Source: Bacilli bacterium (GTDB lineage: Bacteria > Bacillota > Bacilli > JACDOE01). From it: a DNA stretch of 64,000 bases. Numbering within the stretch: position 1 is the first letter of the stretch; each line of letters begins with the position of its first letter. Shown here piece after piece: positions 1 through 64,000 of this stretch. A program made the position numbers and the translations under genes. The notes under the pieces are model-generated. The model was not told the DNA's origin, did not search any database, and saw only the letters and a program-made list of their open reading frames with translations. Location of the stretch: positions 69,185 through 133,184 of the forward strand of contig JAWLDF010000004.1 of the NCBI GenBank assembly GCA_041686735.1, written 5' to 3'.

Positions 1-1
1 A

Positions 2-142
2 TTGAAACAGATTGATTTCGTAGGATTTGATCTGGTGGAAGTTTTGCCCTCTTTTGATCACGGGCAGGTAACGGCGATGGCGGCAGCCAATATTGTATAT
101 GAATTCATTACGTTAATCGCTTTAATGAAAAAATTAACCTGA
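2..142 (+). CDS. 3' end of an arginase/agmatinase (ureohydrolase) family gene; the 5' part lies outside the window.
   Basis: The frame-2 ORF with no start reads ...FDLVEVLPSFDHGQVTAMAAANIVYEFITLIALMKKLT*, which resembles the conserved C-terminus of arginase-family enzymes. It stops at 140-142, just upstream of the RBS for the next gene. Confidence 0.45.
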   Translation: MKQIDFVGFDLVEVLPSFDHGQVTAMAAANIVYEFITLIALMKKLT

Positions 143-158
143 TAAAGGGGAGATTTGA

Positions 159-1514
159 ATGGCAAGCTTTGTCAATCAATTGGGGAATGATAATATTCAA
201 CCCACGCCGCAACATCAGCGCACGATGAATTTTTTCAGTACGTTTACATTGTGGCTGGCGGCGAATGTGGTCATTACGAGTGTATTGACGGGGATGTTTT
301 TCGTTCCCGACATTTCATACCTTGAATCGCTGTGGGTAATATTTCTCGGATCAGCCATCGGAGCTGTTCCGCTGGCTTTGATGGGACGTATAGGAACACG
401 CACCGGTTTGCCGACGATGGTAATCACACGGGCGGCATTCGGACAAAAAGGGGCGATTTTACCTGCCATTGTCAATACGATTGTCCTGATTGGCTGGAGT
501 TGGATCCAGGCCTATATGGCTGGCTTAAGCCTTAACTACGCTGTGGAATACATTTCCGGATACAGCAACATCAATTTATTTACCATTATTACGGAAGTCC
601 TTGTGGTGGCAATTACCATTTACGGTCACAGAGGAGTAGAAAAAACGGAAAGACTGGTCTCAATCGCGATGTTGATCCTGTCATTTGCTGTATTTTATAA
701 ATTGTTTACAACCTACAATACAGGGGAATTAATTCAGATGAAATTGAGTGATAATCCGGCCATTACCGCTGTGATTGCATTTGATATTGTCGTAGCTACC
801 GCCTTTTCCTGGATGTCTTCGGTGAGCGATTTTAACCGCAATTGCAAGTCAGAAAAAAGCGGGATGTACGGAACATTTTTCGGATATGTACTTGCTTCGC
901 TGATCGCAATGGGATTGGGAGCCACCGTCAGCGGTTTCAGTATTCTCGCCGGTATGGAGCAGACCTATGATCCGACAGTTATTCTCGCTGCACACGGATT
1001 CGGCTTGGTTGCTTCGATTGTGGTCTTCTTTTCCGTATTATCTACCAACGTGATGGCACTATACAGCGCAACCATGTCCTTCTTGAATGTTATACCGCGA
1101 TTCAGTTTCTGGCGTTCCGCTCTCATCATCGGGATCATCTGTACGCTGGGTGCTCTGCTGAAAGAAGCATTGATGACCAACTTCTTTGATTTTGTATTAA
1201 TGATTGCTACCCTGTTTATACCGGTATTCGCGATTGTGCTGGTGGACTTTTTTATCGTGAAGAAGGGTCACTATGACAGTGAAGAGATTGCCAATAATCA
1301 AAAAGGACTGTATCAGTATTCCGGAGGATTTAATGTTCCCTCATATGTCGCTTATATTGCCGGAGCGGTCTTTGCTTACTACTTTACCTATGTTCACCCC
1401 CTGTCAATCGGTTCGACAATTCTCACATTTTTAGTATCCGGCATGGTATACTGGGTATTGATGAAGGTGAACGGTAATATGTCGGTTACACCGGATGTGA
1501 AACAGGAGGCGTAA
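159..1514 (+). CDS. NCS1-family nucleobase-cation symporter (cytosine/purine/uracil/allantoin-type permease).
   Basis: 451 aa with 12 predicted TM segments. The N-terminal TM1/TM3 patterning fits NCS1 (...FFSTFTLWLAANVVITSV...GWSWIQAY...). RBS AAGGGGAG lies 6 nt upstream. Confidence 0.8.
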   Translation: MASFVNQLGNDNIQPTPQHQRTMNFFSTFTLWLAANVVITSVLTGMFFVPDISYLESLWVIFLGSAIGAVPLALMGRIGTRTGLPTMVITRAAFGQKGAILPAIVNTIVLIGWSWIQAYMAGLSLNYAVEYISGYSNINLFTIITEVLVVAITIYGHRGVEKTERLVSIAMLILSFAVFYKLFTTYNTGELIQMKLSDNPAITAVIAFDIVVATAFSWMSSVSDFNRNCKSEKSGMYGTFFGYVLASLIAMGLGATVSGFSILAGMEQTYDPTVILAAHGFGLVASIVVFFSVLSTNVMALYSATMSFLNVIPRFSFWRSALIIGIICTLGALLKEALMTNFFDFVLMIATLFIPVFAIVLVDFFIVKKGHYDSEEIANNQKGLYQYSGGFNVPSYVAYIAGAVFAYYFTYVHPLSIGSTILTFLVSGMVYWVLMKVNGNMSVTPDVKQEA

Positions 1515-1518
1515 ATCA

Positions 1519-2316
1519 TTGGTTTCAACTTATAAAATCGGTGTGGTGCAAACCTCATTCGAAAACGGAAATGTGCCAAAAAACCTGAAGCATATGAGAT
1601 GGTGGGCGGAGGAAAGCAAACGGCTTCACCCGGATTTGCGGTTACTGGTATTTCCCGAACTATCATCGACGGGCTATTATTTATCCTCCCAGCTTATCTC
1701 TTTATCGGAAAGAAAAGACGGTCCGATTTTTCAATACATGTCACAGACGGCGAAGGATTTTGATTTGTACATTTGTTACGGATATCCGGAAAAAGGGGAG
1801 CAGGGTAAACTCTATAACTCCGTGATGCTCGTCAGTCCGGAGGGGAAGGAAGTTGCCAATTACCGTAAAATCCATATTACTTCGATGGAAACGGGAATCT
1901 TTTATCCGGGAGACGATTTTATTTCCGAACAGACTGAACTTGGGCGCATCGGACTCATGATTTGTTGGGACCTGGCTTTTCCGGAGACCGCACGCATTCT
2001 GGCTGCCCAGGGTTCCGATCTAATATTATCACCGAGCGCGTGGGAGCACCCGTATCAGACACCGTATCAACGTTTTGCCATGGCACGGGCAATCGATAAC
2101 AGTGTCTATCTGGCCACATCCAATCATATCGGGCAATCCGATGATTTGAAATTCTTTGGTTTATCAACCGTTTATTGTCCTGACGGAACGGTGATGAATC
2201 AGGTCGATGAAGGAAAAGAAGGACTCGCTGTAGTGGAAATTGATATGCAAAAAAGAGAAGAATTAAAGCAATCCTTTTATACGATGTTATCTGAGCGAAG
2301 AACGGATTTATATTGA
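1519..2316 (+). CDS. Carbon-nitrogen hydrolase (nitrilase/amidase superfamily).
   Basis: It has the CN-hydrolase fold signatures (...RLLVFPELSSTGY..., ...RKIHI..., ...GLMICWDLAFPE... with a catalytic Cys). It has a TTG start with GGAGG 9 nt upstream and is 4 nt from the previous stop, indicating an operon. Confidence 0.8.
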   Translation: MVSTYKIGVVQTSFENGNVPKNLKHMRWWAEESKRLHPDLRLLVFPELSSTGYYLSSQLISLSERKDGPIFQYMSQTAKDFDLYICYGYPEKGEQGKLYNSVMLVSPEGKEVANYRKIHITSMETGIFYPGDDFISEQTELGRIGLMICWDLAFPETARILAAQGSDLILSPSAWEHPYQTPYQRFAMARAIDNSVYLATSNHIGQSDDLKFFGLSTVYCPDGTVMNQVDEGKEGLAVVEIDMQKREELKQSFYTMLSERRTDLY

Positions 2317-2325
2317 GGTGATGAA

Positions 2326-2982
2326 ATGGTTTCAGTAAAGAAAATTGTTGATTTGTCCATTCCCATCACCAATGATACCCCTATTTATCCGGGAGATCCG
2401 AAGTTGAGTATTCGTCCGGCCACAACGATTGAACAGGATGGATATAGTGTTCATTACCTGCATATCGGATCTCACACGGGCACGCATGTCGATGCTCCTT
2501 CCCATTTTCAGAAGGATGGAGCCACCATGGATGAGTCGGATTTGCATCTGTTTATCGGACGCGGTGTGGTGATTGACGTGACCGGAAAAAGTGAACAGGA
2601 AGCAATTGTTGTCGAGGATGTGGCACCTTACCTTGCTCAGTTGAAGGAAGGAGATATCGCGTTGATTCATACGGGGTGGTCACAGTACCTCGGAGAAGAA
2701 AAGTATTTCCGGCATCCGTATATGACCGGTGAAGCGGTTGATGCCATGTTGGAAAAAGGGGTGCGTACGTTTTTAATCGATGCACTGAATATTGATTTAA
2801 CCGGAGGGGATGAATATCCGGCCCATGAGAAGATCACAGCGGTTAACGGAATCATCGGCGAAAACTTTGTTCACTTTGACCGCATCGATTTTCCCGATCC
2901 TCTCATTTCGGCTTTTCCGTTAAAAATCAAGGGGTGTGACGGATCACCGGTAAGAGCAGTCGCCATTCAAATCGGATCATGA
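2326..2982 (+). CDS. Cyclase-family protein (arylformamidase/kynurenine-formamidase-like).
   Basis: It carries the HxGTHxDxPxH metal-binding motif (HIGSHTGTHVDAPSHF) typical of the putative cyclase/KynB family. RBS GAGGTGA. A terminator hairpin follows the stop. Confidence 0.75.
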   Translation: MVSVKKIVDLSIPITNDTPIYPGDPKLSIRPATTIEQDGYSVHYLHIGSHTGTHVDAPSHFQKDGATMDESDLHLFIGRGVVIDVTGKSEQEAIVVEDVAPYLAQLKEGDIALIHTGWSQYLGEEKYFRHPYMTGEAVDAMLEKGVRTFLIDALNIDLTGGDEYPAHEKITAVNGIIGENFVHFDRIDFPDPLISAFPLKIKGCDGSPVRAVAIQIGS

Positions 2983-3000
2983 ATAAATTCAGTTTGCGAA

Positions 3001-3035
3001 GATCCCGATGGGTTGGAACGGGATCTTTTATTGTT
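3001..3035 (+). terminator. Rho-independent terminator for the permease-hydrolase-cyclase operon.
   Basis: Hairpin GATCCCG-ATGGGTTGGAA-CGGGATC followed by TTTTATTGTT. Confidence 0.6.
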
Positions 3036-3102
3036 GACGGGATCAGGTATAATACAGATATAGTTTTTCGGATCGACGGACAACGGGAGGGGTGAAACCG
3101 GT

Positions 3103-3891
3103 TTGCAAAAAAATGTGATTGATCATGTCGGGCGCAGGCTCAGCTTTTCTTTTCCGCCGCAGCGGATCGTTTCCCTGTGTCCCTCCATCACACGGACTTT
3201 ATTTGATCTGGGCCTGGGTCAACGGGTGCTGGGGAGAACGCAGTTTTGCATACATCCTGCCGGGGATGTAAAAAAGGCGGCTGTGGTAGGCGGAACCAAG
3301 CAGGTGAAATATGAACGGATCGATGAGATCCGTCCGGATTTGATCATCGCTGAAAAAGAAGAGAATCCGCGGGAAATGGTGGAGCGATTAGCCGATTCTT
3401 ATCCCGTCTATGTTGCGGATGTAGAGAATGTGGCGGATGCCCTTCATATGATCCGTGATCTTGGAGAAATCACGGATTGCAGAACGGAAGCGGATCATCT
3501 GGCGGATAAAATTGATCGTTTGTTTCGAACACTTCCTGATTTTTCACCACGAAAAGCGGCTTATTTTATCTGGCAAAATCCTTATATGGCAGCGGGAAAA
3601 AATACTTTTATTCACGATATGATGCAGTATGCAGGTTTGAGGAATGTGTTTGCTCATAAAAAAGAGAGATACCCGCAGGTTACGAAGGATGAAGTGCGTA
3701 AAGCTGCACCCGATGTCATTATTCTGTCATCGGAGCCATTTCCTTTTAAGGAATCACACAGACAGGAATTTTTAAAGGAATTGCCTAAGGGCACAAGCGT
3801 CCTGCTGGCTGACGGGGAAGTTTTCAGTTGGTACGGGTCGAAAATGTTGGATGCCCCGGATTATTTTATTGATTTACGTTCACGCATGTAA
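3103..3891 (+). CDS. Periplasmic-binding-protein-like protein (class III SBP, Fe-siderophore/cobalamin type, TroA/BtuF fold) with no signal peptide.
   Basis: 262 aa. The ...RIVSLCPSITRTLFDLGLGQRVLG... and ...DLIIAE..., ...PDVIILS... blocks are typical of ABC 'helical backbone' substrate-binding proteins. It has no N-terminal signal or lipobox and uses a TTG start. Confidence 0.5.
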   Translation: MQKNVIDHVGRRLSFSFPPQRIVSLCPSITRTLFDLGLGQRVLGRTQFCIHPAGDVKKAAVVGGTKQVKYERIDEIRPDLIIAEKEENPREMVERLADSYPVYVADVENVADALHMIRDLGEITDCRTEADHLADKIDRLFRTLPDFSPRKAAYFIWQNPYMAAGKNTFIHDMMQYAGLRNVFAHKKERYPQVTKDEVRKAAPDVIILSSEPFPFKESHRQEFLKELPKGTSVLLADGEVFSWYGSKMLDAPDYFIDLRSRM

Positions 3892-3945
3892 TCATATCCC
3901 ATTGATTTCGGCAATTGAGTTGTAACATAGAAAGGATCATCAGAC

Positions 3946-5319
3946 ATGGTTAGCGATCGTATTAAAAGTTATCTTATATTATCAATGGCTGCACTTTACC
4001 TGGTTCATTCTTTTTTACCGTTCCGTTTTTTGTATATCATGCTGGCTTTGATTACGATGGTCGTATTTGTCATCAATGTCCCCGGTACCCGTCCGGCTCC
4101 TAAATATTTTAGCCTTCTGATGTTTACCGTTGGTTTGATCATTCATATTCAAATGGGGCGGAGCCTTGACTTATGGATGGACAGTGTGGTCACCAATGTA
4201 CCGCTGATTACACTGATCATGCTGGTTCCGCTCATATCGATCCCTCTAAAAATGGGGGGATATATCAATTCGGTTCATGAGTACATGATTCGTTTGGCAC
4301 AGCGGCCCCGCAAATTGTTTATGGGAATCACTTTTTTTCTTTTTTCTCTCGGACCGGTGTTGAATCTGGGTTCGATTCGTCTGATTCATGAGATTGTGCA
4401 GGATTTGAACATGAAGAGTTCATTTCTGGCACGGGCCTATTTGACCGGTTTTTCAACCGTTATTCTGTGGTCACCCTATTTCGCGTCTGTGGCGCTGGTT
4501 TTGTATTACCTGGACATTCCCGTATCTGCCTATATACCGGTGGGATTGCCCCTTGCTTTTATGCAATGGATCATCGGCAATCTTATTTTCCGAATCATCG
4601 CATGTAAGAAGAAGGTTCCGTCGGCCACGGAGGAGAGCAATGCTGTTCCGGATAATCCCGTTTCCTCTTATCATCGTCGTCATATTCAGCAATTGGCCGT
4701 GTTGATTCTTCTGTTGATGGCGATTGTTTTATTGATGGAAACGTTGACCGGATGGCCGATGATGTTACTGGTCAGTCTGGTGGCCATCTTGTTTCCGCTG
4801 GTATGGTTATTGTTTGACCGCCGCTTCACGGAGTGGAAAACACATTTGGAACAGTTTCGTGATCAATCCGTTCCCCGTACCAACAATGAAATTGTGATGT
4901 TTATCAGTGCCGGAGTTTTCGGAAAAGCACTTACAGGAACAGTGGTGGCGGATATGATCAGTACAGCGGTACAACAGTTGTCCTCCGTATCGTTTCTTTT
5001 ACTGGCGCTGGCGATTGTTCTGGTCATGTTTGTTTTGACATTCATGGGGATCCATCCTATAGTGATCGTGATTCCATTACTGACCCAGATCGATCCTGTG
5101 ATTGCGGGAGCGACACCTGCAGCTCTGGCACTTGTGTTTATGCTGGCCTGGTCCATTTCTGCCGTATCCAGTCCGGTGAATCCGCTTAATCTCCTTGTGA
5201 GCGGATCGGTGAACGAATCAGCCATTCGAACCGGGGTCAAATGGAATGGATACTACCTTTTGTCGATGCTTCTAATAGGAATGGCGTATATCTATCTTAT
5301 CAATTCGTTTGCCGCTTAA
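3946..5319 (+). CDS. Polytopic integral membrane protein of unknown function (possible transporter).
   Basis: 457 aa with about 12 hydrophobic segments. I recognise no catalytic motifs. Confidence 0.45.
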   Translation: MVSDRIKSYLILSMAALYLVHSFLPFRFLYIMLALITMVVFVINVPGTRPAPKYFSLLMFTVGLIIHIQMGRSLDLWMDSVVTNVPLITLIMLVPLISIPLKMGGYINSVHEYMIRLAQRPRKLFMGITFFLFSLGPVLNLGSIRLIHEIVQDLNMKSSFLARAYLTGFSTVILWSPYFASVALVLYYLDIPVSAYIPVGLPLAFMQWIIGNLIFRIIACKKKVPSATEESNAVPDNPVSSYHRRHIQQLAVLILLLMAIVLLMETLTGWPMMLLVSLVAILFPLVWLLFDRRFTEWKTHLEQFRDQSVPRTNNEIVMFISAGVFGKALTGTVVADMISTAVQQLSSVSFLLLALAIVLVMFVLTFMGIHPIVIVIPLLTQIDPVIAGATPAALALVFMLAWSISAVSSPVNPLNLLVSGSVNESAIRTGVKWNGYYLLSMLLIGMAYIYLINSFAA

Positions 5320-5332
5320 AACTAAGAATAAG

Positions 5333-5385
5333 AAAAAAGAGTTTCCGTCTCACAAATGAAAACGGAAACTCTCTTTTTCTCTTTT
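5333..5385. terminator. Bidirectional intrinsic terminator.
   Basis: Stem GAGTTTCCGT/ACGGAAACTC flanked by an A-run and a T-run, located between convergent genes. Confidence 0.6.
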
Positions 5386-5393
5386 TCTCTATA

Positions 5394-5759
5394 CTATTTT
5401 TCTTTCAAGGACAGTAAGTAATCTGCAACAGCCGCTTCGTTACCGGGAACCAAACCTTTAGGCATTCCGCCTCGTCCGTTTTTCAGGATATCAACGATTT
5501 CATCTTTACTTAACGCTAGATTGGTTAAATCCGGGGCGGCCGGAGTACCGGTCAAATCGGTACCATGACAACTTAGACATTGTTGCATGTAATCTGGTAA
5601 CTCTCCCTCTGCGGATTGTGCGGTATCACCGCCTGCTCCTTCTGCTTGATTTGCGTTTTCGCCTGCAGTCTCAAGGTAATTCATTCCGACTACCCCGAGC
5701 AATACGGCAACAGCGAATCCAACCGCGAGTATAGAGAAAATGACTTTTACCGGATTCAT
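5394..5759 (-). CDS. cccA: Membrane-anchored cytochrome c (c-550/c-551 type).
   Basis: It has an N-terminal TM helix and a single CxxCH haem motif (CLSCHG). The start was chosen at the internal ATG with GGAGG 8 nt upstream; the longer ORF in the track has no RBS. Confidence 0.7.
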   Translation of the reverse strand: MNPVKVIFSILAVGFAVAVLLGVVGMNYLETAGENANQAEGAGGDTAQSAEGELPDYMQQCLSCHGTDLTGTPAAPDLTNLALSKDEIVDILKNGRGGMPKGLVPGNEAAVADYLLSLKEK

Positions 5760-5865
5760 TATAATGATGCCTCCTCTATCTTTTTTCTCTTTTCTGCACT
5801 TCTCCACTAAACGATTATACCATGATCTCGGCATACGATCTATTGTGATTTCGTGAATTTTCGTG

Positions 5866-6951
5866 TCAGCGGTTCTGAATCCGGCTGTGCCTGCGTGCCA
5901 GCAGGAGATATAATACTAAGATGATCACTTCGAGGATGAGACCGAGAACCGGCCAGGTCCGGGCAGAGTAGTAAAAGTGCGTAATATGATTGTCAAAGAG
6001 CATGATGGATAACAATCCGGAGAGAAGACCAGCCGGGATCAGAAACAACTTAATCCGTTCGTTAAAAATAATTTGGACACATTGCAGGATTCCGTACAAT
6101 GTCAGCCCCATTTTACTAAATAAAGTAGGCACCCAGAAGAAAACAATAATCAGATCGAGCCGGTCCAAAAAGTCCGTAATATTAATCTGTCTGACCAAAA
6201 GATAGCTGGGGTATGTCGTAAATTTGGCAACCACCGCACCCAACACCATAATGGAGGAGATCAGAATGGTCAGGATCAAAAAGATTCCCAGTCCGATTCC
6301 CCATATGACGGATCGGACGGTGTCGGCAGAAGGTTTAATCACACTGACAAATAACAGAATGATCACCCATTCTCCGATCCAGGAAAGTCCGGCAAATCCT
6401 GCTTTAAACACGGCAGGGAGGGTATTTGTCGAAAACAGGGGCATGAGTTTACCCGGTTCAATTTCGTTTAATAACAGAATTGGCAGCACAAGCATAACCA
6501 GAGCCATGACGGTAAAGTAAATATCATTGAACCGGGCGATTACTTCCAAGCCGAGCCAGGCCAAATAAATCAAACAGATGATACTGGCGAATACAATGAT
6601 CTGCGGAGGGGTTTGTTGTAACAGAGCCAATCCCGCAAAATCAGTAAAGCCGCGCAAATCCCGGATCAGAATCAGCATCAAAAAGAGGGCCATGATAACC
6701 GCAAAGATTTTGCTGCCGATTGTCACTGTCCCCTGTTGCGGGATGAGAAACCGGTATTGAGCCGGGCCCTTCCTGATTCCCAGTCCGATCAAAATCAATA
6801 ACGAGGTAAGAATCATCCAGATCGCCGCACTCATCCACACATAATGTAATCCAAAATCGAACATGGCCTGCGGAAGAATTATAAGAAAGGAAGTCATAAT
6901 ATAATTGGCAACCAGCAATGTGGTCTGTAAATTGGAAATTTGAATTTTCAC
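5866..6951 (-). CDS. Spore germination protein, B subunit (GerAB/GerKB family, APC-superfamily permease).
   Basis: 361 aa with 10 TM segments and typical GerxB length. It lies in an operon with GerxA and GerxC. Confidence 0.8.
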   Translation of the reverse strand: MKIQISNLQTTLLVANYIMTSFLIILPQAMFDFGLHYVWMSAAIWMILTSLLILIGLGIRKGPAQYRFLIPQQGTVTIGSKIFAVIMALFLMLILIRDLRGFTDFAGLALLQQTPPQIIVFASIICLIYLAWLGLEVIARFNDIYFTVMALVMLVLPILLLNEIEPGKLMPLFSTNTLPAVFKAGFAGLSWIGEWVIILLFVSVIKPSADTVRSVIWGIGLGIFLILTILISSIMVLGAVVAKFTTYPSYLLVRQINITDFLDRLDLIIVFFWVPTLFSKMGLTLYGILQCVQIIFNERIKLFLIPAGLLSGLLSIMLFDNHITHFYYSARTWPVLGLILEVIILVLYLLLARRHSRIQNR

Positions 6952-7166
6952 TTTAACACCATCCCGGACACTGGTGAAAACCAGTGATTCAGCATATCTA
7001 TGACAAAAAAGAGACTCAGATTCAGACCATAAATGAGGGAAACCCCTGCGGTCAGCATACTGAATAGAATGAAGGCCAGTCTTTCTTTGGGAAATTCATG
7101 CCACCTCTTTCTGCCGATGAAGAAAGTAACGGCTAACCCAACCCATATAATAATGGTTGTCAACAT
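6948..7166 (-). CDS. Small 2-TM membrane protein inside the ger operon (possible accessory D-type subunit).
   Basis: 72 aa, hydrophobic. It sits between GerxC and GerxB, with 4-nt overlaps on both sides suggesting translational coupling. Confidence 0.4.
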   Translation of the reverse strand: MLTTIIIWVGLAVTFFIGRKRWHEFPKERLAFILFSMLTAGVSLIYGLNLSLFFVIDMLNHWFSPVSGMVLK

Positions 7167-7174
7167 GGTGATAT

Positions 7175-8341
7175 CTACTCCCTTTTTCCGAATCCTTTAC
7201 TGGTAAATCCCGACTGGTCGATAAGAAACTTTACTTGAATGTTTGTATGGAGATCAGTCAATAGCTCACTCCACTTATCTTTCCATTGTTCCCAGAGGTG
7301 GTTGTCGGTTCGAAAAAGATGCAGTCCAAGACCGAAAGAATCTAAACCGCGTTTTAAACTTGCTTCAAGAACGGATTCGATCTGACTTTGAATTGTTGAC
7401 TCCAGATTCTTTTCGATTCTATGAATGATATCGGGATTTTCTAAATTAAGGAAAGTGCTGTCCTCAAGAATAAATCCGGTTGCCTCAACTGAAATATTGA
7501 AAACGGGTTTCCCGTTTTTAACGGTATGTTTCAAATTCATTTTGGAGGAATCAATTCTCACACCGATTTCCGTCTCATCTTCGAGCGGAAAGGTTGTTGA
7601 TTTTCCTTTCATTCTCTCAGTCAACCAAAAAACACCCATCGTTTGTTTGGCATCGGTGATCATGGATAGTCGATTTTCTTTAAAAAGTGCAACATGATGG
7701 ATTTGCAGTTCTTTTTTTTGTTCCCCGGGGTTATGATTATCCGTCGTTATCGTTTCCACGACAGGTAAAATCGGATCACTGCCCTGTCTTTCAAAGGCGT
7801 ATATAAAATCTTTCATCCTGATATTGATTCCCGACTTGGCAATCTCCCGCATCGCTTCGGCAGGCACACTTTCCAAATGAGGCTGTGAATTGAGAATGTC
7901 AAGAGCATCGCCTCTTGCTACCAGCAGATATGTCGTCAGGCGGGATTCAGGATATCTGGCAATCACGTCCATGATACTGCTGATTCCCTTTCTTGCAAAA
8001 TCTTCACCGATGACAAGTACTCTTTCATGGGCGAAAAAGAGCCGTCGAGACATTCTCATTTGCATCTTTTCATAGGCTTCACTTAGATTTCGACCGGTTT
8101 CACTATCCACATAAAAAGATTTGTCCCCTCCTGTCCCTCCCCCTCCTCCACCGGACCCTGCCCCGCCCATTTGCCCGGGCAGAGGAATTTGTGTCGATAC
8201 CCGGAAAAGTCCGTCTTCGGCTAAATCAAAACCTGAAGCGGCTACAATGGCAATGTCATTGATCTCAACACGATCCCAGCAGCCACTTAAGATTGTCATT
8301 GAAACCGATAGCATGATGGATATCAAGATGCGTTTTTTCAA
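7175..8341 (-). CDS. Spore germination protein, C subunit (GerAC/GerKC family lipoprotein).
   Basis: It has a signal peptide with lipobox LSGC followed by a Gly-rich linker. Length and position are typical of GerxC. Confidence 0.85.
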   Translation of the reverse strand: MKKRILISIMLSVSMTILSGCWDRVEINDIAIVAASGFDLAEDGLFRVSTQIPLPGQMGGAGSGGGGGGTGGDKSFYVDSETGRNLSEAYEKMQMRMSRRLFFAHERVLVIGEDFARKGISSIMDVIARYPESRLTTYLLVARGDALDILNSQPHLESVPAEAMREIAKSGINIRMKDFIYAFERQGSDPILPVVETITTDNHNPGEQKKELQIHHVALFKENRLSMITDAKQTMGVFWLTERMKGKSTTFPLEDETEIGVRIDSSKMNLKHTVKNGKPVFNISVEATGFILEDSTFLNLENPDIIHRIEKNLESTIQSQIESVLEASLKRGLDSFGLGLHLFRTDNHLWEQWKDKWSELLTDLHTNIQVKFLIDQSGFTSKGFGKRE

Positions 8342-9873
8342 GAGTCCTGCTCTCCTTTTGTGAGATTCTGTTGATTTTGAGGATAAAGGTCCCCGCTTTC
8401 TCGTTTCAAGTTACCTCCCACTACATGTTTGGGACGATATTTCATTGACCACCATGGTGCCCTGATGAATACATCTTTTAATTCATTGAGAGATAACGGG
8501 GCTACGGGTGCAAGATAGGGAACACCGAATGAACGTTGTTTGCATAGATGGGTGGTTAAAAGAATCAGTCCCACCAGAATCCCGAACAATCCCATTGTAG
8601 CTGCGAGAAGCATCATCGGAAACCGCAGAAGCCGGATGGATATCGCCAGGTTAAAACGGGGTATGGTAAAAGAAGCGATTCCGGTGATCGATACGATAAT
8701 GACCATGGGTGCGGATACAATACCGGCCTGAACAGCAGCCTGTCCGATAACAAGTGCACCGAGAATACTGACGGCCTGACCGATTGTCCTCGGAAGTCGC
8801 ACCCCCGCTTCCCGCAAAGCTTCAAAGGAAATTTCCATGATCAGGGCTTCAACAAAAGCCGGAAAAGGGATTACCTCACGACTGGATGCAACACTGAACA
8901 AAAGTGACGTTGGCAGCATCTCCTGATGATAAGTGGTTACTGCGATATAAATCGCCGGTAAAAACAAAGCAATAATGATAAAGAAGAGACGTAACCATCG
9001 TAAAAAAATAGAAATATAAAAGCGTTCGTAATAATCCTCACTTGCCTGCAACAGTTGCCAGAAGGTCGAGGGGATGATCAGTGAAAACGGTGTTCCGTCG
9101 AGCAAAATGGCAACCCGTCCTTCAAGCAGATTGGCAGCTACGGTATCGGGTCGTTCCGTATTTTGAATTTGCGGAAACAAGGACCACGGATTATCTTCAA
9201 TCAGTTCCTCAATATAACCGGTCTCCAGCACCCCGTCGATGTGGATGCGGTTGAGGCGATTTTCAATCTCTTTCAGTAATGTGGGACTGGCCAGTCCATC
9301 CACATATAAAATGGCCAGACTTGTATTTGTATAAGCTCCGACTTTCATTGATTTGATCTTCAGATTAGGGGTCCGTAATTTTCTTCGTACCATCGAGGTG
9401 TTAACCCGCAAATTTTCGGTAAAACCTTCGCGCGGACCGCGAATGGCGGTTTCCGTGTCCGGTTCGGAAACAGAACGTTGTTCTCCTCCCTTGGCGTCAA
9501 AGATGATCGCCTGATCATACCGGTCGATGAGAAGCACTGTATTGCCGTCGAGAATGTGACCGATCAATTCTTCCATTTTTTCAGTTTTATTTACCTGAGC
9601 GATGGATTGCATTTGTTCTTCCACATCGCGCAGAGTGTACCTGTGATCATCCTGTTCCGTCAACAGTTGATACAATGCGTTTATTTGAATGCTGTCCGTA
9701 TTGACCAGACCATCGATAAAAATCAGTTCTGCACGCTGTCCGTCAATCTGAAAGGCACGATAGACCACGTCCGTACTTTCAACGAACAAATTCTTGATGT
9801 ATTCTATATTTTTCACGATGCTGCGATAAATTTTTGTGTCTGCTTCCTTACCGGTGGAATTGCTTTTAGGCAT
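8338..9873 (-). CDS. Spore germination protein, A subunit (GerAA/GerKA family).
   Basis: It has a hydrophilic N-domain and a C-terminal 5-6 TM block. A-C-B gene order matches gerK. The start was moved to the ATG with GGAGGA 7 nt upstream. Confidence 0.8.
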   Translation of the reverse strand: MPKSNSTGKEADTKIYRSIVKNIEYIKNLFVESTDVVYRAFQIDGQRAELIFIDGLVNTDSIQINALYQLLTEQDDHRYTLRDVEEQMQSIAQVNKTEKMEELIGHILDGNTVLLIDRYDQAIIFDAKGGEQRSVSEPDTETAIRGPREGFTENLRVNTSMVRRKLRTPNLKIKSMKVGAYTNTSLAILYVDGLASPTLLKEIENRLNRIHIDGVLETGYIEELIEDNPWSLFPQIQNTERPDTVAANLLEGRVAILLDGTPFSLIIPSTFWQLLQASEDYYERFYISIFLRWLRLFFIIIALFLPAIYIAVTTYHQEMLPTSLLFSVASSREVIPFPAFVEALIMEISFEALREAGVRLPRTIGQAVSILGALVIGQAAVQAGIVSAPMVIIVSITGIASFTIPRFNLAISIRLLRFPMMLLAATMGLFGILVGLILLTTHLCKQRSFGVPYLAPVAPLSLNELKDVFIRAPWWSMKYRPKHVVGGNLKRESGDLYPQNQQNLTKGEQDS

Positions 9874-10029
9874 ATAAACGTCCTCCGCCGTTATCAATTT
9901 TCTTTCCTATTTTGTCCACTTGTACAGGGTTTATCCACCCGGGGACGATGTGAAACATTTAATCTTTTAAGGACGTCAATACTTTCAGATAGCAGAAATC
10001 ATATGCCAAAAGAATGAGGAGGAAAGGCA

Positions 10030-12348
10030 ATGGAGAAACGGAAGAGATCAGGCAAAATGTGGCTGGTTTCAGTACTGGCTGCAACCATGGCTTTCAGCGG
10101 TTTTTCATTTTCGCCCGGTGCAGCAGCTTCATTCAACAAAGACGAGGTATCTAAAATAGTAACCGCTGCAGAAAAGAAGGAGGAGATTACAAAAGAGGAA
10201 GCCATTCGGATCGTTAAGGAATTTATGGAGATTCCCGATTCGTATAAACTGGAATCTACTTCTTTCAGCAGCAACTGGTATCCGAAAAGGATGCCGGTAT
10301 GGCGTATCAATTGGGTAGAGCGACAGGGGGATTATAAACCGGTAAATCAATTATCCTTCGTGGTGGATGCCGAGAAAGGTTATGTCATTTCAATGGATCA
10401 CTATCGTTATACCGATGAACCGGCATCATTTCCACCGAAAGTAAGTACAGAAGAAGCGCAAAAAATCGCTGAAACGTATGTACAAAAAAATCTGCCGGAA
10501 TTCTTTGATAAAGTGAAGGTTAAGGTACAAAACACTCCCGATCTTATACCGCTTGACGGTCGCGTATTTTATGACATTGTTTTTGAACGGGTGGTCCATG
10601 ACAATATACTGTTTCCGGAAAATTTCATTCGCGTTAATGTGAATGGAAACGGGGAAATTACCAGTGTGTATTTTCACTGGGATTATGAAATCTCGTTCCC
10701 GGACGTTGAACACCGGATCAGCAGTGAAGAAGCGGAGAAGTTACTGAAAGAAACACTTGCCGTTCAAATGACTTATATCCGTCCATGGAGACAGGAAGCA
10801 TACGGACAGAATGATTCGGAATCTTCCCCGATCTATTTTGGATATCGTTATCCCGCAACCGGTCAATATTATGTAGATGCAAAAAGCGGGGTATTGCGGG
10901 ACATGTATGGTGAGGAAAAAGATGTGCCTGCTATTGCTGAGATAAAACCGCTGGTTGATCAACCTAAGGCAGATGAGCCTGCTCCGCTGCCACAGGAGAT
11001 CACAAGTGAACAGGCCGTCGACATAGTGACATCAGAATTTTCTATTAACGGGGATCTGGTCATGCAGGACACTCGTTATTACGACAGCTGGGGACGTGAC
11101 AAAATTTCGGTCTGGATGATAAACTGGGAAGCGCGGAGTGAAGATTCTCAGTATTTTAAATGGGTTCGGGCTGTTGTGGATGCCTCAACGGGACAAATTT
11201 TGGAGTTTTATAATGATGGCATGATAAAGACAGAAGATTCAGGGGATACCGGAAAAGATGAAGAGAAGATCAGTTATGATGAAGCTAAAAAAATAGCGAT
11301 CAAATCCATAGAAAAATTGAGTCCCCATTTGATGCATCAGGTATATATCGACGATTCCATGAACAATCATGACCTGATCAGGGCCCCTGAACAGCATTAT
11401 TTTCTGTATTTTAAACGGATTGTCAACGGACTTTCTCTTGATGATCAGGGAATTCGAGTCGGTGTGAACGCAAAAAGCGGTGAACTGACGAGTTTTGCTA
11501 TTGACTGGGATAAAAAAGACTATCCTGTGCCTCCGGAAGGGTTAATGAGTAAAGAACAGGCGTTGGATCTTATTTTGCAGGATGTGAATGTTGAATTGAC
11601 CTATTTCCAACCCTATCCGCGTTATGATGCTACTGGAGAACTCGATAAGGAACAAAGCTCAATCTATCTCGTTTATCGCATGATCAGTGATAACCGTAAA
11701 GGTGCATATTTCATTGATGCTCAATCGGGACAATGGCGAAGCTTAGAGACGGGAGAATATTTTCGAGGCGATGAAATTCCACAGGACATTGAGGGCCACT
11801 GGGCACAAAAAGAACTGGAATTAATGTACCGCTACAATGCATTTGAAATGGAAGACGGGTTGGTTCATCCTGATGAAGCCATTAAACGCGGAGAATTGAT
11901 TAAAATGCTGGTTCTGGCCGTGCACCAGGGGAATTATTATCCTGTTGATATGAATCAGGAAGCAGCCTTTAAAGATGTTGCGAGTGATTCAAAATACTTC
12001 TCTTACGTTCAGACTGCTGTTGCCCGTAACTGGATCGACACCGACAGTGATACGTTTAATCCGGAGGCTTCTGTTGACCGGGAAGAATTGGCAGTGCTGA
12101 TCACACGGGCGCTCGGTTATGGCAGTCTGGCCGACACGGAAGGAATTTTTTACATCTCCTTTGAAGATAGGGATCAAATCAAGGAAACAGGACATGTGGC
12201 CATTGTGAGCGGACTCGGGATCATGAAGGGGGACGGTCAACGTTTCCATCCCGACCAGACAGTGTCACGGGCCCAGGCAGCCGTAGCTTTTTATCGCTTT
12301 CTTGAAGCAAGAGCAAAGATGAGGTCTGACCAAACACCGACTTTTTAA
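10030..12348 (+). CDS. Secreted cell-surface protein with four N-terminal PepSY-like repeats and three C-terminal SLH (S-layer homology) domains.
   Basis: It has a signal peptide. Repeated modules read ...VWxINWxxRxxD...VVDAxxGxIxxxxxY.... There are three SLH-like motifs (...EGHWAQKELELMYRYNAFE..., ...FKDVASDSKYFSYVQTAVARNWID..., ...FEDRDQIKETGHVAIVSGLGIMKGDGQRFHPD...). Confidence 0.6.
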   Translation: MEKRKRSGKMWLVSVLAATMAFSGFSFSPGAAASFNKDEVSKIVTAAEKKEEITKEEAIRIVKEFMEIPDSYKLESTSFSSNWYPKRMPVWRINWVERQGDYKPVNQLSFVVDAEKGYVISMDHYRYTDEPASFPPKVSTEEAQKIAETYVQKNLPEFFDKVKVKVQNTPDLIPLDGRVFYDIVFERVVHDNILFPENFIRVNVNGNGEITSVYFHWDYEISFPDVEHRISSEEAEKLLKETLAVQMTYIRPWRQEAYGQNDSESSPIYFGYRYPATGQYYVDAKSGVLRDMYGEEKDVPAIAEIKPLVDQPKADEPAPLPQEITSEQAVDIVTSEFSINGDLVMQDTRYYDSWGRDKISVWMINWEARSEDSQYFKWVRAVVDASTGQILEFYNDGMIKTEDSGDTGKDEEKISYDEAKKIAIKSIEKLSPHLMHQVYIDDSMNNHDLIRAPEQHYFLYFKRIVNGLSLDDQGIRVGVNAKSGELTSFAIDWDKKDYPVPPEGLMSKEQALDLILQDVNVELTYFQPYPRYDATGELDKEQSSIYLVYRMISDNRKGAYFIDAQSGQWRSLETGEYFRGDEIPQDIEGHWAQKELELMYRYNAFEMEDGLVHPDEAIKRGELIKMLVLAVHQGNYYPVDMNQEAAFKDVASDSKYFSYVQTAVARNWIDTDSDTFNPEASVDREELAVLITRALGYGSLADTEGIFYISFEDRDQIKETGHVAIVSGLGIMKGDGQRFHPDQTVSRAQAAVAFYRFLEARAKMRSDQTPTF

Positions 12349-12378
12349 CGGGCGAGATGAAAAGTATCTATTTTCGGG

Positions 12379-12409
12379 ATCCCTGCCTTGATCGGGCAGG
12401 GATTTTTTG
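12379..12409 (+). terminator. Rho-independent terminator.
   Basis: ATCCCTGCC-TTGATCG-GGCAGGGAT followed by TTTTTT. Confidence 0.7.
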
Positions 12410-12466
12410 CATTAGGACAGGTTGTTGTGAGTAGGTATAAAATGAAAAAAGGAGGCGGAAAAAAGG

Positions 12467-13297
12467 GTGATAAGTAAAGGTTTTGAAAGATTGAATCAGC
12501 ATTTGTCACTGGCTGCTTATTCGATTGTCACGGACCTGATCGGTTTTTTCTTCAGCCTTGGTCTGACCGGTTTTCCCGGAGAGAGTAAATTTACATTAAA
12601 ATTTGCGATTGAGACAGGACTCCCGTCAATCGCCAGTGTGATTGATCAAAAATATGCTACAGGCGGGCTTAATTTACAATTGATAGGAAATGACGCGGGG
12701 ACGACTACTTCTTTTATCTTTTTGACATTTATTTTTTTCTTGATTGTAGGTTCATGGATTGAGGCCGGTTTTATTGGATTGCTGCACGAAGTGGTACAGA
12801 ACAACAGGGTATCATTCCATCAGTTCCTCGAGTACGGACGACGTTTCTTTTTACGGATGCTGGGCTTGGAAATATTCATCATATTGTTTATGATAATTAC
12901 GACTGCCATTTTGCTGCTCATATTAAATTTTGTCGGGGCAATCCTGATGATTGTTTTGTTCATCATTTTGCGGATCCTCTATATCTACTGGGAGTTTACC
13001 GTTGTTGTAGAAGATCTCGGCGTGTGGGAAGCTTTTACGCGATGCAGAGAACATTTCAGAAATCGAGAAGAACATACGGTGCAGGTGATCATTGCCATTT
13101 TGTTTACGGGTATGGTGTTCGGGCTGGTGGTGAACGGACTGTGGCATCCTGTTGTGTTATTTTTGGCTATTTTCGGGTATGGATATATAGCGACAGGACT
13201 ACAAGTAGCCTTGATGTTTACCCTGCATCAGATTTTGTATAATCAAAACCGGCTGGATGGAAGCGGGAATGATTCCTTGCCGACACCGGTTGAGTAA
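12467..13297 (+). CDS. Hypothetical polytopic membrane protein.
   Basis: 276 aa with about 6 TM segments. GTG start with AAGGAGG upstream. Confidence 0.45.
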   Translation: MISKGFERLNQHLSLAAYSIVTDLIGFFFSLGLTGFPGESKFTLKFAIETGLPSIASVIDQKYATGGLNLQLIGNDAGTTTSFIFLTFIFFLIVGSWIEAGFIGLLHEVVQNNRVSFHQFLEYGRRFFLRMLGLEIFIILFMIITTAILLLILNFVGAILMIVLFIILRILYIYWEFTVVVEDLGVWEAFTRCREHFRNREEHTVQVIIAILFTGMVFGLVVNGLWHPVVLFLAIFGYGYIATGLQVALMFTLHQILYNQNRLDGSGNDSLPTPVE

Positions 13298-13318
13298 GTG
13301 AATATGGTGGAGGTTTGA

Positions 13319-14464
<1,146 letters not shown>

Positions 14465-14505
14465 TTGCATCTTCCTCCGCAACGAGTATGAATGTTAAAT
14501 GTAAG

Positions 14506-14889
14506 TTAAGCTGCTTTTCTTTGTATGATCCATGCATATAAAGAACGCCAGACAACAAACAGTACAAGATTAAACCCGATCGTAATCAGGGCAAATAACC
14601 AGTCAATCTCTCGATGCAGGTACATGGAACGGATGATTAACCCTGCAATCCCTGCAACAATCCAGGTCGTCGCAGCTTTATATGCTGCCCGGCCGATACT
14701 TTGAACGGCTTCGGGACGGAGTGCTTTCATCAGGGGTGCGACGATCAGCCAGCCGAGGATAAACGGAAGTGCCGTTTGAAAGATGTCTCCTGCCGAGAGA
14801 GACATTCCGTGATCAGCTCGTCCCATTAAAGCAAAAATCAATAATACGATAAGATCTCCGATCAAGAGAGTCCAGAGAATTCGTTGCAT
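14506..14889 (-). CDS. Small integral membrane protein (DUF3054-like).
   Basis: 127 aa with 4 TM segments. Confidence 0.4.
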   Translation of the reverse strand: MQRILWTLLIGDLIVLLIFALMGRADHGMSLSAGDIFQTALPFILGWLIVAPLMKALRPEAVQSIGRAAYKAATTWIVAGIAGLIIRSMYLHREIDWLFALITIGFNLVLFVVWRSLYAWIIQRKAA

Positions 14890-14927
14890 GTTCCTACCTC
14901 CACTAAGATCCGTTTTCTTTTACATTA

Positions 14928-14963
14928 TACATGAAAAAACCATCGGTCATATGACCGGTGGTT
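14928..14963. terminator. Bidirectional terminator hairpin.
   Basis: CCATCGGTCATATGACCGGTGG palindrome flanked by A6 and T-rich tracts. Confidence 0.6.
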
Positions 14964-14984
14964 TTATTTTGTTCTGATTAAGCA

Positions 14985-15650
14985 TCATCTCGTTTGTTGA
15001 AGAAGGTTTCGTAACCATACAGAATGGCGGAACTCATCATGAGAAGCTCTGAAAAAACGATTGGTAATACGGGGAACATTGGACATGGCTGAAATTTCGC
15101 GATAAAACCGGCTCGCCTCCAGTTCATCCTGAATTCCCTGACGCAATCCTTCGCGATAGGTTCGCGGCAAAGATCCCTGTTGGACCCGCGGGCGACTTCC
15201 TGTAAGTTGAGTGTAGATACGAGTGAAACTATTATAATGTCGGATTTCATCCTGACGGATACTGAGAATGGTTTGACGGGCCTCCTGATTGGGTGCCAGC
15301 TCCGCCAGTCGTCTGTAATACTGGATGGCTTGATACTCCCCGTTGATGGCACGTTCAATATTTCGAATTAATTCCGGTGATACCGGTTGCATTCCGGGTC
15401 CCATTCCCTGACCGGGCCCGGGACCGAGCGTTCCACCGTAAGGACCGGTTCCCATTCCGGGTCCCATTCCCTGACCCGGGCCGGGGCCGAACATTCCACC
15501 GTAAGGACCGGTTCCCATTCCGGGTCCCATTCCCTGACCGGGCCCGGGACTGAACATTCCACCGTAAGGCCACGGTCCAACACCCGGTCCGAATCCGTCA
15601 GGAAATCTGCTGTATTGACCGGAAGATTCCTTTTTTCGATGTTTGGGCAC
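14985..15650 (-). CDS. Ferritin-like (rubrerythrin/DUF2202-type) domain protein with N-terminal Gly/Pro/Met-rich 21-residue tandem repeats; a candidate spore-coat-type protein.
   Basis: The N-terminal region reads GPGPGQGMGPGMGTGPYGGMF repeated three times. The C-terminus is a four-helix ferritin-like domain (...EYQAIQYYRRLAE...EIRHYNSF...ELEASRFYREI...HDEFRHSVWL). The start was reassigned to GTG with AAGGAGGG 7 nt upstream. Confidence 0.55.
   Translation of the reverse strand: MPKHRKKESSGQYSRFPDGFGPGVGPWPYGGMFSPGPGQGMGPGMGTGPYGGMFGPGPGQGMGPGMGTGPYGGTLGPGPGQGMGPGMQPVSPELIRNIERAINGEYQAIQYYRRLAELAPNQEARQTILSIRQDEIRHYNSFTRIYTQLTGSRPRVQQGSLPRTYREGLRQGIQDELEASRFYREISAMSNVPRITNRFFRASHDEFRHSVWLRNLLQQTR
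15396..15584. repeat. Three tandem copies of a 63-bp coding repeat, encoding the G/P-rich repeats of the ferritin-like protein.
   Basis: A near-identical 63-mer (GGGTCCCATTCCCTGACCGGGCCCGGG...GTTCCCATTCC) is seen three times head-to-tail. Confidence 0.8.
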
Positions 15651-15772
15651 AAATATTCCCTCCTTGTACTTAATCCTGCCCTGTGGCATGCCAATCAGGC
15701 TTGTAGCAAGGCAAATGTGCTATATCATATGACATGCTCTGGACTGCAGTGCATAGGAGGATGCCCGATTTT

Positions 15773-17047
15773 TTATGAATGTGTAGATGTTTTTATTTGC
15801 TCAACAGTCTGGCGACGGTAAAATAATATACTTCCTGCCGCACCGGATCCGCATACTGCTGCTGAAAGCAAAAAGGCACTTGCATAGGAGTGGGTCTGAT
15901 CCACCATCCAACCGGTGATAATCGGAGATATAAATTGCCCGATCCCAAAAAACAGAGTGACAAATCCCATCGCAACTGCCACCCGGCCTGAAGATACGTA
16001 ATCACCTACAACCACCATCATAATCGTGGGGACGGCCCAAAGTGAAGCAGCATAAAGGACGATTCCCGCAAACAGCCACGCCGGATGGACGGATGAGGCG
16101 AACCCGGCCAGAACAGCCGCCTGTAGGCTATAAACAATGATCAATGTTCTTATCCTTCCGATCCGGTCGGATATATGTCCCCACAATGATCCACTGAGTA
16201 TACTTACCATACCCGCAAGGGCGAACATCTGCCCCGCGGTGACTTCAGCGAACCCCCCGTCAAGCATTAAATAATCAACAATAAAAGTAGAAAAAATAAT
16301 ATAACTGAATCCCCAGGTAAGATAGATCAATCCAATTGCCCATATTTTCGGATTTCGGTAGACACGATCCTGTTTTGACTGTTCAGATGCTGTTGAAGTT
16401 CCGGTTTCCGGCTTTATGGATTCGTTGTTTTTCGATATGGTCACGCTTCTTTCGCCTTTAGGAGGATGTTTTAACCAGAATAAATTAAGCAAAGTGATCG
16501 CCAAAACGATGACTGCCAATATAAACCAGCTGATCCGCCAGCCCTGACCGTCCTGCAGGGTAACGATCCACGGAACGACCATTCCGCTGATGACGATCCC
16601 GATTCCCGAACCGGACATGGCGGTTCCCGTAGCCATCCCTCTTTTTTCAGGAGGAAACCATTCGGCGAGTAGTCCGAGGGAAGGAACATATGCTCCGCCA
16701 GCCCCGAGACCGATGATAAAACAGGCCGCCAGCGCGCTCCAGAAACCCTGGGCGGTAGCACTCCAGAACATCCCGGCTGCAATAAAAAATTGAAAGAATA
16801 CAATTACCCTTTTGTGGGTATAACGGTTGACAAAGTAACCTGACAGCATGGCACTGATCAGATATCCGAAAAATACCGCCGAGGCGACAATTCCGGTTTC
16901 ACTGTAGTTGAATTGCAAACCGTCTTTCATAAACGGTAAAATTGCACCAAAGGAAAAACGGCCGAATCCGAGACTGGCCAGTACTGCGAGTGTGGTCAAA
17001 ATAAGGATGATCCAGGCATAATTTCGTATACTGTTATGGTTTTGCAT
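15773..17047 (-). CDS. MFS transporter (oxalate/formate-antiporter-like subfamily).
   Basis: 12 TM segments and the MFS loop motif. The start was set at MQNHNS with GGAGTGGAG upstream. Confidence 0.75.
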   Translation of the reverse strand: MQNHNSIRNYAWIILILTTLAVLASLGFGRFSFGAILPFMKDGLQFNYSETGIVASAVFFGYLISAMLSGYFVNRYTHKRVIVFFQFFIAAGMFWSATAQGFWSALAACFIIGLGAGGAYVPSLGLLAEWFPPEKRGMATGTAMSGSGIGIVISGMVVPWIVTLQDGQGWRISWFILAVIVLAITLLNLFWLKHPPKGERSVTISKNNESIKPETGTSTASEQSKQDRVYRNPKIWAIGLIYLTWGFSYIIFSTFIVDYLMLDGGFAEVTAGQMFALAGMVSILSGSLWGHISDRIGRIRTLIIVYSLQAAVLAGFASSVHPAWLFAGIVLYAASLWAVPTIMMVVVGDYVSSGRVAVAMGFVTLFFGIGQFISPIITGWMVDQTHSYASAFLLSAAVCGSGAAGSILFYRRQTVEQIKTSTHS

Positions 17048-17229
17048 TTTTCTGTCTCCACTCCTCTTACACTGCAATGAAATGTGCAATTGATCGTATA
17101 ATTTTGTAATATTATAAATTTTAATACAAAAGTAGAGTTAAGGTAAAGACTGAGCGGAAAATAAAGTTGTCACGGAGAATTGAATCCGTTACAGTGAAAA
17201 GAAGGCTTCGCGAAGAAAAGGAGGCGGAC

Positions 17230-17913
17230 ATGAAACAGATTTTGCTTGTCGAAGATGAAAAAGTGCTGGCAAAAAACATCGCCTTTTTTTTAGAAAAAGA
17301 AGGGTATCATGTGGAAATGGCTTATGACGGGGAACAGGGGCTGAAGATGTTCTCTGAGAAACACTATGATCTATTGCTGTTGGACTGGAATCTTCCGCGG
17401 ATGGACGGTCTGGAACTCTGTCGTCGTATCCGTAAAGACTCGATGGTTCCGATCATCATCATTACCGCAAGAGGAGAAACGATGGATAAGGTGATCGGAC
17501 TGGAAGTCGGCGCCGATGATTATATTGTAAAGCCCTTTCATCAGAGGGAACTGCTGGCGCGTATTCATGCGATTTTTCGACGGGAGCAACGTTATCAGGA
17601 CGAGCCCACTCAATGTTTGACTTATGATGGGATCGAATGTATCCGTGAACAAATGATGTTGCGTTATAATGGAAACCAGGCGGAATTAACCGCAACGGAG
17701 TTCAAACTGGTCGATGCGATGATGTCGAGGCCGCAGCATGTTTTTTCGCGGGAATGGTTATTCGAGCACATCTGGGGAACGCAGGACGGGTATAGTGACC
17801 GGACCGTCGACGTCAGCATCAGTCGCCTACGCAAAAAACTATACGATCTGACCGGGCGAAAATATCTTCACGCTGTGCGGGGGATGGGATATCGTTTCGG
17901 GGGTGAACAATGA
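17230..17913 (+). CDS. OmpR-family response regulator.
   Basis: Receiver domain (LLVEDE...D...LLDWNLPRMDG...K) plus a winged-helix C-domain. RBS AAGGAGG. Confidence 0.85.
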   Translation: MKQILLVEDEKVLAKNIAFFLEKEGYHVEMAYDGEQGLKMFSEKHYDLLLLDWNLPRMDGLELCRRIRKDSMVPIIIITARGETMDKVIGLEVGADDYIVKPFHQRELLARIHAIFRREQRYQDEPTQCLTYDGIECIREQMMLRYNGNQAELTATEFKLVDAMMSRPQHVFSREWLFEHIWGTQDGYSDRTVDVSISRLRKKLYDLTGRKYLHAVRGMGYRFGGEQ

Positions 17914-19313
17914 ATATCCGGAACAGGCTGTGGCTCGTTTTTTCCCTGTTGTTTATTCTCGTTTGTTTGGGGCTGTATGGATTTATTGTTAAAACCTATG
18001 AAGAACGGGTATTGGCGGGGCAACGGGAAATCTCGATTACACAAGGTCAGGCGGTGGTGGAGCAACTGTCGGGAACTTACCCCCGATTTCCAGAGCGGAC
18101 CGAAGGCTATCTAAGTTTTTACAGCGATCGTCTTGACGCCCGTCTGCTGGTGCTGGACTATCAAAAAAAGGTGAGATTCGATAGTTTTGAAAAATTCACC
18201 CCGGGTACGCATTTGTCTCTTACAATTCTGGAGAAGGGCGGGGAGTTGCCGCGAACGGAATTTGTTCCGACCACAAATTACGGGTATGTTCAATACACTT
18301 TGTTCCCGCTTGGAAATGAGACGCCTGCCTCTTCCTTTTTACTGATGATTAAAGATGTCAATGTTCTGTACGAAGATATTCGTTCTTTTCAGTACTTGAT
18401 GATGGCTGTCATGGCCCTGGCCATCATGGTGTTTTTCTTGTTGAGTTTCTGGCTGGCAGCATGGTTTTCCCGACCGATTCACGATATTGTACGCCATTTG
18501 CAGGGGATTACACCGCAAAAACGTACTTTTACCATGGAATACAACAGGAAGGATGAAATTCAACATCTGGTCCGGGCAATTCGTCAGATGGTGGATCAAT
18601 TAAATCAGTATGAACTCAGGCAGCGGCAGTTTATCAGTGCATCTTCCCACGAACTGAAAACCCCTCTGACCACGATGCAGTTAATTTGTGAAAATCTGGA
18701 GCATGTCCGGGAAGACCCCGGACAATTCAGGGAATTTACGCAGGATCTGTTGGTGCAAACGGATAAGATGAAGAAGGTAGTGGAAGATTTATTACATATC
18801 AATCGCATGTGGGACAGGCCATTAAACCTCGATTACATCACCGGCGGGGAAATTAGGAATCATATAGAAAAACAGTTTCAACGTGTGCTTGACTCCCGCG
18901 GACTGTTTTTCCGTTTTACGATTGACGCTGATGCACATTTTGAAGCAGACTGGGAACTATTTTTTCATGGGGTGGATAATCTGGTAGCCAATGCGATTCG
19001 ATATTCTTCCGAGAACAAAGAAATCCACATCGGTGTTCAAAAAGATGGGGATACGGGTGAATCACTGTTGTTCGTATGTGATGAGGGAATCGGGATCGCC
19101 GAAGAAGATCGTCCCTATATATTCGAACCTTTTTACCGTTCGAAGCAGGCGATGGACTGGGACCGGGAAGGTACGGGACTGGGTCTGGTGATTGTCAAGT
19201 TAATGGCAGACCGGCACGGCGGGAAGCTGGAACTTGAATCTTCCGTCGGGAAAGGTACCTGTGTCCGTCTTAAGTTCGGTAACAAAATTGTTACGCAGCG
19301 GCAATTGCTGTGA
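17910..19313 (+). CDS. Sensor histidine kinase (HisKA/HATPase_c) with two TM segments and an extracytoplasmic loop.
   Basis: H-box SHELKTPLT plus N/G1/G2 boxes. It has a 4-nt overlap with the regulator. Confidence 0.85.
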   Translation: MNIRNRLWLVFSLLFILVCLGLYGFIVKTYEERVLAGQREISITQGQAVVEQLSGTYPRFPERTEGYLSFYSDRLDARLLVLDYQKKVRFDSFEKFTPGTHLSLTILEKGGELPRTEFVPTTNYGYVQYTLFPLGNETPASSFLLMIKDVNVLYEDIRSFQYLMMAVMALAIMVFFLLSFWLAAWFSRPIHDIVRHLQGITPQKRTFTMEYNRKDEIQHLVRAIRQMVDQLNQYELRQRQFISASSHELKTPLTTMQLICENLEHVREDPGQFREFTQDLLVQTDKMKKVVEDLLHINRMWDRPLNLDYITGGEIRNHIEKQFQRVLDSRGLFFRFTIDADAHFEADWELFFHGVDNLVANAIRYSSENKEIHIGVQKDGDTGESLLFVCDEGIGIAEEDRPYIFEPFYRSKQAMDWDREGTGLGLVIVKLMADRHGGKLELESSVGKGTCVRLKFGNKIVTQRQLL

Positions 19314-19407
19314 TACAAAACTTTGATACTTTATAATTGTAGTACAGAAGGATCAGCGCGCTTTTCCTGGTAAACAAAAACGATAAACGCTATGGAGGAG
19401 ATCAACC

Positions 19408-20004
19408 ATGAAATCAATGTTCAAATTAGTGCTGGTTATGCTCGCGCTCATGATGGTAATTACTGCATGTGGTACGGGGCCAAATGAATCCGGGAATGAT
19501 CAGGATCAAAACCAGGGGCAAACGGGAGAAGATCCGGTGGATGAAAATGATGTCAGTCCCACAGATGATGAAGAAGACGAGGGGACAACCCAAACGGTTA
19601 CTTTATATTTTTCCGACAATGAATTGATGAAAGTATATCGTGTGCAAAAAGAGATTACAGTGGCAGAAGGTGAGCAGGCAGAAGTAGTCGCACTTCAGGC
19701 CTGGATCGAAGGTCCGGATGAAGAAGATCTTACCAATCTGTTACCGCCGGATGTGGTTGTCGAGTATGTGGAGGATAAGGATGGCGTTGCCCATGTCAGT
19801 TTCTCACGCGAGATCTTAAATGCCAACCTCGGTTCTTCCGGGGAAGCATTCCTCATCACTCAGATCGTGATGATCATGGAGCAGTTCGGATATGAGCAGA
19901 CTCAGATTCTCGTTGAAGGAGAAATCGTTGAATCCTTACTGGGTCATGTAGAAACCGCAAAACCGCTGCAGGCACAGAATCCCGAAGATTTTGAGCAACG
20001 GTAA
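19408..20004 (+). CDS. Lipoprotein with an acidic low-complexity linker and a GerMN-like (sporulation/germination) domain.
   Basis: Lipobox ITAC, then a D/E/Q-rich linker, then a C-terminal domain resembling GerMN. Confidence 0.5.
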   Translation: MKSMFKLVLVMLALMMVITACGTGPNESGNDQDQNQGQTGEDPVDENDVSPTDDEEDEGTTQTVTLYFSDNELMKVYRVQKEITVAEGEQAEVVALQAWIEGPDEEDLTNLLPPDVVVEYVEDKDGVAHVSFSREILNANLGSSGEAFLITQIVMIMEQFGYEQTQILVEGEIVESLLGHVETAKPLQAQNPEDFEQR

Positions 20005-20006
20005 AT

Positions 20007-20087
20007 TAAAAATAATATTCCGGATTTGATTTGCCTTCCCCTCACTTCGTTCGGCCGGTGCATCAAAATCCGGAATATTATTTTTTA
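20007..20087. repeat. Copy 1 of a dispersed ~50-bp palindromic repeat, embedded in a long terminator hairpin.
   Basis: Core GGATTTGATTTGCCTTCCCCTCACTTCGTTCGGCCGGTGCATCAAAATCC is flanked by AATAATATTCCGGA/TCCGGAATATTATT stems and A/T runs. Confidence 0.7.
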
Positions 20088-20244
20088 TAGATATTGCGTG
20101 CCCAGCAAGCCGCTAATGGCTAGTCGGTGCAAGTCTGACCCGGGTAAGAACCAAGGTTTCCAGAAAATTTGATTTCTCTACTCTACTGTAATGATTAAGC
20201 GGTACACATTTGACATAGAACTACCTGCGAAACATCCAAAAAAT

Positions 20245-20312
20245 AAAGAACTGGATTTGATGCTGACCGGCCGAACGCAGTGAGGGAAAGGCAAATCAAA
20301 TCCAGTTCTTTA
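20245..20312. repeat. Copy 2 of the same repeat family in inverted orientation, acting as terminator for the minus-strand methyltransferase gene.
   Basis: GGATTTGATGCTGACCGGCCGAACGCAGTGAGGGAAAGGCAAATCAAATCC is flanked by AAAGAACTG/CAGTTCTTT. Confidence 0.7.
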
Positions 20313-21155
20313 TTTTTCTAATATACAGACCACCATTTTTACCAGATATTCATTAAGAACAGGCCATTTTGACGGGATTGCGAGAAAAGGACGCAACGGT
20401 TCATGATGGTAATAACGAACCTTCAGCAGAGTCTTCTTCATGATCCCTTCAAAGCGTTGAATCGTCATTTTATTAATATATGAAAAGAATTCTTCTCCTT
20501 TTTCGTTACGACCGATACGAAAGTGAATCCTTTCCTCTCCGTCCGGCAGTGGGGCAACCAGATATTTGTACACGCTGATTAATGTTTTATCAGAGAAAAA
20601 AGCATGAACCCACGGAATCCCGATGACATCGGATAGGTGGGCGCCATAAGGATGATAATAGGGGGGGAAATTAAGATAGAGTCGCCCTCCGGATTTGAGA
20701 ACACGGTGACATTCGGACAAGACAGCCACCGGATCGTCTACATGTTCCATGGCATCATTCATGATGATCGTATCCAGTGAATCCGATTCAAAAGGCAAGC
20801 GGGCCGCATCTCCTGTGATAAAGGTGGTTTTATCTTCCAATCCTTTTTGTCGGGCGAGTCGGGTCGCTTCTTCCCGGTAATGAGGCAAGACATCGATTCC
20901 GTAAACGTGTTCGGGACCGAGGGTCGCATAATACAGGGTTTTTCCCCCTGCGCCGCACCCGATATCGAGAACGGTTTTCCCCTGAAAAATCTCTTCTTTT
21001 CCGGCATGTCTCAGATAAAACTGAATGGTTCGTTCACCCTGTTGAAACTGCCATTCAGCATAGGTCATTTTCCCTTCATTGGCGAGATTAAAAGGGTGAA
21101 CCGGTTTTGGAAAAATATAATTGAGTGTTTTACATAATCTTGCGGCTACTGACAT
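20310..21155 (-). CDS. Class I SAM-dependent methyltransferase.
   Basis: Motif I VLDIGCGAGG and a post-I acidic residue; Methyltransf_11/25-like. Confidence 0.75.
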   Translation of the reverse strand: MSVAARLCKTLNYIFPKPVHPFNLANEGKMTYAEWQFQQGERTIQFYLRHAGKEEIFQGKTVLDIGCGAGGKTLYYATLGPEHVYGIDVLPHYREEATRLARQKGLEDKTTFITGDAARLPFESDSLDTIIMNDAMEHVDDPVAVLSECHRVLKSGGRLYLNFPPYYHPYGAHLSDVIGIPWVHAFFSDKTLISVYKYLVAPLPDGEERIHFRIGRNEKGEEFFSYINKMTIQRFEGIMKKTLLKVRYYHHEPLRPFLAIPSKWPVLNEYLVKMVVCILEK

Positions 21156-21291
21156 GACGTGTCATCCCTTTTCTGATCATTGTCGTCCACATTATATCAC
21201 AGGCAGAAAAAAATCAGAACGAAGGCACGCATTCCTTTTTTGTTTGCCATGAAATAGTGGTACAATATTATTCTGGTCGGATTAATTTGAA

Positions 21292-22959
21292 ATGGGGAAG
21301 GAAGTCTGTTTCGTGTCGAAAAAACACTTTCTCTATGGTGCTTTTATATTAAGTATTGCAGCGATCTTATCCAAGCTGTTAAGCCTGTTGTACCGCATCC
21401 CTTTTCAACGCATCGCCGGAGATGAAGGGCTGGCCATGTACCAGGTGGTCTATCCCCTCTACTCTACTTTGTTGATATTGGTTGTTTCCGGAGTCCCGAT
21501 CGTGTTGTCCAAAATGGTCTCCGAACAGGCCGTGGTGGGAAATGTAGCGGAAGAAAAACGCATTGTGCGGTTGACATTCGGTTTTATCAGTTTCATTGGA
21601 TTTCTGGCATTCATCCTGTTGTTTTTCGGAGCAGAACAACTGGCTTCCTGGACGGGATTACCGGAGGTGACACCGGCCATCAAGGCGATTTCTTTCGCCC
21701 TGTTTATCGTCCCGATTGTGGCGGTTCTCAGGGGATTTTTCTACGGACACCAGCTGATGGTTCAATCGGGAACTTCCCAGGTAATCGAACAGTTTTTTCG
21801 CGTAATCACCATCATCCTTTTTGCTTTTTTGTTGGTGAAAGGGGGATTCGGGCTGAATGAAGTGGTGGCCGGGGCTACGTTCGGCACGGTGGTCGGCGCG
21901 GTATTCGGCGCCGTCTATCTAATCTATCACTACGGATCTTTTCAGCGACGTCGTCACACGGTGACAATGAATGTAACTCGTACAGAACCAACGCTGGAAT
22001 CTTCGCCGATTTCCGGCAGTGAACTGTTTAAAACCATCGTTGTTTTTACCTTTGCAGTCAGCATCAGTTCGTTAATGATACCGCTTTTTGGACTGGCGGA
22101 TTCCTTTACGGTGGTCAATTTGTTGATTGCAGCGGAAGAATCGGTGCAGGCGGCGAAAGATTGGTTTGGATATTATAGCCGCGGACTTCCGTTCGTACAG
22201 GCGACCACGATGTTTGCCAGTGCCCTGGCCTTATCAATTGTGCCGAAAATTGCCGCAGAGGGAAGAGTTCAGAATAACGATGAGATTAAGCGATCCGCCC
22301 ATCTTTCCATCAAAGTGACTGCACTGATGGGACTACCGGCCGGAGTGGGGCTTGCTCTTTTGGCGGATGATTTGAATTTGATTTTGTTCGGGGATCGGCA
22401 GGGGAGTTTTGCGATTGCAATGCTATCCCTTTCATCAATCCTGCTCACGTTTGCCATCACGACATCAGCTATTTTGCAAGGCATGGGGAAAGTTTATCAG
22501 CCTGCCGTTTATCTGCTGGTTGCACTTGTGAGCAAGCTGATCTTAAATGTCGTACTGGTCCCGCTCTATAACATTGATGGAGCAGCCATGGCGACTCTGC
22601 TTGCTTACGGATTGCTTACATTTTTAAACGGATGGACCATTTCCCGATCTGTCAAAGGGTTTGACGGCTGGTCGGTCATCTTGGGAAAACCTCTTCTGGC
22701 TACACTGATAATGGCTGTATTTGTTTGGGGGGGAGACCGCCTGATTCGCACGTATCTTCCGGCAGATGATCAGGGTACTGTTTTGATCGGTCATTGGGTG
22801 CAGGCGTTGTTGATTGCGGGACTGATCGGTCTGGGTGTACTGGCCTATTTTGTGACCATTTTTGCCGTCAGAGGGATTGAAAAACATGAACTGGAGAGAA
22901 TCCCGAAAGTGGGTGTGTTCATGGCAAATCTGCTAAAAAAGTGGCGTCTTTTATCTTGA
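21292..22959 (+). CDS. MOP-superfamily polysaccharide/peptidoglycan-precursor flippase (SpoVB/YtgP-like).
   Basis: 555 aa with 14 TM segments. The N-terminus resembles SpoVB (...LYRIPFQRIAGDEGLAMYQVVYPLY...). Confidence 0.65.
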   Translation: MGKEVCFVSKKHFLYGAFILSIAAILSKLLSLLYRIPFQRIAGDEGLAMYQVVYPLYSTLLILVVSGVPIVLSKMVSEQAVVGNVAEEKRIVRLTFGFISFIGFLAFILLFFGAEQLASWTGLPEVTPAIKAISFALFIVPIVAVLRGFFYGHQLMVQSGTSQVIEQFFRVITIILFAFLLVKGGFGLNEVVAGATFGTVVGAVFGAVYLIYHYGSFQRRRHTVTMNVTRTEPTLESSPISGSELFKTIVVFTFAVSISSLMIPLFGLADSFTVVNLLIAAEESVQAAKDWFGYYSRGLPFVQATTMFASALALSIVPKIAAEGRVQNNDEIKRSAHLSIKVTALMGLPAGVGLALLADDLNLILFGDRQGSFAIAMLSLSSILLTFAITTSAILQGMGKVYQPAVYLLVALVSKLILNVVLVPLYNIDGAAMATLLAYGLLTFLNGWTISRSVKGFDGWSVILGKPLLATLIMAVFVWGGDRLIRTYLPADDQGTVLIGHWVQALLIAGLIGLGVLAYFVTIFAVRGIEKHELERIPKVGVFMANLLKKWRLLS

Positions 22960-22965
22960 AATAAA

Positions 22966-23010
22966 AAAGGGAAATGAAAGTGCCGTTCACCTCTCATTTC
23001 CCACTTCTCA
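22966..23010. terminator. Bidirectional terminator.
   Basis: GGGAAATGAAAGTG...CACCTCTCATTTCCC hairpin between convergent genes. Confidence 0.55.
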
Positions 23011-23020
23011 CTTCTCACCT

Positions 23021-23440
23021 CTAGCCCTGGCATTGCGGGCAGAGCCCGTAGAACTCGATATTATGGTCGGATAAGCGATATCCGGACTCTTTTTCAATGG
23101 ATTTCATGTTAATTCCAGCCTCGAAATGGATATCATCGATCCGGCCGCACTTTTTACATAAAAGATGATAATGAGTGTGTTCAAGTACCTCGAAGCGCGT
23201 ACACCCTTCTCCGCAGCGAATTTCCCTTACAACGCCGATTTCTTTCAGAGATCTTAGTGTATTGTAAACCGTGGCAAAACTCATATTTGAATATTCGTCC
23301 ATAAGCTGGTCATGAATTTGTTCGGCTGTGGGATGATCAAGTTCTTTCAATACCTTAATGATCGCCACCCTTTGCGGAGTTACACGAATCTGATGATCTT
23401 TCAACAACTGTACAATTGATTCTGTTTCTGGATGGGCCAC
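23021..23440 (-). CDS. Fur-family metalloregulator (PerR/Fur-like).
   Basis: 139 aa with a DNA-binding helix (...PTAEQIHDQL...SFATVYNTLRSLKEIGVV...), a regulatory His cluster (HTHYH) and structural CxxC...CxxC (CKKCG...CPQC). The 'PerR/Fur-like' call rests on its divergent position relative to peroxiredoxin and glutaredoxin-like genes; I cannot tell PerR from Fur or Zur by sequence alone. Confidence 0.75.
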   Translation of the reverse strand: MAHPETESIVQLLKDHQIRVTPQRVAIIKVLKELDHPTAEQIHDQLMDEYSNMSFATVYNTLRSLKEIGVVREIRCGEGCTRFEVLEHTHYHLLCKKCGRIDDIHFEAGINMKSIEKESGYRLSDHNIEFYGLCPQCQG

Positions 23441-23547
23441 GATCCATCACCTCCCGCTTCAATCTTCATCTATATTATATCACATACTAGTTTAAAATTA
23501 TTACAAAATAATATTGACTTAGAATAAGTTTTATTTTAAAGTTATAA

Positions 23548-23850
23548 TTGCGAATTGTAAAGAGAATACTTTTTATGGTTAAAATGAATATGGAAGGCTG
23601 TTGTTTATCCATGGAACCTGTAACGATCTATGTCACGGAAGGTTGTGGCAGTTGCCGGCAAATGAAAGAGTTATTGACCAGTCGCGGAGTGTCGTACATA
23701 GAAAAAAATACAACGACGGATCCCGGATTGATGGATGAGTTGAACCGACTGGGTTCATCAACCGTCCCGACGGTGGTTTTCGGGGAGCATATCGTCATCG
23801 GATTACGACCCAATCTCATGAACCGACTACTGGACGAAGCCGGATTATAG
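23548..23850 (+). CDS. Glutaredoxin/NrdH-like small redoxin. The start codon is uncertain (23548, 23584 or 23611).
   Basis: It has a thioredoxin-fold redox motif (YVTEGCGSCRQMKELL) and a ...TVPTVVFGEHIVIG... segment typical of glutaredoxin-like proteins. Confidence 0.5.
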   Translation: MRIVKRILFMVKMNMEGCCLSMEPVTIYVTEGCGSCRQMKELLTSRGVSYIEKNTTTDPGLMDELNRLGSSTVPTVVFGEHIVIGLRPNLMNRLLDEAGL

Positions 23851-23943
23851 GATGAGTGCAACTTTTGCAGGGATCGCAGCATTGAGACCGATCCTTTGCA
23901 AATACAATAATCTCTGTATTCCAAATAAAGGAGGATGAAAAGA

Positions 23944-24426
23944 ATGCCAAAAGGAGCTACTGAAACAAAGACGCTCAAAGTTGGCGACAAGGCTCCCGAC
24001 TTTACGTTGAAAGCTCATGGCGATCGCACGGTTACTCTTAGCGATTACCTGGGCAAGAAAAATGTATTCATCGCATTCTACCCCTTAGACTGGACCCCTG
24101 TCTGAGGCGCGCAGATGCCTTCATACGAGGACGATCTGTCCAAGTTTGAAGAGTATGATACCCAGGTTCTGGGTATAAGTGTAGATAGTATTCCCAGTCA
24201 TGAAGCATGGCAAAAATCACTGGGAGGAATTTCCTATCCTCTGTGCTCCGACTTCTGGCCCCACGGTGAAGTTGCACAGAAGTACGGTGTATTACGCGAT
24301 GAGGGAATGACCGAACGGGCCCTGTTTGTCATTGACAAAGAAGGTGTTGTCCGCTTTATCGATGTTCATCCCATCGATCAGCAGCCGGATAACGAAGAAA
24401 TTTTTGAAGTGCTTCGTAAACTGTAA
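23944..24426 (+). CDS. Peroxiredoxin (AhpC/TSA, Bcp/PrxU-like) that is a candidate selenoprotein. An in-frame TGA at 24103-24105 replaces the peroxidatic Cys.
   Basis: RBS AAAGGAGGA. The N-terminal half ...KAPDFTL...[13 protein letters not shown][TGA]GAQMP... is the PxxxTxxC peroxiredoxin motif with TGA exactly at the C position. The same frame continues for 107 more codons of typical Prx sequence (...VLGISVDS...HEAW...[10 protein letters not shown]...), which the track calls as a separate ORF (24115..24426). A hairpin at 24112-24138 lies 6 nt after the TGA. Confidence 0.6.
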
Positions 24427-24485
24427 AACATACATGAGCGGCTGTTTCCCCTTTTCCGAAGGAAGGCCGTAAGGATAATCGAAAA

Positions 24486-24525
24486 ACCTGCTTCGTTTAC
24501 TGATGAAGCAGGTTTTTCTTACACG
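24486..24525 (+). terminator. Rho-independent terminator downstream of the peroxiredoxin gene.
   Basis: AAACCTGCTTC-GTTTACTGAT-GAAGCAGGTTT followed by TTCTT. Confidence 0.6.
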
Positions 24526-24549
24526 ACATAGTAAAGGAGTTGAGCAGGC

Positions 24550-25251
24550 ATGGAAATGTCGAGAAAAGCCATTCCTTATACACCTAACGATAAACATTTA
24601 CATGAGATGAACATAGGGATTGTTTCTACTGCCGGAGCCCATTTAAAAGATCAAGAACCTTTCAGTGAGGATCCGACAACCGGCGATTTAACTTATCGCA
24701 TCATCCCGGGTGACGTCGACAGTGCCGATTTTCATGTAACCCATGCTGCACCAAAAGAAGAATATGACACAAATGAGCCGATGAAGGATATCAATACCAT
24801 TTTTCCAATCGACCGCTTGCGTGAACTTGCGGAAGAGGGATACATCGGCGGGCTGGCCGATCAGCATTACTCGATGATGGGTTTTGCGATGAAATTAAAG
24901 CGCTTACAGGAGGAAACGATTCCAGAGGTTGTAAAAAAAGTTGTTCGTTCCAAAGCGGACGGAGTCATTCTTACAGCCGGCTGACCTCTCTGTCATCGCA
25001 CTGTAGTTACAGTGCAAAGAGCGATTGAAGCTCAGGGAATTCCCACGGTTTTGATCACACTGGACCCCCATCAATCGGGGTTGATGCGTCCGCCTCGGGC
25101 CATTCATCCGAAGGGATTTCGTTTCGGTCACTCACTGGGAAAACCGGGTGATCGCGAAATGCAGATGAAAGTATTAAAAGCATCCCTGGAACAGCTCACT
25201 ATCCGTCAGGAACCCGGACAGATCCATGAGCTGGATTTTCCCGGCTATTAA
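24550..25251 (+). CDS. Selenoprotein-B family protein (GrdB/PrdB-like, PF07355-type) that is a candidate selenoprotein. An in-frame TGA at 24982-24984 lies in a UxxC motif.
   Basis: The two track ORFs 24550..24984 and 25012..25251 are in the same frame, separated only by the TGA. The fused product reads ...DINTIFPIDRLRELAEEGYIGGLADQHYSMMGF...VILTAG-U-PLCHRTVVTVQRAIEAQGIPTVLI..., which matches from memory the pattern of D-proline/glycine reductase selenoprotein B, where Sec sits in a TAGUxxCHR context. The hairpin CACTGTAGTTACAGTG begins 13 nt after the TGA. RBS AAAGGAG. Confidence 0.5.
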
Positions 25252-25360
25252 ATTTTGTTTAAATGATCGGGCTTTTGCCCGGTTTTTTTGTGCGCAAAAT
25301 CAAAAAAGAATATTTTTATAACCCCTGTACAGACTACGAAAGAGAGGAGGTGACAATATC

Positions 25361-25528
25361 ATGGCCAGAGAAACGCAAACCGGTACGAACGTAAATCATG
25401 TAAGAAAACGTAATGCTGCATCTCAAGCTGGTAACTCTGAGTTTGCCGCAGAAACCAACGCTGCTGATGTACGCAAGAGAAATCAAGCCTCCCAAGCAAG
25501 AAGTGCTCAACAAAATCCGCAACAGTAA
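25361..25528 (+). CDS. Small acid-soluble spore protein, gamma-type (SspE-like), 55 aa; not present in the ORF track.
   Basis: Its sequence MARETQTGTNVNHVRKRNAASQAGNSEFAAETNAADVRKRNQASQARSAQQNPQQ carries the gamma-SASP repeat signature (T/SEFAxETNAxxVRKxNQxS). It has a strong RBS (AGAGGAGGTGA), a sigmaG/F-like upstream element (GAATA-N17-CAGACTA), and a terminator follows. Confidence 0.6.
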   Translation: MARETQTGTNVNHVRKRNAASQAGNSEFAAETNAADVRKRNQASQARSAQQNPQQ

Positions 25529-25658
25529 CCTGTAACCTTTTTTGAACATCGTTTGGGGCTGCCGGATAAAGGGTGTATACTCTTTTTAGGGTAGCCCCTT
25601 TATTGTTATTGTCAGAAAGTATAAAATGTTATAGAAATCAAAACGGAGGTTCTTCAGG

Positions 25659-26048
25659 ATGATCATCGGTACAGGGATCGATATCGTGGAATTGGCCCGG
25701 ATTGAGGCGCTTATTTCAAAAAATGAGGATAAATTGCTGGAACGAATTTTTGCCGCTGAGGAACGTGAGCGGATTCCACAATCTTTCTCAAGGGAAACGG
25801 CTTATATTTCCGGACGGTTTGCCGCTAAAGAAGCCGCGGCCAAAGCCCTTGGAACAGGTTTCGGGCACAAATTAAGCTGGCATGATATTTGCGTGATGTC
25901 TGATGCCGCAGGGAAACCGTATATCCAATGGAATGAACGGTTGTATCCCTTTTTTCCTTTCCTGCAGGACAGCCGGACTTTCTTGTCGATATCACATGAG
26001 AAAAAGTATGCAGTTGCCCAGGTCATCATAGAAAGCCCGTCAAGCTAG
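25659..26048 (+). CDS. acpS: Holo-[acyl-carrier-protein] synthase.
   Basis: MIIGTGIDIVELARIE... is the canonical AcpS N-terminus, and the length is 129 aa. Confidence 0.85.
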   Translation: MIIGTGIDIVELARIEALISKNEDKLLERIFAAEERERIPQSFSRETAYISGRFAAKEAAAKALGTGFGHKLSWHDICVMSDAAGKPYIQWNERLYPFFPFLQDSRTFLSISHEKKYAVAQVIIESPSS

Positions 26049-26108
26049 TCAGCATATCCGGACATGTACGGACATACATATATATCGCGGGTATAGGAGG
26101 GAAGAAAT

Positions 26109-27683
26109 GTGTTTGTGGTGGATGCGCATCAAATGCGAGAAATGGACCGTTTCACCATGGATACTCTCGGGATTCCGGGGATGATTCTAATGGAACATGC
26201 GGGTCGTGCAGTGGCTGATGAAATCCGGTTGAAAGGCTCTTTTCGGCATGCCGTTGTTCTATGCGGCCACGGGAATAACGGCGGCGACGGGATGGTTATC
26301 GCCCGATACCTGCATCAGCGATCCTGTGCAGTAACGGTTTTTTTGCTCGGGGATCCGAAAAAGATGTCTCCCGACAGCCGCTTTCACATGGGACTTGCAC
26401 AAAAACAGGGGGTAAAAATCGTAATCTTCAACGGAGACTGGCAACCCGTTTCGCTTGCTATGAACGATGCTGATATCATTGTGGATGCCATGCTGGGAAC
26501 GGGTGCGACGGGGCACCTGCGTGAACCGGTGAAAACGGCAGTCAATCTGCTGAACCAATCCCGATCTGTATCGGGTAAAAAATCGGTTGTCGTTGCTGTT
26601 GACATTCCAACGGGTATTGATGCAAACAACGGGCAACAGATGGACACGGCAGTCAGGGCTGATCTGACTGTAACTTTTGCCTTTCCCAGGTGGGGTCACT
26701 ATCTCTATCCCGGCAAAGATTACGCCGGGGAGTTGAGAGTAAAAGACATCGGTATTCCTGATGAAGCTGTTCGGAAGGCGGGCTGTAACACACGAATCCT
26801 TACACCGGACGAAGTAGCCGAAGTGATTCCGAAACGAAACAGACATTCCCACAAAGGTACCTATGGTCATGTCCTGCTGGTATCAGGCTCCCATGAGATG
26901 AGAGGAGCTCCTGTACTGGCCGGAAAGGCAGCTCTCCTAAGCGGAGCAGGGATGGTCACGATGGCGGTCCCCTCTTCGATTTTACCCCAGGTATCATCGC
27001 AGGTGACGGAAGCCATCATGTGGGCATGGCCGGAGCAGGAAGGACGTTTTCAAAATCTTCCGCTCACGGAAATTCCGCAGTGGGATGACAAGAAAGAACG
27101 TTACTCCTGTATGGCTGTCGGGCCCGGAACGGGAAGCTGGCAACATGGGGAAGAGTGGATCGATCAAATCTTATCCCATGTTTCATGCCCGTTGATTATC
27201 GATGCGGATGCCCTGAATCTGGCGGCAAGAAATCCGGATATCCTGCATCATCGCCAGGGAACGGTGGTGATCACGCCCCATCCGGGTGAAATGGCCCGTC
27301 TCACCGGGCTATCTGTTGCTGAAGTTGAAAGTTCACGCCCGCAGGTGGCCCGAACTTTTGCAGAGCGATATGGGGTGTATGTCGTTTTAAAAGGAACACA
27401 TACCATCATCGCAGCTCCGGACGGGCGGATGATTCTCAACATGACAGGGAGCCCCAGTATGTCAAAGGGAGGATCCGGTGATGTACTGACCGGCATCATT
27501 TCCTCTTTTATCGCTCAAATCAGCAAAAATGACGAGGCCGATCTGTTGGAGACGATTGCTGCTGCCGTTCATATTCACGGGTTAACAGGCGAAATTTGCG
27601 GAAAACAATCGGAATACAGCACGCTGGCCAGTGACATGATCCGGCATATTGGAACAGCTATTTCTCAAATTTTGAATGGATGA
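26109..27683 (+). CDS. nnr: Bifunctional NAD(P)H-hydrate repair enzyme Nnr (YjeF N-terminal epimerase plus C-terminal ADP-dependent dehydratase).
   Basis: The N-terminal YjeF_N block is ...VVLCGHGNNGGDGMVIARYL.... The C-terminal carbohydrate-kinase-like block is ...GGSGDVLTG.... GTG start. Confidence 0.85.
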   Translation: MFVVDAHQMREMDRFTMDTLGIPGMILMEHAGRAVADEIRLKGSFRHAVVLCGHGNNGGDGMVIARYLHQRSCAVTVFLLGDPKKMSPDSRFHMGLAQKQGVKIVIFNGDWQPVSLAMNDADIIVDAMLGTGATGHLREPVKTAVNLLNQSRSVSGKKSVVVAVDIPTGIDANNGQQMDTAVRADLTVTFAFPRWGHYLYPGKDYAGELRVKDIGIPDEAVRKAGCNTRILTPDEVAEVIPKRNRHSHKGTYGHVLLVSGSHEMRGAPVLAGKAALLSGAGMVTMAVPSSILPQVSSQVTEAIMWAWPEQEGRFQNLPLTEIPQWDDKKERYSCMAVGPGTGSWQHGEEWIDQILSHVSCPLIIDADALNLAARNPDILHHRQGTVVITPHPGEMARLTGLSVAEVESSRPQVARTFAERYGVYVVLKGTHTIIAAPDGRMILNMTGSPSMSKGGSGDVLTGIISSFIAQISKNDEADLLETIAAAVHIHGLTGEICGKQSEYSTLASDMIRHIGTAISQILNG

Positions 27684-27758
27684 CACCACACAGTCACATT
27701 TCCCGGGAAATTGACACAAATCCCTCCTTTGTCGAATTCAGCAAAGGGGTTGATCTGA

Positions 27759-28781
27759 GTGGGTCGTATGGGTAGCTTTCTCAAATTTTTAATTCCCGTA
27801 CTGGTTGTATTGATTGTCGTCTCCGGTTGTGGCAAAAAAAGCATGGAAGATGTTGTAGGTGATCTGGAGGAACAATTGGAGTCTTTACAAAGTTATAAGA
27901 CTGAAGGGGAATTAACGTTACAAACCGGAGATAATCCACAATCGTATGATATGGAAATCTGGTATCAAGAACCGAATTTTTATCGGATTGCGCTCACTTC
28001 AAAGGAGCGGGAAATTACCCAGATTATTTTACGTAATGAAGACGGGGTATTTGTACTGACTCCCCACTTGAACAAAAGTTTTCGTTTTCAGAGTGGCTGG
28101 CCGGAAAAACACGGACAGGTATATCTTTATGAATCCTTGATCAACAGTATTTTAGAGGATGAGGAACGCACTTTTGAAACGGCAGAAGACCAGTATGTGT
28201 TTGAGGTGAAAGCCGATTATCAAAACCGTTCACTCACCAGCCAAAAAATCTGGCTGACGAAGGATCTTGCTCCGACACGTGTTGAGGTTATGGACACAAA
28301 TTATAATAAAATCGTTGAAGTTCTATTTGAAAAGTTTGAGATGAATGTTGGTTTCGATGAAGATGCATTTGATAAAGATCGCAACATGTCCGCTGCCATG
28401 TTAGCGGTACCGACGATGGCAGGAGGTCAGACTGCTTCTGACAAAAGCGATTTCGGCGTGATTGAACCATCCTATGTTCCCGATGGTGCCAAGTTAAGCA
28501 GTGTAGAAGAGGTTAAAGGAGAAGACGGAAAAACAATCGTGCTTAAATATAAGGGAGCCTACCATTATACGTTAATGGAGGAACGTCCGCAGGCGGCATC
28601 AGTCAGTTTCGCATACGGTGAACCGGTCGATCTCGGTTTTACTTACGGTGTGATTACGGGAGATCAACAAAAGACGCTCATCTGGACGCATGAAGGGGTA
28701 GAATATAAGTTGAGCGGAGATATGCCTGATGAAGAGATGGTAAAAGTGGCACAATCGGTTTACGGACAAACCGGAAAATAG
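27759..28781 (+). CDS. Sporulation-type lipoprotein (YdcC/LolA-like fold, DUF4367-like).
   Basis: Lipobox VVSGC. Its position between acpS and alr matches B. subtilis ydcC. Confidence 0.55.
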   Translation: MGRMGSFLKFLIPVLVVLIVVSGCGKKSMEDVVGDLEEQLESLQSYKTEGELTLQTGDNPQSYDMEIWYQEPNFYRIALTSKEREITQIILRNEDGVFVLTPHLNKSFRFQSGWPEKHGQVYLYESLINSILEDEERTFETAEDQYVFEVKADYQNRSLTSQKIWLTKDLAPTRVEVMDTNYNKIVEVLFEKFEMNVGFDEDAFDKDRNMSAAMLAVPTMAGGQTASDKSDFGVIEPSYVPDGAKLSSVEEVKGEDGKTIVLKYKGAYHYTLMEERPQAASVSFAYGEPVDLGFTYGVITGDQQKTLIWTHEGVEYKLSGDMPDEEMVKVAQSVYGQTGK

Positions 28782-28871
28782 ACGGGAAGCACTCCGAATC
28801 GATTAAAAATCAGGGATAAGCCGGGGCAGTTGAACTGTCCCTGTTTTTGTTAATAATAAACTGGTACAATA

Positions 28872-30038
28872 ATGAAAGAAATGTTACGGGAGGGACTGTT
28901 GTTGCACATACCAGGATACAGGGCAACTTGGGCAGAAATTGATTTGCAGGCCATCGCACATAATGTACGGCAATTTAGTTCCCATCTTCCGGCTGAAACG
29001 AAGGTGATGGCCATCGTAAAAGCAGATGGATACGGACATGGAGCAATACAGGTGGCGAAAACCGCTCTTGCCAGCGGGGCATCCTTTCTCGGAGTAGCTT
29101 TTCTTGGAGAGGCTGTTCTTTTACGGGAGGAAGGCATTGATGTTCCCATACTGGTCATGGGTTATACCGAACCGGCACACATGAATGTTGCAGTTGAAAA
29201 GGACATTTCAGTTACGGTTTTTGACCGGGAGACGATTTCCGCTCTTGAGGGAGCATCACGGCTGCTTGGCAAACAGGGACGTGCTCATTTGAAAGTGGAT
29301 ACCGGGATGGGAAGAATCGGGATCCGTTCGGATGATCCTCTGTTGCCTGAATTGATCCGATACATCGGCGCATCTCCGTTTTTGAGATTTGAGGGCATTT
29401 TCACACATTATGCCTGCGCCGATGAAATCGAAAGTCCGTTGCAACAGGAACAAATGGAGCGGTTTGATAAGGTGCGGCGTATGATGGATGCCGAAAAAAT
29501 ACATCCTAGATTTGTGCATGCCAGCAACAGCGCTGCCAGTACCTTGTTTCCGGGGACAAGTCATTCCTTTGTCCGGCTTGGCATCAGCATGTACGGACTT
29601 CAACCATCAGCCGAAATTAAGGAAAAAAACCTGCTCTCATTAAGACAGGCATTTTCATTAAAGTCTCGGCTTTCCCATGTCAAAAAGGTGCCTGCGGGAA
29701 CGACGATCAGCTACGGCGCCACTTATGTCGCGGAAAAAGAGGAAGTGATCGCCACCATCCCCATCGGATATGCGGATGGATATCGCCGCAGCCTGTCCAA
29801 CAGGGGGATGGTACTGATTCGTGGTGAACGTGCACCTGTCGTAGGCAGGATCTGTATGGATCAGATGATGGTCAGGGTGACTCATATTCCCGATGTCCAG
29901 GTCGGAGACGAAGTGGTGTTAATTGGAAAACAGGGGAATCAGGAGATAGATATCGATGAAGTGGCCGGCTGGCTCGATACAATCAACTACGAAATCCCTT
30001 GTATGATCGGAAAAAGGGTACCGCGGATCTATATCTGA
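28872..30038 (+). CDS. alr: Alanine racemase. The true start may be the TTG at 28902, which follows GGGAGGGA.
   Basis: PLP-binding ...AIVKADGYGHG..., with a Tyr-loop and the C-terminal beta domain. It has conserved synteny with ndoAI and ndoA. Confidence 0.85.
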   Translation: MKEMLREGLLLHIPGYRATWAEIDLQAIAHNVRQFSSHLPAETKVMAIVKADGYGHGAIQVAKTALASGASFLGVAFLGEAVLLREEGIDVPILVMGYTEPAHMNVAVEKDISVTVFDRETISALEGASRLLGKQGRAHLKVDTGMGRIGIRSDDPLLPELIRYIGASPFLRFEGIFTHYACADEIESPLQQEQMERFDKVRRMMDAEKIHPRFVHASNSAASTLFPGTSHSFVRLGISMYGLQPSAEIKEKNLLSLRQAFSLKSRLSHVKKVPAGTTISYGATYVAEKEEVIATIPIGYADGYRRSLSNRGMVLIRGERAPVVGRICMDQMMVRVTHIPDVQVGDEVVLIGKQGNQEIDIDEVAGWLDTINYEIPCMIGKRVPRIYI

Positions 30039-30077
30039 TCCGATTTTCTTCCAGAACTATGAAAATGTTGAGAACGG

Positions 30078-30106
30078 TTGTAGATGACAACTGTCAATGG
30101 TACAAT
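30078..30106 (+). promoter_or_regulatory. Candidate sigmaA promoter upstream of ndoAI-ndoA.
   Basis: TTGTAG - 17 nt - TGgTACAAT (extended -10). Confidence 0.35.
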
Positions 30107-30298
30107 GCAAGAAGCATGTACGTGATTACTACAAAAGTTTTTAGGGATTGTATGAAATAGGAAGCAGGAATTTTACGATCATTAGCGAATATTATTTTTA
30201 TTGAATCATGATGATTAGACGGGAAAAAGTATAATTTCCCAGTCTTTACGTCATACTTGTATAAAGAACATGGTCAATGGGTTGGAGGTGCTTTTGTT

Positions 30299-30577
30299 TT
30301 GTCCAAACAGCAGACGAAACGTATTATGATTAGCTTACCTCAACATCTGTTGCAAGAAGTTGACGGTGTGGTGAAAAAGGAACAGTCCAATCGAAGTGAG
30401 TTTATCCGCCAGGCGATGAAACTGTATCTGAGAGAACGGAAGAAACGATACATTCGTGAGACGATGCAGCAGGGTTATATGGAGATGGGGCATATTAATC
30501 TAAATATTGCATCGGAGGCTTTTTCAGCGGAAGAAGAGGCAGATCATACCCTTGACCGCTTAGTTAGCGGGGTGTAG
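30299..30577 (+). CDS. ndoAI: Antitoxin EndoAI (MazE/CopG-like).
   Basis: Its 93 aa from a TTG start match B. subtilis EndoAI in length and in the motifs ...ISLPxxLxxExDGV...RSExIRQA...GYMEMxxINLNIxSEA...RLVSG. Confidence 0.8.
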   Translation: MSKQQTKRIMISLPQHLLQEVDGVVKKEQSNRSEFIRQAMKLYLRERKKRYIRETMQQGYMEMGHINLNIASEAFSAEEEADHTLDRLVSGV

Positions 30578-30580
30578 TGA

Positions 30581-30931
30581 TTGATAGTTAAGCGTGGCGA
30601 TGTGTTTTTCGCAGACCTTTCCCCTGTGGTGGGTTCAGAACAGGGGGGTGTAAGACCTGTTCTGGTTATTCAAAACGACATAGGCAACAGGTTTAGTCCT
30701 ACTGTGATCGTCGCTGCCATCACAGCCCAGATCCAAAAAGCGAAATTGCCGACTCATGTCGAGATCGATGCGGAGTCTTACGGATTTGACCGGGATTCTG
30801 TTATTTTGCTTGAACAAATCCGAACGATTGATAAACAGCGGTTAACTGATAAAATCACCCATCTTGATGAAGAAATGATGATGAAGGTGAATGAATCTCT
30901 GCAAATCAGTCTGGGGCTGATCGACTTCTGA
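30581..30931 (+). CDS. ndoA: mRNA interferase EndoA (MazF-family toxin).
   Basis: Its 116 aa are near-identical in pattern to B. subtilis EndoA ([41 protein letters not shown]...). Confidence 0.9.
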
Positions 30932-31066
30932 TTCGGCGTACCAAAGGCTGTCCCGTGACGAAACGGGTTTCAGCCTTAATTTGATAGTGAAAAGAAATAA
31001 TGCATTCTATAAAATGGGTGGGAGCGCTGTCTCCCACCCAACCTTTTCATGTTTCAGGGAGGCAAA

Positions 31067-33229
31067 ATGGGAGATCAACAATTCTTTATCGATACAATCG
31101 CATCAGAATTAAAAATCCGTCCGCAGCAAGTGAACAGAACGGTACAACTCCTGGATGAGGGAAACACCGTACCATTTATTGCAAGATATCGTAAAGAACA
31201 GACGGGAGAATTGAATGAAGAGCAGATCCGGCAGATTGAAGATCGCCTGCGCTATTTGCGTCAACTGGATGAACGGAAACAGGAAGTATTGCGTCTGATT
31301 GAGGAGCAGGGCAAACTGACTGACGAACTCAAACAACAGATCGAGCGAGCCGTGAAATTACAGGAAGTTGAGGATTTATACCGTCCTTATCGGCAAAAAC
31401 GGCGTACCCGTGCCACCATCGCCAGAGAAAAGGGACTGGAACCGCTGGCAATGTTCATTCTTGAACAGCGTGATGGCGACGTGATGGAGCAGGCGGCACA
31501 GTACATTGATGCGGAAAAAGGGGTGGAATCCGTAGAGGATGCCCTGCAGGGGGCTATGGATATTATCGCCGAAATCATATCGGATGATGCGGATGCCCGC
31601 AAATGGATACGCAAACAAACGTATGAAAAGGGTATTTTAATCAGTGTACAGAAGGAAGAAGAAGAGTCGAACAAAAATGTTTATGAAATGTATTATGATT
31701 TCCAGGAACCGGTACGGAAAGTGGTCCCCCATCGCGTACTTGCGATCAATCGCGGTGAAAAAGAGGGAATTCTCCGTGTCAGTGTCGAAGCCCCCGTCGA
31801 ACAAATTTTACAATATCTGAAGCAACAATTTGCACCTGCCTCGGCCGGGAATGTGGAAGATTACCTGTACCAGGCGATTGAAGACGGATATAAGCGTTTG
31901 ATCGCCCCTTCGATTGAGCGGGATGTGCGTAATGAATTATCGGAAAAAGCCGAAGAACAGGCAATCCATATTTTTTCGGAAAATCTTCGCAACCTTTTGT
32001 TGCAGCCGCCAATCAAAGGGCAGGTGGTACTTGGAGTGGATCCGGCTTACCGAACCGGGTGTAAACTGGCGGTTGTCGATGATACGGGGAAACTTTTACA
32101 TATCTCCGTGATTTACCCCACCCCGCCGCAGAAAAAGGTGAAAGAGGCGAGGGAAGCGGTGATGTCGTTAATTGAAAAGTACGGCATCACGCTGATCGCC
32201 ATCGGTAACGGAACGGCATCCCGTGAAACGGAGCAGTTTATTGCGGATACCATCCGCGAACTGAATCAGGCTATTTATTATCTGATCGTCAATGAAGCGG
32301 GAGCAAGTGTCTATTCCGCCTCCCCCCTTGCCCGCGAGGAGTTTCCCGAACTGGATGTGGCAGAGAGAAGTGCCATTTCCATCGCGAGGAGGATTCAGGA
32401 CCCGCTGGCGGAACTGGTAAAAATCGATCCGAAATCGGTCGGAGTCGGTCAGTATCAGCATGATGTCAGTCAAAACCGTCTCTCCGAAAGTTTGCAGCAT
32501 GTGGTGGAGTCGGCGGTCAATTATGTCGGGATCGACGTCAATACAGCGTCTCCTTCCCTGTTGCAATATGTATCGGGATGTTCCAAACAGGTGGCGCGTA
32601 ATATCGTCAAATACCGTGAAGAAAACGGAAAATATCGAAACCGGGCCGAGTTGAAGAATGTTCCGCGTCTCGGTGACAAAACCTATGAACAGGCGATCGG
32701 ATTTTTGCGGATTATGGACGGAGACAATCCGCTGGACCGGACGCCGATTCACCCGGAAGTGTATGACCAGGTTGAACGTTTGTTGGACAGGCTGGCGATT
32801 GATCCCCATCAATTATCGGCGGAAGAAAGCAAACAAAAACTGCGGGGAATTGATGTGAAAAAGACGGCGGAGGAACTGGGACTGGGTGTACCGACCATGA
32901 AAGACATTGTGGACAGTCTCTTGCGTCCGGGACGGGATCCCCGTGAAGAATTACCAAAGCCGCTTTTACAGAGTGATGTCCTGTCAATCGAGGACCTGCG
33001 CGAAGGCATGGAGTTGCAGGGGACGGTAAGGAATGTGGTTGATTTCGGTGCATTTGTCGATATCGGTTTAAAAAATGACGGACTGGTTCATATTTCCCGG
33101 ATGAGCAACAAGTTTGTCAAGCATCCGATGGATGTGGTATCGGTAGGAGATATCGTTACGGTGTGGGTGGCGGATGTCGATATGCAACGTGAACGGGTGG
33201 GGTTGTCCATGATTCCCCCGCAAGCATAG
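31067..33229 (+). CDS. tex: Transcription accessory protein Tex (YdcI), comprising YqgF-like, HhH and C-terminal S1 domains.
   Basis: The Tex N-terminus is ...VPFIARYRKEQTGEL.... The C-terminal S1 domain is ...GTVRNVVDFGAFVDIG...VHISRMS.... The start was set at the ATG after AGGGAGG. Confidence 0.85.
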   Translation: MGDQQFFIDTIASELKIRPQQVNRTVQLLDEGNTVPFIARYRKEQTGELNEEQIRQIEDRLRYLRQLDERKQEVLRLIEEQGKLTDELKQQIERAVKLQEVEDLYRPYRQKRRTRATIAREKGLEPLAMFILEQRDGDVMEQAAQYIDAEKGVESVEDALQGAMDIIAEIISDDADARKWIRKQTYEKGILISVQKEEEESNKNVYEMYYDFQEPVRKVVPHRVLAINRGEKEGILRVSVEAPVEQILQYLKQQFAPASAGNVEDYLYQAIEDGYKRLIAPSIERDVRNELSEKAEEQAIHIFSENLRNLLLQPPIKGQVVLGVDPAYRTGCKLAVVDDTGKLLHISVIYPTPPQKKVKEAREAVMSLIEKYGITLIAIGNGTASRETEQFIADTIRELNQAIYYLIVNEAGASVYSASPLAREEFPELDVAERSAISIARRIQDPLAELVKIDPKSVGVGQYQHDVSQNRLSESLQHVVESAVNYVGIDVNTASPSLLQYVSGCSKQVARNIVKYREENGKYRNRAELKNVPRLGDKTYEQAIGFLRIMDGDNPLDRTPIHPEVYDQVERLLDRLAIDPHQLSAEESKQKLRGIDVKKTAEELGLGVPTMKDIVDSLLRPGRDPREELPKPLLQSDVLSIEDLREGMELQGTVRNVVDFGAFVDIGLKNDGLVHISRMSNKFVKHPMDVVSVGDIVTVWVADVDMQRERVGLSMIPPQA

Positions 33230-33251
33230 GGGGGAAAAAAGTAATCAGACT

Positions 33252-33383
33252 TCACTGAACGGAGGAGCGCTGGTTCCTGGTTTTTTGCATGTAGAGAAAC
33301 CAGCAGTCATTTAGCAGACGGATTTGCCGGCGGTCCTTCCCGTTAAATGCCCGTTTTAACTGTTTTTGCAGCCAATGAGGCAT
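33252..33383 (-). CDS. cmpA: Cortex morphogenetic protein CmpA-like small sporulation protein (43 aa).
   Basis: Its sequence MPHWLQKQLKRAFNGKDRRQIRLLNDCWFLYMQKTRNQRSSVQ fits the CmpA pattern MPxWLxKQ..AF..KD..QI.LLN.CW. RBS GGGGAGG lies 8 nt upstream. Its location between tex and the sprT-like gene matches B. subtilis. Confidence 0.5.
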   Translation of the reverse strand: MPHWLQKQLKRAFNGKDRRQIRLLNDCWFLYMQKTRNQRSSVQ

Positions 33384-33466
33384 GGAATAAACCTCCCCGG
33401 TGAAAAAAATAAATATACCTTTATTACATGGTATGATGCAGGACGAAAAAAAGTGAGGATTTTCGA

Positions 33467-33925
33467 ATGAATGATGAACATTTGCAAAAAATGGTGGAAG
33501 AAATTTCACTGACATGGTTTTCCCGTCCCTTCCGGCACCGGGCACGGTTCAACCTCCGTCTCAGAACCAGCGGCGGCCGTTACTTATTGCACAGCCATGA
33601 CATTGAATGTAATCCGAAGCATCTGGAGATGTATGGGGAAGACGAGCTGATTCGTATCATCAAACATGAGCTGTGCCATTATCACCTCCATCTCGAAGGC
33701 AGGGGATATCGCCACCGTGATCGTGACTTTCAGCAATTACTCGACCGGGTGGGAGGCTCCCGTTTTTGCCGCCCTGTCCTTAAACAACAGAAGCGTCCGT
33801 TCAAATACCAGTTGATCTGTACAAACTGTGCCACGGTCTATCGGCGCAAAAAATGGATGGATCCGAAAAAATACCGCTGTGGCAAGTGCAGAGGGGTGTT
33901 GCGGATCGAGGATATTTCATCATAA
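33467..33925 (+). CDS. SprT-like zinc metalloprotease domain protein (YdcK-like).
   Basis: HExxH motif (HELCHYHLH) and a C-terminal Cys4 zinc ribbon (CTNC...CGKC). Confidence 0.75.
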   Translation: MNDEHLQKMVEEISLTWFSRPFRHRARFNLRLRTSGGRYLLHSHDIECNPKHLEMYGEDELIRIIKHELCHYHLHLEGRGYRHRDRDFQQLLDRVGGSRFCRPVLKQQKRPFKYQLICTNCATVYRRKKWMDPKKYRCGKCRGVLRIEDISS

Positions 33926-34023
33926 AATTACCTGTAAAGAGGTCTTGCAAAATCGCCAAAAACATAGTAAACTAACAAACGTCGCACCAAATGGAATAAT
34001 GAATTTCACACTGAATTATACGC

Positions 34024-34113
34024 GGAGAGATACCCAAGAGGCCGAAGGGGACGGTTTGCTAAACCGTTAGTGGGCTCCGCCCAGCGCGGGTTCGAATCCC
34101 GCTCTCTCCGCCA
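34024..34113 (+). tRNA. tRNA-Ser (anticodon GCU).
   Basis: It has a 7-bp acceptor stem (GGAGAGA/TCTCTCC), a 3-bp D stem, an anticodon stem ACGGT/ACCGT with loop TTGCTAA (anticodon GCT), a long class-II variable arm, and a T-arm GCGGG-TTCGAAT-CCCGC. The discriminator G and CCA are encoded. A terminator hairpin (34150-34178) follows. Confidence 0.85.
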
Positions 34114-34354
34114 CTTACAAATTGGATAACAGATGGCTGAAAGCAAATGTTCCATATTGGAACATTTTTTGTTTCATGATTTGCTTTCCCTACGTTTTTC
34201 TTGATACAGCCCCTATTTCTGCTTTTTACAGGACTTCCTGCATCTATTACATTCTCCTTAACCCTAGTTATTTTCATAATTTTTAAACTTGCAAGAAAAT
34301 GTATATTTGTGGAAAATAGATAAAAACGGCACCATCCAATTTTATTTGTGAAGG

Positions 34355-35674
34355 GTGGATTTTCCCATGAATCACATCGGTACTGAAATTCGGAATAAGC
34401 GAAAGCAAATGGGACTGACACAGCATGATGTGGCCGGTCAATTCATGTCTATCGCCAAATTGAGCAACATCGAAAACGGAAAAAAACGGCCGGATCCGGA
34501 AACATGGGAATATTTAAAAGAAAAATTGGGCTTGAGTGATGAATTGATCCACAAGAAAGAATCGATTGAGGAGACACAATTTATTCTGGAACAGGCAGAA
34601 ACTTATTATAAAACGGGGATCATTCATAAAGCAAAGGAGAAGTACGAAGAAGCGATCCGGCTGACACCGAAATTGATGCTTTTTGACCAGACGGCCAGGG
34701 CATTTAAAGAACTCGGTTTTATTGCCATGGAGGAAAAGGATTACAAGCAGGCCCACTCGCATTTGGAAAAAGCATACGATTATTATCGCCGCATTAAGGA
34801 CAGTGAAAATGCCGTCGAATGTAAGGTGAAAATCGGAGCGATCTACTTCAGACAGGAGAAATTAACGAAATCCCTCCAGGTTTTTCAACAGGTGTTGAAA
34901 GAAATACCGGAAGACAGGCAATATTTGAAAGGACCGATCTATTATAATATGGCATCGGTCTACTATGCTCTCAAAAATATGGACCGGGCCAATCTCTGCT
35001 GTGAAAAAGCATTGAAGTACCTGGAGGAAACGGGGAGCCACACCGATTACCTGATCAGTACATTGATTTTGCAGGCCATTTTTTTCAAAAAAGTGAAAAT
35101 GTATTTGCTGGCGCGGGAAAAATTGGAGCGGGCCAAAAATCTGGCCATTCGTAATAATAAACCGTTGTTTATGGCGAAATGCTGGCACAATCTCGGCAAT
35201 GTGGAGATGGAAATCAAAAATTACAAGAGTGCGCTTCAGCACTTTCAACTGTCACTGGAAGTGAAGGAACAGATTAACGACATTGTCGGAATGATCCGCA
35301 CCAAGGCCTACATGGCTGAACTGTATCTGGAGATGGGAGACATTGAACTGGCTAAAAAGACGGGTGATGAGGCCCTGAGCATGTCGCGAAAGTATAATTC
35401 CAAATCAGCGGAAATCGTGTGTCTGGGGGCATTGAGTAAAATTCATCTGGCATTGAACGATGAAACCCGCTTCCTCGATGTCACGTTTAAAGCGATCACA
35501 CTGGCGGACGAGCTCTCTTATGACATTAAAAAAATCGAGCTGTATGAAAATATGTCCCGCTATTTTTATACACGCGACAAACAGCGCTGCCTTGAGATGT
35601 TGTACAAGGCTTTTACCGTGAAGTTGCAGATGGAGGCACAGGAGGAAAAGGATCCTGCAGGCTCGATCATTTAG
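34355..35674 (+). CDS. RNPP-type (NprR/PlcR/AimR-like) regulator with an N-terminal XRE HTH and a C-terminal TPR array; no cognate peptide gene was found.
   Basis: The HTH is ...IRNKRKQMGLTQHDVAGQFMSIAKLSNIENGKK.... About 9 TPR-like helical pairs follow (...YNMASVYYALKNMDRA..., ...WHNLGNVEMEIKNYKSAL...). Confidence 0.55.
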   Translation: MDFPMNHIGTEIRNKRKQMGLTQHDVAGQFMSIAKLSNIENGKKRPDPETWEYLKEKLGLSDELIHKKESIEETQFILEQAETYYKTGIIHKAKEKYEEAIRLTPKLMLFDQTARAFKELGFIAMEEKDYKQAHSHLEKAYDYYRRIKDSENAVECKVKIGAIYFRQEKLTKSLQVFQQVLKEIPEDRQYLKGPIYYNMASVYYALKNMDRANLCCEKALKYLEETGSHTDYLISTLILQAIFFKKVKMYLLAREKLERAKNLAIRNNKPLFMAKCWHNLGNVEMEIKNYKSALQHFQLSLEVKEQINDIVGMIRTKAYMAELYLEMGDIELAKKTGDEALSMSRKYNSKSAEIVCLGALSKIHLALNDETRFLDVTFKAITLADELSYDIKKIELYENMSRYFYTRDKQRCLEMLYKAFTVKLQMEAQEEKDPAGSII

Positions 35675-35734
35675 TTCATCTGATAAAAATGAAAGAGGCC
35701 GGTTGAAGGGCCTTTTTTTTTACAAAAAATGAGT

Positions 35735-35800
35735 GACTACTCACTTTACAAATCAATCTGCGACAGTTAAACTGTAAATGAGTGATTAATCACATTATTT
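35735..35800. promoter_or_regulatory. Two operator-like direct repeats, each containing a palindrome, upstream of the ABC exporter operon.
   Basis: AATGAGTGACTACTCACTTTA and AATGAGTGATTAATCACATTA (GTGATTAATCAC is a perfect 12-bp palindrome) lie about 30 bp apart, between the regulator's terminator and the RBS of the ABC gene. Confidence 0.4.
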
Positions 35801-35815
35801 TTAGGGAGGAGACGG

Positions 35816-36544
35816 ATGGGCATGGAGCCACACATTCAAGTGGAACATGTGAGTAAGTCTTTTGGAAAAAAAGAAGTGTTAACAGACGTCTCATTGACAG
35901 TACAGGGGTCTGAGATCTACGGCCTGCTCGGGCCATCCGGTGCAGGCAAAACGACACTGGTTAAAATGATGGCCGGGATCGATCTGCCTTCTTCGGGAAG
36001 CATTAAGGTGCTTGGCACTGTCATGCCAGATCTGAAAATGATGGGCAGGATCGGTTTTATGGCACAGGCTGATGCACTCTACGGCGAATTAAGTGCGTAT
36101 GAGAACCTTGATTTTTTTGCCTCGGTGTACGGGCTCGCAAAGAAACAGCGGAAAGAGCGTATTGAAAAGGTGCTTGAACTGGTCAATCTGACGGAAGATC
36201 GCAAAAAAATTGTGAACCAGTTTTCAGGAGGGATGAAACGGAGACTTTCCCTTGCGGCTGCCCTGCTGCATGAACCGGATATTCTCATTCTTGATGAACC
36301 GACGGTAGGGATTGACCCCGTCCTTCGGCAATCGATCTGGGATGAACTTCATCTGCTGAGCCAAAAAAGAACCACCATTGTGGTGACAACGCACGTGATG
36401 GATGAAGCCGAAAAGTGCGATTCCCTCGGGATGTTGAGGGATGGCCGATTGATTGCCACGGGCACACCGCATCAGCTGAAAGAGGCTTCTTCATCCTCCA
36501 CGCTGGAAGAGGCGTTCCTATTTTACGGAGGTGCGAATCGATGA
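35816..36544 (+). CDS. ABC transporter ATP-binding protein (ABC-2/DrrA-like).
   Basis: Walker A GPSGAGKTT, signature LSGGMKRRL and Walker B ILILDEP. Confidence 0.85.
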   Translation: MGMEPHIQVEHVSKSFGKKEVLTDVSLTVQGSEIYGLLGPSGAGKTTLVKMMAGIDLPSSGSIKVLGTVMPDLKMMGRIGFMAQADALYGELSAYENLDFFASVYGLAKKQRKERIEKVLELVNLTEDRKKIVNQFSGGMKRRLSLAAALLHEPDILILDEPTVGIDPVLRQSIWDELHLLSQKRTTIVVTTHVMDEAEKCDSLGMLRDGRLIATGTPHQLKEASSSSTLEEAFLFYGGANR

Positions 36545-37449
36545 GAGTGAGAGCAATTGTCATCCGTATTATCCGTCAGTTTTTCCGTGATAAAAGAACC
36601 CTGGGCCTGATGATTGTGGCTCCCATGTTTATTCTGTTGCTTCTCCATCTCGTCTTTAACGGGGAGGATTATGAACCGGTGATCGGGGTGGAGATCCTTC
36701 CGCAAGCGGTGACCGACCAACTGGAGGATGCCGGAGCACATATTTTATCGTTGAAGAAATCGGAAGCTTATAATGCCCTGGACATACAGGCCATCGACGC
36801 TTTTATCACCATGAACGGCAGGACGCCTTCTGTTATACTGGAAGGAAGTGATCCCACAGCCAATCGGGCTGTGATGCTTGCGATACAGCAGGCTTATGAA
36901 AAACTGCAACCTTCCGAACGAACGGTTCAACCCGATGTTACCTACTTGTATGGTTCTGAAGATATGGCTTTGTTCGACAACTTTGGACCGGTGCTCATCG
37001 GATTTTTTATCTTCTTCTTTGTCTTCATTATCTCGGGGGTTTCCTTTTTGCGTGAACGGACCGGGGGAACGCTGGAACGGTTGCTGGCGACGCCTTTGAG
37101 GAGATGGGAGATTGTGACCGGATACGTGATCGGATTCGGCATCTTTACCACTTTTCAGGCCAGCATTATTTCCTGGTTTGCCATAAAAGTTCTCGGCATT
37201 ATGATGGAAGGATCATTCCTCTATGTGTTGTTGATTACGTTTCTGCTGGCGATGACCGCGCTGACGCTGGGGACACTGCTTTCCGCTTTTGCCAACAATG
37301 AACTGCAGATGATGCAGTTTATCCCGCTCGTGGTGGTTCCGCAGATTTTCTTTTCCGGGCTGTTCAATCTGGAAACGATGGCGGAATGGTTGCGTTCGAT
37401 CAGTGTGATCATGCCTCTTACGTACGGCGCGGATGCGTTGCGGAAGTGA
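36541..37449 (+). CDS. ABC-2 type transporter permease.
   Basis: The ATG overlaps the ATPase stop (ATGA). It has 6 TM segments and the ABC-2 loop. The longer track ORF (36415..) is a read-through artefact. Confidence 0.75.
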   Translation: MRVRAIVIRIIRQFFRDKRTLGLMIVAPMFILLLLHLVFNGEDYEPVIGVEILPQAVTDQLEDAGAHILSLKKSEAYNALDIQAIDAFITMNGRTPSVILEGSDPTANRAVMLAIQQAYEKLQPSERTVQPDVTYLYGSEDMALFDNFGPVLIGFFIFFFVFIISGVSFLRERTGGTLERLLATPLRRWEIVTGYVIGFGIFTTFQASIISWFAIKVLGIMMEGSFLYVLLITFLLAMTALTLGTLLSAFANNELQMMQFIPLVVVPQIFFSGLFNLETMAEWLRSISVIMPLTYGADALRK

Positions 37450-37587
37450 TGATTCGGGGAAAAGGCTGGTCGTTCATCGATCAGGACATATACGTGCTGC
37501 TTGCATTTTCCCTGTTTTTTATGATACTAAATATATTCGCCCTGAAAAAACACCGTCGATTATAAGGGATAAAAGGATGATGATCAG

Positions 37588-38241
37588 ATGACCGAACAGG
37601 ATTTACTGCGGGAGATTTTGCAGGCCGGTGACGAGCAGGAAAAAATGAGTGAAAAAAAGGTAAGGATTCTGGAAGCGGCGATCGAGATGTTTTCGGAAAA
37701 AGGGTATGCCTCCACGTCGACCAGCGAGATCGCCAGAAAGGCAGGGGTGGCGGAGGGAACGATTTTTCGGCACTATAAAACGAAAAAGGATCTGTTGATG
37801 GCGATTGTTTCGCCAGTGCTGGCCCGGGTGGTCACCCCCTTTTTGGCCCGGGATTTCGTGCAAAAAGTTTTTGAAGACGATCACCAGAGTTATGAGAATT
37901 TCCTCCGTGTCCTGATTCGAAACCGTTTTGATTTTGTAAAAAAACATCTGCCGATGATCAGGATTTTTTTGCAGGAACTGGCTTTTCATCCGGAAATCAA
38001 AGATCAGTATCAGAATATTTTTACGGAACATGTCTATGCGAAATTCAAGCAGATCATCCTCCATTTTCAGAAGAAAGGAGAAATCATCGAACTCCCAGCG
38101 GATACGGTGATTCGCTTTACAATCACCACAATCGTGGGCTTTTTGATCACGAGATTTCTGGTTCTCCCCGAAAGGGAATGGGATGATGATGCTGAGATTG
38201 AGTACACGATTCAGTTGTTGATGCATGGGTTGGCTATTTAG
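37588..38241 (+). CDS. TetR/AcrR-family transcriptional regulator.
   Basis: N-terminal HTH ...ILEAAIEMFSEKGYASTSTSEIARKAGVAEGTIFRHYKTKKDLL. Confidence 0.8.
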   Translation: MTEQDLLREILQAGDEQEKMSEKKVRILEAAIEMFSEKGYASTSTSEIARKAGVAEGTIFRHYKTKKDLLMAIVSPVLARVVTPFLARDFVQKVFEDDHQSYENFLRVLIRNRFDFVKKHLPMIRIFLQELAFHPEIKDQYQNIFTEHVYAKFKQIILHFQKKGEIIELPADTVIRFTITTIVGFLITRFLVLPEREWDDDAEIEYTIQLLMHGLAI

Positions 38242-38252
38242 GGGGTTTTATA

Positions 38253-39275
38253 ATGAAAAACTCTAAAGCGCTTATGATTCTAACAATTTTTATTGTCTTA
38301 TTCGTAATAATAATTGGAGTTGTCTTTTTCGAAAAAAAAGATAATGGAATTATTGAAAAAGAAAATTCGGCAATTTCATTTATTCAAGAAGAAATAGATG
38401 ATATAAAAGCTATTAACATGGATGAAGTTTCTGAAAGATCTGTTAATTTCGATGTAAACATTATCATTTATGATTTTTCCGATGGTAGAATATCATTTGA
38501 AGTAAACGTACTTAATCCAAAAGTACCAATGAATCAAGTAATCGTTTCTGCTTTTTTAAAAGATAAAGTTCTACGCTACATTAATACTCCACATTCTTTG
38601 GTTTCAAATATTATTGCAGTAAAAAAAGCTGATAAGTCTTTAAAAGAAAATTTTAATCTTGTACCAAATGGGGAAATTACAGGTATATCAGCTAGCTCAA
38701 ATATGATATATTTTAAAAATGCAACCTTAAATGATGTCTTAGAGGTTATTCCCTATATTGTGATCAAAGTTTCGTGGCTTGATGATAATAAAATACCAAA
38801 AGTAGAATACGTAAAGTATAAAAGTGATAAATACATCATAAAGAAAAATAACCAGACTGCCATAGAGACCCCTGACCCCGAAATAAATCAAACTGAAACA
38901 GGGTTTGATATTAATACATTTGGACAAAAGCATATTGAACTAGAAAAAAAACTCCTGGATATGCTACGTAATGAATCAGGTCAATCCCAGATATTTTCGG
39001 AAGAAACTGCGGGCATGCTCAATGGGGTTTCTGTTTCAGGAGAGGGGGTAGCAGTTGTTGATTTTACAGATTTCTCAAATGTTATTCCAAATGCGGCAAC
39101 TACAGCAGGGAAAGGTCAATTGTTCAGAGAATTGAATAAAGTGGTTTTTCAGTTCAACGAAATCCATCAGGTATATTATCAATTTGATGGAAGCCACAGT
39201 GATTGGGCCAAGTGGTTGGAAATTGTTGAAGGTTCTGTTACAAGAGAACAATATCAACAAATGGAAAACCGTTAA
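38253..39275 (+). CDS. Membrane-anchored hypothetical protein encoded by a distinctly AT-rich gene; its C-terminal domain is GerMN-like.
   Basis: It has an N-terminal TM anchor, Lys/Asn/Ile-rich composition and a codon usage unlike its neighbours, suggesting acquisition. Confidence 0.4.
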   Translation: MKNSKALMILTIFIVLFVIIIGVVFFEKKDNGIIEKENSAISFIQEEIDDIKAINMDEVSERSVNFDVNIIIYDFSDGRISFEVNVLNPKVPMNQVIVSAFLKDKVLRYINTPHSLVSNIIAVKKADKSLKENFNLVPNGEITGISASSNMIYFKNATLNDVLEVIPYIVIKVSWLDDNKIPKVEYVKYKSDKYIIKKNNQTAIETPDPEINQTETGFDINTFGQKHIELEKKLLDMLRNESGQSQIFSEETAGMLNGVSVSGEGVAVVDFTDFSNVIPNAATTAGKGQLFRELNKVVFQFNEIHQVYYQFDGSHSDWAKWLEIVEGSVTREQYQQMENR

Positions 39276-39310
39276 CTGTGGATTCGTATTGCCGCCGCAA
39301 TCAAATAAAT

Positions 39311-40006
39311 TCAAACCATAAACCTGTAACCGGCGCCCCAGACAGTACCGATATACTGGGGCCTGGACGGGTTTTCTTCAATCTTCTCCCGGATGCGGGC
39401 AATATGTACCATAACGGTTGAAGCATCTCCAAGCGCATCCATTCCCCAGATTCTCTCAAAAAGCTCTTCCTTGCTAAAAACGCGATTGGCATGTTGCATG
39501 AGAAAGAGGAGCAGATCGAATTCCTTATGGGCCATGGTCACCTCGCTTCCGTTGACAAAAACCCGTCTGGAATGGATCTCCACTTCAAGCCCCCTGACCT
39601 GCAGTCTGCTGCCATCACTTCCCCTGCCAAACCGTTCCTTCATTCTTTCAAACTTGTTCAAATGGGCATTGACCCGCGCTACCAGCTCGCCGGAACTAAA
39701 CGGCTTTGTGATATAATCGTCCGCTCCGAGACCGAGTCCTTTAATTTTGTATAGTTCCTCCGCTCTCGCTGAAAGAAGCAGCACCGGAATATCTTCCTTC
39801 TCGCGGATGGCTTTCAAGACTTCAAATCCGTCGATTCCCGGCAGCATGATGTCGAGAATAACCAGATCATACTTTTCCTTCTTAAAGGCTGCAAGTCCGT
39901 CATCCCCATTGTTCACGATTGTAACGGAAAAACCGCTCAGTTCAAGATAATCCTTTTGCAGATTGGCAATACTTTGATCATCCTCGATTATCAGGATCCT
40001 TTTCAT
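39311..40006 (-). CDS. OmpR-family response regulator.
   Basis: MKRILIIEDD... receiver plus a winged helix. RBS GGGAGGT. It overlaps the 3' end of the upstream kinase gene by 29 nt. Confidence 0.85.
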   Translation of the reverse strand: MKRILIIEDDQSIANLQKDYLELSGFSVTIVNNGDDGLAAFKKEKYDLVILDIMLPGIDGFEVLKAIREKEDIPVLLLSARAEELYKIKGLGLGADDYITKPFSSGELVARVNAHLNKFERMKERFGRGSDGSRLQVRGLEVEIHSRRVFVNGSEVTMAHKEFDLLLFLMQHANRVFSKEELFERIWGMDALGDASTVMVHIARIREKIEENPSRPQYIGTVWGAGYRFMV

Positions 40007-41459
40007 CGTAACCTCCCGAAACACTTTCAATCTTTTTTAGCGATATCATGATGCGCGTTCCTTCCCCATCCCTGCTGATCGCCCAGATTTTCCCTTCATG
40101 ATCTTCCACGATTTGTCTGGCAATGGCAAGTCCGAGGCCGCTACCGTCAGCACTCTGCCGTGACGGATCGGCACGATAAAATCTTTCAAAAATATAGGGC
40201 AAATCTCTCTCGGGAATTCCTTTCCCATTATCTCTGATTTCAATGATTGCCGACGTTCTTGTTTCTCTCAGTATTATTTCAACCTGCCCGTCGGCTTTTT
40301 CCATGTACTTTTTCGCATTATCGAGGATATTTTGTATCACCCGTGTTAACCTTTCCCTGTCGATCTGAACATAGACGCTATCCTTTAATTCACTGACAAG
40401 GGAAAGTTTGATGTTCATCTTTTCAAATTCAGGAAGATTTTCAGACACGCAATCCTCAAAGTAGGCTTCTAGGTCCGTTTTCTCAAAATGATAAGGAATT
40501 TGATTCAAATCCAGTCTGGAGTATAAAAGCAGATCATCAATCATGTTGTTGACCAGAATGGCTTTCGACCGTGCCGTCTCCAGGTATTCTTCGATTTTAT
40601 CCGGCGTTCTGGCAACGCCGTCGATAATTCCCTCGATATATCCTTTGATGGATGTCACCGGTGTCTTCAGGTCATGGGAGATGCTCGAAATCAAAAACTT
40701 TCGGTTTTCTTCGGATTTTTGCTGTTGATAAACGGATTCCTTCAGCTTAATGCGCATGAACTCAAGGGTGCGGGACAGCTCCCGGATCTCACCTTCACCT
40801 TCCTCGGCGATTCCGTAATTTAAGTCACCTTCACTGATTTTAACGGCGGCATCCTTTAATCGGGAAACCGGGATCATGATCCCCTTTGAAAATCGATAGG
40901 ACACCCAGGAGTTCATGATCAAGAAAATCACGGTAAAAAAGCTGATCGTAAATATGCCGAGAAACAGATAGAATTTTGATTGAAGTTTAATCGGTGCCAG
41001 TAATAATAACACACCCTCGTCGCCGGAACGGGGGGAATAGTCAGCTCTGGCAAACATATAGGTGTTGCCGTCCAGTTCCAGCGTATCAAAATCATGGGCA
41101 GAATCGGTCAGGATTAAACTTTTATTAAGATCGATCTCTTTAAAATGGGTTGTGGAGTAGATCACTTCTCTGTTGTTTAAAATAAAGGCATGTGCTCCGA
41201 GAGCCTTCACCCTTTCGGACAATTCCTGCTGATAAGCTTCATCCAGCAGTTGTTCGAACTCCAGGGTCTCAGCCGTTCGCTTAATGCTGGCGATCCCTGT
41301 TCGCACTTCAAAAATTTTGCTTAATTGATTCGTGTCCGCTTCCCCATCAAGCAGTCTGGTATAGGTAGCAATAAAGATGATCACAGCCAAGAAAGTGATC
41401 ACGATGGAAACCAGTACGGTCAGCGTATTCATCATAAAAAAACGTTTGGTTAATTGCAT
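39978..41459 (-). CDS. Sensor histidine kinase with an extracytoplasmic sensing domain.
   Basis: Two TM segments flank a ~140-aa loop, then HAMP, H-box ISHDLKTPVTSIKGY and an ATPase domain. Gene order is ABC-ABC-HK-RR. Confidence 0.8.
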   Translation of the reverse strand: MQLTKRFFMMNTLTVLVSIVITFLAVIIFIATYTRLLDGEADTNQLSKIFEVRTGIASIKRTAETLEFEQLLDEAYQQELSERVKALGAHAFILNNREVIYSTTHFKEIDLNKSLILTDSAHDFDTLELDGNTYMFARADYSPRSGDEGVLLLLAPIKLQSKFYLFLGIFTISFFTVIFLIMNSWVSYRFSKGIMIPVSRLKDAAVKISEGDLNYGIAEEGEGEIRELSRTLEFMRIKLKESVYQQQKSEENRKFLISSISHDLKTPVTSIKGYIEGIIDGVARTPDKIEEYLETARSKAILVNNMIDDLLLYSRLDLNQIPYHFEKTDLEAYFEDCVSENLPEFEKMNIKLSLVSELKDSVYVQIDRERLTRVIQNILDNAKKYMEKADGQVEIILRETRTSAIIEIRDNGKGIPERDLPYIFERFYRADPSRQSADGSGLGLAIARQIVEDHEGKIWAISRDGEGTRIMISLKKIESVSGGYDEKDPDNRG

Positions 41460-41484
41460 ACGAATGACCTTCTATCTTTCTTTT

Positions 41485-42237
41485 TTATATCTCTTTACGA
41501 TCAAATAAATAATATCCGGCCGAAAATAACATGATCCCCAGTCCCGACATAATCAGGATTTGCCGTATGATTTTCAAAAAGTTGATCTTCTCGGAAATCC
41601 AGAGTGTGTACCAGTCGAACATGGTGGTAATGAAGAAACTGGAGTAATTTGCAAAAAAGATACTCAGGAAGTTGAACGCGATAAAAATCAAAATTGAAAG
41701 GAAAAAGACGGCCAGACCTCCCTGAATTATATTAGACAGGAACACGACGAGAAGAGCAAATATAAAAACTGGAAGAAAGGTAGCGATATAAGATACGACA
41801 ACCTTTATTATTCCGATCAGTCCTGCTGACGAAGGGTTAAAAATAAGTCCGGCCAGTACAGACAAAATCATGACAAACAGTAAATTTGCCAGAATAAACA
41901 GGGCGATATTTAACACCTTTGCAGTGAATACGCCCAATCGGGAAACCGGTCGTGTCAGCGTCAGTTTCATTGTATTTGTCGAATACTCTCCATTAAACAT
42001 ATCAATCGCCACAAAGGTTACAAACAGGGGCAGGATCGTGTAAGTAAACATGGAGAGAACGACGAGCGGAAACTCGGTACTGCCCACCACCCTTAACCCA
42101 AGACCGTGTTTAATGACAGTGACTGCAACTTGTCCGATCACGACGGCAAGGATAGACAAAATGGCGGCGGCCATGACTTTTTTCTTTTTCATTAACTTCA
42201 CGGTTTCGTTGTTGAATGCTGCTTTAAACCCTGCCAT
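41485..42237 (-). CDS. ABC-2 family permease (6 TM).
   Basis: Its start overlaps the stop of the ATPase gene. RBS GAGGTGGA. Confidence 0.7.
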   Translation of the reverse strand: MAGFKAAFNNETVKLMKKKKVMAAAILSILAVVIGQVAVTVIKHGLGLRVVGSTEFPLVVLSMFTYTILPLFVTFVAIDMFNGEYSTNTMKLTLTRPVSRLGVFTAKVLNIALFILANLLFVMILSVLAGLIFNPSSAGLIGIIKVVVSYIATFLPVFIFALLVVFLSNIIQGGLAVFFLSILIFIAFNFLSIFFANYSSFFITTMFDWYTLWISEKINFLKIIRQILIMSGLGIMLFSAGYYLFDRKEI

Positions 42238-42952
42238 TTCGATCCACCTCACTTACAAAATAATTTTCCAGCGAAGAATAATTAGCAAGGATGTTTTGAA
42301 CATAGTCGACATTGATCAGTTTTCCGCCATATACCACCCCGACGCGGGTGCAAGTAAGTTCGACATCATGGATCAAATGGCTGGAAATAAAGAATGTTGT
42401 ACCCTCTTCCTCTGCAAGGCGTTTAATCAGCTTTCGCATATCCAGCATACCCTCTACGTCGAGTCCGTTTAAAGGCTCGTCTAAAATTAACAGTTTCGGC
42501 CGGGATAAAATCGCGGCCGCGATTCCCAGCCGTTGCTTCATTCCGAGTGAAAACTTTTTCGACTTTTCATGTTTATATTTTGAGAGGCCGGTGATTTCAA
42601 GGACTTCATCGATCCTTTTCTGGTCCACATCGGGATAATATCTGGCATACAGCTTGAGATTTTCATATGCCGTTAAGTAGGGATAGGATTCGGCAGTTTC
42701 GATCATGCAGCCGACATCCTTCATCGCATTCACATAATCTTCCGTGATGCTGGCATTAAAAATTTTAACGTCTCCGCGATCCGGTTTCATCAGTCCCACC
42801 ATCATTTTCATTGCTGTTGTCTTGCCGGCGCCGTTGGGACCTAAAAAACCGAAAATATCACCTTGATCGATTACCAGATTTAAATCGCTGATGCCCCGTC
42901 CATTTTTATAAATTTTAGTGAGATCGGTAATTTCGATTGCTACATTCGCCAA
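42224..42952 (-). CDS. ABC transporter ATP-binding protein (BcrA/lantibiotic-immunity type). The start is probably a TTG 9 nt after GGAGG.
   Basis: Walker A GPNGAGKTT, signature FSLGMKQRL and Walker B LILDEP. Confidence 0.8.
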   Translation of the reverse strand: MANVAIEITDLTKIYKNGRGISDLNLVIDQGDIFGFLGPNGAGKTTAMKMMVGLMKPDRGDVKIFNASITEDYVNAMKDVGCMIETAESYPYLTAYENLKLYARYYPDVDQKRIDEVLEITGLSKYKHEKSKKFSLGMKQRLGIAAAILSRPKLLILDEPLNGLDVEGMLDMRKLIKRLAEEEGTTFFISSHLIHDVELTCTRVGVVYGGKLINVDYVQNILANYSSLENYFVSEVDRNGRV

Positions 42953-43040
42953 TGGTACCATCCTCCAATGATTATGACACGGCTATCCCCCGGGTGGCAC
43001 CCAGGGGTATGGCCGCGTTTAATGACTCATGATCGATTAT

Positions 43041-44309
43041 TTACTCTGCAAAAACACGGTTAAATTCATGGTTGAAATATTCGTGATTAAGGTTGGATCG
43101 ATAGGAATGACTGTCCAGAATCTCCAGATTGAGCTCAAGATAAACTTGCCCCTGACCTGCCGGATGAAGCTGTCCGTTTTCCTGCTCTCCTTTAGAATTT
43201 GTGTAAGTAAAGAAAGAGAAAGGATTTGTGTTATCCGGGGTATATTCAAAGGTAAAATCATAGGGCTCCGGATATTCAGACGCATATTCCGGCTTTACGG
43301 TTTCATAGTATCTGCCGCTTACTTTATCTTTTTCCACACTGATGATTTCAAGGGTTCTTTCCCCGATTTTCACAAACTCGCCGTTCTTTTCAATTACAAT
43401 GTTATTTTTGTATGTGCCGACATGCTTGCTGGTAAATCCGTTTGTATGGTTGACGATTTCAACGTCGGTACCTGACAGATCGGGCATGGCGACTTTTGTT
43501 GTTCCGATGTCGGAAAGTTTAATGACTGCACTCAGTGTGATGTCATGCTGAACACCATTTTTATCGGTTCCGGATAAAATGACTTCACCGGTGACGCTTT
43601 CAAGTAACCCAGCTTCGTTTTCAGCCGCATGACCATAAATCTTTTTGACAAATATATTGCTGTCCATTTGAGGAATATTGGAGTCTCGTTCCATTCTTCT
43701 CTGGTCCTGAATGATCTGTTTCGTAGCAAATGAAGTTACGGCATTGACCAGAGCCGGTACCTGCATTTCGCTAAGACTTCCGGAATAGATTCGTCCCCCA
43801 TCCGGTTTTTCTTCAACCTGCACACTATCTTTCAGATTCCCGACGACGGCGTCAACGATCTTCTCAATTTCAGGCATCTCTTCTTCTTTAAAAGGATCGG
43901 TAAATATCTTTCGTTCACCCGAATTATCGGTAAATTCAGTTACATAATATTTGTTATCCGTTCCGTTTTTCCAGATCGAGCGTTTTTGGTCGGAATAACT
44001 GTAACGTGACTTCATCTCACCATTTGATTGTTGAGTTACTTCAGAACTTTCTGATGTCTGGTTTTCGATATCGTTTTTAATTACACTGGTTGTCTGCATC
44101 AGAATTTGATCGTTATCTTTTAAAGTAATCAAGGATTCGATGGTATAATTGTTTAAATCCTGCTCCATTTGTGATGTCGTTGTTTTTATTGCGGATTTTA
44201 AGCGATCATATCCAGAACCCAGTGTCATGTCGGCAAAAGCTGTTCCTACAAAGATACTTGTTCCGATGGCAAATGAAAGTATGGTCATTGCCTTCTTGTT
44301 GAGTTTCAT
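43041..44309 (-). CDS. Secreted protein of unknown function (422 aa).
   Basis: It has a signal peptide (MKLNKKAMTILSFAIGTSIFVGTAFA). The mature protein is hydrophilic with no recognisable domain. Confidence 0.5.
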   Translation of the reverse strand: MKLNKKAMTILSFAIGTSIFVGTAFADMTLGSGYDRLKSAIKTTTSQMEQDLNNYTIESLITLKDNDQILMQTTSVIKNDIENQTSESSEVTQQSNGEMKSRYSYSDQKRSIWKNGTDNKYYVTEFTDNSGERKIFTDPFKEEEMPEIEKIVDAVVGNLKDSVQVEEKPDGGRIYSGSLSEMQVPALVNAVTSFATKQIIQDQRRMERDSNIPQMDSNIFVKKIYGHAAENEAGLLESVTGEVILSGTDKNGVQHDITLSAVIKLSDIGTTKVAMPDLSGTDVEIVNHTNGFTSKHVGTYKNNIVIEKNGEFVKIGERTLEIISVEKDKVSGRYYETVKPEYASEYPEPYDFTFEYTPDNTNPFSFFTYTNSKGEQENGQLHPAGQGQVYLELNLEILDSHSYRSNLNHEYFNHEFNRVFAE

Positions 44310-44475
44310 TTGATTGCTCCTTTCTAGGATTGTTGAGAAACGTTTCCCTGAAATTGATTATAATCGGGCCTTATTGAATCGATCTAAATAAAATATTAAC
44401 AATATATTAACTCAGGGGTAAAACCCGCTACAAAAGGAAGAAAAATGTAGAAGAGAAGTAGGGAGGTGATATGAT

Positions 44476-44989
44476 ATGAAACGATTAACTATTATTTATA
44501 TTTGTATCATAACTTTGGCTTTGTTTTCCGTCCCAGGTATATCTTTAGCTGAGGTACCGGCTAATGCACGTGAAGCAGCTGAACAGGCCTTGGATAGTTA
44601 TAAACAAGTGTTAAAGGGAACAGAGTTTGATTTTCTAAGTGAAAAAGAATTTCAACAAGCGAAAGTGGGGAACTATATGTTACCTGTCTATAATTTTGAT
44701 ATTACTAAATTGTCCAAAGGGACTGATTCACTTGCAAACAGGTATTGAACAACATCGAGTGTACACAGCTGACCAAATTATCCCAAAGCTCGTTAACATT
44801 GCAGACTATATGATTGAACATTCGAACGAAGATGGTGGAGGAATCGGAAATATTAATAGTGATCATATCTCTACCGGTAATGTTATTCAAAATAGTTTAA
44901 AGCTGAACATTCTATTATCAATAGTTAGTATTCTAGTTTTAGTGATAGCTGTTTATTATTATCGCAAAAAAAGTCTTGAAAAATCTTAA
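44476..44989 (+). pseudogene. Surface/membrane protein gene disrupted by a +1 frameshift; either a pseudogene or a sequencing error.
   Basis: ORF 44476..44748 (signal peptide plus 60 aa) and ORF 44639..44989 (ending in a TM anchor plus KKSLEKS) overlap in different frames. The switch point is near 44720-44750. Confidence 0.3.
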
Positions 44990-45264
44990 TCAATAAGACT
45001 GCTAACGTATACAGTAACCTGATAGTTATTCATTCTAGTGAGTCATAAGAATAAATCAGGGTAAAATTTTATGGTCATTTTTTTACGCTTAAGGGGACAA
45101 CCGGCCGGTTCAGGTCGGATTTTTCCCGTAAGTTCGTCCCGGATCATAAAATTTTACCTTTTTTATTTTACAGAAATCCATATATAGGAAAAAGGGGAAG
45201 TTCGGTTAATAGATTTAGGTACAACTGAATATTCATAAACATGGGAAGAAAGGAGGGAATACAC

Positions 45265-45381
45265 ATGAAAAAATTATTAAAAGGACTTCTTGTTTTGACC
45301 CTGACACTGTCTCTCGGATTAGCTTCTTTCTCTGTTTATGCGGCTGAAGACGATGTCGGACCCTTTACGCACCAAGAATAA
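45265..45381 (+). CDS. Exported 38-aa pre-peptide, a candidate signalling or antimicrobial peptide precursor; not in the ORF track.
   Basis: MKKLLKGLLVLTLTLSLGLASFSVYA|AEDDVGPFTHQE has a signal peptide with an AxA-type cleavage site and a 12-aa acidic mature part. There is a strong RBS AAGGAGGG 8 nt upstream, and a terminator hairpin follows immediately. Confidence 0.45.
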   Translation: MKKLLKGLLVLTLTLSLGLASFSVYAAEDDVGPFTHQE

Positions 45382-45456
45382 ACTGAATATCTACAATTTT
45401 AGCGACAAAATTTTATGACACCAACATCATCCACTGGCGAATATTCCTTCAAACAG

Positions 45457-45494
45457 CCGGGAAACCCATTGGGGTTTCCCGGTTTTTTCTGTGC
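45457..45494. terminator. Bidirectional terminator hairpin; member of a second small repeat family.
   Basis: CCGGGAAACCC-ATT-GGGGTTTCCCGG followed by TTTTTTCTGTGC. A near-copy with compensatory stem changes lies at 50902-50939. Confidence 0.6.
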
Positions 45495-45495
45495 A

Positions 45496-45609
45496 TTAAA
45501 ACCCATGCAATTCTTTGAAAAAGTTAAATAAATCAAAAATTGCATTAACAACGGCGAGGGAAATAATCGCAATAAGAATAACTGCAGCAAAAATAATCAT
45601 CTTTTTCAT
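45496..45609 (-). CDS. Single-TM 37-aa hydrophobic peptide, co-transcribed downstream of the MacB-type ABC permease; not in the ORF track.
   Basis: MKKMIIFAAVILIAIISLAVVNAIFDLFNFFKELHGF. RBS GGAAGGAGA lies 7 nt upstream and begins 2 nt after the permease stop codon. Confidence 0.45.
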   Translation of the reverse strand: MKKMIIFAAVILIAIISLAVVNAIFDLFNFFKELHGF

Positions 45610-45627
45610 TAAAAATCTCCTTCCTTT

Positions 45628-48033
45628 CTAGATAGAATGTAAGGTCTCCCGGATTGAGAGGCGCGATGCTTTCCAGGCTGGATAAGCACTTGCAGCAGCA
45701 GAGCCGACAACAATAAGCATTAACCATATAATAAATGCGGACATAGAAACTGTCTGTGGCAAAGTCGTTTGAAACATCAAATTACCGATCATAGATCCGA
45801 CCACCTTTGAGAGAGGCAGAGATAACAGGACGGCCAGAATCCAGCTCATCATACCGATAAAGACACCTTCGCCAATAATGTTGCGCAAAATTGTTCCTGA
45901 TTTTCCCCCAATGGCACGCATAACACCAAACTCGCGGGTGCGTTCAATGACATTGGTCCCCATGACCGACATGAGGCCGAATACTCCTACCATGGCCATC
46001 AGAACAGCCATCATAACAAAGGTCATCATCAACATGAAAACATGACTGTCAATGGCTTCATCCAGCTCCGTTTCCGTAATATCTGATTGCAATCGAATAC
46101 CTTCATTTTCCAGAGCCTGCTGAATTTCTTGTTTAACCGACACCCGGTGAGCATTACTGTGTTCAGTCATGACCACGCGGACGGCGTTGGTTTGCCCGGA
46201 CAGGCCTGTAACTTGATCATATGTGGCCGGGGACATATAACCGATTGCAGGGCCAATTTCCTTTACGATACCGGAGACTTGAAAAATGGCAGGTCTTCCT
46301 TCGATGGTCAACTGAATGTTATCCCCTGGTTTAACGCCGGGTAGAAAATTACGTGCTGTGTGATTAAGCACGATCGCATTGCTTTCTTCCGGTTGGAACC
46401 ACCGACCTTCTAATAGTGGCAACTCTACCATTTTGGAATCATCAGGAAACGAACGAACCGTAAAGCTGCCATGACTTCCGTCGGGATAAGTATGCACCAC
46501 CGCAAGACCATCCGGCCGGCTGACTGCTGCAGCAGAAATCTTCCATGACTCCACTTTCTCAACACCGGGAACGTTGCTGATCATTGACACAATTTTTTCC
46601 TCTGAGACAAGATGGCTTGTGCGAACTTCAAGATCATAATGGCGATTGGAGGCAGCCTCTGAAAGAAGAGCATTCCAACTGGACTGAATGTTGAGGCTCG
46701 TTAGAAATAATCCGCCTGCGGCAGTTAACAGAGAAAGAGTCAGCACGAGACGCCCCTTTTTACGAAAAGGATTGCGAAGGGACAATAACAGAGTCCGGTC
46801 AACCCCTTTTAATTTGGCAAACAACCTGTCCAATTTATTAAAACCAAACGATTTTCTGGAGTTTTCATAGTCGTTAATCGCTTCCTGGACGGTAATACGA
46901 GCCGCTCCCCAAATGGGGATCATTGCTGTAAGCAGAGGTACCAGAATTCCGAATCCAAACAGGAGCGGATAAGTCCATTCACTGACAGCCTGACTATACA
47001 AAGTGAAGTTGAGCTGGTCAGCAATTATTTGAGCAAATCCTCTTCCTGCCTTAATTCCAAGAGGTCCACCCAGCAATACCGCTATGAAACCCATGCCTGC
47101 AACTAAAATCAGATAAGGCAGAGCGATCTGGCGTGTCTGTGCTCCAATGGCTTTCATGATCCCTATTTCACGAACCTGTCTGGCTAATAACCCCTTGATC
47201 ATGGTTGCAATTAAAATAGAGCTTAGTATCAGCGTCAGGATACTAAAAGTGAATAACATAAGCTGAATGCCGGTGACCTGACTCTGATGAGGGTGTTTCC
47301 CTGGAGGCGGGATTCGAATCTCCTCCACGGTGTATCCCTGTCCTTGCAGCCATCCGGCCAGATTCACTGCCGTTTTTTCAATCACCTCTGCATCGAAGGA
47401 GGAAGGTGTCATCGTTACTTTAAGAATGTTTAAACTGCTTTCCTCTCCCAGCCATTCTAATGTAGAAGGAGTAATATAACCGTAAGCTCTCTGCTCTTGA
47501 CTTGCCGGAGTTAACGCAGGGTCATGAACCACTCCTGATACAAGTATTTCCCTTTTAGAACCGTTCGGCGTTTGAACGGTAAGTTGATCACCTTCTGATG
47601 CCTTTAATAGTGGCAATGCTGTTCTTTCTATTAAAAGAGAGCCTTCCGGCGGGGGCCAATCTCCTGATTGCGGCCAAAACTTATTAATACGTAAGGACTC
47701 AAAATCTTCTATCACAAACAACTGAAGAGGAATCCACTTTTTTTCACTGGTTTCAATTCGTGCAGAAACCCAGGAAGTGAGTTCGGCATCCTTAATACCC
47801 GGTTGATTACGTACCTCTTCAATTAGTGAAGAGTCCAAATTTTCAACCTCCAGCATGGCTGAAGCAGGGTTGGTTTTCAAATAATTGAGATCCAGTTCGC
47901 GTGTAAGGATGGTGTAAGAACTGAAGATCAAGCTGACCCCGAAGATACCAACGAAAAGAGCCATCAGCATGAGAAACAGACGTCCTTTTGCGAGACGAAT
48001 ATCGTTTATAAGCTTTTTCCAACGTGGACTCAT
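45628..48033 (-). CDS. MacB/FtsX-type ABC transporter permease with duplicated FtsX domains.
   Basis: 801 aa carrying two 4-TM FtsX repeats, each preceded by a large extracytoplasmic MacB-like domain. Confidence 0.8.
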   Translation of the reverse strand: MSPRWKKLINDIRLAKGRLFLMLMALFVGIFGVSLIFSSYTILTRELDLNYLKTNPASAMLEVENLDSSLIEEVRNQPGIKDAELTSWVSARIETSEKKWIPLQLFVIEDFESLRINKFWPQSGDWPPPEGSLLIERTALPLLKASEGDQLTVQTPNGSKREILVSGVVHDPALTPASQEQRAYGYITPSTLEWLGEESSLNILKVTMTPSSFDAEVIEKTAVNLAGWLQGQGYTVEEIRIPPPGKHPHQSQVTGIQLMLFTFSILTLILSSILIATMIKGLLARQVREIGIMKAIGAQTRQIALPYLILVAGMGFIAVLLGGPLGIKAGRGFAQIIADQLNFTLYSQAVSEWTYPLLFGFGILVPLLTAMIPIWGAARITVQEAINDYENSRKSFGFNKLDRLFAKLKGVDRTLLLSLRNPFRKKGRLVLTLSLLTAAGGLFLTSLNIQSSWNALLSEAASNRHYDLEVRTSHLVSEEKIVSMISNVPGVEKVESWKISAAAVSRPDGLAVVHTYPDGSHGSFTVRSFPDDSKMVELPLLEGRWFQPEESNAIVLNHTARNFLPGVKPGDNIQLTIEGRPAIFQVSGIVKEIGPAIGYMSPATYDQVTGLSGQTNAVRVVMTEHSNAHRVSVKQEIQQALENEGIRLQSDITETELDEAIDSHVFMLMMTFVMMAVLMAMVGVFGLMSVMGTNVIERTREFGVMRAIGGKSGTILRNIIGEGVFIGMMSWILAVLLSLPLSKVVGSMIGNLMFQTTLPQTVSMSAFIIWLMLIVVGSAAASAYPAWKASRLSIRETLHSI

Positions 48034-48738
48034 TTACTTCACCGCCTCCGAATACTGTTCGGATACCACTCTGCCATCGGACAGAATAATCGACCGGGTA
48101 AAGTGCTGGTTTAAATCACGTTCATGCGTAACCATAACGACGGTTTTACCCTCACGTACCAAATCAGCAAACAAATCGAGAACCACTTCAGAAGTCATGG
48201 AATCAAGATTACCGGTTGGTTCATCGGCTACCAGAATTGGAGGATCATTGGCGAGAGCGCGTGCGATTGCTGCCCGCTGTTGCTGACCACCGGATAAATC
48301 AGCAGGCAGCTTGTCTGCCTGATCTGCTATTCCTACCTTATCCAGAAGATTGATGGCCCGTTGGCGTCGCTCGCTGGAAGGGTATCTATTGCAAAAATCC
48401 ATAGGCAACATAACATTCTCTGCAACCGAAAGGGAGGGGAGCAACTGAAAAAATTGAAAAATGATGCCCACGTTTAAACCGCGCCAGATGGCTAACTCCT
48501 CCTGGTTCATGGAGTGTACAGGGGCAGAGGCAACCCATACCTCTCCGGAAGTGGGGCTGTCGATTCCGGTAATCATATTAATCAGAGTGGATTTTCCGCT
48601 GCCAGATTTACCGACTACGGCAATAAACTCTCCCCTGTCCACTGACAGACTGACATCCTTTAAAGCCCAGAACGGTCCGGTCGGGGTATCAAAGCTTTTA
48701 CTCACATTATTTAATGTAATTAATATCGAATCATTCAT
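48034..48738 (-). CDS. ABC transporter ATP-binding protein (MacB/LolD type).
   Basis: Walker [10 protein letters not shown], signature [15 protein letters not shown] and Walker B ILVADEP. The start was set at the ATG after AGGAGGA. Confidence 0.85.
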
Positions 48739-48760
48739 ATTTTTTAATCCTCCTTGAAAA

Positions 48761-48830
48761 AAATATTGAACACTGTGTTTGAAAAAATTATAATGTTCAT
48801 GAACACAGTGTTCAATAATCAATGTTATCC
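48761..48830. promoter_or_regulatory. Large palindromic operator in the divergent promoter region between the ABC exporter and the TetR gene.
   Basis: TTGAACACTGTGTT-(22 nt containing TATAAT)-AACACAGTGTTCAA is a perfect 14-bp inverted repeat. Confidence 0.55.
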
Positions 48831-48887
48831 CTTTTGTCCGATATGGGATAAACCAGGTTAAATTGTTCAATAACGGAGGGATTTTTC

Positions 48888-49469
48888 GTGAATAAAAACG
48901 ACAGGCGGGTAAGACGTACGCGCGGAATGTTACAGGAAGCTTTATTACATTTGATTGTAGAAAAGGGGTACGATGATATTACCGTGCAGGATATTATCGA
49001 TCGGGCAGACGTGGGGAGGTCGACGTTTTATTTTCATTTTATGGATAAAGAGGATTTACTGGAGTGGAGTATAAACCAACTCCGTGCATATATAGAAATG
49101 CAACAGAAGGGAGTTCAGCCTGTTGTCAAGAATTCTGGGGAAATCCAGTTGGGAACCAGCATGGCTATGCTGGATCACGCAAAGGACCATAAGGAGCTGT
49201 ATCAGGCCGTTACGGGCAGGCAAAGTGGAGCCGTTATTCTCCATTATTTTAAAGGGATGTTAAGAGATTTGTTCGAGGATGAAATGGGAACAGTGTTAAC
49301 CAGAGCAACTCCATCTTTAAAAATCCCGCATAGTCTGGCCGTTGATTTTGTGGTGAATACGTTTTGGACGGTTTTGACCTGGTGGATGGACAATGATATC
49401 CCCTGTTCGGTTGCAGAGGCAGACAAGACATTTCTCCAATTGGTGCATTCGGGGATGTATGGTGATTGA
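48888..49469 (+). CDS. TetR-family transcriptional regulator.
   Basis: HTH ...[37 protein letters not shown]. Confidence 0.8.
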
Positions 49470-49525
49470 GAAGGAAAAAAGTTGCATATAATCTTATGAG
49501 TTGAGTAGAGCACTCCTGTCTTAAA

Positions 49526-50362
49526 TCATTTTTTCCTTTGTTTAATCCATCTTTCTACTTTTTTATAATTATTGTTTGCTTCATCAGATCCATGTCCTGA
49601 CTGCAAACTCATAATGTCCTGGTATGAAAATCCTTTTACATTCCCCCACTTTTTCCAAGGCTTCTTATCATATTTGTTATGTTTATAATATTTAGTTGGG
49701 ATTATTGAACCGGGAGCATAATTATATGTTCCCGTGTTAGCGGGGTCGGAAACTATTTTTCCGGTAGCTGTATTATATACAGCCTCAAATCTGCCATCTG
49801 CTGATAAAAACTTAACATTTAATGCTCCATTCGTATCTCCAAAGTAAAACCTATGAAACTTTGAACTAAATAACTTCCATTCACCTCGGGCAGCCAAATC
49901 AATCATATCGTCTAAATGAGCAGGTGCTCCACTATAAGAGTTCAACCTGTTTCTAAAGAAATGCATACGTTCTGTGATACTATCTAATTTTCTAATATTT
50001 TCATCAAATGTTTCAAAGAATTGATAAAAGTTTTCGTGATTCGTTAAAGCGTCAGGTTTTTTCTCTAAATCATCCATCATTTGATTAATGACTGCTGTTG
50101 CCGCTATCTCCTCTGAATCATCAAAAACATACCACTTTTCATTTTCCATTTTTACTTGTTGGAATAATTTATTCAGTTCTTTAAAATATTTATCGGAGAG
50201 AAATTCACTACTTACAGGGGAATCTACTTTTGGTCGATTTCCGTTTTCGGTTGAAACGATGCCGGTTCCATTACGCCAATAGGATGTTTCATCTGCATAA
50301 CAACCTAAAAACAATACAATAAAAAATATAATTAAACTGAAACCAACCATTTTTTTAACCAT
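49526..50362 (-). CDS. Hypothetical lipoprotein encoded in an AT-rich island.
   Basis: Lipobox LFLGC, Lys/Asn/Tyr-rich composition and low GC. Confidence 0.45.
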   Translation of the reverse strand: MVKKMVGFSLIIFFIVLFLGCYADETSYWRNGTGIVSTENGNRPKVDSPVSSEFLSDKYFKELNKLFQQVKMENEKWYVFDDSEEIAATAVINQMMDDLEKKPDALTNHENFYQFFETFDENIRKLDSITERMHFFRNRLNSYSGAPAHLDDMIDLAARGEWKLFSSKFHRFYFGDTNGALNVKFLSADGRFEAVYNTATGKIVSDPANTGTYNYAPGSIIPTKYYKHNKYDKKPWKKWGNVKGFSYQDIMSLQSGHGSDEANNNYKKVERWIKQRKK

Positions 50363-50417
50363 GATTCACTTTCCTTTTAAAAGCTATTTCCTGCCACAGA
50401 CTCTAACACATCTTTTC

Positions 50418-50810
50418 CTATGCTTTAATCTTTTTAATCATGTTCATCGCCCTTAGAATTAATGCTACAAATAGTAACTCAGCGAAAAGTAATAAATACA
50501 TGAATAAATTGGGAGAACCATCCACTACAAATCCAATCATACGACCGGCCGCAGTTAAACCAATTACCAGCAATGATGCTACCAGTCCAATATGAATTCT
50601 ATCTATTTTTCGGGAACAATAACCAAAGAACCAACCAATTCCCAGAGCCATCCCTCCATAGGTCGCACGTATGTCTATTAATCCGTTAGTTGTATCTGGA
50701 GTTGAATTTGTAATGAGTCCGGAAGAGTATTCAGGTGCAACAATAAAAGCTACTCCAAATACCACAAACAAAACGCTATTAATTAAAAGAAGATTTTTGG
50801 GAAATTGCAC
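50418..50810 (-). CDS. Small membrane protein (DUF4345-like, 4 TM).
   Basis: GTG start with AAGGAGGA 6 nt upstream. Confidence 0.4.
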   Translation of the reverse strand: MQFPKNLLLINSVLFVVFGVAFIVAPEYSSGLITNSTPDTTNGLIDIRATYGGMALGIGWFFGYCSRKIDRIHIGLVASLLVIGLTAAGRMIGFVVDGSPNLFMYLLLFAELLFVALILRAMNMIKKIKA

Positions 50811-51245
50811 GTTCAGTCCTCCTTCGCAATGAAAATCACTTATACTTAATTTCTCCAAACCTTGACAATTCCCTCCATAAAAATTATTATCCCTAAAACA
50901 TCCGGAAAATCCATCGGGATTTTCCGGTTTTTTCTGTGCCGTTCAACCGGTTCCCGTAAAATTTTACACCCCAAATTTTATAGAAAAAAGTTGATAGGGA
51001 GTCTGATAGATTGCGAGAAAAAGTATAGTACAATTTCATATTTATCATTCAATCCCGCGTCTGTGCCAGTTTATCTGTCCGCGGGGCAAATTGGCTCACC
51101 GGGCCAAAGGATTTTGCCAGAGAAGAAAATGTGGAAGGAGGGTTCGAGCATGTAGAGCAATGCTGAGGTGTCCAGAAGGTGTCCAGACAGTCGGAGATTC
51201 GTGTCACATGTGTTTACGCAAAAAAATCGGAGGAGGATGTGTGAA

Positions 51246-52967
51246 ATGAAAGGGAAAAAATTAGCGTTTGCTTTGCTTTCGGCTACACTGCTTTTTGCTC
51301 CGGTGTACGGCGGGGCACAGGGAAAAACGGATCATCAGGTGCAAAAGCCCGCGCTTGAACAAAAAGAAATGCCTGCTGCGATGGTCAATAAAAATGGAAA
51401 CAAGTTGTTTGACAACCTGGAAGAAAAATTGGCGAAGATGAATGCACAGGACAAGCTGCCTGTCATCATCCGCTTCGATCGCAGCAAGCTCAACGATAAA
51501 GCAGAAACCGCATTAGAAAAACAGATTGGTAAATTTTCCATTAAATATAAGTATAGCATCATCGACGGGATGGCGGCAACACTCACCAAACAACAGATTG
51601 AACAACTGGATCGGATTCCCTTTATCGAACAGATTGAATATGATGCAGAAATGAAGATGAGCATGTCTACGGCAAATTACTGGTTCGGTACCAATAAAGC
51701 GCGTACTGACTTTTCTGTGACGGGTGATCGCGACGGAAACCCCTCTTCATACAGCAAAAATGATATCGTCATTGCCGTCATTGATACCGGAATTGATGCC
51801 GGTCATGTGGACCTTGACAACGGCAAAGTGATCGGCTGGAAAGATTTTGTCAACAACCGCTCCACGCCGTATGACGATCAGGGACACGGCACCCATGTCT
51901 CCGGAATTGCGGCCGGGGAAGGGGATGGAAACAGCCAGTATAAAGGTGTGGCACCGGGTGCAGCCCTGGTCGGAGTCAAAGTACTCGATTCCAACGGAAG
52001 CGGAACGATGAGTGATGTTACCGCTGGTATTGACTGGGCCGTACAGAACAAAGATGTATATGGCATTGAGGTTCTCAACCTGAGTCTGGGAAGTTCGGCC
52101 AGTTCCGACGGAACGGACTCTACCTCACAGGCCGTAAACAATGCCGTTGATGCCGGACTGGTGGTGGCGGTGGCTGCAGGAAACAGCGGGCCTGCCAGAT
52201 ATACGATCGGCTCGCCGGCTGCTGCGGAAAAAGCCTTGACCGTCGGTGCAGCGGCGGATCCCGGAGAAAACGGATTTTTCCTTGCAGAGTTCTCCAGTCG
52301 CGGCTACACTGCGGACAATCGGGTAAAGCCGGACATCGTTGCTCCCGGGTATAACATCACAGCACCTCAGGCCGGAACGACGAGTGGCTATGTTACTTAC
52401 AGCGGAACGAGCATGGCTACCCCGTTCATGGCCGGAACCGTTGCACTGATGCTGGATGCCAATCCCGCCATGTCCCCGACAACAGTGAAAAATCACATTT
52501 TCAATACGGCGCATGATTGGGGACCGGCAGGCAAAGATATTGACTATGGTTACGGCAGACTGGATGGATATGATGCAATTCGCAGTGCCGGCGGATTCAG
52601 CGGCAGCAACATCAGTGTGCCCAATCACTTCTATGAGTCCGACTCTCTGCCGGGACGGGGATACAGCGACTGGTTCGAGATTGAGGTTACCGACAGCAGT
52701 GATCCCATCGCTGTCACGATGATTATGCCGAACTGGACATCAAGCTGGTTCTCTTCCAGCCCGGATTTTGACATCTACCTCTATGATCCTTCCGGAAATC
52801 AGGTGGCCAGTTCCACCGGCGTCAAACGTCAGGAAACGATCGCCTTCGATCCGTCTGTCACGGGAAATTACCAGTTGGAGGTTTACTCCTACAGTGACAG
52901 CGGAAACTACTTCTTTGACGTAAGCGCAGGAGCAAGTTCGGTTACGCAGATTGCCGATAACAATTAA
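51246..52967 (+). CDS. Secreted subtilisin-like serine protease (S8) with an I9 propeptide and a C-terminal PPC/pre-peptidase domain.
   Basis: Signal peptide, then the catalytic triad blocks VIDTGID..., HGTHVSG... and GTSMATPFMAG. RBS GGAGGAGGA. Confidence 0.85.
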   Translation: MKGKKLAFALLSATLLFAPVYGGAQGKTDHQVQKPALEQKEMPAAMVNKNGNKLFDNLEEKLAKMNAQDKLPVIIRFDRSKLNDKAETALEKQIGKFSIKYKYSIIDGMAATLTKQQIEQLDRIPFIEQIEYDAEMKMSMSTANYWFGTNKARTDFSVTGDRDGNPSSYSKNDIVIAVIDTGIDAGHVDLDNGKVIGWKDFVNNRSTPYDDQGHGTHVSGIAAGEGDGNSQYKGVAPGAALVGVKVLDSNGSGTMSDVTAGIDWAVQNKDVYGIEVLNLSLGSSASSDGTDSTSQAVNNAVDAGLVVAVAAGNSGPARYTIGSPAAAEKALTVGAAADPGENGFFLAEFSSRGYTADNRVKPDIVAPGYNITAPQAGTTSGYVTYSGTSMATPFMAGTVALMLDANPAMSPTTVKNHIFNTAHDWGPAGKDIDYGYGRLDGYDAIRSAGGFSGSNISVPNHFYESDSLPGRGYSDWFEIEVTDSSDPIAVTMIMPNWTSSWFSSSPDFDIYLYDPSGNQVASSTGVKRQETIAFDPSVTGNYQLEVYSYSDSGNYFFDVSAGASSVTQIADNN

Positions 52968-53105
52968 GTGAATTAACGGTGGTGACCGGGGCCGTCTTAA
53001 GGATGAAATCCTTTAAGACGGTCTCTTTTTTCATTATGGTATAATTTTTACAAGGATAATAAACTGATGGCAGGGCCTTTAGGGAAAAAGGGGGAAGGAT
53101 GGTTC

Positions 53106-54329
53106 GTGAAGAGGAAACGGCTCGTCCTGGCGCTGGTTCTGCTCACCATCTTCTATCTGGCAATCCAACCCGATTATCAATCATTCCAATACATAAGCAG
53201 AACGATTCGCTGGGGTAACTCGGACGTTCAAGATTATCTGAAGTTTCCATACAGGGAGATGCAAAACGGTGAAACCGTGTTTCAGTTTCAATATGACCTT
53301 CAGGAAGAATCTATGAACACTTTGATCGGTAATACTAACTATACTTATAAAGGAAAACCATATAAAATCGGTGATCCCGAACGATTTTTTGCCGAAACGG
53401 ATACAACGGCATTTATCGTTATACAGAATGATCGAATCATTTATGAAAAGTATGCAAGCGGATATGCTGAAGATTCCATTTTCACTTCTTTTTCTATGGC
53501 GAAATCATTTGTATCATTTTTGATTGGAAGGGCAATTGACGACGGGTATATTGAGAATGTCGATGAACCGATTACAAACTATATCCCTGAGTTAAAGGAA
53601 AAAGGGTTCGAGCGGGTGACGATCAAACATCTTTTAAAAATGGCTTCAGGTATTCATTATCAAGAAGGAAGGTTGTTTTTCGGTGACGACGCCAAAACCT
53701 ATTATTCTCCCAACCTCACAAGGTTAGCACTCGAAGAAACATACCTTTCCGAAACTCCCGGAGAAAAATTCTGGTATAACAATTACAATCCTTTGTTACT
53801 GGGTATCATCATCGAAAGAGCAACCGGGCTAAGTGTTTCACAATATCTCGAGGAGACACTCTGGTCACGGATCGGAATGGAATATTCGGCCTCATGGAGC
53901 ACGGACAGTGACAAAAATAACTTCGAAAAAATGGAAAGCGGGATTAACGCACGTGCCATCGACTATGCAAAGTTTGGCAGACTTTTTTTACAAGGTGGTA
54001 ATTGGGATGGGCAGCAAATCATCTCTGAAAAATGGGTAAAGGAATCAACGATGCCTGACGTGACGGAAAACAGGAAGAACTATTATTCCAATTATGATGA
54101 CTGGTCATTTTTTCGTGAAGATAATGGCTACTATCAATACATGTGGTGGGGTTTCGAACGAAGCAACGGTCAGTACGATTTCTTTGCTTATGGAAAATAT
54201 GGTCAGGTCTTGTATGTCAGTCCCCAAAACAATCTTATCATCGTCCGTCTCGGTAAAAAAGAGGGGAAAGTTGACTGGTGGCCGGAAATCATGTATCAAT
54301 TGTCGGAAGGAGGCAGATCCAATGATTGA
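53106..54329 (+). CDS. Beta-lactamase-family serine hydrolase (class C/PBP4*-like), membrane-anchored.
   Basis: SxxK active-site motif (FSMAKSF) and a YxN-like element. It has an N-terminal TM anchor. The start was set at GTG after GGAAGG; the track begins at 53067. Confidence 0.7.
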   Translation: MKRKRLVLALVLLTIFYLAIQPDYQSFQYISRTIRWGNSDVQDYLKFPYREMQNGETVFQFQYDLQEESMNTLIGNTNYTYKGKPYKIGDPERFFAETDTTAFIVIQNDRIIYEKYASGYAEDSIFTSFSMAKSFVSFLIGRAIDDGYIENVDEPITNYIPELKEKGFERVTIKHLLKMASGIHYQEGRLFFGDDAKTYYSPNLTRLALEETYLSETPGEKFWYNNYNPLLLGIIIERATGLSVSQYLEETLWSRIGMEYSASWSTDSDKNNFEKMESGINARAIDYAKFGRLFLQGGNWDGQQIISEKWVKESTMPDVTENRKNYYSNYDDWSFFREDNGYYQYMWWGFERSNGQYDFFAYGKYGQVLYVSPQNNLIIVRLGKKEGKVDWWPEIMYQLSEGGRSND

Positions 54330-54395
54330 CATCCCTGCAATTGATAACACCATCACCTGCTTCTTCGTCATCTACTCTTCTTTTGATCAAAAAAT

Positions 54396-54462
54396 AAAAA
54401 GCTGGATTTGATGCAGACCGGCCGAACGGAGTGAGGGAAAGGCAAATCAAATCCAGCTTTTT
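54396..54462. repeat. Copy 3 of the ~50-bp palindromic repeat family, forming a terminator hairpin.
   Basis: AAAAAGCT-GGATTTGATGCAGACCGGCCGAACGGAGTGAGGGAAAGGCAAATCAAATCC-AGCTTTTT. It has 2 mismatches to copy 2. Confidence 0.7.
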
Positions 54463-54536
54463 ATTGTTCCTGTTTTGCGTTTGACTGCGGGCACGGATAT
54501 AATATAACGTGAAAATTATGGTACGGTGGTGCGGTC

Positions 54537-55616
54537 ATGACAAACGGCAAACAATCACGACGGGATGAATTTTCCCTCATTCATTTTTTAACGGGACAGG
54601 CGGTTTCGCGAAGTTCACAACATCCGTTTCTTGAAATTCCGGTTGGTGACGATGCAGCCGTTTTCACCATCGCTGATGGAATGAACGTCGTGACAAGCTG
54701 TGATACCATGGTGGAACATGTCCATTTTACACGACAGACCCTTACTCCGGAGGACATCGGTTACAAATCACTGGCGGTCAATCTCAGTGATATTGCTGCG
54801 ATGGGGGGGATCCCCCGATTTTACCTGGTCGCACTTGCCATTCCGCAGCAATGGGGAGATGAGGAGTTAAAACAGATCTACCATGGCATGGATGAACTGG
54901 CTCAAACCTATGATGTCCATCTGATCGGCGGAGATACCGTTGCCACTTCCGGACCGCTGACCATCACCGTCACTGTACTGGGAGAAGTGGAAAAGGGAAA
55001 AGCAATCCCCCGTTCCGGCGCACGCCCCGGAGATATCCTGTTTGTGACCGGTCATCTGGGAGCTTCTGCTGCGGGACTTCATCTGTTAATGAATAACGGC
55101 GGAGACGGATTCATGACATCGCACGGGGAAGGGGAAGTTCAAGATGAACAGCACCCTAATGCACCGTTGATTCTGTCACACCGTCGTCCCCTACCCGGAG
55201 TTGAGGCGGGAAGGATCATGCTTAAGAACGGACATGTCCATGCCCTCAATGATATCAGCGACGGACTTGCTTCTGAAGCATGGGAGATTGCAGATGCCAG
55301 CGGTGTCACACTGATTCTGGAAGAATCGCGCATCCCGGTGTTGCCTGAAACGGTCTCATATGCGCGGAAGCAACAGGCCAGCATCAGGGAATGGGTCTGT
55401 TATGGAGGAGAGGATTACCAATTGCTGGGCACGGTGGCGCAATCGGCATGGCCTTCACTGGAGAAGCAAATGAAGGAAGCCGGAATCGCCCTTTCGGCCA
55501 TCGGACGAGTGGAAGAAGGCACATCTGCCGTCCTCTGGATCGATCAAAACGGACGCCAATCTCCACTGAAGGCGAAGGGATACAATCATTTCTCCGCAAA
55601 AATAAACGAAAACTGA
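54537..55616 (+). CDS. thiL: Thiamine-monophosphate kinase.
   Basis: AIR-synthase-related fold (...GDDAAV...VTSCDTMVEHVHF..., ...GGDTV...). Its position immediately upstream of tsaE matches Bacillus. Confidence 0.8.
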   Translation: MTNGKQSRRDEFSLIHFLTGQAVSRSSQHPFLEIPVGDDAAVFTIADGMNVVTSCDTMVEHVHFTRQTLTPEDIGYKSLAVNLSDIAAMGGIPRFYLVALAIPQQWGDEELKQIYHGMDELAQTYDVHLIGGDTVATSGPLTITVTVLGEVEKGKAIPRSGARPGDILFVTGHLGASAAGLHLLMNNGGDGFMTSHGEGEVQDEQHPNAPLILSHRRPLPGVEAGRIMLKNGHVHALNDISDGLASEAWEIADASGVTLILEESRIPVLPETVSYARKQQASIREWVCYGGEDYQLLGTVAQSAWPSLEKQMKEAGIALSAIGRVEEGTSAVLWIDQNGRQSPLKAKGYNHFSAKINEN

Positions 55617-55641
55617 GCGGGACAAACGGGGTGAACATCGC

Positions 55642-56109
55642 ATGAGTGATCGTGAAACAAAGTGGGAATGGATCACCGAATCGGTAGAAGAAACGAAAGA
55701 ACTGGCGCGCCGTCTGGCCGATTATCTTGCCCCCGGCGATCTCCTGACCTTAGAAGGTGATCTCGGTGCTGGTAAAACCAGTTTCACGCAGGGACTTGCT
55801 CAGGGACTGCAAGTGCGGGACGTCGTCAACAGTCCCACTTTTACCATTATAAAAGAATACCAGGGGCGAATCCCCCTCTATCATATGGATGTCTATCGTG
55901 TGGGAGAGGAACTGGAGAGCCTCGGTTATGAAGAATATTTTTATGGGGACGGGGTCACGGTGGTGGAATGGGCCGGACTGGTCGAAGATCTGCTTCCATC
56001 CGAACGTCTCGATATTCGTATCGAAAAAGAAGGGGACGAGCGGCGCCGGCTCATTTTTGCACCCCGTGGAGCGAGATTTGAATCTATTTGCAAGGAGATC
56101 GGAAAATGA
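55642..56109 (+). CDS. tsaE: tRNA t6A37 biosynthesis ATPase TsaE (YdiB).
   Basis: P-loop GDLGAGKTSFTQG and a length of 155 aa. Confidence 0.85.
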   Translation: MSDRETKWEWITESVEETKELARRLADYLAPGDLLTLEGDLGAGKTSFTQGLAQGLQVRDVVNSPTFTIIKEYQGRIPLYHMDVYRVGEELESLGYEEYFYGDGVTVVEWAGLVEDLLPSERLDIRIEKEGDERRRLIFAPRGARFESICKEIGK

Positions 56110-56855
56110 ACGTTTTAGGAATCGATACCTCAAACATGGTATTAAGTATTGCCCTGGTGGATGACGAAAGATTGCGCGGCGAATACACCACCAATATGAA
56201 GAAAAATCATTCGATTCGTCTGATGCCGGCACTGGATCGTCTGCTGACCGACCTGGAAATGGCGCCCGATGAATTGAACGGTATCGCGGTGGCGGAGGGG
56301 CCAGGTTCCTATACCGGCGTACGGATCGGCGTGACGGCAGCCAAGTCGATGGCATGGGCCCTCGGGATTCCGTTGGTCGGAGTGTCGAGTTTGAAGGCGA
56401 TGGCCATGAACGGACTTTTTTTTGACGGCTGGGTCAGTCCTCTGATCGATGCGCGCCGGGGACAGGTATACACAGGGCTCTATCAACCTGCATCGGAACA
56501 TGTACGTGATCTGGACTTGGTGGAGCAGGACCGCATTATTCTGCTGGAACAATGGCTGGATCAACTGTCACAAAGCGATCGGCCGGTGTTGTTCGTGGGA
56601 GATGATGTTCACCTGCATCGGGAGCACATCGAGGAGCGTTTGGGAGCGAATGCCCGTTTTTTATCCCCGGAAGGAAATATTCCGCGTGCAGCCCATATTG
56701 CCAGACTGGGACTTCGCAGGCTGCAACAGCGACAACAGAACGAACACACTGAACTTCACACCTTTGCCCCGGCCTATTTGCAACTGGCTGAAGCGGAAGC
56801 GAAATGGCTCAGCCGGCAAAAAGATCAACAGCAGACGGAAGGATCGGCCAAATGA
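56106..56855 (+). CDS. tsaB: tRNA t6A37 biosynthesis protein TsaB (YdiC).
   Basis: MNVLGIDTSN... is the inactive Kae1/Gcp paralogue. ATGA overlap with tsaE. Confidence 0.85.
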   Translation: MNVLGIDTSNMVLSIALVDDERLRGEYTTNMKKNHSIRLMPALDRLLTDLEMAPDELNGIAVAEGPGSYTGVRIGVTAAKSMAWALGIPLVGVSSLKAMAMNGLFFDGWVSPLIDARRGQVYTGLYQPASEHVRDLDLVEQDRIILLEQWLDQLSQSDRPVLFVGDDVHLHREHIEERLGANARFLSPEGNIPRAAHIARLGLRRLQQRQQNEHTELHTFAPAYLQLAEAEAKWLSRQKDQQQTEGSAK

Positions 56856-57328
56856 AGGATCAACGTCAGTCCGTCCCTCGTCTGCGCCAGATGACCACCG
56901 GGGATCTAGACGCGGTTTGCGAGGTAGAACAATCCTGTTTTACCCTGCCCTGGTCCCGTGAATCCTTTTATCATGAGATCACGAAAAATCAGTTTGCTTA
57001 CTATGTCGTTATCGAATGGGAAAATGAGGTCGTAGGATACGGAGGCATGTGGTTGATCATGGATGAGGCACACATTACAAATATCGCCATTTTGCCACGG
57101 GCGAGGGGGCGAAAATTCGGGGAGAGGTTGTTGCGTCATCTGCTGGCAGAGGCGAAAAATCGCGGTGCCACCAGGGCGACTCTCGAAGTTCGCAAGTCGA
57201 ATCAGGTTGCACAGAACTTGTATCAAAAGGTCGGGTTTTATGCTGTGGGTGTTCGCCCGCAATATTATACGGATAATCGGGAAGATGCCATTATCATGTG
57301 GGTGGGATTGACAGATGATGAAGAATAA
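56852..57328 (+). CDS. rimI: Ribosomal-protein-alanine N-acetyltransferase RimI (GNAT).
   Basis: GNAT motifs A/B (...[17 protein letters not shown]...). ATGA overlap with tsaB. Confidence 0.8.
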
Positions 57329-58391
57329 ATCACTGAACTGGCAGGAGCGGATGCGGCATAAATATGAGCGTGATCGTGCCACCGGTGGACCGGTTCATAT
57401 TCTGGCGATTGAAACCAGTTGTGATGAAACATCGGCGGCCGTCATCCGCGACGGGCAGCAAATTTTATCCAACAAAATTTCATCTCAGGTGGAGATTCAC
57501 AGGCGGTTTGGCGGAGTCGTACCGGAAGTGGCGTCCCGCCGTCATGTGGAAAACATCACCCTCATGCTGGAAGAGGCACTGGATGAAGCGAAGGTATCAC
57601 TGGATGATATTTCTGCCGTGGCGGTCACTTATGGCCCCGGACTGGTAGGGGCGTTACTGGTCGGTGTCGCCGCGGCGAAGTCGATTTGTTTCGCCCGCGG
57701 AATTCCATTGATCGGAGTGCATCACATCGCGGGACATATCTATGCCAACCGTCTGGTGGAACCGTTACAGTTTCCTTTGCTGGCGCTGGTTGTTTCCGGA
57801 GGACATACGGAACTGGTTTTGATGGAACGGGATTATGATTTTCAAGTGCTGGGACAGACCCGCGATGATGCCGTTGGAGAAGCCTATGACAAAGTGGCCC
57901 GTTCGTTGAATCTCCCTTACCCCGGTGGGCCGCATATTGACCGGCTCGCACAACAAGGCGAGGTGACGATTGACTTCCCGCGGGCCTGGCTGGAGGAAGG
58001 CTCCTATGATTTCAGTTTCAGCGGTTTAAAATCTGCGGTGATCAATACGTTGCATAACGCGGAACAGCGTGGTGAGACGCTTCGAACGGAGGATGTGGCC
58101 GCCAGTTTTCAGGAGTCGGTGATCGATGTCCTTGTGGAAAAGACGATTCGTGCAGCAACAGAGCATGATGTCCGGCAGATTTTACTGGCCGGCGGGGTGG
58201 CGGCGAACCGGGGGCTCCGCGGGAGGTTGCGGGAACGGACGCAAAAAGAAGGCATCCCGTTGCTGATCCCGCCGCTGGAATTATGTACGGACAATGCCGC
58301 GATGATCGGAGCCGCGGCCCATGTTTTATATGAACGGGGGATTTTTGCGGAAATGGATTTAAATGCCGTTCCCGGTTTATCCCTCTCCTGA
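57315..58391 (+). CDS. tsaD: tRNA N6-adenosine threonylcarbamoyltransferase TsaD (Gcp). The true start may be slightly downstream.
   Basis: ...[15 protein letters not shown]... and the ...GVHHIAGH... metal-binding His pair. Confidence 0.85.
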
Positions 58392-58439
58392 AAGGGAAAC
58401 CCTATGATATGAGTTGATTCATATTATGGGGTTTTTTAA

Positions 58440-58553
58440 TGTGGATATTGTGATTTGTGGATATCAATCATGTGGACGATGTGAATAAATCGTAAGGACC
58501 ATACACATTCAAGACATGAAGACTGTGGATAACTTTGTGGATATTGTGGATAG
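58440..58553 (+). promoter_or_regulatory. DnaA-box cluster (7 boxes, all in the same orientation).
   Basis: TGTGGATAT at 58440 and at 58456, TGTGGACGA at 58471, TGTGAATAA at 58480, TGTGGATAA at 58524 (a perfect complement of TTATCCACA), TGTGGATAT at 58536 and TGTGGATAG at 58545. Confidence 0.65.
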
Positions 58554-58592
58554 GAATGTATGTTCCAGCACAGATGTTCGGAGGGAACGGTG

Positions 58593-60908
58593 ATGAGCAC
58601 CCGAATAAATTCGTCGATCATAAGCAATGTGATTGATTCACTTCCCGTCAAATTTTTGCTGGCAGGGGTTGTTGGTTTCTGCTTATCGGTGGGGTTCATG
58701 TCAGCGTCCGTGTCGGCCGAAACATCGAAAAAAACAATGGACTTCCATCATGAACGGCGTGTGACGATGGTACTGGTAAGCGGATGGGACATGGAGATGC
58801 TCCGTGAATTAATGGAGCAAAATGAATCGGAAAAGTGGACGGGAGCGGCATATATCGGCGGGATGAATTTGCGCACTGCCGGTTCGATGAATATGATGAA
58901 CAATTATGTTACGCTGGGAGCGGGAAGTCGTTCGGTCGGGTCGGCGCAGGTCACGGGAGGCTATCATATCCGGGAGACGGATGAGAATAAAGGAATTGCC
59001 GCTGGTGATTTATACGAACAGTTGACGGGGATCGAGCCCGGCCCCGAGGAAATCGTCGTCAACGACATCCGGCGGATTGTGGATAACAATTTGTCGCAAC
59101 CCTATCAAGCTGTGGCCGGGGAACTGGGTGAGGTTTTGAAACGTTTCGATAAAGGGCGTGTCCTGCTGGGGAATCTCGATGCGGGCAAGGAAACCTATCG
59201 CCCGGGGGCATTCATCACAATGGATCATGACGGGCGCACACCGATGGGAGATGTGAGCGACCGTACGCTGCGTGCAGATGATGATATGGCATTCGGGGTA
59301 ACCACTGATTATGATTATCTGTTGTCGCAAGTGGAAGTATGGAAGAAACAGGCCCATTTGATCGTACTCGAACTGGGGGATTTTTATCGTCTTCAATTGT
59401 TAAGGGAGGAGATGGATCCTCAAATCTTTCAACAAAAAAAAGAGCGAATCATGCGTGATACCACCCGATTTATGAATCAGGTCGTGCAACGGCAGCAGAA
59501 GGGGGAATTGATTATTTTTCTTTCTCCAATGGTGCATCAAAAAGCGGTGGAAGAAGATGCGCTGATGGCTCCCGTTATGCTGATTCCACCGGGATCAGCA
59601 TCGACACAGACTGTTGCGGGTCAAGCAGAGTCCATCTCTTTGTCCGAAGGGGAAACGGGGGTTCTATATTCGCCCACTACCCGACGTGAGGGCATTATAG
59701 CCAATACCGATCTTGCACCGACTGTGCTGGACTGGTTACAACTCCCCATCCCGGACCATATGGAAGGAAGAGCGATCCAATGGCAACATCACAAACAGAC
59801 AGTATCAGTGTTCTGGGAAAACTGGGAACAGATCTATCATCTCTACCAGTCACGCAGGGACGTATTGTACAACTATATTGTTTTTCAAGTGATCCTGTTG
59901 ATTGCGGCAACGTTTATTCTCCTCAAAGTGACATGGAAACAGGCGCGGACTGCCATTCGTATTGCCCTGTTGACACTGGTATTATCGCCTGCACTTTTTC
60001 TGTTTCTTCCGCTGATTCCTTACAGATTATCTGCAGGAGTAGTCCTTACCATGCTTGGAATCAGTGCACTCATCCTGGCGATTCTGTTACAAAGATTGCC
60101 GTGGGCGTTCATGTTTGCAGCAGAGGCTTTCATCAGCTGGATGCCAGTGGTGCTCGATGTTGTATTTGACCTGGCATTGATGCAACGTTCCTATCTGGGT
60201 TATGATCCGATAATCGGCGCCCGTTATTATGGAATAGGCAATGAATTTATGGGCGTGGTGATCGGAAGTGTCATGTTATTTATTGCCGCGTGGATGGAAC
60301 ATGACGCAAAGCGGATGATGAGATGGCCCGTTGCCGCTTTATTTATCGGGATAACGGTTATTCTGGCAGCGCCCTTCTGGGGGACCAATGCAGGCGGTGC
60401 GATTGCGGCAATTGCCGGATTTTTCGTAGCATACATCCGCCTTTTTCAGATTCCGCTCAATCGCAAATTCCTTTTGAAAATATTCCTTCTTGGCAGTGTT
60501 ATCATTGTCTTGCTGGGAGTCATTCATCTCGTTCAGGGAGAACAACAATCCCATATTGGAAGGGCGATCAATTGGATTATTCACGGAGAGATCCGTCCTA
60601 TCGCCGACATTGCCACGCGCAAACTGGAAATGAACTGGCGATTAATCCAGGTATCATCCTGGAGCAAAGTGTTTGTAACTTCTTTGTTTATTCTTGCCAT
60701 TTTTGTTTTTCCGGCACGGGGTGTGATGAAAGTCTATCAACAACAGTACCCACATTTGATTGCTGGCATTTCCGGCATTGTGGCCGCGGCCCTGGTGGCT
60801 CTCATTGTGAATGACTCGGGTGTAGTGGCTGCGGCCATGATCATGATCTATGCCGTGGTTCCGTTGCTGTATCTGGGATTGCAGAGGGAATGGGAACAAA
60901 CAGGTTAA
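58593..60908 (+). CDS. Large membrane protein of unknown function (N-terminal ~400-aa extracytoplasmic domain plus C-terminal ~10 TM segments).
   Basis: Signal/anchor segment, then a globular domain, then a polytopic C-terminus. The start was set at the ATG after GGAGGGA. It is inserted between tsaD and the ydiF-like gene. Confidence 0.45.
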   Translation: MSTRINSSIISNVIDSLPVKFLLAGVVGFCLSVGFMSASVSAETSKKTMDFHHERRVTMVLVSGWDMEMLRELMEQNESEKWTGAAYIGGMNLRTAGSMNMMNNYVTLGAGSRSVGSAQVTGGYHIRETDENKGIAAGDLYEQLTGIEPGPEEIVVNDIRRIVDNNLSQPYQAVAGELGEVLKRFDKGRVLLGNLDAGKETYRPGAFITMDHDGRTPMGDVSDRTLRADDDMAFGVTTDYDYLLSQVEVWKKQAHLIVLELGDFYRLQLLREEMDPQIFQQKKERIMRDTTRFMNQVVQRQQKGELIIFLSPMVHQKAVEEDALMAPVMLIPPGSASTQTVAGQAESISLSEGETGVLYSPTTRREGIIANTDLAPTVLDWLQLPIPDHMEGRAIQWQHHKQTVSVFWENWEQIYHLYQSRRDVLYNYIVFQVILLIAATFILLKVTWKQARTAIRIALLTLVLSPALFLFLPLIPYRLSAGVVLTMLGISALILAILLQRLPWAFMFAAEAFISWMPVVLDVVFDLALMQRSYLGYDPIIGARYYGIGNEFMGVVIGSVMLFIAAWMEHDAKRMMRWPVAALFIGITVILAAPFWGTNAGGAIAAIAGFFVAYIRLFQIPLNRKFLLKIFLLGSVIIVLLGVIHLVQGEQQSHIGRAINWIIHGEIRPIADIATRKLEMNWRLIQVSSWSKVFVTSLFILAIFVFPARGVMKVYQQQYPHLIAGISGIVAAALVALIVNDSGVVAAAMIMIYAVVPLLYLGLQREWEQTG

Positions 60909-62830
60909 CTGTTCTGAAGTTCCTCCCACTCGGCAAAGCAATGCTCCCATTGTTCTTTGTACCGTTCCAACTCATTCTGGATTTCGCGGACCCGTTCATG
61001 ATCGTTATACACTTCGGGTTCATACAATTGTTGCTCCAGATCCGATATTTTTTGTTCCAGTTCGCTGATGGTGTTTTCCAACTCTTCAAGGCGACGTTTT
61101 CGTTTGCGTTCCAGCTTTTCCGCTTCACGATCGTTGGGTTTTCCATTTTCGCGGTCAGGGGCAGCAAAGGAAGATTGACGTCGTTGCTCCGCAAGCTGTT
61201 TCAGTTCAGCAAGTTCCTGCTTTTTGGCACGAAAATCGTCGTAGTTACCGAGATAGGAGGTAATCCTGCGATCGGACAATTCCCAGATCTGTGTTGCCAT
61301 TTTATTTAAAAAGTAGCGGTCGTGGGATACGAAAATAATGGTTCCTTCGTAATCGTACAGGGCATCTTCGAGAACCTCGCGACTGTAAATATCGAGATGG
61401 TTGGTCGGTTCGTCGAGAATCAGCACGTTTGCTTTTTTTAACATTAACTTGGCCAGGGCCAGGCGCGCCTTTTCACCGCCGCTCAGCACCGACACCTGCT
61501 TTTTCACATCATCGCCGCTGAACAAAAATCGTCCGAGCACGGTACGGACGTCCCGTTCCAGCATTTGCGGATAATCGTCCCATAACTCCTGCAGTACGGT
61601 TTTTTGCATGTGAAGGTGCTGGTGTTCCTGGTCATAATATCCGAGGCTTACATTGCTGCCCCAGCGGATGCTGCCGGAGGAAGGGTTCAAGTCACCCATC
61701 AGTATTTTTAAGAGCGTGGATTTGCCGGTACCGTTGGCTCCGATCAAAGCGACCCGCTCGCCCCGTGTGATCTCAAAAGAAAGTTGTTCAAACAAAGGTT
61801 TTTCCCGATCAAATTTCATTGACAGGTTTTCTGCTTTGAGTACGTCGTGGCCCGACTCCCTTTCGATCTCAAAGGAAAAACTGGCCTTTTTTATGTGAGA
61901 GTTCGGTCTGTCTATACGCTCCAATTTATCGAGCGTTTTTCTGCGACTCTGGGCCCGTTTCGTTGTGGAAGCCCGCGCAATATTGCGCTGAATAAAATCT
62001 TCCATCCGCTTGATTTCCGTCTGTTGTCTATCAAAACGTTTTTGTTGTTGCTCAATCCGTTCTGCTTTTAATTGCAAGAAACGGGTGTAGTTCCCGGGAT
62101 AGCGCGTGGCCCGGGTCCGTTCGATTTCATAGACGACGTTGACCAGATCGTCCAGCAGGTAACGGTCGTGGGATACCAGTAATATCCCGCCGTCATAGGA
62201 CTGTAGGTACTGTTCCAGCCATGACAGGGTATCCATATCCAAATGGTTGGTCGGCTCGTCCAGCACGAGGACATCCGGATGCTGCAACAATAATTTGGCC
62301 AGAGCGAGCCGGGTCTTTTGTCCGCCGCTTAAGGTTTTGATGAGTGTATCGTAATCATTCTCGTAGAATCTCAATCCATGTAAGACGTTGCGGGTATCGG
62401 CTTCATAACGGTAGCCTCCCTGTTCCTGAAAACTTTCAGAGAGGAGGGAATACTCTTCCATCAATTGCCCGTATTCTTCATCGTTTTCAATGACGGATGG
62501 ATCGCCCATTTGTTGCTCCAATTGACGCATTTTTTGTTCCATTTCCCTCAGCGGGGCAAATACCTCCATCATTTCCTGCCAGATCGTAGCTTCACTTTCC
62601 AGTCCGGTATTCTGGGCCAGATAACCCAACGTGACGCCTTTTGCTTTCATGATTTCCCCTGCGTCATGGGAAAGTTCACCGGTTAAAATTTTTAACAAGG
62701 TCGATTTACCTGCGCCGTTTACGCCGACGAGGCCGACCCTTTCACCTTTTTGCACCTGTATCGAAACATCTTCTAAGATGGATTCGCCTTGAAACGATTT
62801 GGAAATATGAGAAGCTTGTATTAGAATCAT
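60905..62830 (-). CDS. ABC-F family ATPase (YdiF/EttA-like) with two ABC domains and no TM domain.
   Basis: Two Walker A motifs (GVNGAGKST, GANGTGKST), two LSGG signatures and a C-terminal coiled-coil. The start was set at MILIQ after GAGGTGA. Confidence 0.85.
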   Translation of the reverse strand: MILIQASHISKSFQGESILEDVSIQVQKGERVGLVGVNGAGKSTLLKILTGELSHDAGEIMKAKGVTLGYLAQNTGLESEATIWQEMMEVFAPLREMEQKMRQLEQQMGDPSVIENDEEYGQLMEEYSLLSESFQEQGGYRYEADTRNVLHGLRFYENDYDTLIKTLSGGQKTRLALAKLLLQHPDVLVLDEPTNHLDMDTLSWLEQYLQSYDGGILLVSHDRYLLDDLVNVVYEIERTRATRYPGNYTRFLQLKAERIEQQQKRFDRQQTEIKRMEDFIQRNIARASTTKRAQSRRKTLDKLERIDRPNSHIKKASFSFEIERESGHDVLKAENLSMKFDREKPLFEQLSFEITRGERVALIGANGTGKSTLLKILMGDLNPSSGSIRWGSNVSLGYYDQEHQHLHMQKTVLQELWDDYPQMLERDVRTVLGRFLFSGDDVKKQVSVLSGGEKARLALAKLMLKKANVLILDEPTNHLDIYSREVLEDALYDYEGTIIFVSHDRYFLNKMATQIWELSDRRITSYLGNYDDFRAKKQELAELKQLAEQRRQSSFAAPDRENGKPNDREAEKLERKRKRRLEELENTISELEQKISDLEQQLYEPEVYNDHERVREIQNELERYKEQWEHCFAEWEELQNS

Positions 62831-62892
62831 GTCAGTCACCTCGATATAATATCCTATATCAGTGTAACCCAGTCGGAGAAAGGGGACAACGT

Positions 62893-63528
62893 ATGAGTGT
62901 CGATAAACAAGAATTGCGCCGAAAAATGCTGAATATAAGGGGCAATCTAACAGAAGAAAACCGCAATACGTGGTCGCGGCAGATCGTCCGTCATCTTGTC
63001 GAATGGCCTCTCTACCGTGAATCCCGAATGATCGCTGCCTATGTGCCTTTTCGGGGAGAGGCGGATATCCGGCCGTGGATTGAACAAGCAGTCCATGACG
63101 GAAAGCAGGTCGTGATTCCGAGGATTCACCCCCATGCCAGCGAGATGGATTTTTACCGGTTCGAAGGTTGGGACAAGCTGATTTCCGGTTCATACGGCAT
63201 TATGGAGCCGGACCCGCAGCAGGGGAAGCCCGCGGATGTACGACAGCTTGACATGGTTCTTGTTCCGGGTGTTGCTTTTGACCGTCTGGGTGGGAGACTG
63301 GGCTACGGCGGCGGATATTATGACCGTTTTTTTGCGCGGCTGGCGCGGGAGACTCAACTTGTCGAATTATCGTCCCGACACAGCCCGGGTTTTCCAATAC
63401 GCGTGGGGATCGCTTATTTCGTTCAAATGGTTGATCACATTCCAATGGAACCCCTTGATGTTCCCGTGTCTTATATCGCTACGGAAAGGGGAATAACAAA
63501 GGCAGGACATCCGGGCGAACAGCTGTGA
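62893..63528 (+). CDS. 5-formyltetrahydrofolate cyclo-ligase.
   Basis: ...MVLVPGVAFDRLGGRLGYGGGYYDRF... is the conserved 5-FCL C-terminal block. Confidence 0.75.
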   Translation: MSVDKQELRRKMLNIRGNLTEENRNTWSRQIVRHLVEWPLYRESRMIAAYVPFRGEADIRPWIEQAVHDGKQVVIPRIHPHASEMDFYRFEGWDKLISGSYGIMEPDPQQGKPADVRQLDMVLVPGVAFDRLGGRLGYGGGYYDRFFARLARETQLVELSSRHSPGFPIRVGIAYFVQMVDHIPMEPLDVPVSYIATERGITKAGHPGEQL

Positions 63529-63629
63529 TACAATTGTAACGATTTTATCACATGAAACGTTTGGTTTTCCCGAAAGAATAGGGTAAAATTGATTTGAGAA
63601 CTATTTTTTAAATCAGGAGGAAGTCACAC

Positions 63630-64000
63630 ATGTACAAAATTTCTATATTGTCCGTGAGCAACGCGATTTATAAAAAAGAGAGAGAAAATGAAAGCGCTCA
63701 AATTTTGACGGAGTTGATCGAACGCCATCTTGATCAACCGGTTGCGATTTCCCGCGTCGCGCCAGACAATATGGAGACCGTGATCGAATATATGATCGAA
63801 ATGATCGACCGTGATCGTTCCGATTTGCTTTTTACAACCGGAGGAACCAGTTTAAGTCCCGAAGATATTACTCCCGAGGCGACCGAGCATGTGATCGATC
63901 GCTATGTTCCAGGTATGGCGGAAGAAATGCGCCGTGCAGCGCTCAAGTTTTCCCGCCGCGCCATGCTGACCCGGGCCAAAGTGGGTACCAGGGGAAATAC
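63630..64000 (+). CDS. Molybdenum cofactor biosynthesis protein MoaB/MogA-type; 3'-truncated by the window edge.
   Basis: ...LLFTTGGTSLSPEDITPEAT... is the MoaB/MogA GGTG motif. RBS AGGAGGAAG. Confidence 0.6.
   Translation, partial: MYKISILSVSNAIYKKERENESAQILTELIERHLDQPVAISRVAPDNMETVIEYMIEMIDRDRSDLLFTTGGTSLSPEDITPEATEHVIDRYVPGMAEEMRRAALKFSRRAMLTRAKVGTRGN

Follow-up and report, generated by a model that had tools for sequence, protein, structure and literature searches.

A probable YhjR-type spore-coat ferritin-like protein with a lineage-specific Gly/Pro/Met-rich repeat tail from a putative deep-branching spore-forming member of the Bacillales

The window, by which we mean the whole 64-kb stretch of DNA that was analysed, encodes on its minus strand a 221-residue protein in which a ferritin-like domain is preceded by a tail containing three imperfect copies of a 63-bp tandem repeat. 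We propose that this is probably a spore-coat ferritin-like protein of the YhjR type, expressed in the mother cell late in sporulation and set apart by a lineage-specific tail. The fold, the family and the link to sporulation are already known in outline, and what the 3 x 63-bp Gly/Pro/Met tail adds is no more than a variant specific to its lineage. Among the by-products of the analysis, the one of greatest interest is the occurrence across the family of hypervariable, frequently Met-rich tails, a trait of which no published description was found in the literature searched.

Judging from its genes, the host appears to be a deep-branching spore-forming member of the Bacillales, because the window carries a gerA/gerAC/spore-permease operon (5866-9897, minus strand) and encodes a Germane-domain protein, and because its MnmA shares 82% identity with the MnmA of a 'Bacillaceae bacterium' MAG and ~75% with those of Microaerobacter, Effusibacillus, Tepidibacillus and Paenibacillus. 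The window also encodes a PepSY/SLH protein, a 772-aa YcdB/PepSY-repeat and SLH protein (10030-12348, plus strand) that adjoins the GerA-type operon; both are conserved in L082 (GCA_017656255.1), a syntenic, more distant MAG.

Gene model and transcription unit

The minus-strand ORF ending at position 14985 is the ferritin-like gene. It is delimited by the following features.

14985..15650, minus strand: coding sequence, 221 aa plus TGA stop (14985-14987), GTG start at 15648-15650; from the ORF listing and the identical public protein P0001
15658..15665, minus strand: ribosome-binding site AAGGAGGG, 7 nt before the GTG; read directly from the sequence, identical in L001
15723..15750, minus strand: sigmaK-type promoter motif AC-N17-CATATGATA, with AC at 15749-15750, a 17-nt spacer and CATATGATA at 15723-15731; identical in L001
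15710..15766, minus strand: conserved upstream block with the promoter motif; 55/57 nt identical to L001 in the alignment
14936..14965, minus strand: intrinsic-terminator-like hairpin and T run between the stop codon and the DUF3054 gene; arms conserved in L001

As the sequence-only reading had proposed, the true start is a GTG with a ribosome-binding site that the ORF track misses, the track opening the frame at an ATG at 15689. L001 (Logan SRR34348018) is a relative with the gene order of the window and 87% mean column identity over the gene and its flanks; when aligned with the window, it retains the GTG and the ribosome-binding site, the ATG at 15689 is not conserved, and its upstream ATG runs into a stop (ATG ACA TAA). 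Moreover, the public protein P0001 matches the 221-aa product of the GTG start exactly. The neighbouring genes, encoding a DUF3054 protein (14506-14889) and an MFS transporter (15773-17089), also lie on the minus strand; given the hairpin and T run that follow the stop codon, the ferritin-like gene looks monocistronic.

Three further ORFs overlap the repeat (15355..15573, 15368..15694 and 15387..15821) and had been dismissed as spurious products of the opposite strand. Spurious they are, being by-products of the stop-free, GC-rich repeat, and the substitutions between the window and L001 within the domain, which number 7, 4 and 40 at codon positions 1, 2 and 3 of the ferritin-gene frame, favour that frame; only 15387..15821, however, lies on the plus strand, the other two being minus-strand ORFs in other frames. 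As an annotation, both the ATG start of the ORF track and these three repeat-derived ORFs are wrong.

A ferritin-like domain with a predicted di-iron site

The protein divides into two parts.

15384..15650, minus strand: disordered N-terminal tail, residues 1-89, with a basic head PKHRKKESSGQYSRF followed by a Gly/Pro/Met/Tyr-rich stretch; from AF2 pLDDT and composition
14988..15383, minus strand: ferritin-like four-helix di-iron domain, residues 90-221, with helices at 92-117, 122-150, 165-189 and 193-219

Pfam, AF2 and Foldseek agreed on the C-terminal four-helix ferritin-like domain with E...ExxH ligands that had been recognized from the sequence. The domain scored 45.3 bits against Pfam PF02915 (Rubrerythrin; gathering cutoff 22.8), and AF2, run on a 15-sequence alignment, returned four helices at pLDDT 93-99, with values above 97 over residues 90-220. 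The predicted metal ligands E105, E135, H138, E176, E206 and H209 each fall on the expected helix, one or two per helix, with E-x29-ExxH spacing in both halves of the domain, and the two tyrosines located at ligand +7, Y112 and Y183, do not vary across the 15 aligned sequences. Of 151 family representatives, 111, the window protein among them, retain the same EEHEEH pattern. Fold and ligand set are thus predicted to be those of a di-iron four-helix bundle of the ferritin-like/rubrerythrin type. Foldseek searches of the PDB retrieved 2fzf, DPS-like proteins, bacterioferritins and 2qqy, and no solved structure of a close relative emerged from the profile search, in which 9viw was the best match (E = 2e-11). 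Rubrerythrin, symerythrin, bacterioferritin and DPS-like proteins are 15-24% identical to the window protein and lack its N-terminal low-complexity tail.

Two narrower assignments were rejected. With no cysteine in its 221 residues, the protein has no rubredoxin-like FeS4 domain, which needs two CxxC pairs, and is therefore not a true rubrerythrin. Nor is it a Mn catalase of the CotJC kind, with which the sequence-only reading had grouped it under CotJ. Whereas CotJC is a Mn catalase, the window protein reaches 11.6 bits against Pfam PF05067 (Mn_catalase), where the cutoff is 27.

An imperfect 63-bp tandem repeat in the N-terminal tail

TRF detected a single array in this region, at 15382-15569 (period 63, 3.0 copies, 91% matches, no indels, score 320), which codon register resolves into three units placed N-terminal to the ferritin-like domain.

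15513..15575, minus strand: repeat unit 1, PWPYGGMFSPGPGQGMGPGMG; TRF and codon register
15450..15512, minus strand: repeat unit 2, TGPYGGMFGPGPGQGMGPGMG; TRF and codon register
15387..15449, minus strand: repeat unit 3, TGPYGGTLGPGPGQGMGPGMQ; TRF and codon register

There is no doubt about the repeat itself, which far exceeds what chance would produce. It had been described as three perfect 21-residue copies at 15396-15584; the 3 x 63-bp architecture stands, but the coordinates were about 10-15 nt off and the perfection does not hold. Indeed, GPGPGQGMGPGMGTGPYGGMF occurs 0 times, any two units share 54-56 of 63 nucleotides (86-89%) and 15-18 of 21 residues, and the longest peptide to occur three times in the tail is the 11-mer PGPGQGMGPGM, with an 18-mer occurring twice. 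AF2 assigned residues 1-89 pLDDT values mostly below 50. The tail consists of 36% Gly, 19% Pro, 10% Met and 4.5% Tyr, is devoid of His and Cys, and contains MGPGM (M-x3-M) three times. Its glycines recur at lags 2, 4 and 6 (17-19 of 25-27 glycines), lag 3 accounting for only 4 of 26, and a collagen-like repeat of the BclA type (G-X-Y) was rejected on the grounds of this glycine period of 2 rather than 3.

Variation among relatives

A search with the full-length protein found the same tail only in P0002, the L001 protein, which is 79% identical to that of the window. Its repeat comprises one full unit and the first third of a second (~1.4 units), followed by a differing stretch, GPGIGPGTGPGPGGYYPNPQ. 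The expectation that the repeat number varies was thus confirmed, with ~1.4 units in a 79%-identical relative versus three in the window. In L082, 164 nt (8936-9099) separate the DUF3054 and MFS genes, and the ferritin-like gene is absent from the 13 kb examined. As no remnant of the gene or of its promoter is recognizable in this gap, insertion and deletion are indistinguishable. From these comparisons of sequence, the ferritin-like gene would be dispensable, since L082 lacks it, and its tail appears to change faster than its domain. L082 (82% MnmA identity) is also devoid of the two-component system and the Germane-domain gene that, at 17167-20004 of the window, flank the MFS gene.

Family, clades and tail diversity

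A profile of the domain matched 1145 proteins in a 90%-clustered collection, the best 120 of which are mostly 135-155 aa long and bear in their sources no names other than 'ferritin-like domain-containing protein' or 'rubrerythrin'; family members are typically proteins of ~145 aa. In species-representative genomes, relatives are encoded by 547 stretches. The best 80 of these belong to Bacillaceae, Paenibacillaceae, Thermoactinomycetaceae and Clostridia such as Dehalobacter and Sedimentibacter, lineages that we take to be endospore formers without exception. No neighbour genes were found to be conserved across the 80 loci beyond lineage-specific synteny.

The canonical ~145-aa proteins of Bacillaceae and Paenibacillaceae (P0016, P0068, P0109) are 41-50% identical to the window protein over the whole domain and share with it the six ligands, the two invariant tyrosines and the type of promoter. 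They are characterized by two conserved cysteines (xCY in helix 1 and ExCP in a loop) and a DEQET motif, whereas the window protein falls in a Cys-less clade (Y111, L161, DELEA) and combines a complete lack of cysteine with the repeat tail.

Searching 1.84 billion representatives with a profile of the subclade yielded 1307 matches. N-terminal tails of at least 30 aa are present in 51 of the 144 representatives whose domain is N-terminally complete and are unrelated in sequence. A Gly/Tyr/Pro-rich N-terminus, held earlier to be a hallmark of such proteins, can consequently not be retained as a family trait, about one third of the representatives having tails of this length and these tails being mutually unrelated. 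Pooled, they contain 11.8% Pro, 8.7% Gly, 8.6% Gln, 7.9% Tyr and 7.3% Met, compared to 2.7% Met in the domain, and 13 of the 51 reach ~9% Met or more; others are Tyr/Pro-rich, and many lack Met. Repetition is common and diverse: HGEMDHGQMDHG in P0176, DMDRDMDMDM in P0178, RRPMMERE in P0172, MQTAPMQGTLGQM in P0182, PEMPGMPGM in P0275, GQMAMPxxPY in P0297 and GMGMGPGMGMG in P0003/P0006. Confinement of Met-rich tails to the Cys-less clade was not significant (Mann-Whitney p = 0.1). In P0176 (L107, 1053-1808), ~12 tandem Met/His/Asp repeats of the HGEMDHGQMDHG type precede the ferritin-like domain, and no strict sigmaK motif lies upstream; these MDHG-type repeats presumably resemble the Cu-binding MDH repeats of CopA/PcoA.

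A sigmaK-type promoter motif and the link to sporulation

A sigmaK/sigmaE promoter had been suggested as something to look for upstream of the gene, and a sigmaK-type motif was found there. The B. subtilis sigmaK consensus is AC-16/17-CATA---TA, which the window motif fits. The motif is embedded in the upstream block that L001 conserves, the stretch between this block and the ribosome-binding site having diverged between the two. Across the 80 family loci given by the best genome matches, a strict sigmaK motif within 260 nt upstream was present at 28 family genes versus 5 of 464 other ORFs (Fisher p = 6e-21), and on the reverse strand of the same 80 upstream regions only once; the remaining 52 loci lack it. 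A sigmaK-type motif also precedes P0006. The 4 occurrences of the motif in the window as a whole do not exceed chance (5.05 +/- 2.0 in shuffled sequence), so that the case for the promoter rests on position, conservation and enrichment in the family. No sigma70-like site was found upstream of the gene. On the strength of this motif, the family appears to be associated with a sigmaK-type promoter; together with the GerA-type germinant receptor operon of the host, the conserved and family-enriched motif supports the link to sporulation made in the sequence-only reading.

Comparison with B. subtilis YhjR

YhjR of B. subtilis is a 145-aa spore-coat protein of COG1633 and the ferritin-like superfamily, assigned to the sigmaE/sigmaK regulons, and some genomes have COG1633 paralogues (PMC3533761 supplement). 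It belongs to the inner coat layer and matches Pfam Rubrerythrin (PMC7725329), its localization is SafA-dependent (PMC9319509), and its gene is SigK-regulated, apparently in an operon with csp3/yhjQ (PMC9484137). Compared by way of its published description, YhjR (BSU10610, UniProt O07572) resembles the window protein in having a Rubrerythrin/COG1633 domain in a protein or domain of ~130-145 aa; the mother-cell sigmaE/sigmaK control reported for it parallels the sigmaK-type motif of the window gene and its family, and both YhjR and the family are spread among spore-forming Bacilli and Clostridia. The two differ in that YhjR has no long tail, whereas the 221-aa window protein carries an 89-residue repeat tail. 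They also differ in context: yhjR adjoins yhjQ, and some family loci adjoin a DUF326 (Csp3-type) gene, but the window gene, lying between the MFS and DUF3054 genes, has neither a csp3/DUF326 gene nor another coat gene beside it.

A DUF326 gene adjoins the family gene at 3 of the 80 loci (L027, L063 and L061), a number that we judge to be above chance for a family of which a genome usually has about one member; two of the three, L027 and L063, come from the same genus, however. The DUF326 genes, with 19 Cys, lie at 3406-3735 (minus strand) in L027, 3405-3734 (minus strand) in L063 and 5055-5402 (plus strand) in L061; the hosts are two Metabacillus species and one Salipaludibacillus, and the arrangement echoes the yhjQ-yhjR pair. 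The label YhjR does not occur among the names of the family's cluster members. A 20-mer derived from a yhjR primer (ATGGATAATTTTAAATTAGA, PMC9319509) gave 23 matches when metagenome contigs were scanned, all in unrelated genes, and the peptides deduced from the yhjR primer (MDNFKL) and the gRNA had no match among the family members compared.

Other features of the window

An AhpC/TSA peroxiredoxin gene at 23935-24429 (plus strand) has an in-frame TGA (24103-24105) at the position of the peroxidatic Cys (FYPLDWTPV[U]GAQM). With the TGA read as Cys, it scores 133 bits against Pfam AhpC-TSA, and a hairpin lies ~14 nt downstream; it is a candidate selenoprotein gene or pseudogene. The adjoining GRDB-like gene at 24550-25251 (plus strand; PF07355, 36 bits) also has an in-frame TGA (24982-24984; ..VILTAG[U]PLCHRT..), followed by 89 more codons and, 16 nt downstream, by a 7-bp hairpin, and may be a second selenoprotein gene. 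The pair is flanked by genes for a Fur-family regulator (23021-23440, minus strand) and a glutaredoxin (23548-23850, plus strand). The window showed no sign of tRNA-Sec, selA or selB. No Pfam match was obtained at E <= 1e-4 for a 340-aa ORF at 38253-39275 (plus strand), nor at E <= 1e-5 for ORFs of 457 aa (3946-5319, plus strand), 422 aa (43041-44309, minus strand) and 278 aa (49526-50362, minus strand).

Discussion

Read as a spore-coat protein of the YhjR type, the locus would work as follows. A sigmaK-type promoter would drive the monocistronic gene in the mother cell late in sporulation, and the 221-aa product may, by analogy with B. subtilis YhjR, be deposited in the spore coat. Not all sigmaK-dependent genes are coat genes. 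The C-terminal 132 residues would form a bundle whose predicted di-iron carboxylate site is intact and most likely oxidizes Fe(II) or reduces O2/H2O2, as a ferroxidase or a rubrerythrin-like peroxidase, a chemistry that might protect the spore surface. The 89-residue tail would be the evolutionarily labile part, growing and shrinking by recombination or slippage between the 63-bp units. We picture it as a flexible spacer or as an anchor by which the enzyme domain is embedded in the coat or cross-linked to it, one Tyr per unit being available for cross-linking; its methionines could bind soft metals or soak up oxidants.

How much weight these methionines deserve is where another reading departs, namely that the Met-rich tail is a Cu(I)/soft-metal module through which the protein, along with Csp3/YhjQ and the copper enzyme CotA, would help to handle copper in the mother cell or coat, instead of acting on iron or peroxide alone. 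This is compatible with localization in the coat and differs on the purpose of the tail, perhaps of the whole protein. Binding of Cu(I) by Met and Met/His repeats is known from CopA/PcoA, CueO and Ctr1. The enrichment of methionine in tails of at least 30 aa relative to the domain (7.3% versus 2.7%), its abundance in 13 of 51 tails of unrelated repeat types, the three MGPGM motifs of the window tail and the DUF326 neighbours at 3 of 80 loci all speak for copper, as does the report that yhjR is co-expressed with csp3 and may aid copper delivery to CotA (PMC9484137). Flexible Met/His-rich termini of laccases bind Cu and Ag (PMC12723717). The repeats of CopA/PcoA, the CueO insert and the C-termini of LAB laccases are, like the window tail, flexible Met-rich repeated segments of low complexity on a metalloprotein. 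The window tail is nevertheless unlike copper-binding segments, being dominated by Gly and Pro, free of His and Cys, only moderately rich in Met at 10%, and attached to a di-iron rather than a multicopper domain. Furthermore, no copper genes are found in the 64-kb window, many family tails are Tyr/Pro-rich with zero Met, Met content does not differ significantly between the two clades (p = 0.1), and the methionines could equally be sacrificial antioxidants or merely tolerated in a low-complexity region. Attractive as it is for the recurrent enrichment in Met and the association with Csp3, we regard a copper module as unlikely. The broader proposition, in which recurrent and independently evolved Met-rich tails would mark a sporulation-specific ferritin-like clade as Cu(I)/soft-metal- or oxidant-capturing components of the coat, the tail feeding or shielding the di-metal site, likewise strikes us as improbable.

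The protein might instead have nothing to do with spores and act in vegetative or stationary-phase cells in iron detoxification or oxidative stress, as do Dps, bacterioferritin and DPS-like proteins, its basic, flexible N-terminus serving as a Dps-like DNA-binding tail. Its best structural matches are indeed mini-bacterioferritin, DPS-like proteins, thioferritin and Dps, its N-terminus begins with PKHRKK, its domain contains 16% Arg, and a cluster with a Fur-family regulator and a peroxiredoxin lies 8 kb away. Identity to Dps and Bfr structures is, however, only 5-22%, the gene is preceded by a conserved sigmaK-type motif instead of a sigma70-like promoter, and neither the enrichment of that motif in the family nor the confinement of close relatives to lineages that we take to form endospores would be expected of a general stress ferritin, which makes this second alternative quite improbable.

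An EncFtn-type encapsulin cargo packaged in a protein nanocompartment is exceedingly improbable and was rejected, the matches to TIGR04535 (31.5 bits), NF058679 (29.7 bits) and Pfam EncFtn-like (16.4 bits) being far below the curated cutoffs (125, 90 and 27 bits) and restricted to helices 1-2 of what is a complete four-helix bundle rather than a two-helix EncFtn, those to the encapsulin-associated ferritins 5n5e and 2e0z of the PDB being weak, the C-terminus LRNLLQQTR belonging by prediction to helix 4 and not to a free targeting peptide, and the genomic context, with MFS and DUF3054 neighbours and no shell gene among the window ORFs of at least 150 aa scanned against Pfam, lending no support.

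As a probable YhjR-type coat protein, the window protein belongs to a group of ferritin-like proteins that are conserved in spore formers, and its locus is a clear case of a sigmaK-type promoter motif backed by comparisons among relatives. The related genomes offer a natural series, from no copy of the gene through ~1.4 repeat units to three. The pattern of tails suggests roles in metal capture, antioxidant defence or anchoring in the coat; were the copper proposition true, the YhjR family would have a mechanistic tie to the Csp3/CotA copper pathway in the spore coat.

Follow-up and report, generated by a model that had tools for sequence, protein, structure and literature searches.

A putative selenocysteine codon in an AhpE-like peroxiredoxin gene and an adjoining PrdB-like selenoprotein gene

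Genes and signals at the peroxiredoxin locus

The 64-kb window (the whole stretch of DNA analyzed here) carries on its forward strand, at 23944-24426, a peroxiredoxin gene that gene callers split, and its 160-residue product is a predicted peroxide-detoxifying enzyme. The frame opens with an ATG at 23944, 9 nt after a ribosome-binding site (AAGGAGG, 23928-23934, forward strand), and closes with TAA at 24424-24426. A single in-frame TGA (24103-24105) lies inside P-L-D-W-T-P-V-* at residue 54 and is followed by 107 sense codons. A preliminary description of the locus had named a strong ribosome-binding site, this start codon, and one frame whose sole TGA falls on the peroxidatic codon, and direct reading of the sequence agrees with it on each. 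In the ORF list the gene appears as two frames, 23935..24105 (56 aa) and 24115..24426 (103 aa), a split that had also been pointed out with the same second ORF, and its public entries, P0004 and P0007, are fragments of 103 aa. A promoter-like element, TTGAGA-18-AATAAT (23882-23911, forward strand), lies 5′ of the gene and is designated by consensus match only (10/12).

Read through the UGA, the protein matches Pfam AhpC-TSA (PF00578) with an E-value of 4.6e-39 (133.6 bits, cut-off 26) over residues 13-138, and this match across the UGA confirms the earlier assignment to AhpC/TSA peroxiredoxins. The active-site motif PxxxTxxC(U) is present as P-L-D-W-T-P-V-U, and the catalytic Arg is found in T-E-R-A-L-F, where it aligns with the Arg in A-N-R-G-T-F of AhpE.

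Just upstream, a glutaredoxin-like protein with a CGSC motif is encoded at 23611-23850 on the forward strand (start uncertain, ORF open from 23548). It is related to YruB, NrdH, and mycoredoxin, and matches Pfam Glutaredoxin (5.8e-14) and the NCBIfam YruB family (7e-17). A PerR-like (Fur-family) peroxide-response regulator is encoded divergently on the reverse strand (23021-23440; NCBIfam PerR 1.9e-37, below the equivalog cut-off). The perR/grx intergenic region contains a PerR-box-like site, TTAAAATTATTACAA (23492-23506, no strand assigned), which is the only match to TTATAATNATTATAA at ≤2 mismatches in the 64-kb window, and exact PerR boxes occur at the equivalent place in five related loci. 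Judging from these boxes, the divergently encoded PerR-like protein probably makes expression of the peroxiredoxin inducible by peroxide.

Downstream of the peroxiredoxin gene, a terminator-like hairpin with an 11-bp stem and a U-run (24487-24520, forward strand; -16.2 kcal/mol, z -5.87) occupies the gap before a second gene at 24550-25251 on the forward strand. This gene, one frame with a single TGA (24982-24984), is a predicted second selenoprotein gene of the PrdB/GrdB family (“PrdB-like”), coding for 233 residues with a U-P-L-C motif, and is stored in public records as a 144-aa fragment. Read through, the product matches TIGR04483 PrdB with an E-value of 1.4e-52 over profile positions 20-231/238 (178.5 bits, below the cut-off of 300) and Pfam GRDB PF07355 with 36.5 bits (cut-off 22). 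Its homology extends along almost all of PrdB, and the predicted Sec of its U-x-x-C motif occupies the position seen in PrdB and GrdB. Its UGA, putatively read as Sec, aligns with a near-invariant Cys in 32 full-length homologues; the codon is TGA in 42 of 43 readable related loci and TGT (Cys) in the remaining one (L051). A SECIS-like hairpin, GCACUGU-AGUU-ACAGUGC (24998-25015, forward strand; -12.5 kcal/mol, z -2.59), begins 13 nt after this UGA and shows compensatory variants, such as GUACCGU-GGUC-ACGGUAC in L002, and among 45 PrdB-like sequences the structure after the codon is weakest in L051, the Cys variant.

The window holds one other sizeable TGA-interrupted frame, 9379-12348. It is spurious, as its 5′ part has no family match and a GerA gene overlaps it on the other strand.

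Reading of the in-frame UGA

The peroxiredoxin was compared with its best 80 homologous loci in named genomes (Bacillota, Blastocatellia, and Chloroflexota), with identity down to 60%. The aligned peroxidatic codon is TGA in all 80 of these best loci, which represent at least three phyla, whereas more distant homologues (e.g., P0003, P0009, P0018, P0023, and P0047) have a true Cys codon (TGC/TGT) in this column and AhpE also has Cys. This is the Cys/Sec distribution that the preliminary description had proposed to examine in the homologues. On both sides of the TGA, pN is about 0.05-0.15 compared to a pS of about 0.6-0.9, which reflects purifying selection. Stops scattered through the orthologues, which had been named beforehand as a sign of decay, were not seen, nor were frameshifts, in the 80 x 87 codons flanking the TGA. 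A selenocysteine encoded by UGA at the peroxidatic position of PxxxTxxC/U is strongly supported by this pattern and by the structure that follows the codon.

That structure is a SECIS-like two-tier hairpin at 24115-24156 on the forward strand, composed of an outer stem (24115-24123/24147-24156), an apical stem (24129-24132/24138-24141), and a GAUCU loop (24133-24137), with a folding energy of -15.3 kcal/mol (z -4.32, 0/200 shuffles). Pairs 18-48 and 21-45 show compensatory changes, with a score above that of 500/500 shuffles and of all slid registers. The alignment-free mean MFE profile of 81 genes has its deepest minimum at +9 to +12 (-16.9 versus about -9.5 kcal/mol), and in five Cys homologues the structure 3′ of the codon reaches z = +0.4 to -1.2, compared with a mean of -2.3 in the Sec forms. 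RNAalifold returned no single consensus structure for all 81 peroxiredoxin sequences because the inner-stem register differs between clades, and counting of named structures was used in its place together with the MFE profile. Rfam gave no match over the whole window at gathering thresholds, and no SECIS family matched at E up to 10 over 24050-25100. The shorter hairpin at 24112-24138 that had originally been suggested as the SECIS can form (-6.7 kcal/mol, z -2.1), but it is not conserved: among the 81 aligned sequences, pair 10-36 is found in 28/79, pair 12-34 cannot form in 39/79, and covariation does not exceed that of slid controls. The hairpin at 24115-24156 is accordingly preferred as the SECIS candidate.

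With E. coli SelA, SelB, and SelD as queries, tblastn detected neither selA nor selB nor selD, whether in the window (64 kb) or in the flanks of the loci (80 x 20 kb). A single weak SelD-like match proved to be ThiL instead (TIGR01379, 329.8 bits). ARAGORN identified no tRNA-Sec in the window or in 60 loci. On the other hand, one of the 80 loci (L022) comes from Bacillus azotoformans LMG 9581 and carries the peroxiredoxin orthologue with TGA, and this strain is listed with SelD, SelA, SelB, and six selenoproteins (PMC5029168 Tables S1/S2). In the window itself, the adjoining second gene with its conserved UGA and hairpin indicates a Sec-decoding organism.

Three other readings of the codon were weighed against selenocysteine. 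The TGA might be a lesion in a pseudogene or a TGC/TGT miscalled during sequencing or assembly, with no full-length protein made, as the 103-aa fragment in public annotation and the absence of sel genes from the window would allow. We regard this as extremely improbable, since the TGA recurs in 80/80 independent assemblies from several phyla with the flanking codons otherwise intact, pN/pS is about 0.1-0.3 on the 5′ side, and a co-varying hairpin follows on the 3′ side. The same conservation, together with a structure that is present in the Sec forms and not in the Cys forms, upholds the earlier preference for Sec-for-Cys replacement over a pseudogene. Translation as separate polypeptides of 53 aa and 103 aa, either assembling or not, by a stop at the UGA and a restart at ATG 24115, has a probability that we consider negligible. 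The in-frame ATG does lie 9 nt after the TGA, and Met is found there in 72/80 loci, but this Met is an ordinary conserved residue (Q-M/I-P) that also occurs in uninterrupted Cys forms. Moreover, the catalytic residue would be missing from both fragments, no ribosome-binding site precedes 24115, and in five loci of the TGA type the nearest 15 codons to the UGA include no start codon.

It is also very unlikely that the UGA specifies one of the standard amino acids (Trp, Cys, or Gly), with no selenium involved, by an alternative code or leaky termination, even though database entries P0001, P0002, P0006, and P0011 show W at this codon. These entries are derived from short metagenome contigs, and in the one “W” entry checked (L083) the codon is TGA and the standard bacterial code does not yield the database sequence. 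In the window, TGA terminates 18 of 38 long frames, which indicates that the standard code is used and that TGA is an ordinary stop here. The strong constraint on the site does not fit a peroxidatic Trp or Gly, with which the enzyme would be inactive; in addition, the hairpin accompanies only the UGA forms, and the named carrier B. azotoformans LMG 9581 has the SelA, SelB, and SelD proteins.

Relationship to known peroxiredoxins

The peroxiredoxin is AhpE-like, as judged by its closest solved relatives. The top seven matches in a PDB search are all AhpE-type (E 1.6e-34 to 1.9e-33), comprising six M. tuberculosis AhpE entries and one “AhpC/TSA family protein”, and the next match is Prx1-type with an E-value of 2.3e-28. 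M. tuberculosis AhpE (Rv2238c; PDB 1xvw, 1xxu, and 4x1u) is the closest solved relative (E 1.6e-34, residues 9-142). It resembles the window protein in length class, in the 1-Cys arrangement without a conserved resolving Cys, and in having Leu at the candidate resolving position, and differs in having Cys45 where the window protein has Sec. The peroxidatic column is the only invariant Cys/Sec column among 81 peroxiredoxin sequences. A candidate resolving Cys had been proposed from the single sequence and does exist in the window protein, but the column holds Cys in only 21/81 sequences and Leu in 55, and a second sporadic Cys occurs in 23/81; neither sporadic Cys is related to gene context. 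As the second Cys is not conserved (21/81), the protein is classed as a 1-Cys type. We found no description of an AhpE with selenocysteine in the literature, although this is a weak negative as coverage was incomplete.

The preliminary description had drawn a parallel to PrxU of Eubacterium acidaminophilum (Sohling et al. 2001), and the two proteins do have Sec at the same peroxidatic position. They are not orthologues, however, as the window protein scores 81.9 bits against the PrxU model NF040737 (equivalog cut-off 270) and covers 143/233 profile positions. PrxU is longer, Prx1/Prx6-like, and from a strict anaerobe, whereas the 160-residue protein of the window is AhpE-like and belongs to a group found in spore-forming Bacillaceae and in Blastocatellia. 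PrxU, with its peroxidatic Sec, reportedly depends on thioredoxin-type reductants, and it is to our knowledge the only biochemically characterized Sec-peroxiredoxin. Scores are also below the cut-offs of the Prx-SUH thiol peroxidase selenoprotein model NF045827 (46.8 bits, cut-off 298) and the AhpC model TIGR03137 (64.5 bits, cut-off 272).

In 15 loci, a fusion of a glutaredoxin domain with a thioredoxin reductase (TrxR)-like flavoprotein is located directly 5′ of the Sec-peroxiredoxin gene, with a PerR box, which follows the same logic as AhpF serving AhpC. In contrast to AhpF with its double Trx-fold, the fusion has one N-terminal glutaredoxin domain, the peroxidase is a 1-Sec AhpE-like rather than a 2-Cys AhpC protein, and the window has a free glutaredoxin-like gene without an adjoining flavoprotein.

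The gene is a further member of the long-known Sec-peroxiredoxin (TxxU) selenoprotein family, and in fold and active-site motif nothing essential separates it from the surveyed members (PF00578, TxxU), which have the AhpC/TSA fold and a peroxidatic Cys replaced by Sec. Zhang, Gladyshev, and co-workers surveyed this family, recognizing its members mostly by an in-frame TGA with a downstream hairpin, with many Cys homologues alongside (PMC1088965, PMC2398784, PMC5029168, PMC13188914). Few known bacterial selenoprotein families are commoner (PMC2398784, PMC5029168, PMC13188914), and in 2016 the family was reported from 78 sequenced organisms.

Proposed recycling of the peroxiredoxin and a possible role of the PrdB-like protein

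The locus very probably encodes an AhpE-like Sec-peroxiredoxin of the 1-Cys type, with its UGA decoded through the hairpin and SelB, recycled by an external partner, and linked to PerR. In this mechanism, Sec-tRNA(Sec) would be brought to UGA 24103-24105 by SelB, itself recruited by the two-tier hairpin within the coding sequence, as the conserved UGA and co-varying hairpin suggest. The selenolate would then attack a hydroperoxide to form a selenenic acid, a step that the conserved active site (P/T/U/R) and the general chemistry of peroxiredoxins lead one to expect. With no second Cys conserved in the family, recycling of the oxidized form would fall to an external protein of the dithiol or selenol-thiol type.

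The glutaredoxin-like mycoredoxin-1 reduces and recycles AhpE (PMC6178380). Here, the candidates for this role are the YruB-type glutaredoxin-like protein, the Grx-TrxR fusions of other loci, and the PrdB-like selenoprotein. By gene context and the AhpE precedent, direct reduction is most likely the task of the glutaredoxin-like protein (CGSC) encoded just upstream, since a glutaredoxin domain is fused to the Sec-peroxiredoxin itself in six loci, Grx-TrxR fusions lie upstream of orthologues, and mycoredoxin-1 sets the precedent. Judging by conserved adjacency only, the PrdB-like selenoprotein (UxxC) probably serves the peroxide-response module as an additional redox partner or an alternative one.

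A different assignment of the recycling step would make the PrdB-like protein, rather than the glutaredoxin-like one, the dedicated reductant or resolving partner, with U-x-x-C attacking the selenenic acid in a two-selenoprotein peroxidase. The PrdB-like gene, with its own conserved UGA, is directly downstream of the Sec-peroxiredoxin in 44/80 best loci, across phyla, and the peroxiredoxin gene is its constant neighbour at related loci. It never occurs together with the Grx-TrxR fusion, which takes the neighbouring position in the 15 other loci; matched all-Cys pairs exist (L085, L088, and L091); and ocean-metagenome counts of peroxiredoxin and “PrdB” are nearly equal (43/42 and 253/235; PMC1088965, PMC2398784). 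The score below the PrdB equivalog cut-off and the absence of a PrdA-like immediate neighbour also leave room for such a role. We nevertheless hold this assignment as tentative and rather unlikely. Its support is gene context only, and in the window the terminator-like hairpin stands between the two genes. Starting from four Cys-type PrdB-like genes, a peroxiredoxin was adjacent in one and none was nearby in two. Structure prediction gives the PrdB-like protein a generic alpha/beta fold that is Rossmann-like instead of a thioredoxin fold, with no informative structural relative, and the glutaredoxin-like protein of the window has the documented precedent as AhpE reductant.

In ocean metagenomes, few selenoproteins outnumber the widespread orphan “PrdB” proteins. 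They carry the D-proline reductase label even in aerobes, and homologues of the PrdB-like protein are found in aerobic Ktedonobacteria and Pyrinomonadaceae. For the PrdB-like clade, “proline reductase” is probably a misnomer: in addition to the score of 178.5 against the D-proline reductase PrdB cut-off of 300 bits, genes up to about 3 kb away encode SpoVB-like, PerR, Grx, Prx, AcpS, and Nnr proteins, with no PrdA or other prd genes among these immediate neighbours. It is conceivable, though doubtful, that orphan “PrdB” selenoproteins as a whole are redox partners of AhpE-like (seleno)peroxiredoxins and not proline reductases, as part of a two-selenoprotein module interchangeable with the Grx-TrxR fusion. 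The pairing with a peroxiredoxin was not found in the accessible literature on PrdB-like and GrdB-like proteins, nor among the operons listed in a 2026 review (PMC13188914), which is a weak negative given the incomplete coverage.

The gene context offers a testable hypothesis for the function of orphan “PrdB” proteins. It also provides one for the recycling of 1-Cys/1-Sec AhpE-type peroxiredoxins outside Actinobacteria, the mycothiol system being actinobacterial. The value of the peroxiredoxin gene itself lies mainly in annotation, as a PerR-linked antioxidant enzyme was missed. Since both selenoproteins fall below every NCBIfam cut-off and are stored as fragments of 103 aa and 144 aa, selenoproteomes may be undercounted, possibly those of Bacillaceae, Alicyclobacillaceae, Blastocatellia, and Chloroflexota. 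Cultured carriers exist in Schinkia azotoformans LMG 9581 and Tumebacillus avium.

The in-frame TGA of the peroxiredoxin gene

The peroxiredoxin (Prx) gene is encoded on the plus strand from an ATG at 23944, 9 nt downstream of the ribosome-binding site AAGGAGG (23928–23934), to a TAA at 24424–24426, with a single in-frame TGA (24103–24105) within P-L-D-W-T-P-V-*. In a mechanical ORF list the gene appears as two ORFs, 23935..24105 and 24115..24426. Frame, ribosome-binding site and TGA context are as given in the preliminary description. A 160-residue translation with Cys in place of the stop gives a Pfam AhpC-TSA match (4.6e-39, residues 13–138), and the TGA lies inside the match. Nearly all homology search matches above 85% identity are fragments of ~103–106 aa covering the C-terminal 64% of the query, and this shared end suggests that gene callers halt at the same point in many genomes. 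Both the Prx gene and its downstream neighbor, a PrdB-like gene with a UGA of its own, fall below every NCBIfam cut-off and are represented in public records by fragments (P0004, 103 aa, for Prx; P0123, 144 aa, for the PrdB-like protein).

The locus scan, which used one genome per species and the best 80 homologous loci, yielded loci from taxa including Tumebacillus, Effusibacillus, Ammoniphilus, Schinkia azotoformans, Anaerobacillus, Alicyclobacillus, and Desulfosporosinus, as well as many Blastocatellia, and Anaerolineae and other Chloroflexota. The codon aligned to 24103–24105 is TGA in all 80 of these loci, whose protein identities range from 98% to 60%, and no other stop occurs in any of them within the 38 codons 5′ and 49 codons 3′ of the TGA. 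Where an ungapped comparison was valid, divergence on both sides of the TGA is ~0.05–0.15 at non-synonymous sites versus ~0.6–0.9 at synonymous sites, so the 5′ part of the gene is translated and under constraint. An alignment at the UGA column, proposed in the preliminary description as a check, has the Sec codon in the best 80 loci and a real Cys in more distant full-length homologues (P0003, P0009, P0018, P0023, and P0047).

An in-frame TGA could also reflect a pseudogene, a sequencing error, or code reassignment. These are effectively excluded by the occurrence of TGA in 80/80 loci, by the constraint on both sides, and by the lack of other, scattered stops, so that the Sec-for-Cys reading originally preferred over a pseudogene is upheld; moreover, TGA is an ordinary stop here, ending 18 of the window's 38 longest frames, which shows that the organism's code is standard. 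A split gene that restarts at ATG 24115 can be rejected: the Met at this position is a normal conserved one shared with the Cys forms, and in five TGA-type loci there is no start codon within 15 codons of the UGA. Several database peroxiredoxins annotated as full-length (P0001, P0002, P0006, and P0011) have Trp at the catalytic position. The DNA of the one Trp entry traced (P0001; L083:1432-1935) has TGA, and the standard bacterial code does not give the database sequence. Such W-for-U entries could serve for finding unannotated selenoproteins.

The tRNA content of the window is tRNA-Ser(GCU) only, and searches of the window and the 80 flanks with E. coli SelA, SelB, and SelD returned nothing except a 24.5% SelD-like match. 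This sequence (54537–55616, plus strand) is the thiamine-phosphate kinase ThiL (TIGR01379, 329.8 bits), which belongs to the superfamily of SelD and can be mistaken for it. One of the carriers, Bacillus (Schinkia) azotoformans LMG 9581 (locus L022), is listed as SelD+, SelA+, SelB+, and YbbB+ with six selenoproteins (Peng et al.; PMC5029168, Tables S1/S2). This sel-positive carrier and the adjoining second UGA gene indirectly support Sec decoding. On the sequence evidence, the core of the preliminary description, a Sec-containing peroxiredoxin, is very probably correct. Elsewhere in the window, a SAM-methyltransferase gene (20310–21155, minus strand) weakly resembles selenoprotein families of ArsM type and methyltransferases (~1e-14 to 1e-17); its frame has no internal TGA, and it probably encodes an ordinary methyltransferase of the Cys type.

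Lists of bacterial selenoprotein families have included “Prx, PF00578, TxxU” as well as “proline reductase PrdB, UxxC” since 2004–2005. In ocean metagenomes the two rank with the most abundant families, and their counts there are strikingly alike (43 Prx vs. 42 PrdB in the Sargasso Sea, 253 vs. 235 in GOS; PMC1088965, PMC2398784). By 2016, Sec-Prx had been found in 78 sequenced organisms (PMC5029168). The window gene is therefore another member of a long-known family and not a new kind of protein.

A candidate SECIS element downstream of the UGA

The hairpin originally proposed as the SECIS (24112–24138) can form in the window sequence (–6.7 kcal/mol, z –2.1), but conservation is lacking: among 79 distinct sequences, 28 can form pair 10-36 and 39 cannot form pair 12-34, and slid registers score as well in covariation. 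The minimum-free-energy (MFE) fold of the region is a two-tier hairpin (24115–24156, plus strand) that is mutually exclusive with it and is a candidate SECIS, with an outer stem (24115–24123 with 24147–24156) and an apical GGAC/GUCC stem (24129–24132 with 24138–24141) around the loop GAUCU. This fold reaches –15.3 kcal/mol (z –4.3), which none of 200 shuffles equaled, and on an 81-sequence alignment it scores above 500/500 column shuffles and every slid register. Compensatory changes occur in that alignment at pair 18-48 (U-A to C-G, 13 sequences) and at pair 21-45 (G-C to A-U, 14 sequences, with both bases at third codon positions).

RNAalifold gave no single consensus structure for the 81 sequences because the inner-stem register shifts between clades, from GGAC...GUCC in the window to GGCUG...CAGCC in Blastocatellia, where the stem can form only if a serine codon changes from UCC to AGC. 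Alignment-free MFE profiles agree: averaged over the 81 genes, stability peaks in the 45-nt window that begins 9–12 nt past the U of the UGA (mean –16.9 vs. a background of ~–9.5 kcal/mol) and is the single global minimum in 32/81 genes. At the same place, five true-Cys homologues lack any exceptional structure, with z-scores of +0.4, +0.1, 0.0, –1.0, and –1.2, compared with a Sec-form mean of –2.3. No Rfam family matches, which is unsurprising for bacterial SECIS elements.

Peroxiredoxin type, gene neighborhood, and possible recycling

The closest solved structures to the window Prx are those of Mycobacterium tuberculosis AhpE (E 1.6e-34 to 3.8e-34), followed by Prx1-type structures (2.3e-28 or weaker). 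The peroxidatic Cys of AhpE aligns with the UGA, and the catalytic Arg is present. A downstream Cys had been suggested as the resolving residue, but its column is Cys in only 21/81 family members and Leu in 55/81, and AhpE likewise has Leu there. Since the 81 members have no second conserved Cys column, the enzyme is of the 1-Cys (here 1-Sec) type, and sporadic extra Cys residues bear no relation to gene context. The window Prx is orthologous neither to PrxU (81.9 bits vs. a cut-off of 270) nor to the Prx-SUH selenoprotein (46.8 vs. 298 bits).

Just upstream of the Prx gene are its promoter-like site (23882–23911, plus strand; consensus match) and a glutaredoxin-like gene with a CGSC motif (about 23611–23850, plus strand). 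A divergent PerR-like regulator (23021–23440, minus strand) precedes them, and the intervening region contains a PerR-box-like site (23492–23506) that, with two mismatches, is the best match in the 64 kb. Spore-related genes at 7175–9897 (minus strand), 10030–12348, and 21292–22959 (both plus strand), with products including GerA and GerAC germination proteins, a protein with YpeB/PepSY and SLH domains, and a SpoVB-like protein, confirm that the host is a spore-forming member of the Bacillota.

By gene context, the related loci fall into distinct types. In 15 Bacillota loci (L007, L009, L012, L015, L019, L022, L024, L026, L030, L032, L036-L039, and L041), the gene directly upstream of Sec-Prx encodes a 420-residue fusion of a glutaredoxin (Grx) domain (CPYC) and a thioredoxin reductase (TrxR)-like flavoprotein (CSTC), an AhpF-like arrangement. 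About 1.5 kb separates the fusion from the Prx UGA; an example is ORF L022:8595-9878, whose probable ATG is ~20 nt in. An exact PerR box, TTATAATNATTATAA, occurs just upstream of the Grx-TrxR/Sec-Prx pair in 5/15 of these loci (L022:8515-8529, L026:8535-8549, L030:8634-8648, L036:44-58, and L037:8624-8638). The complete genome of Tumebacillus avium (CP021434.1) has two Sec-Prx copies (L007 and L024), each with TGA and each preceded by the fusion gene. Six Chloroflexota loci (L050, L055, L071, L072, L076, and L080) encode Sec-Prx with a C-terminal CxxC glutaredoxin domain (VVMYCTSWCPxC...) joined by a Pro/Ala-rich linker, and Cys-type Prx-Grx fusions occur frequently among database proteins (e.g., P0010, 249 aa).

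From these conserved sequence features, we infer the chemistry and partners of the protein as follows. A PerR-controlled Sec-Prx would reduce peroxide, and its selenenic acid would be resolved by an external Grx-type dithiol, which would in turn be re-reduced either by a flavoprotein or by a low-molecular-weight thiol, with the PrdB-like selenoprotein as a possible additional or alternative partner. As AhpE is known to be recycled by the glutaredoxin-like mycoredoxin-1 (PMC6178380), this scheme is the best-supported model.

The adjoining PrdB-like selenoprotein gene

The next gene (24550–25251, plus strand) belongs to the PrdB/GrdB family, and its frame contains one TGA (24982–24984; VILTAG-U-PLC), which is kept at 42/43 related loci with a readable column. 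The hairpin GCACUGU-AGUU-ACAGUGC (24998–25015, plus strand) has compensatory variants in relatives, and among the 45 sequences compared, structure is weakest in L051, the lone variant with TGT (Cys). A caveat on the link between the two selenoprotein genes is that they are separated by a strong terminator-like hairpin on the plus strand with an 11-bp stem (24487–24512, plus a U-run to 24520; –16.2 kcal/mol, z –5.9), followed by UUUUUCUU; it is absent from the list of the consensus terminator scan.

The PrdB-like gene is downstream of Sec-Prx in 44/80 loci, none of which has the Grx-TrxR fusion. The pairs are Sec/Sec in most loci, Sec/Cys in L051, and Cys/Cys in L085:2984-3760, L088:3048-3770, and L091:2505-3726; a Cys-Prx with a Sec-PrdB-like protein was not seen in this small sample. 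The reciprocal comparison is a further caveat: of four PrdB-like proteins of the Cys type from distant taxa, one has an adjacent Prx gene, one has Prx 1.8 kb off on the other strand, and two have none.

Caution is also due because the PrdB-like protein scores below the equivalog cut-off of D-proline reductase PrdB (178.5 vs. 300) and has no solved relative by sequence; its confident structure model (pLDDT 92.6) resembles generic Rossmann-like folds only. The selenoprotein operon list of a 2026 review does not include the Prx/PrdB-like adjacency (PMC13188914), and a literature search of incomplete coverage found no paper on it. A conserved selenoprotein neighbor of Sec-Prx provides a testable hypothesis for the orphan “PrdB” family. 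One further locus (L092:1834-4204) encodes a PrdB-like variant without the second Cys (G-C-H-Y-S-H-R) and has no Prx gene nearby; the gene is flanked on one side by a gene for a rhodanese/metallo-beta-lactamase fusion and on the other by one for a Fur-family regulator, a context that hints at a sulfur/persulfide-related role for some members of the family.
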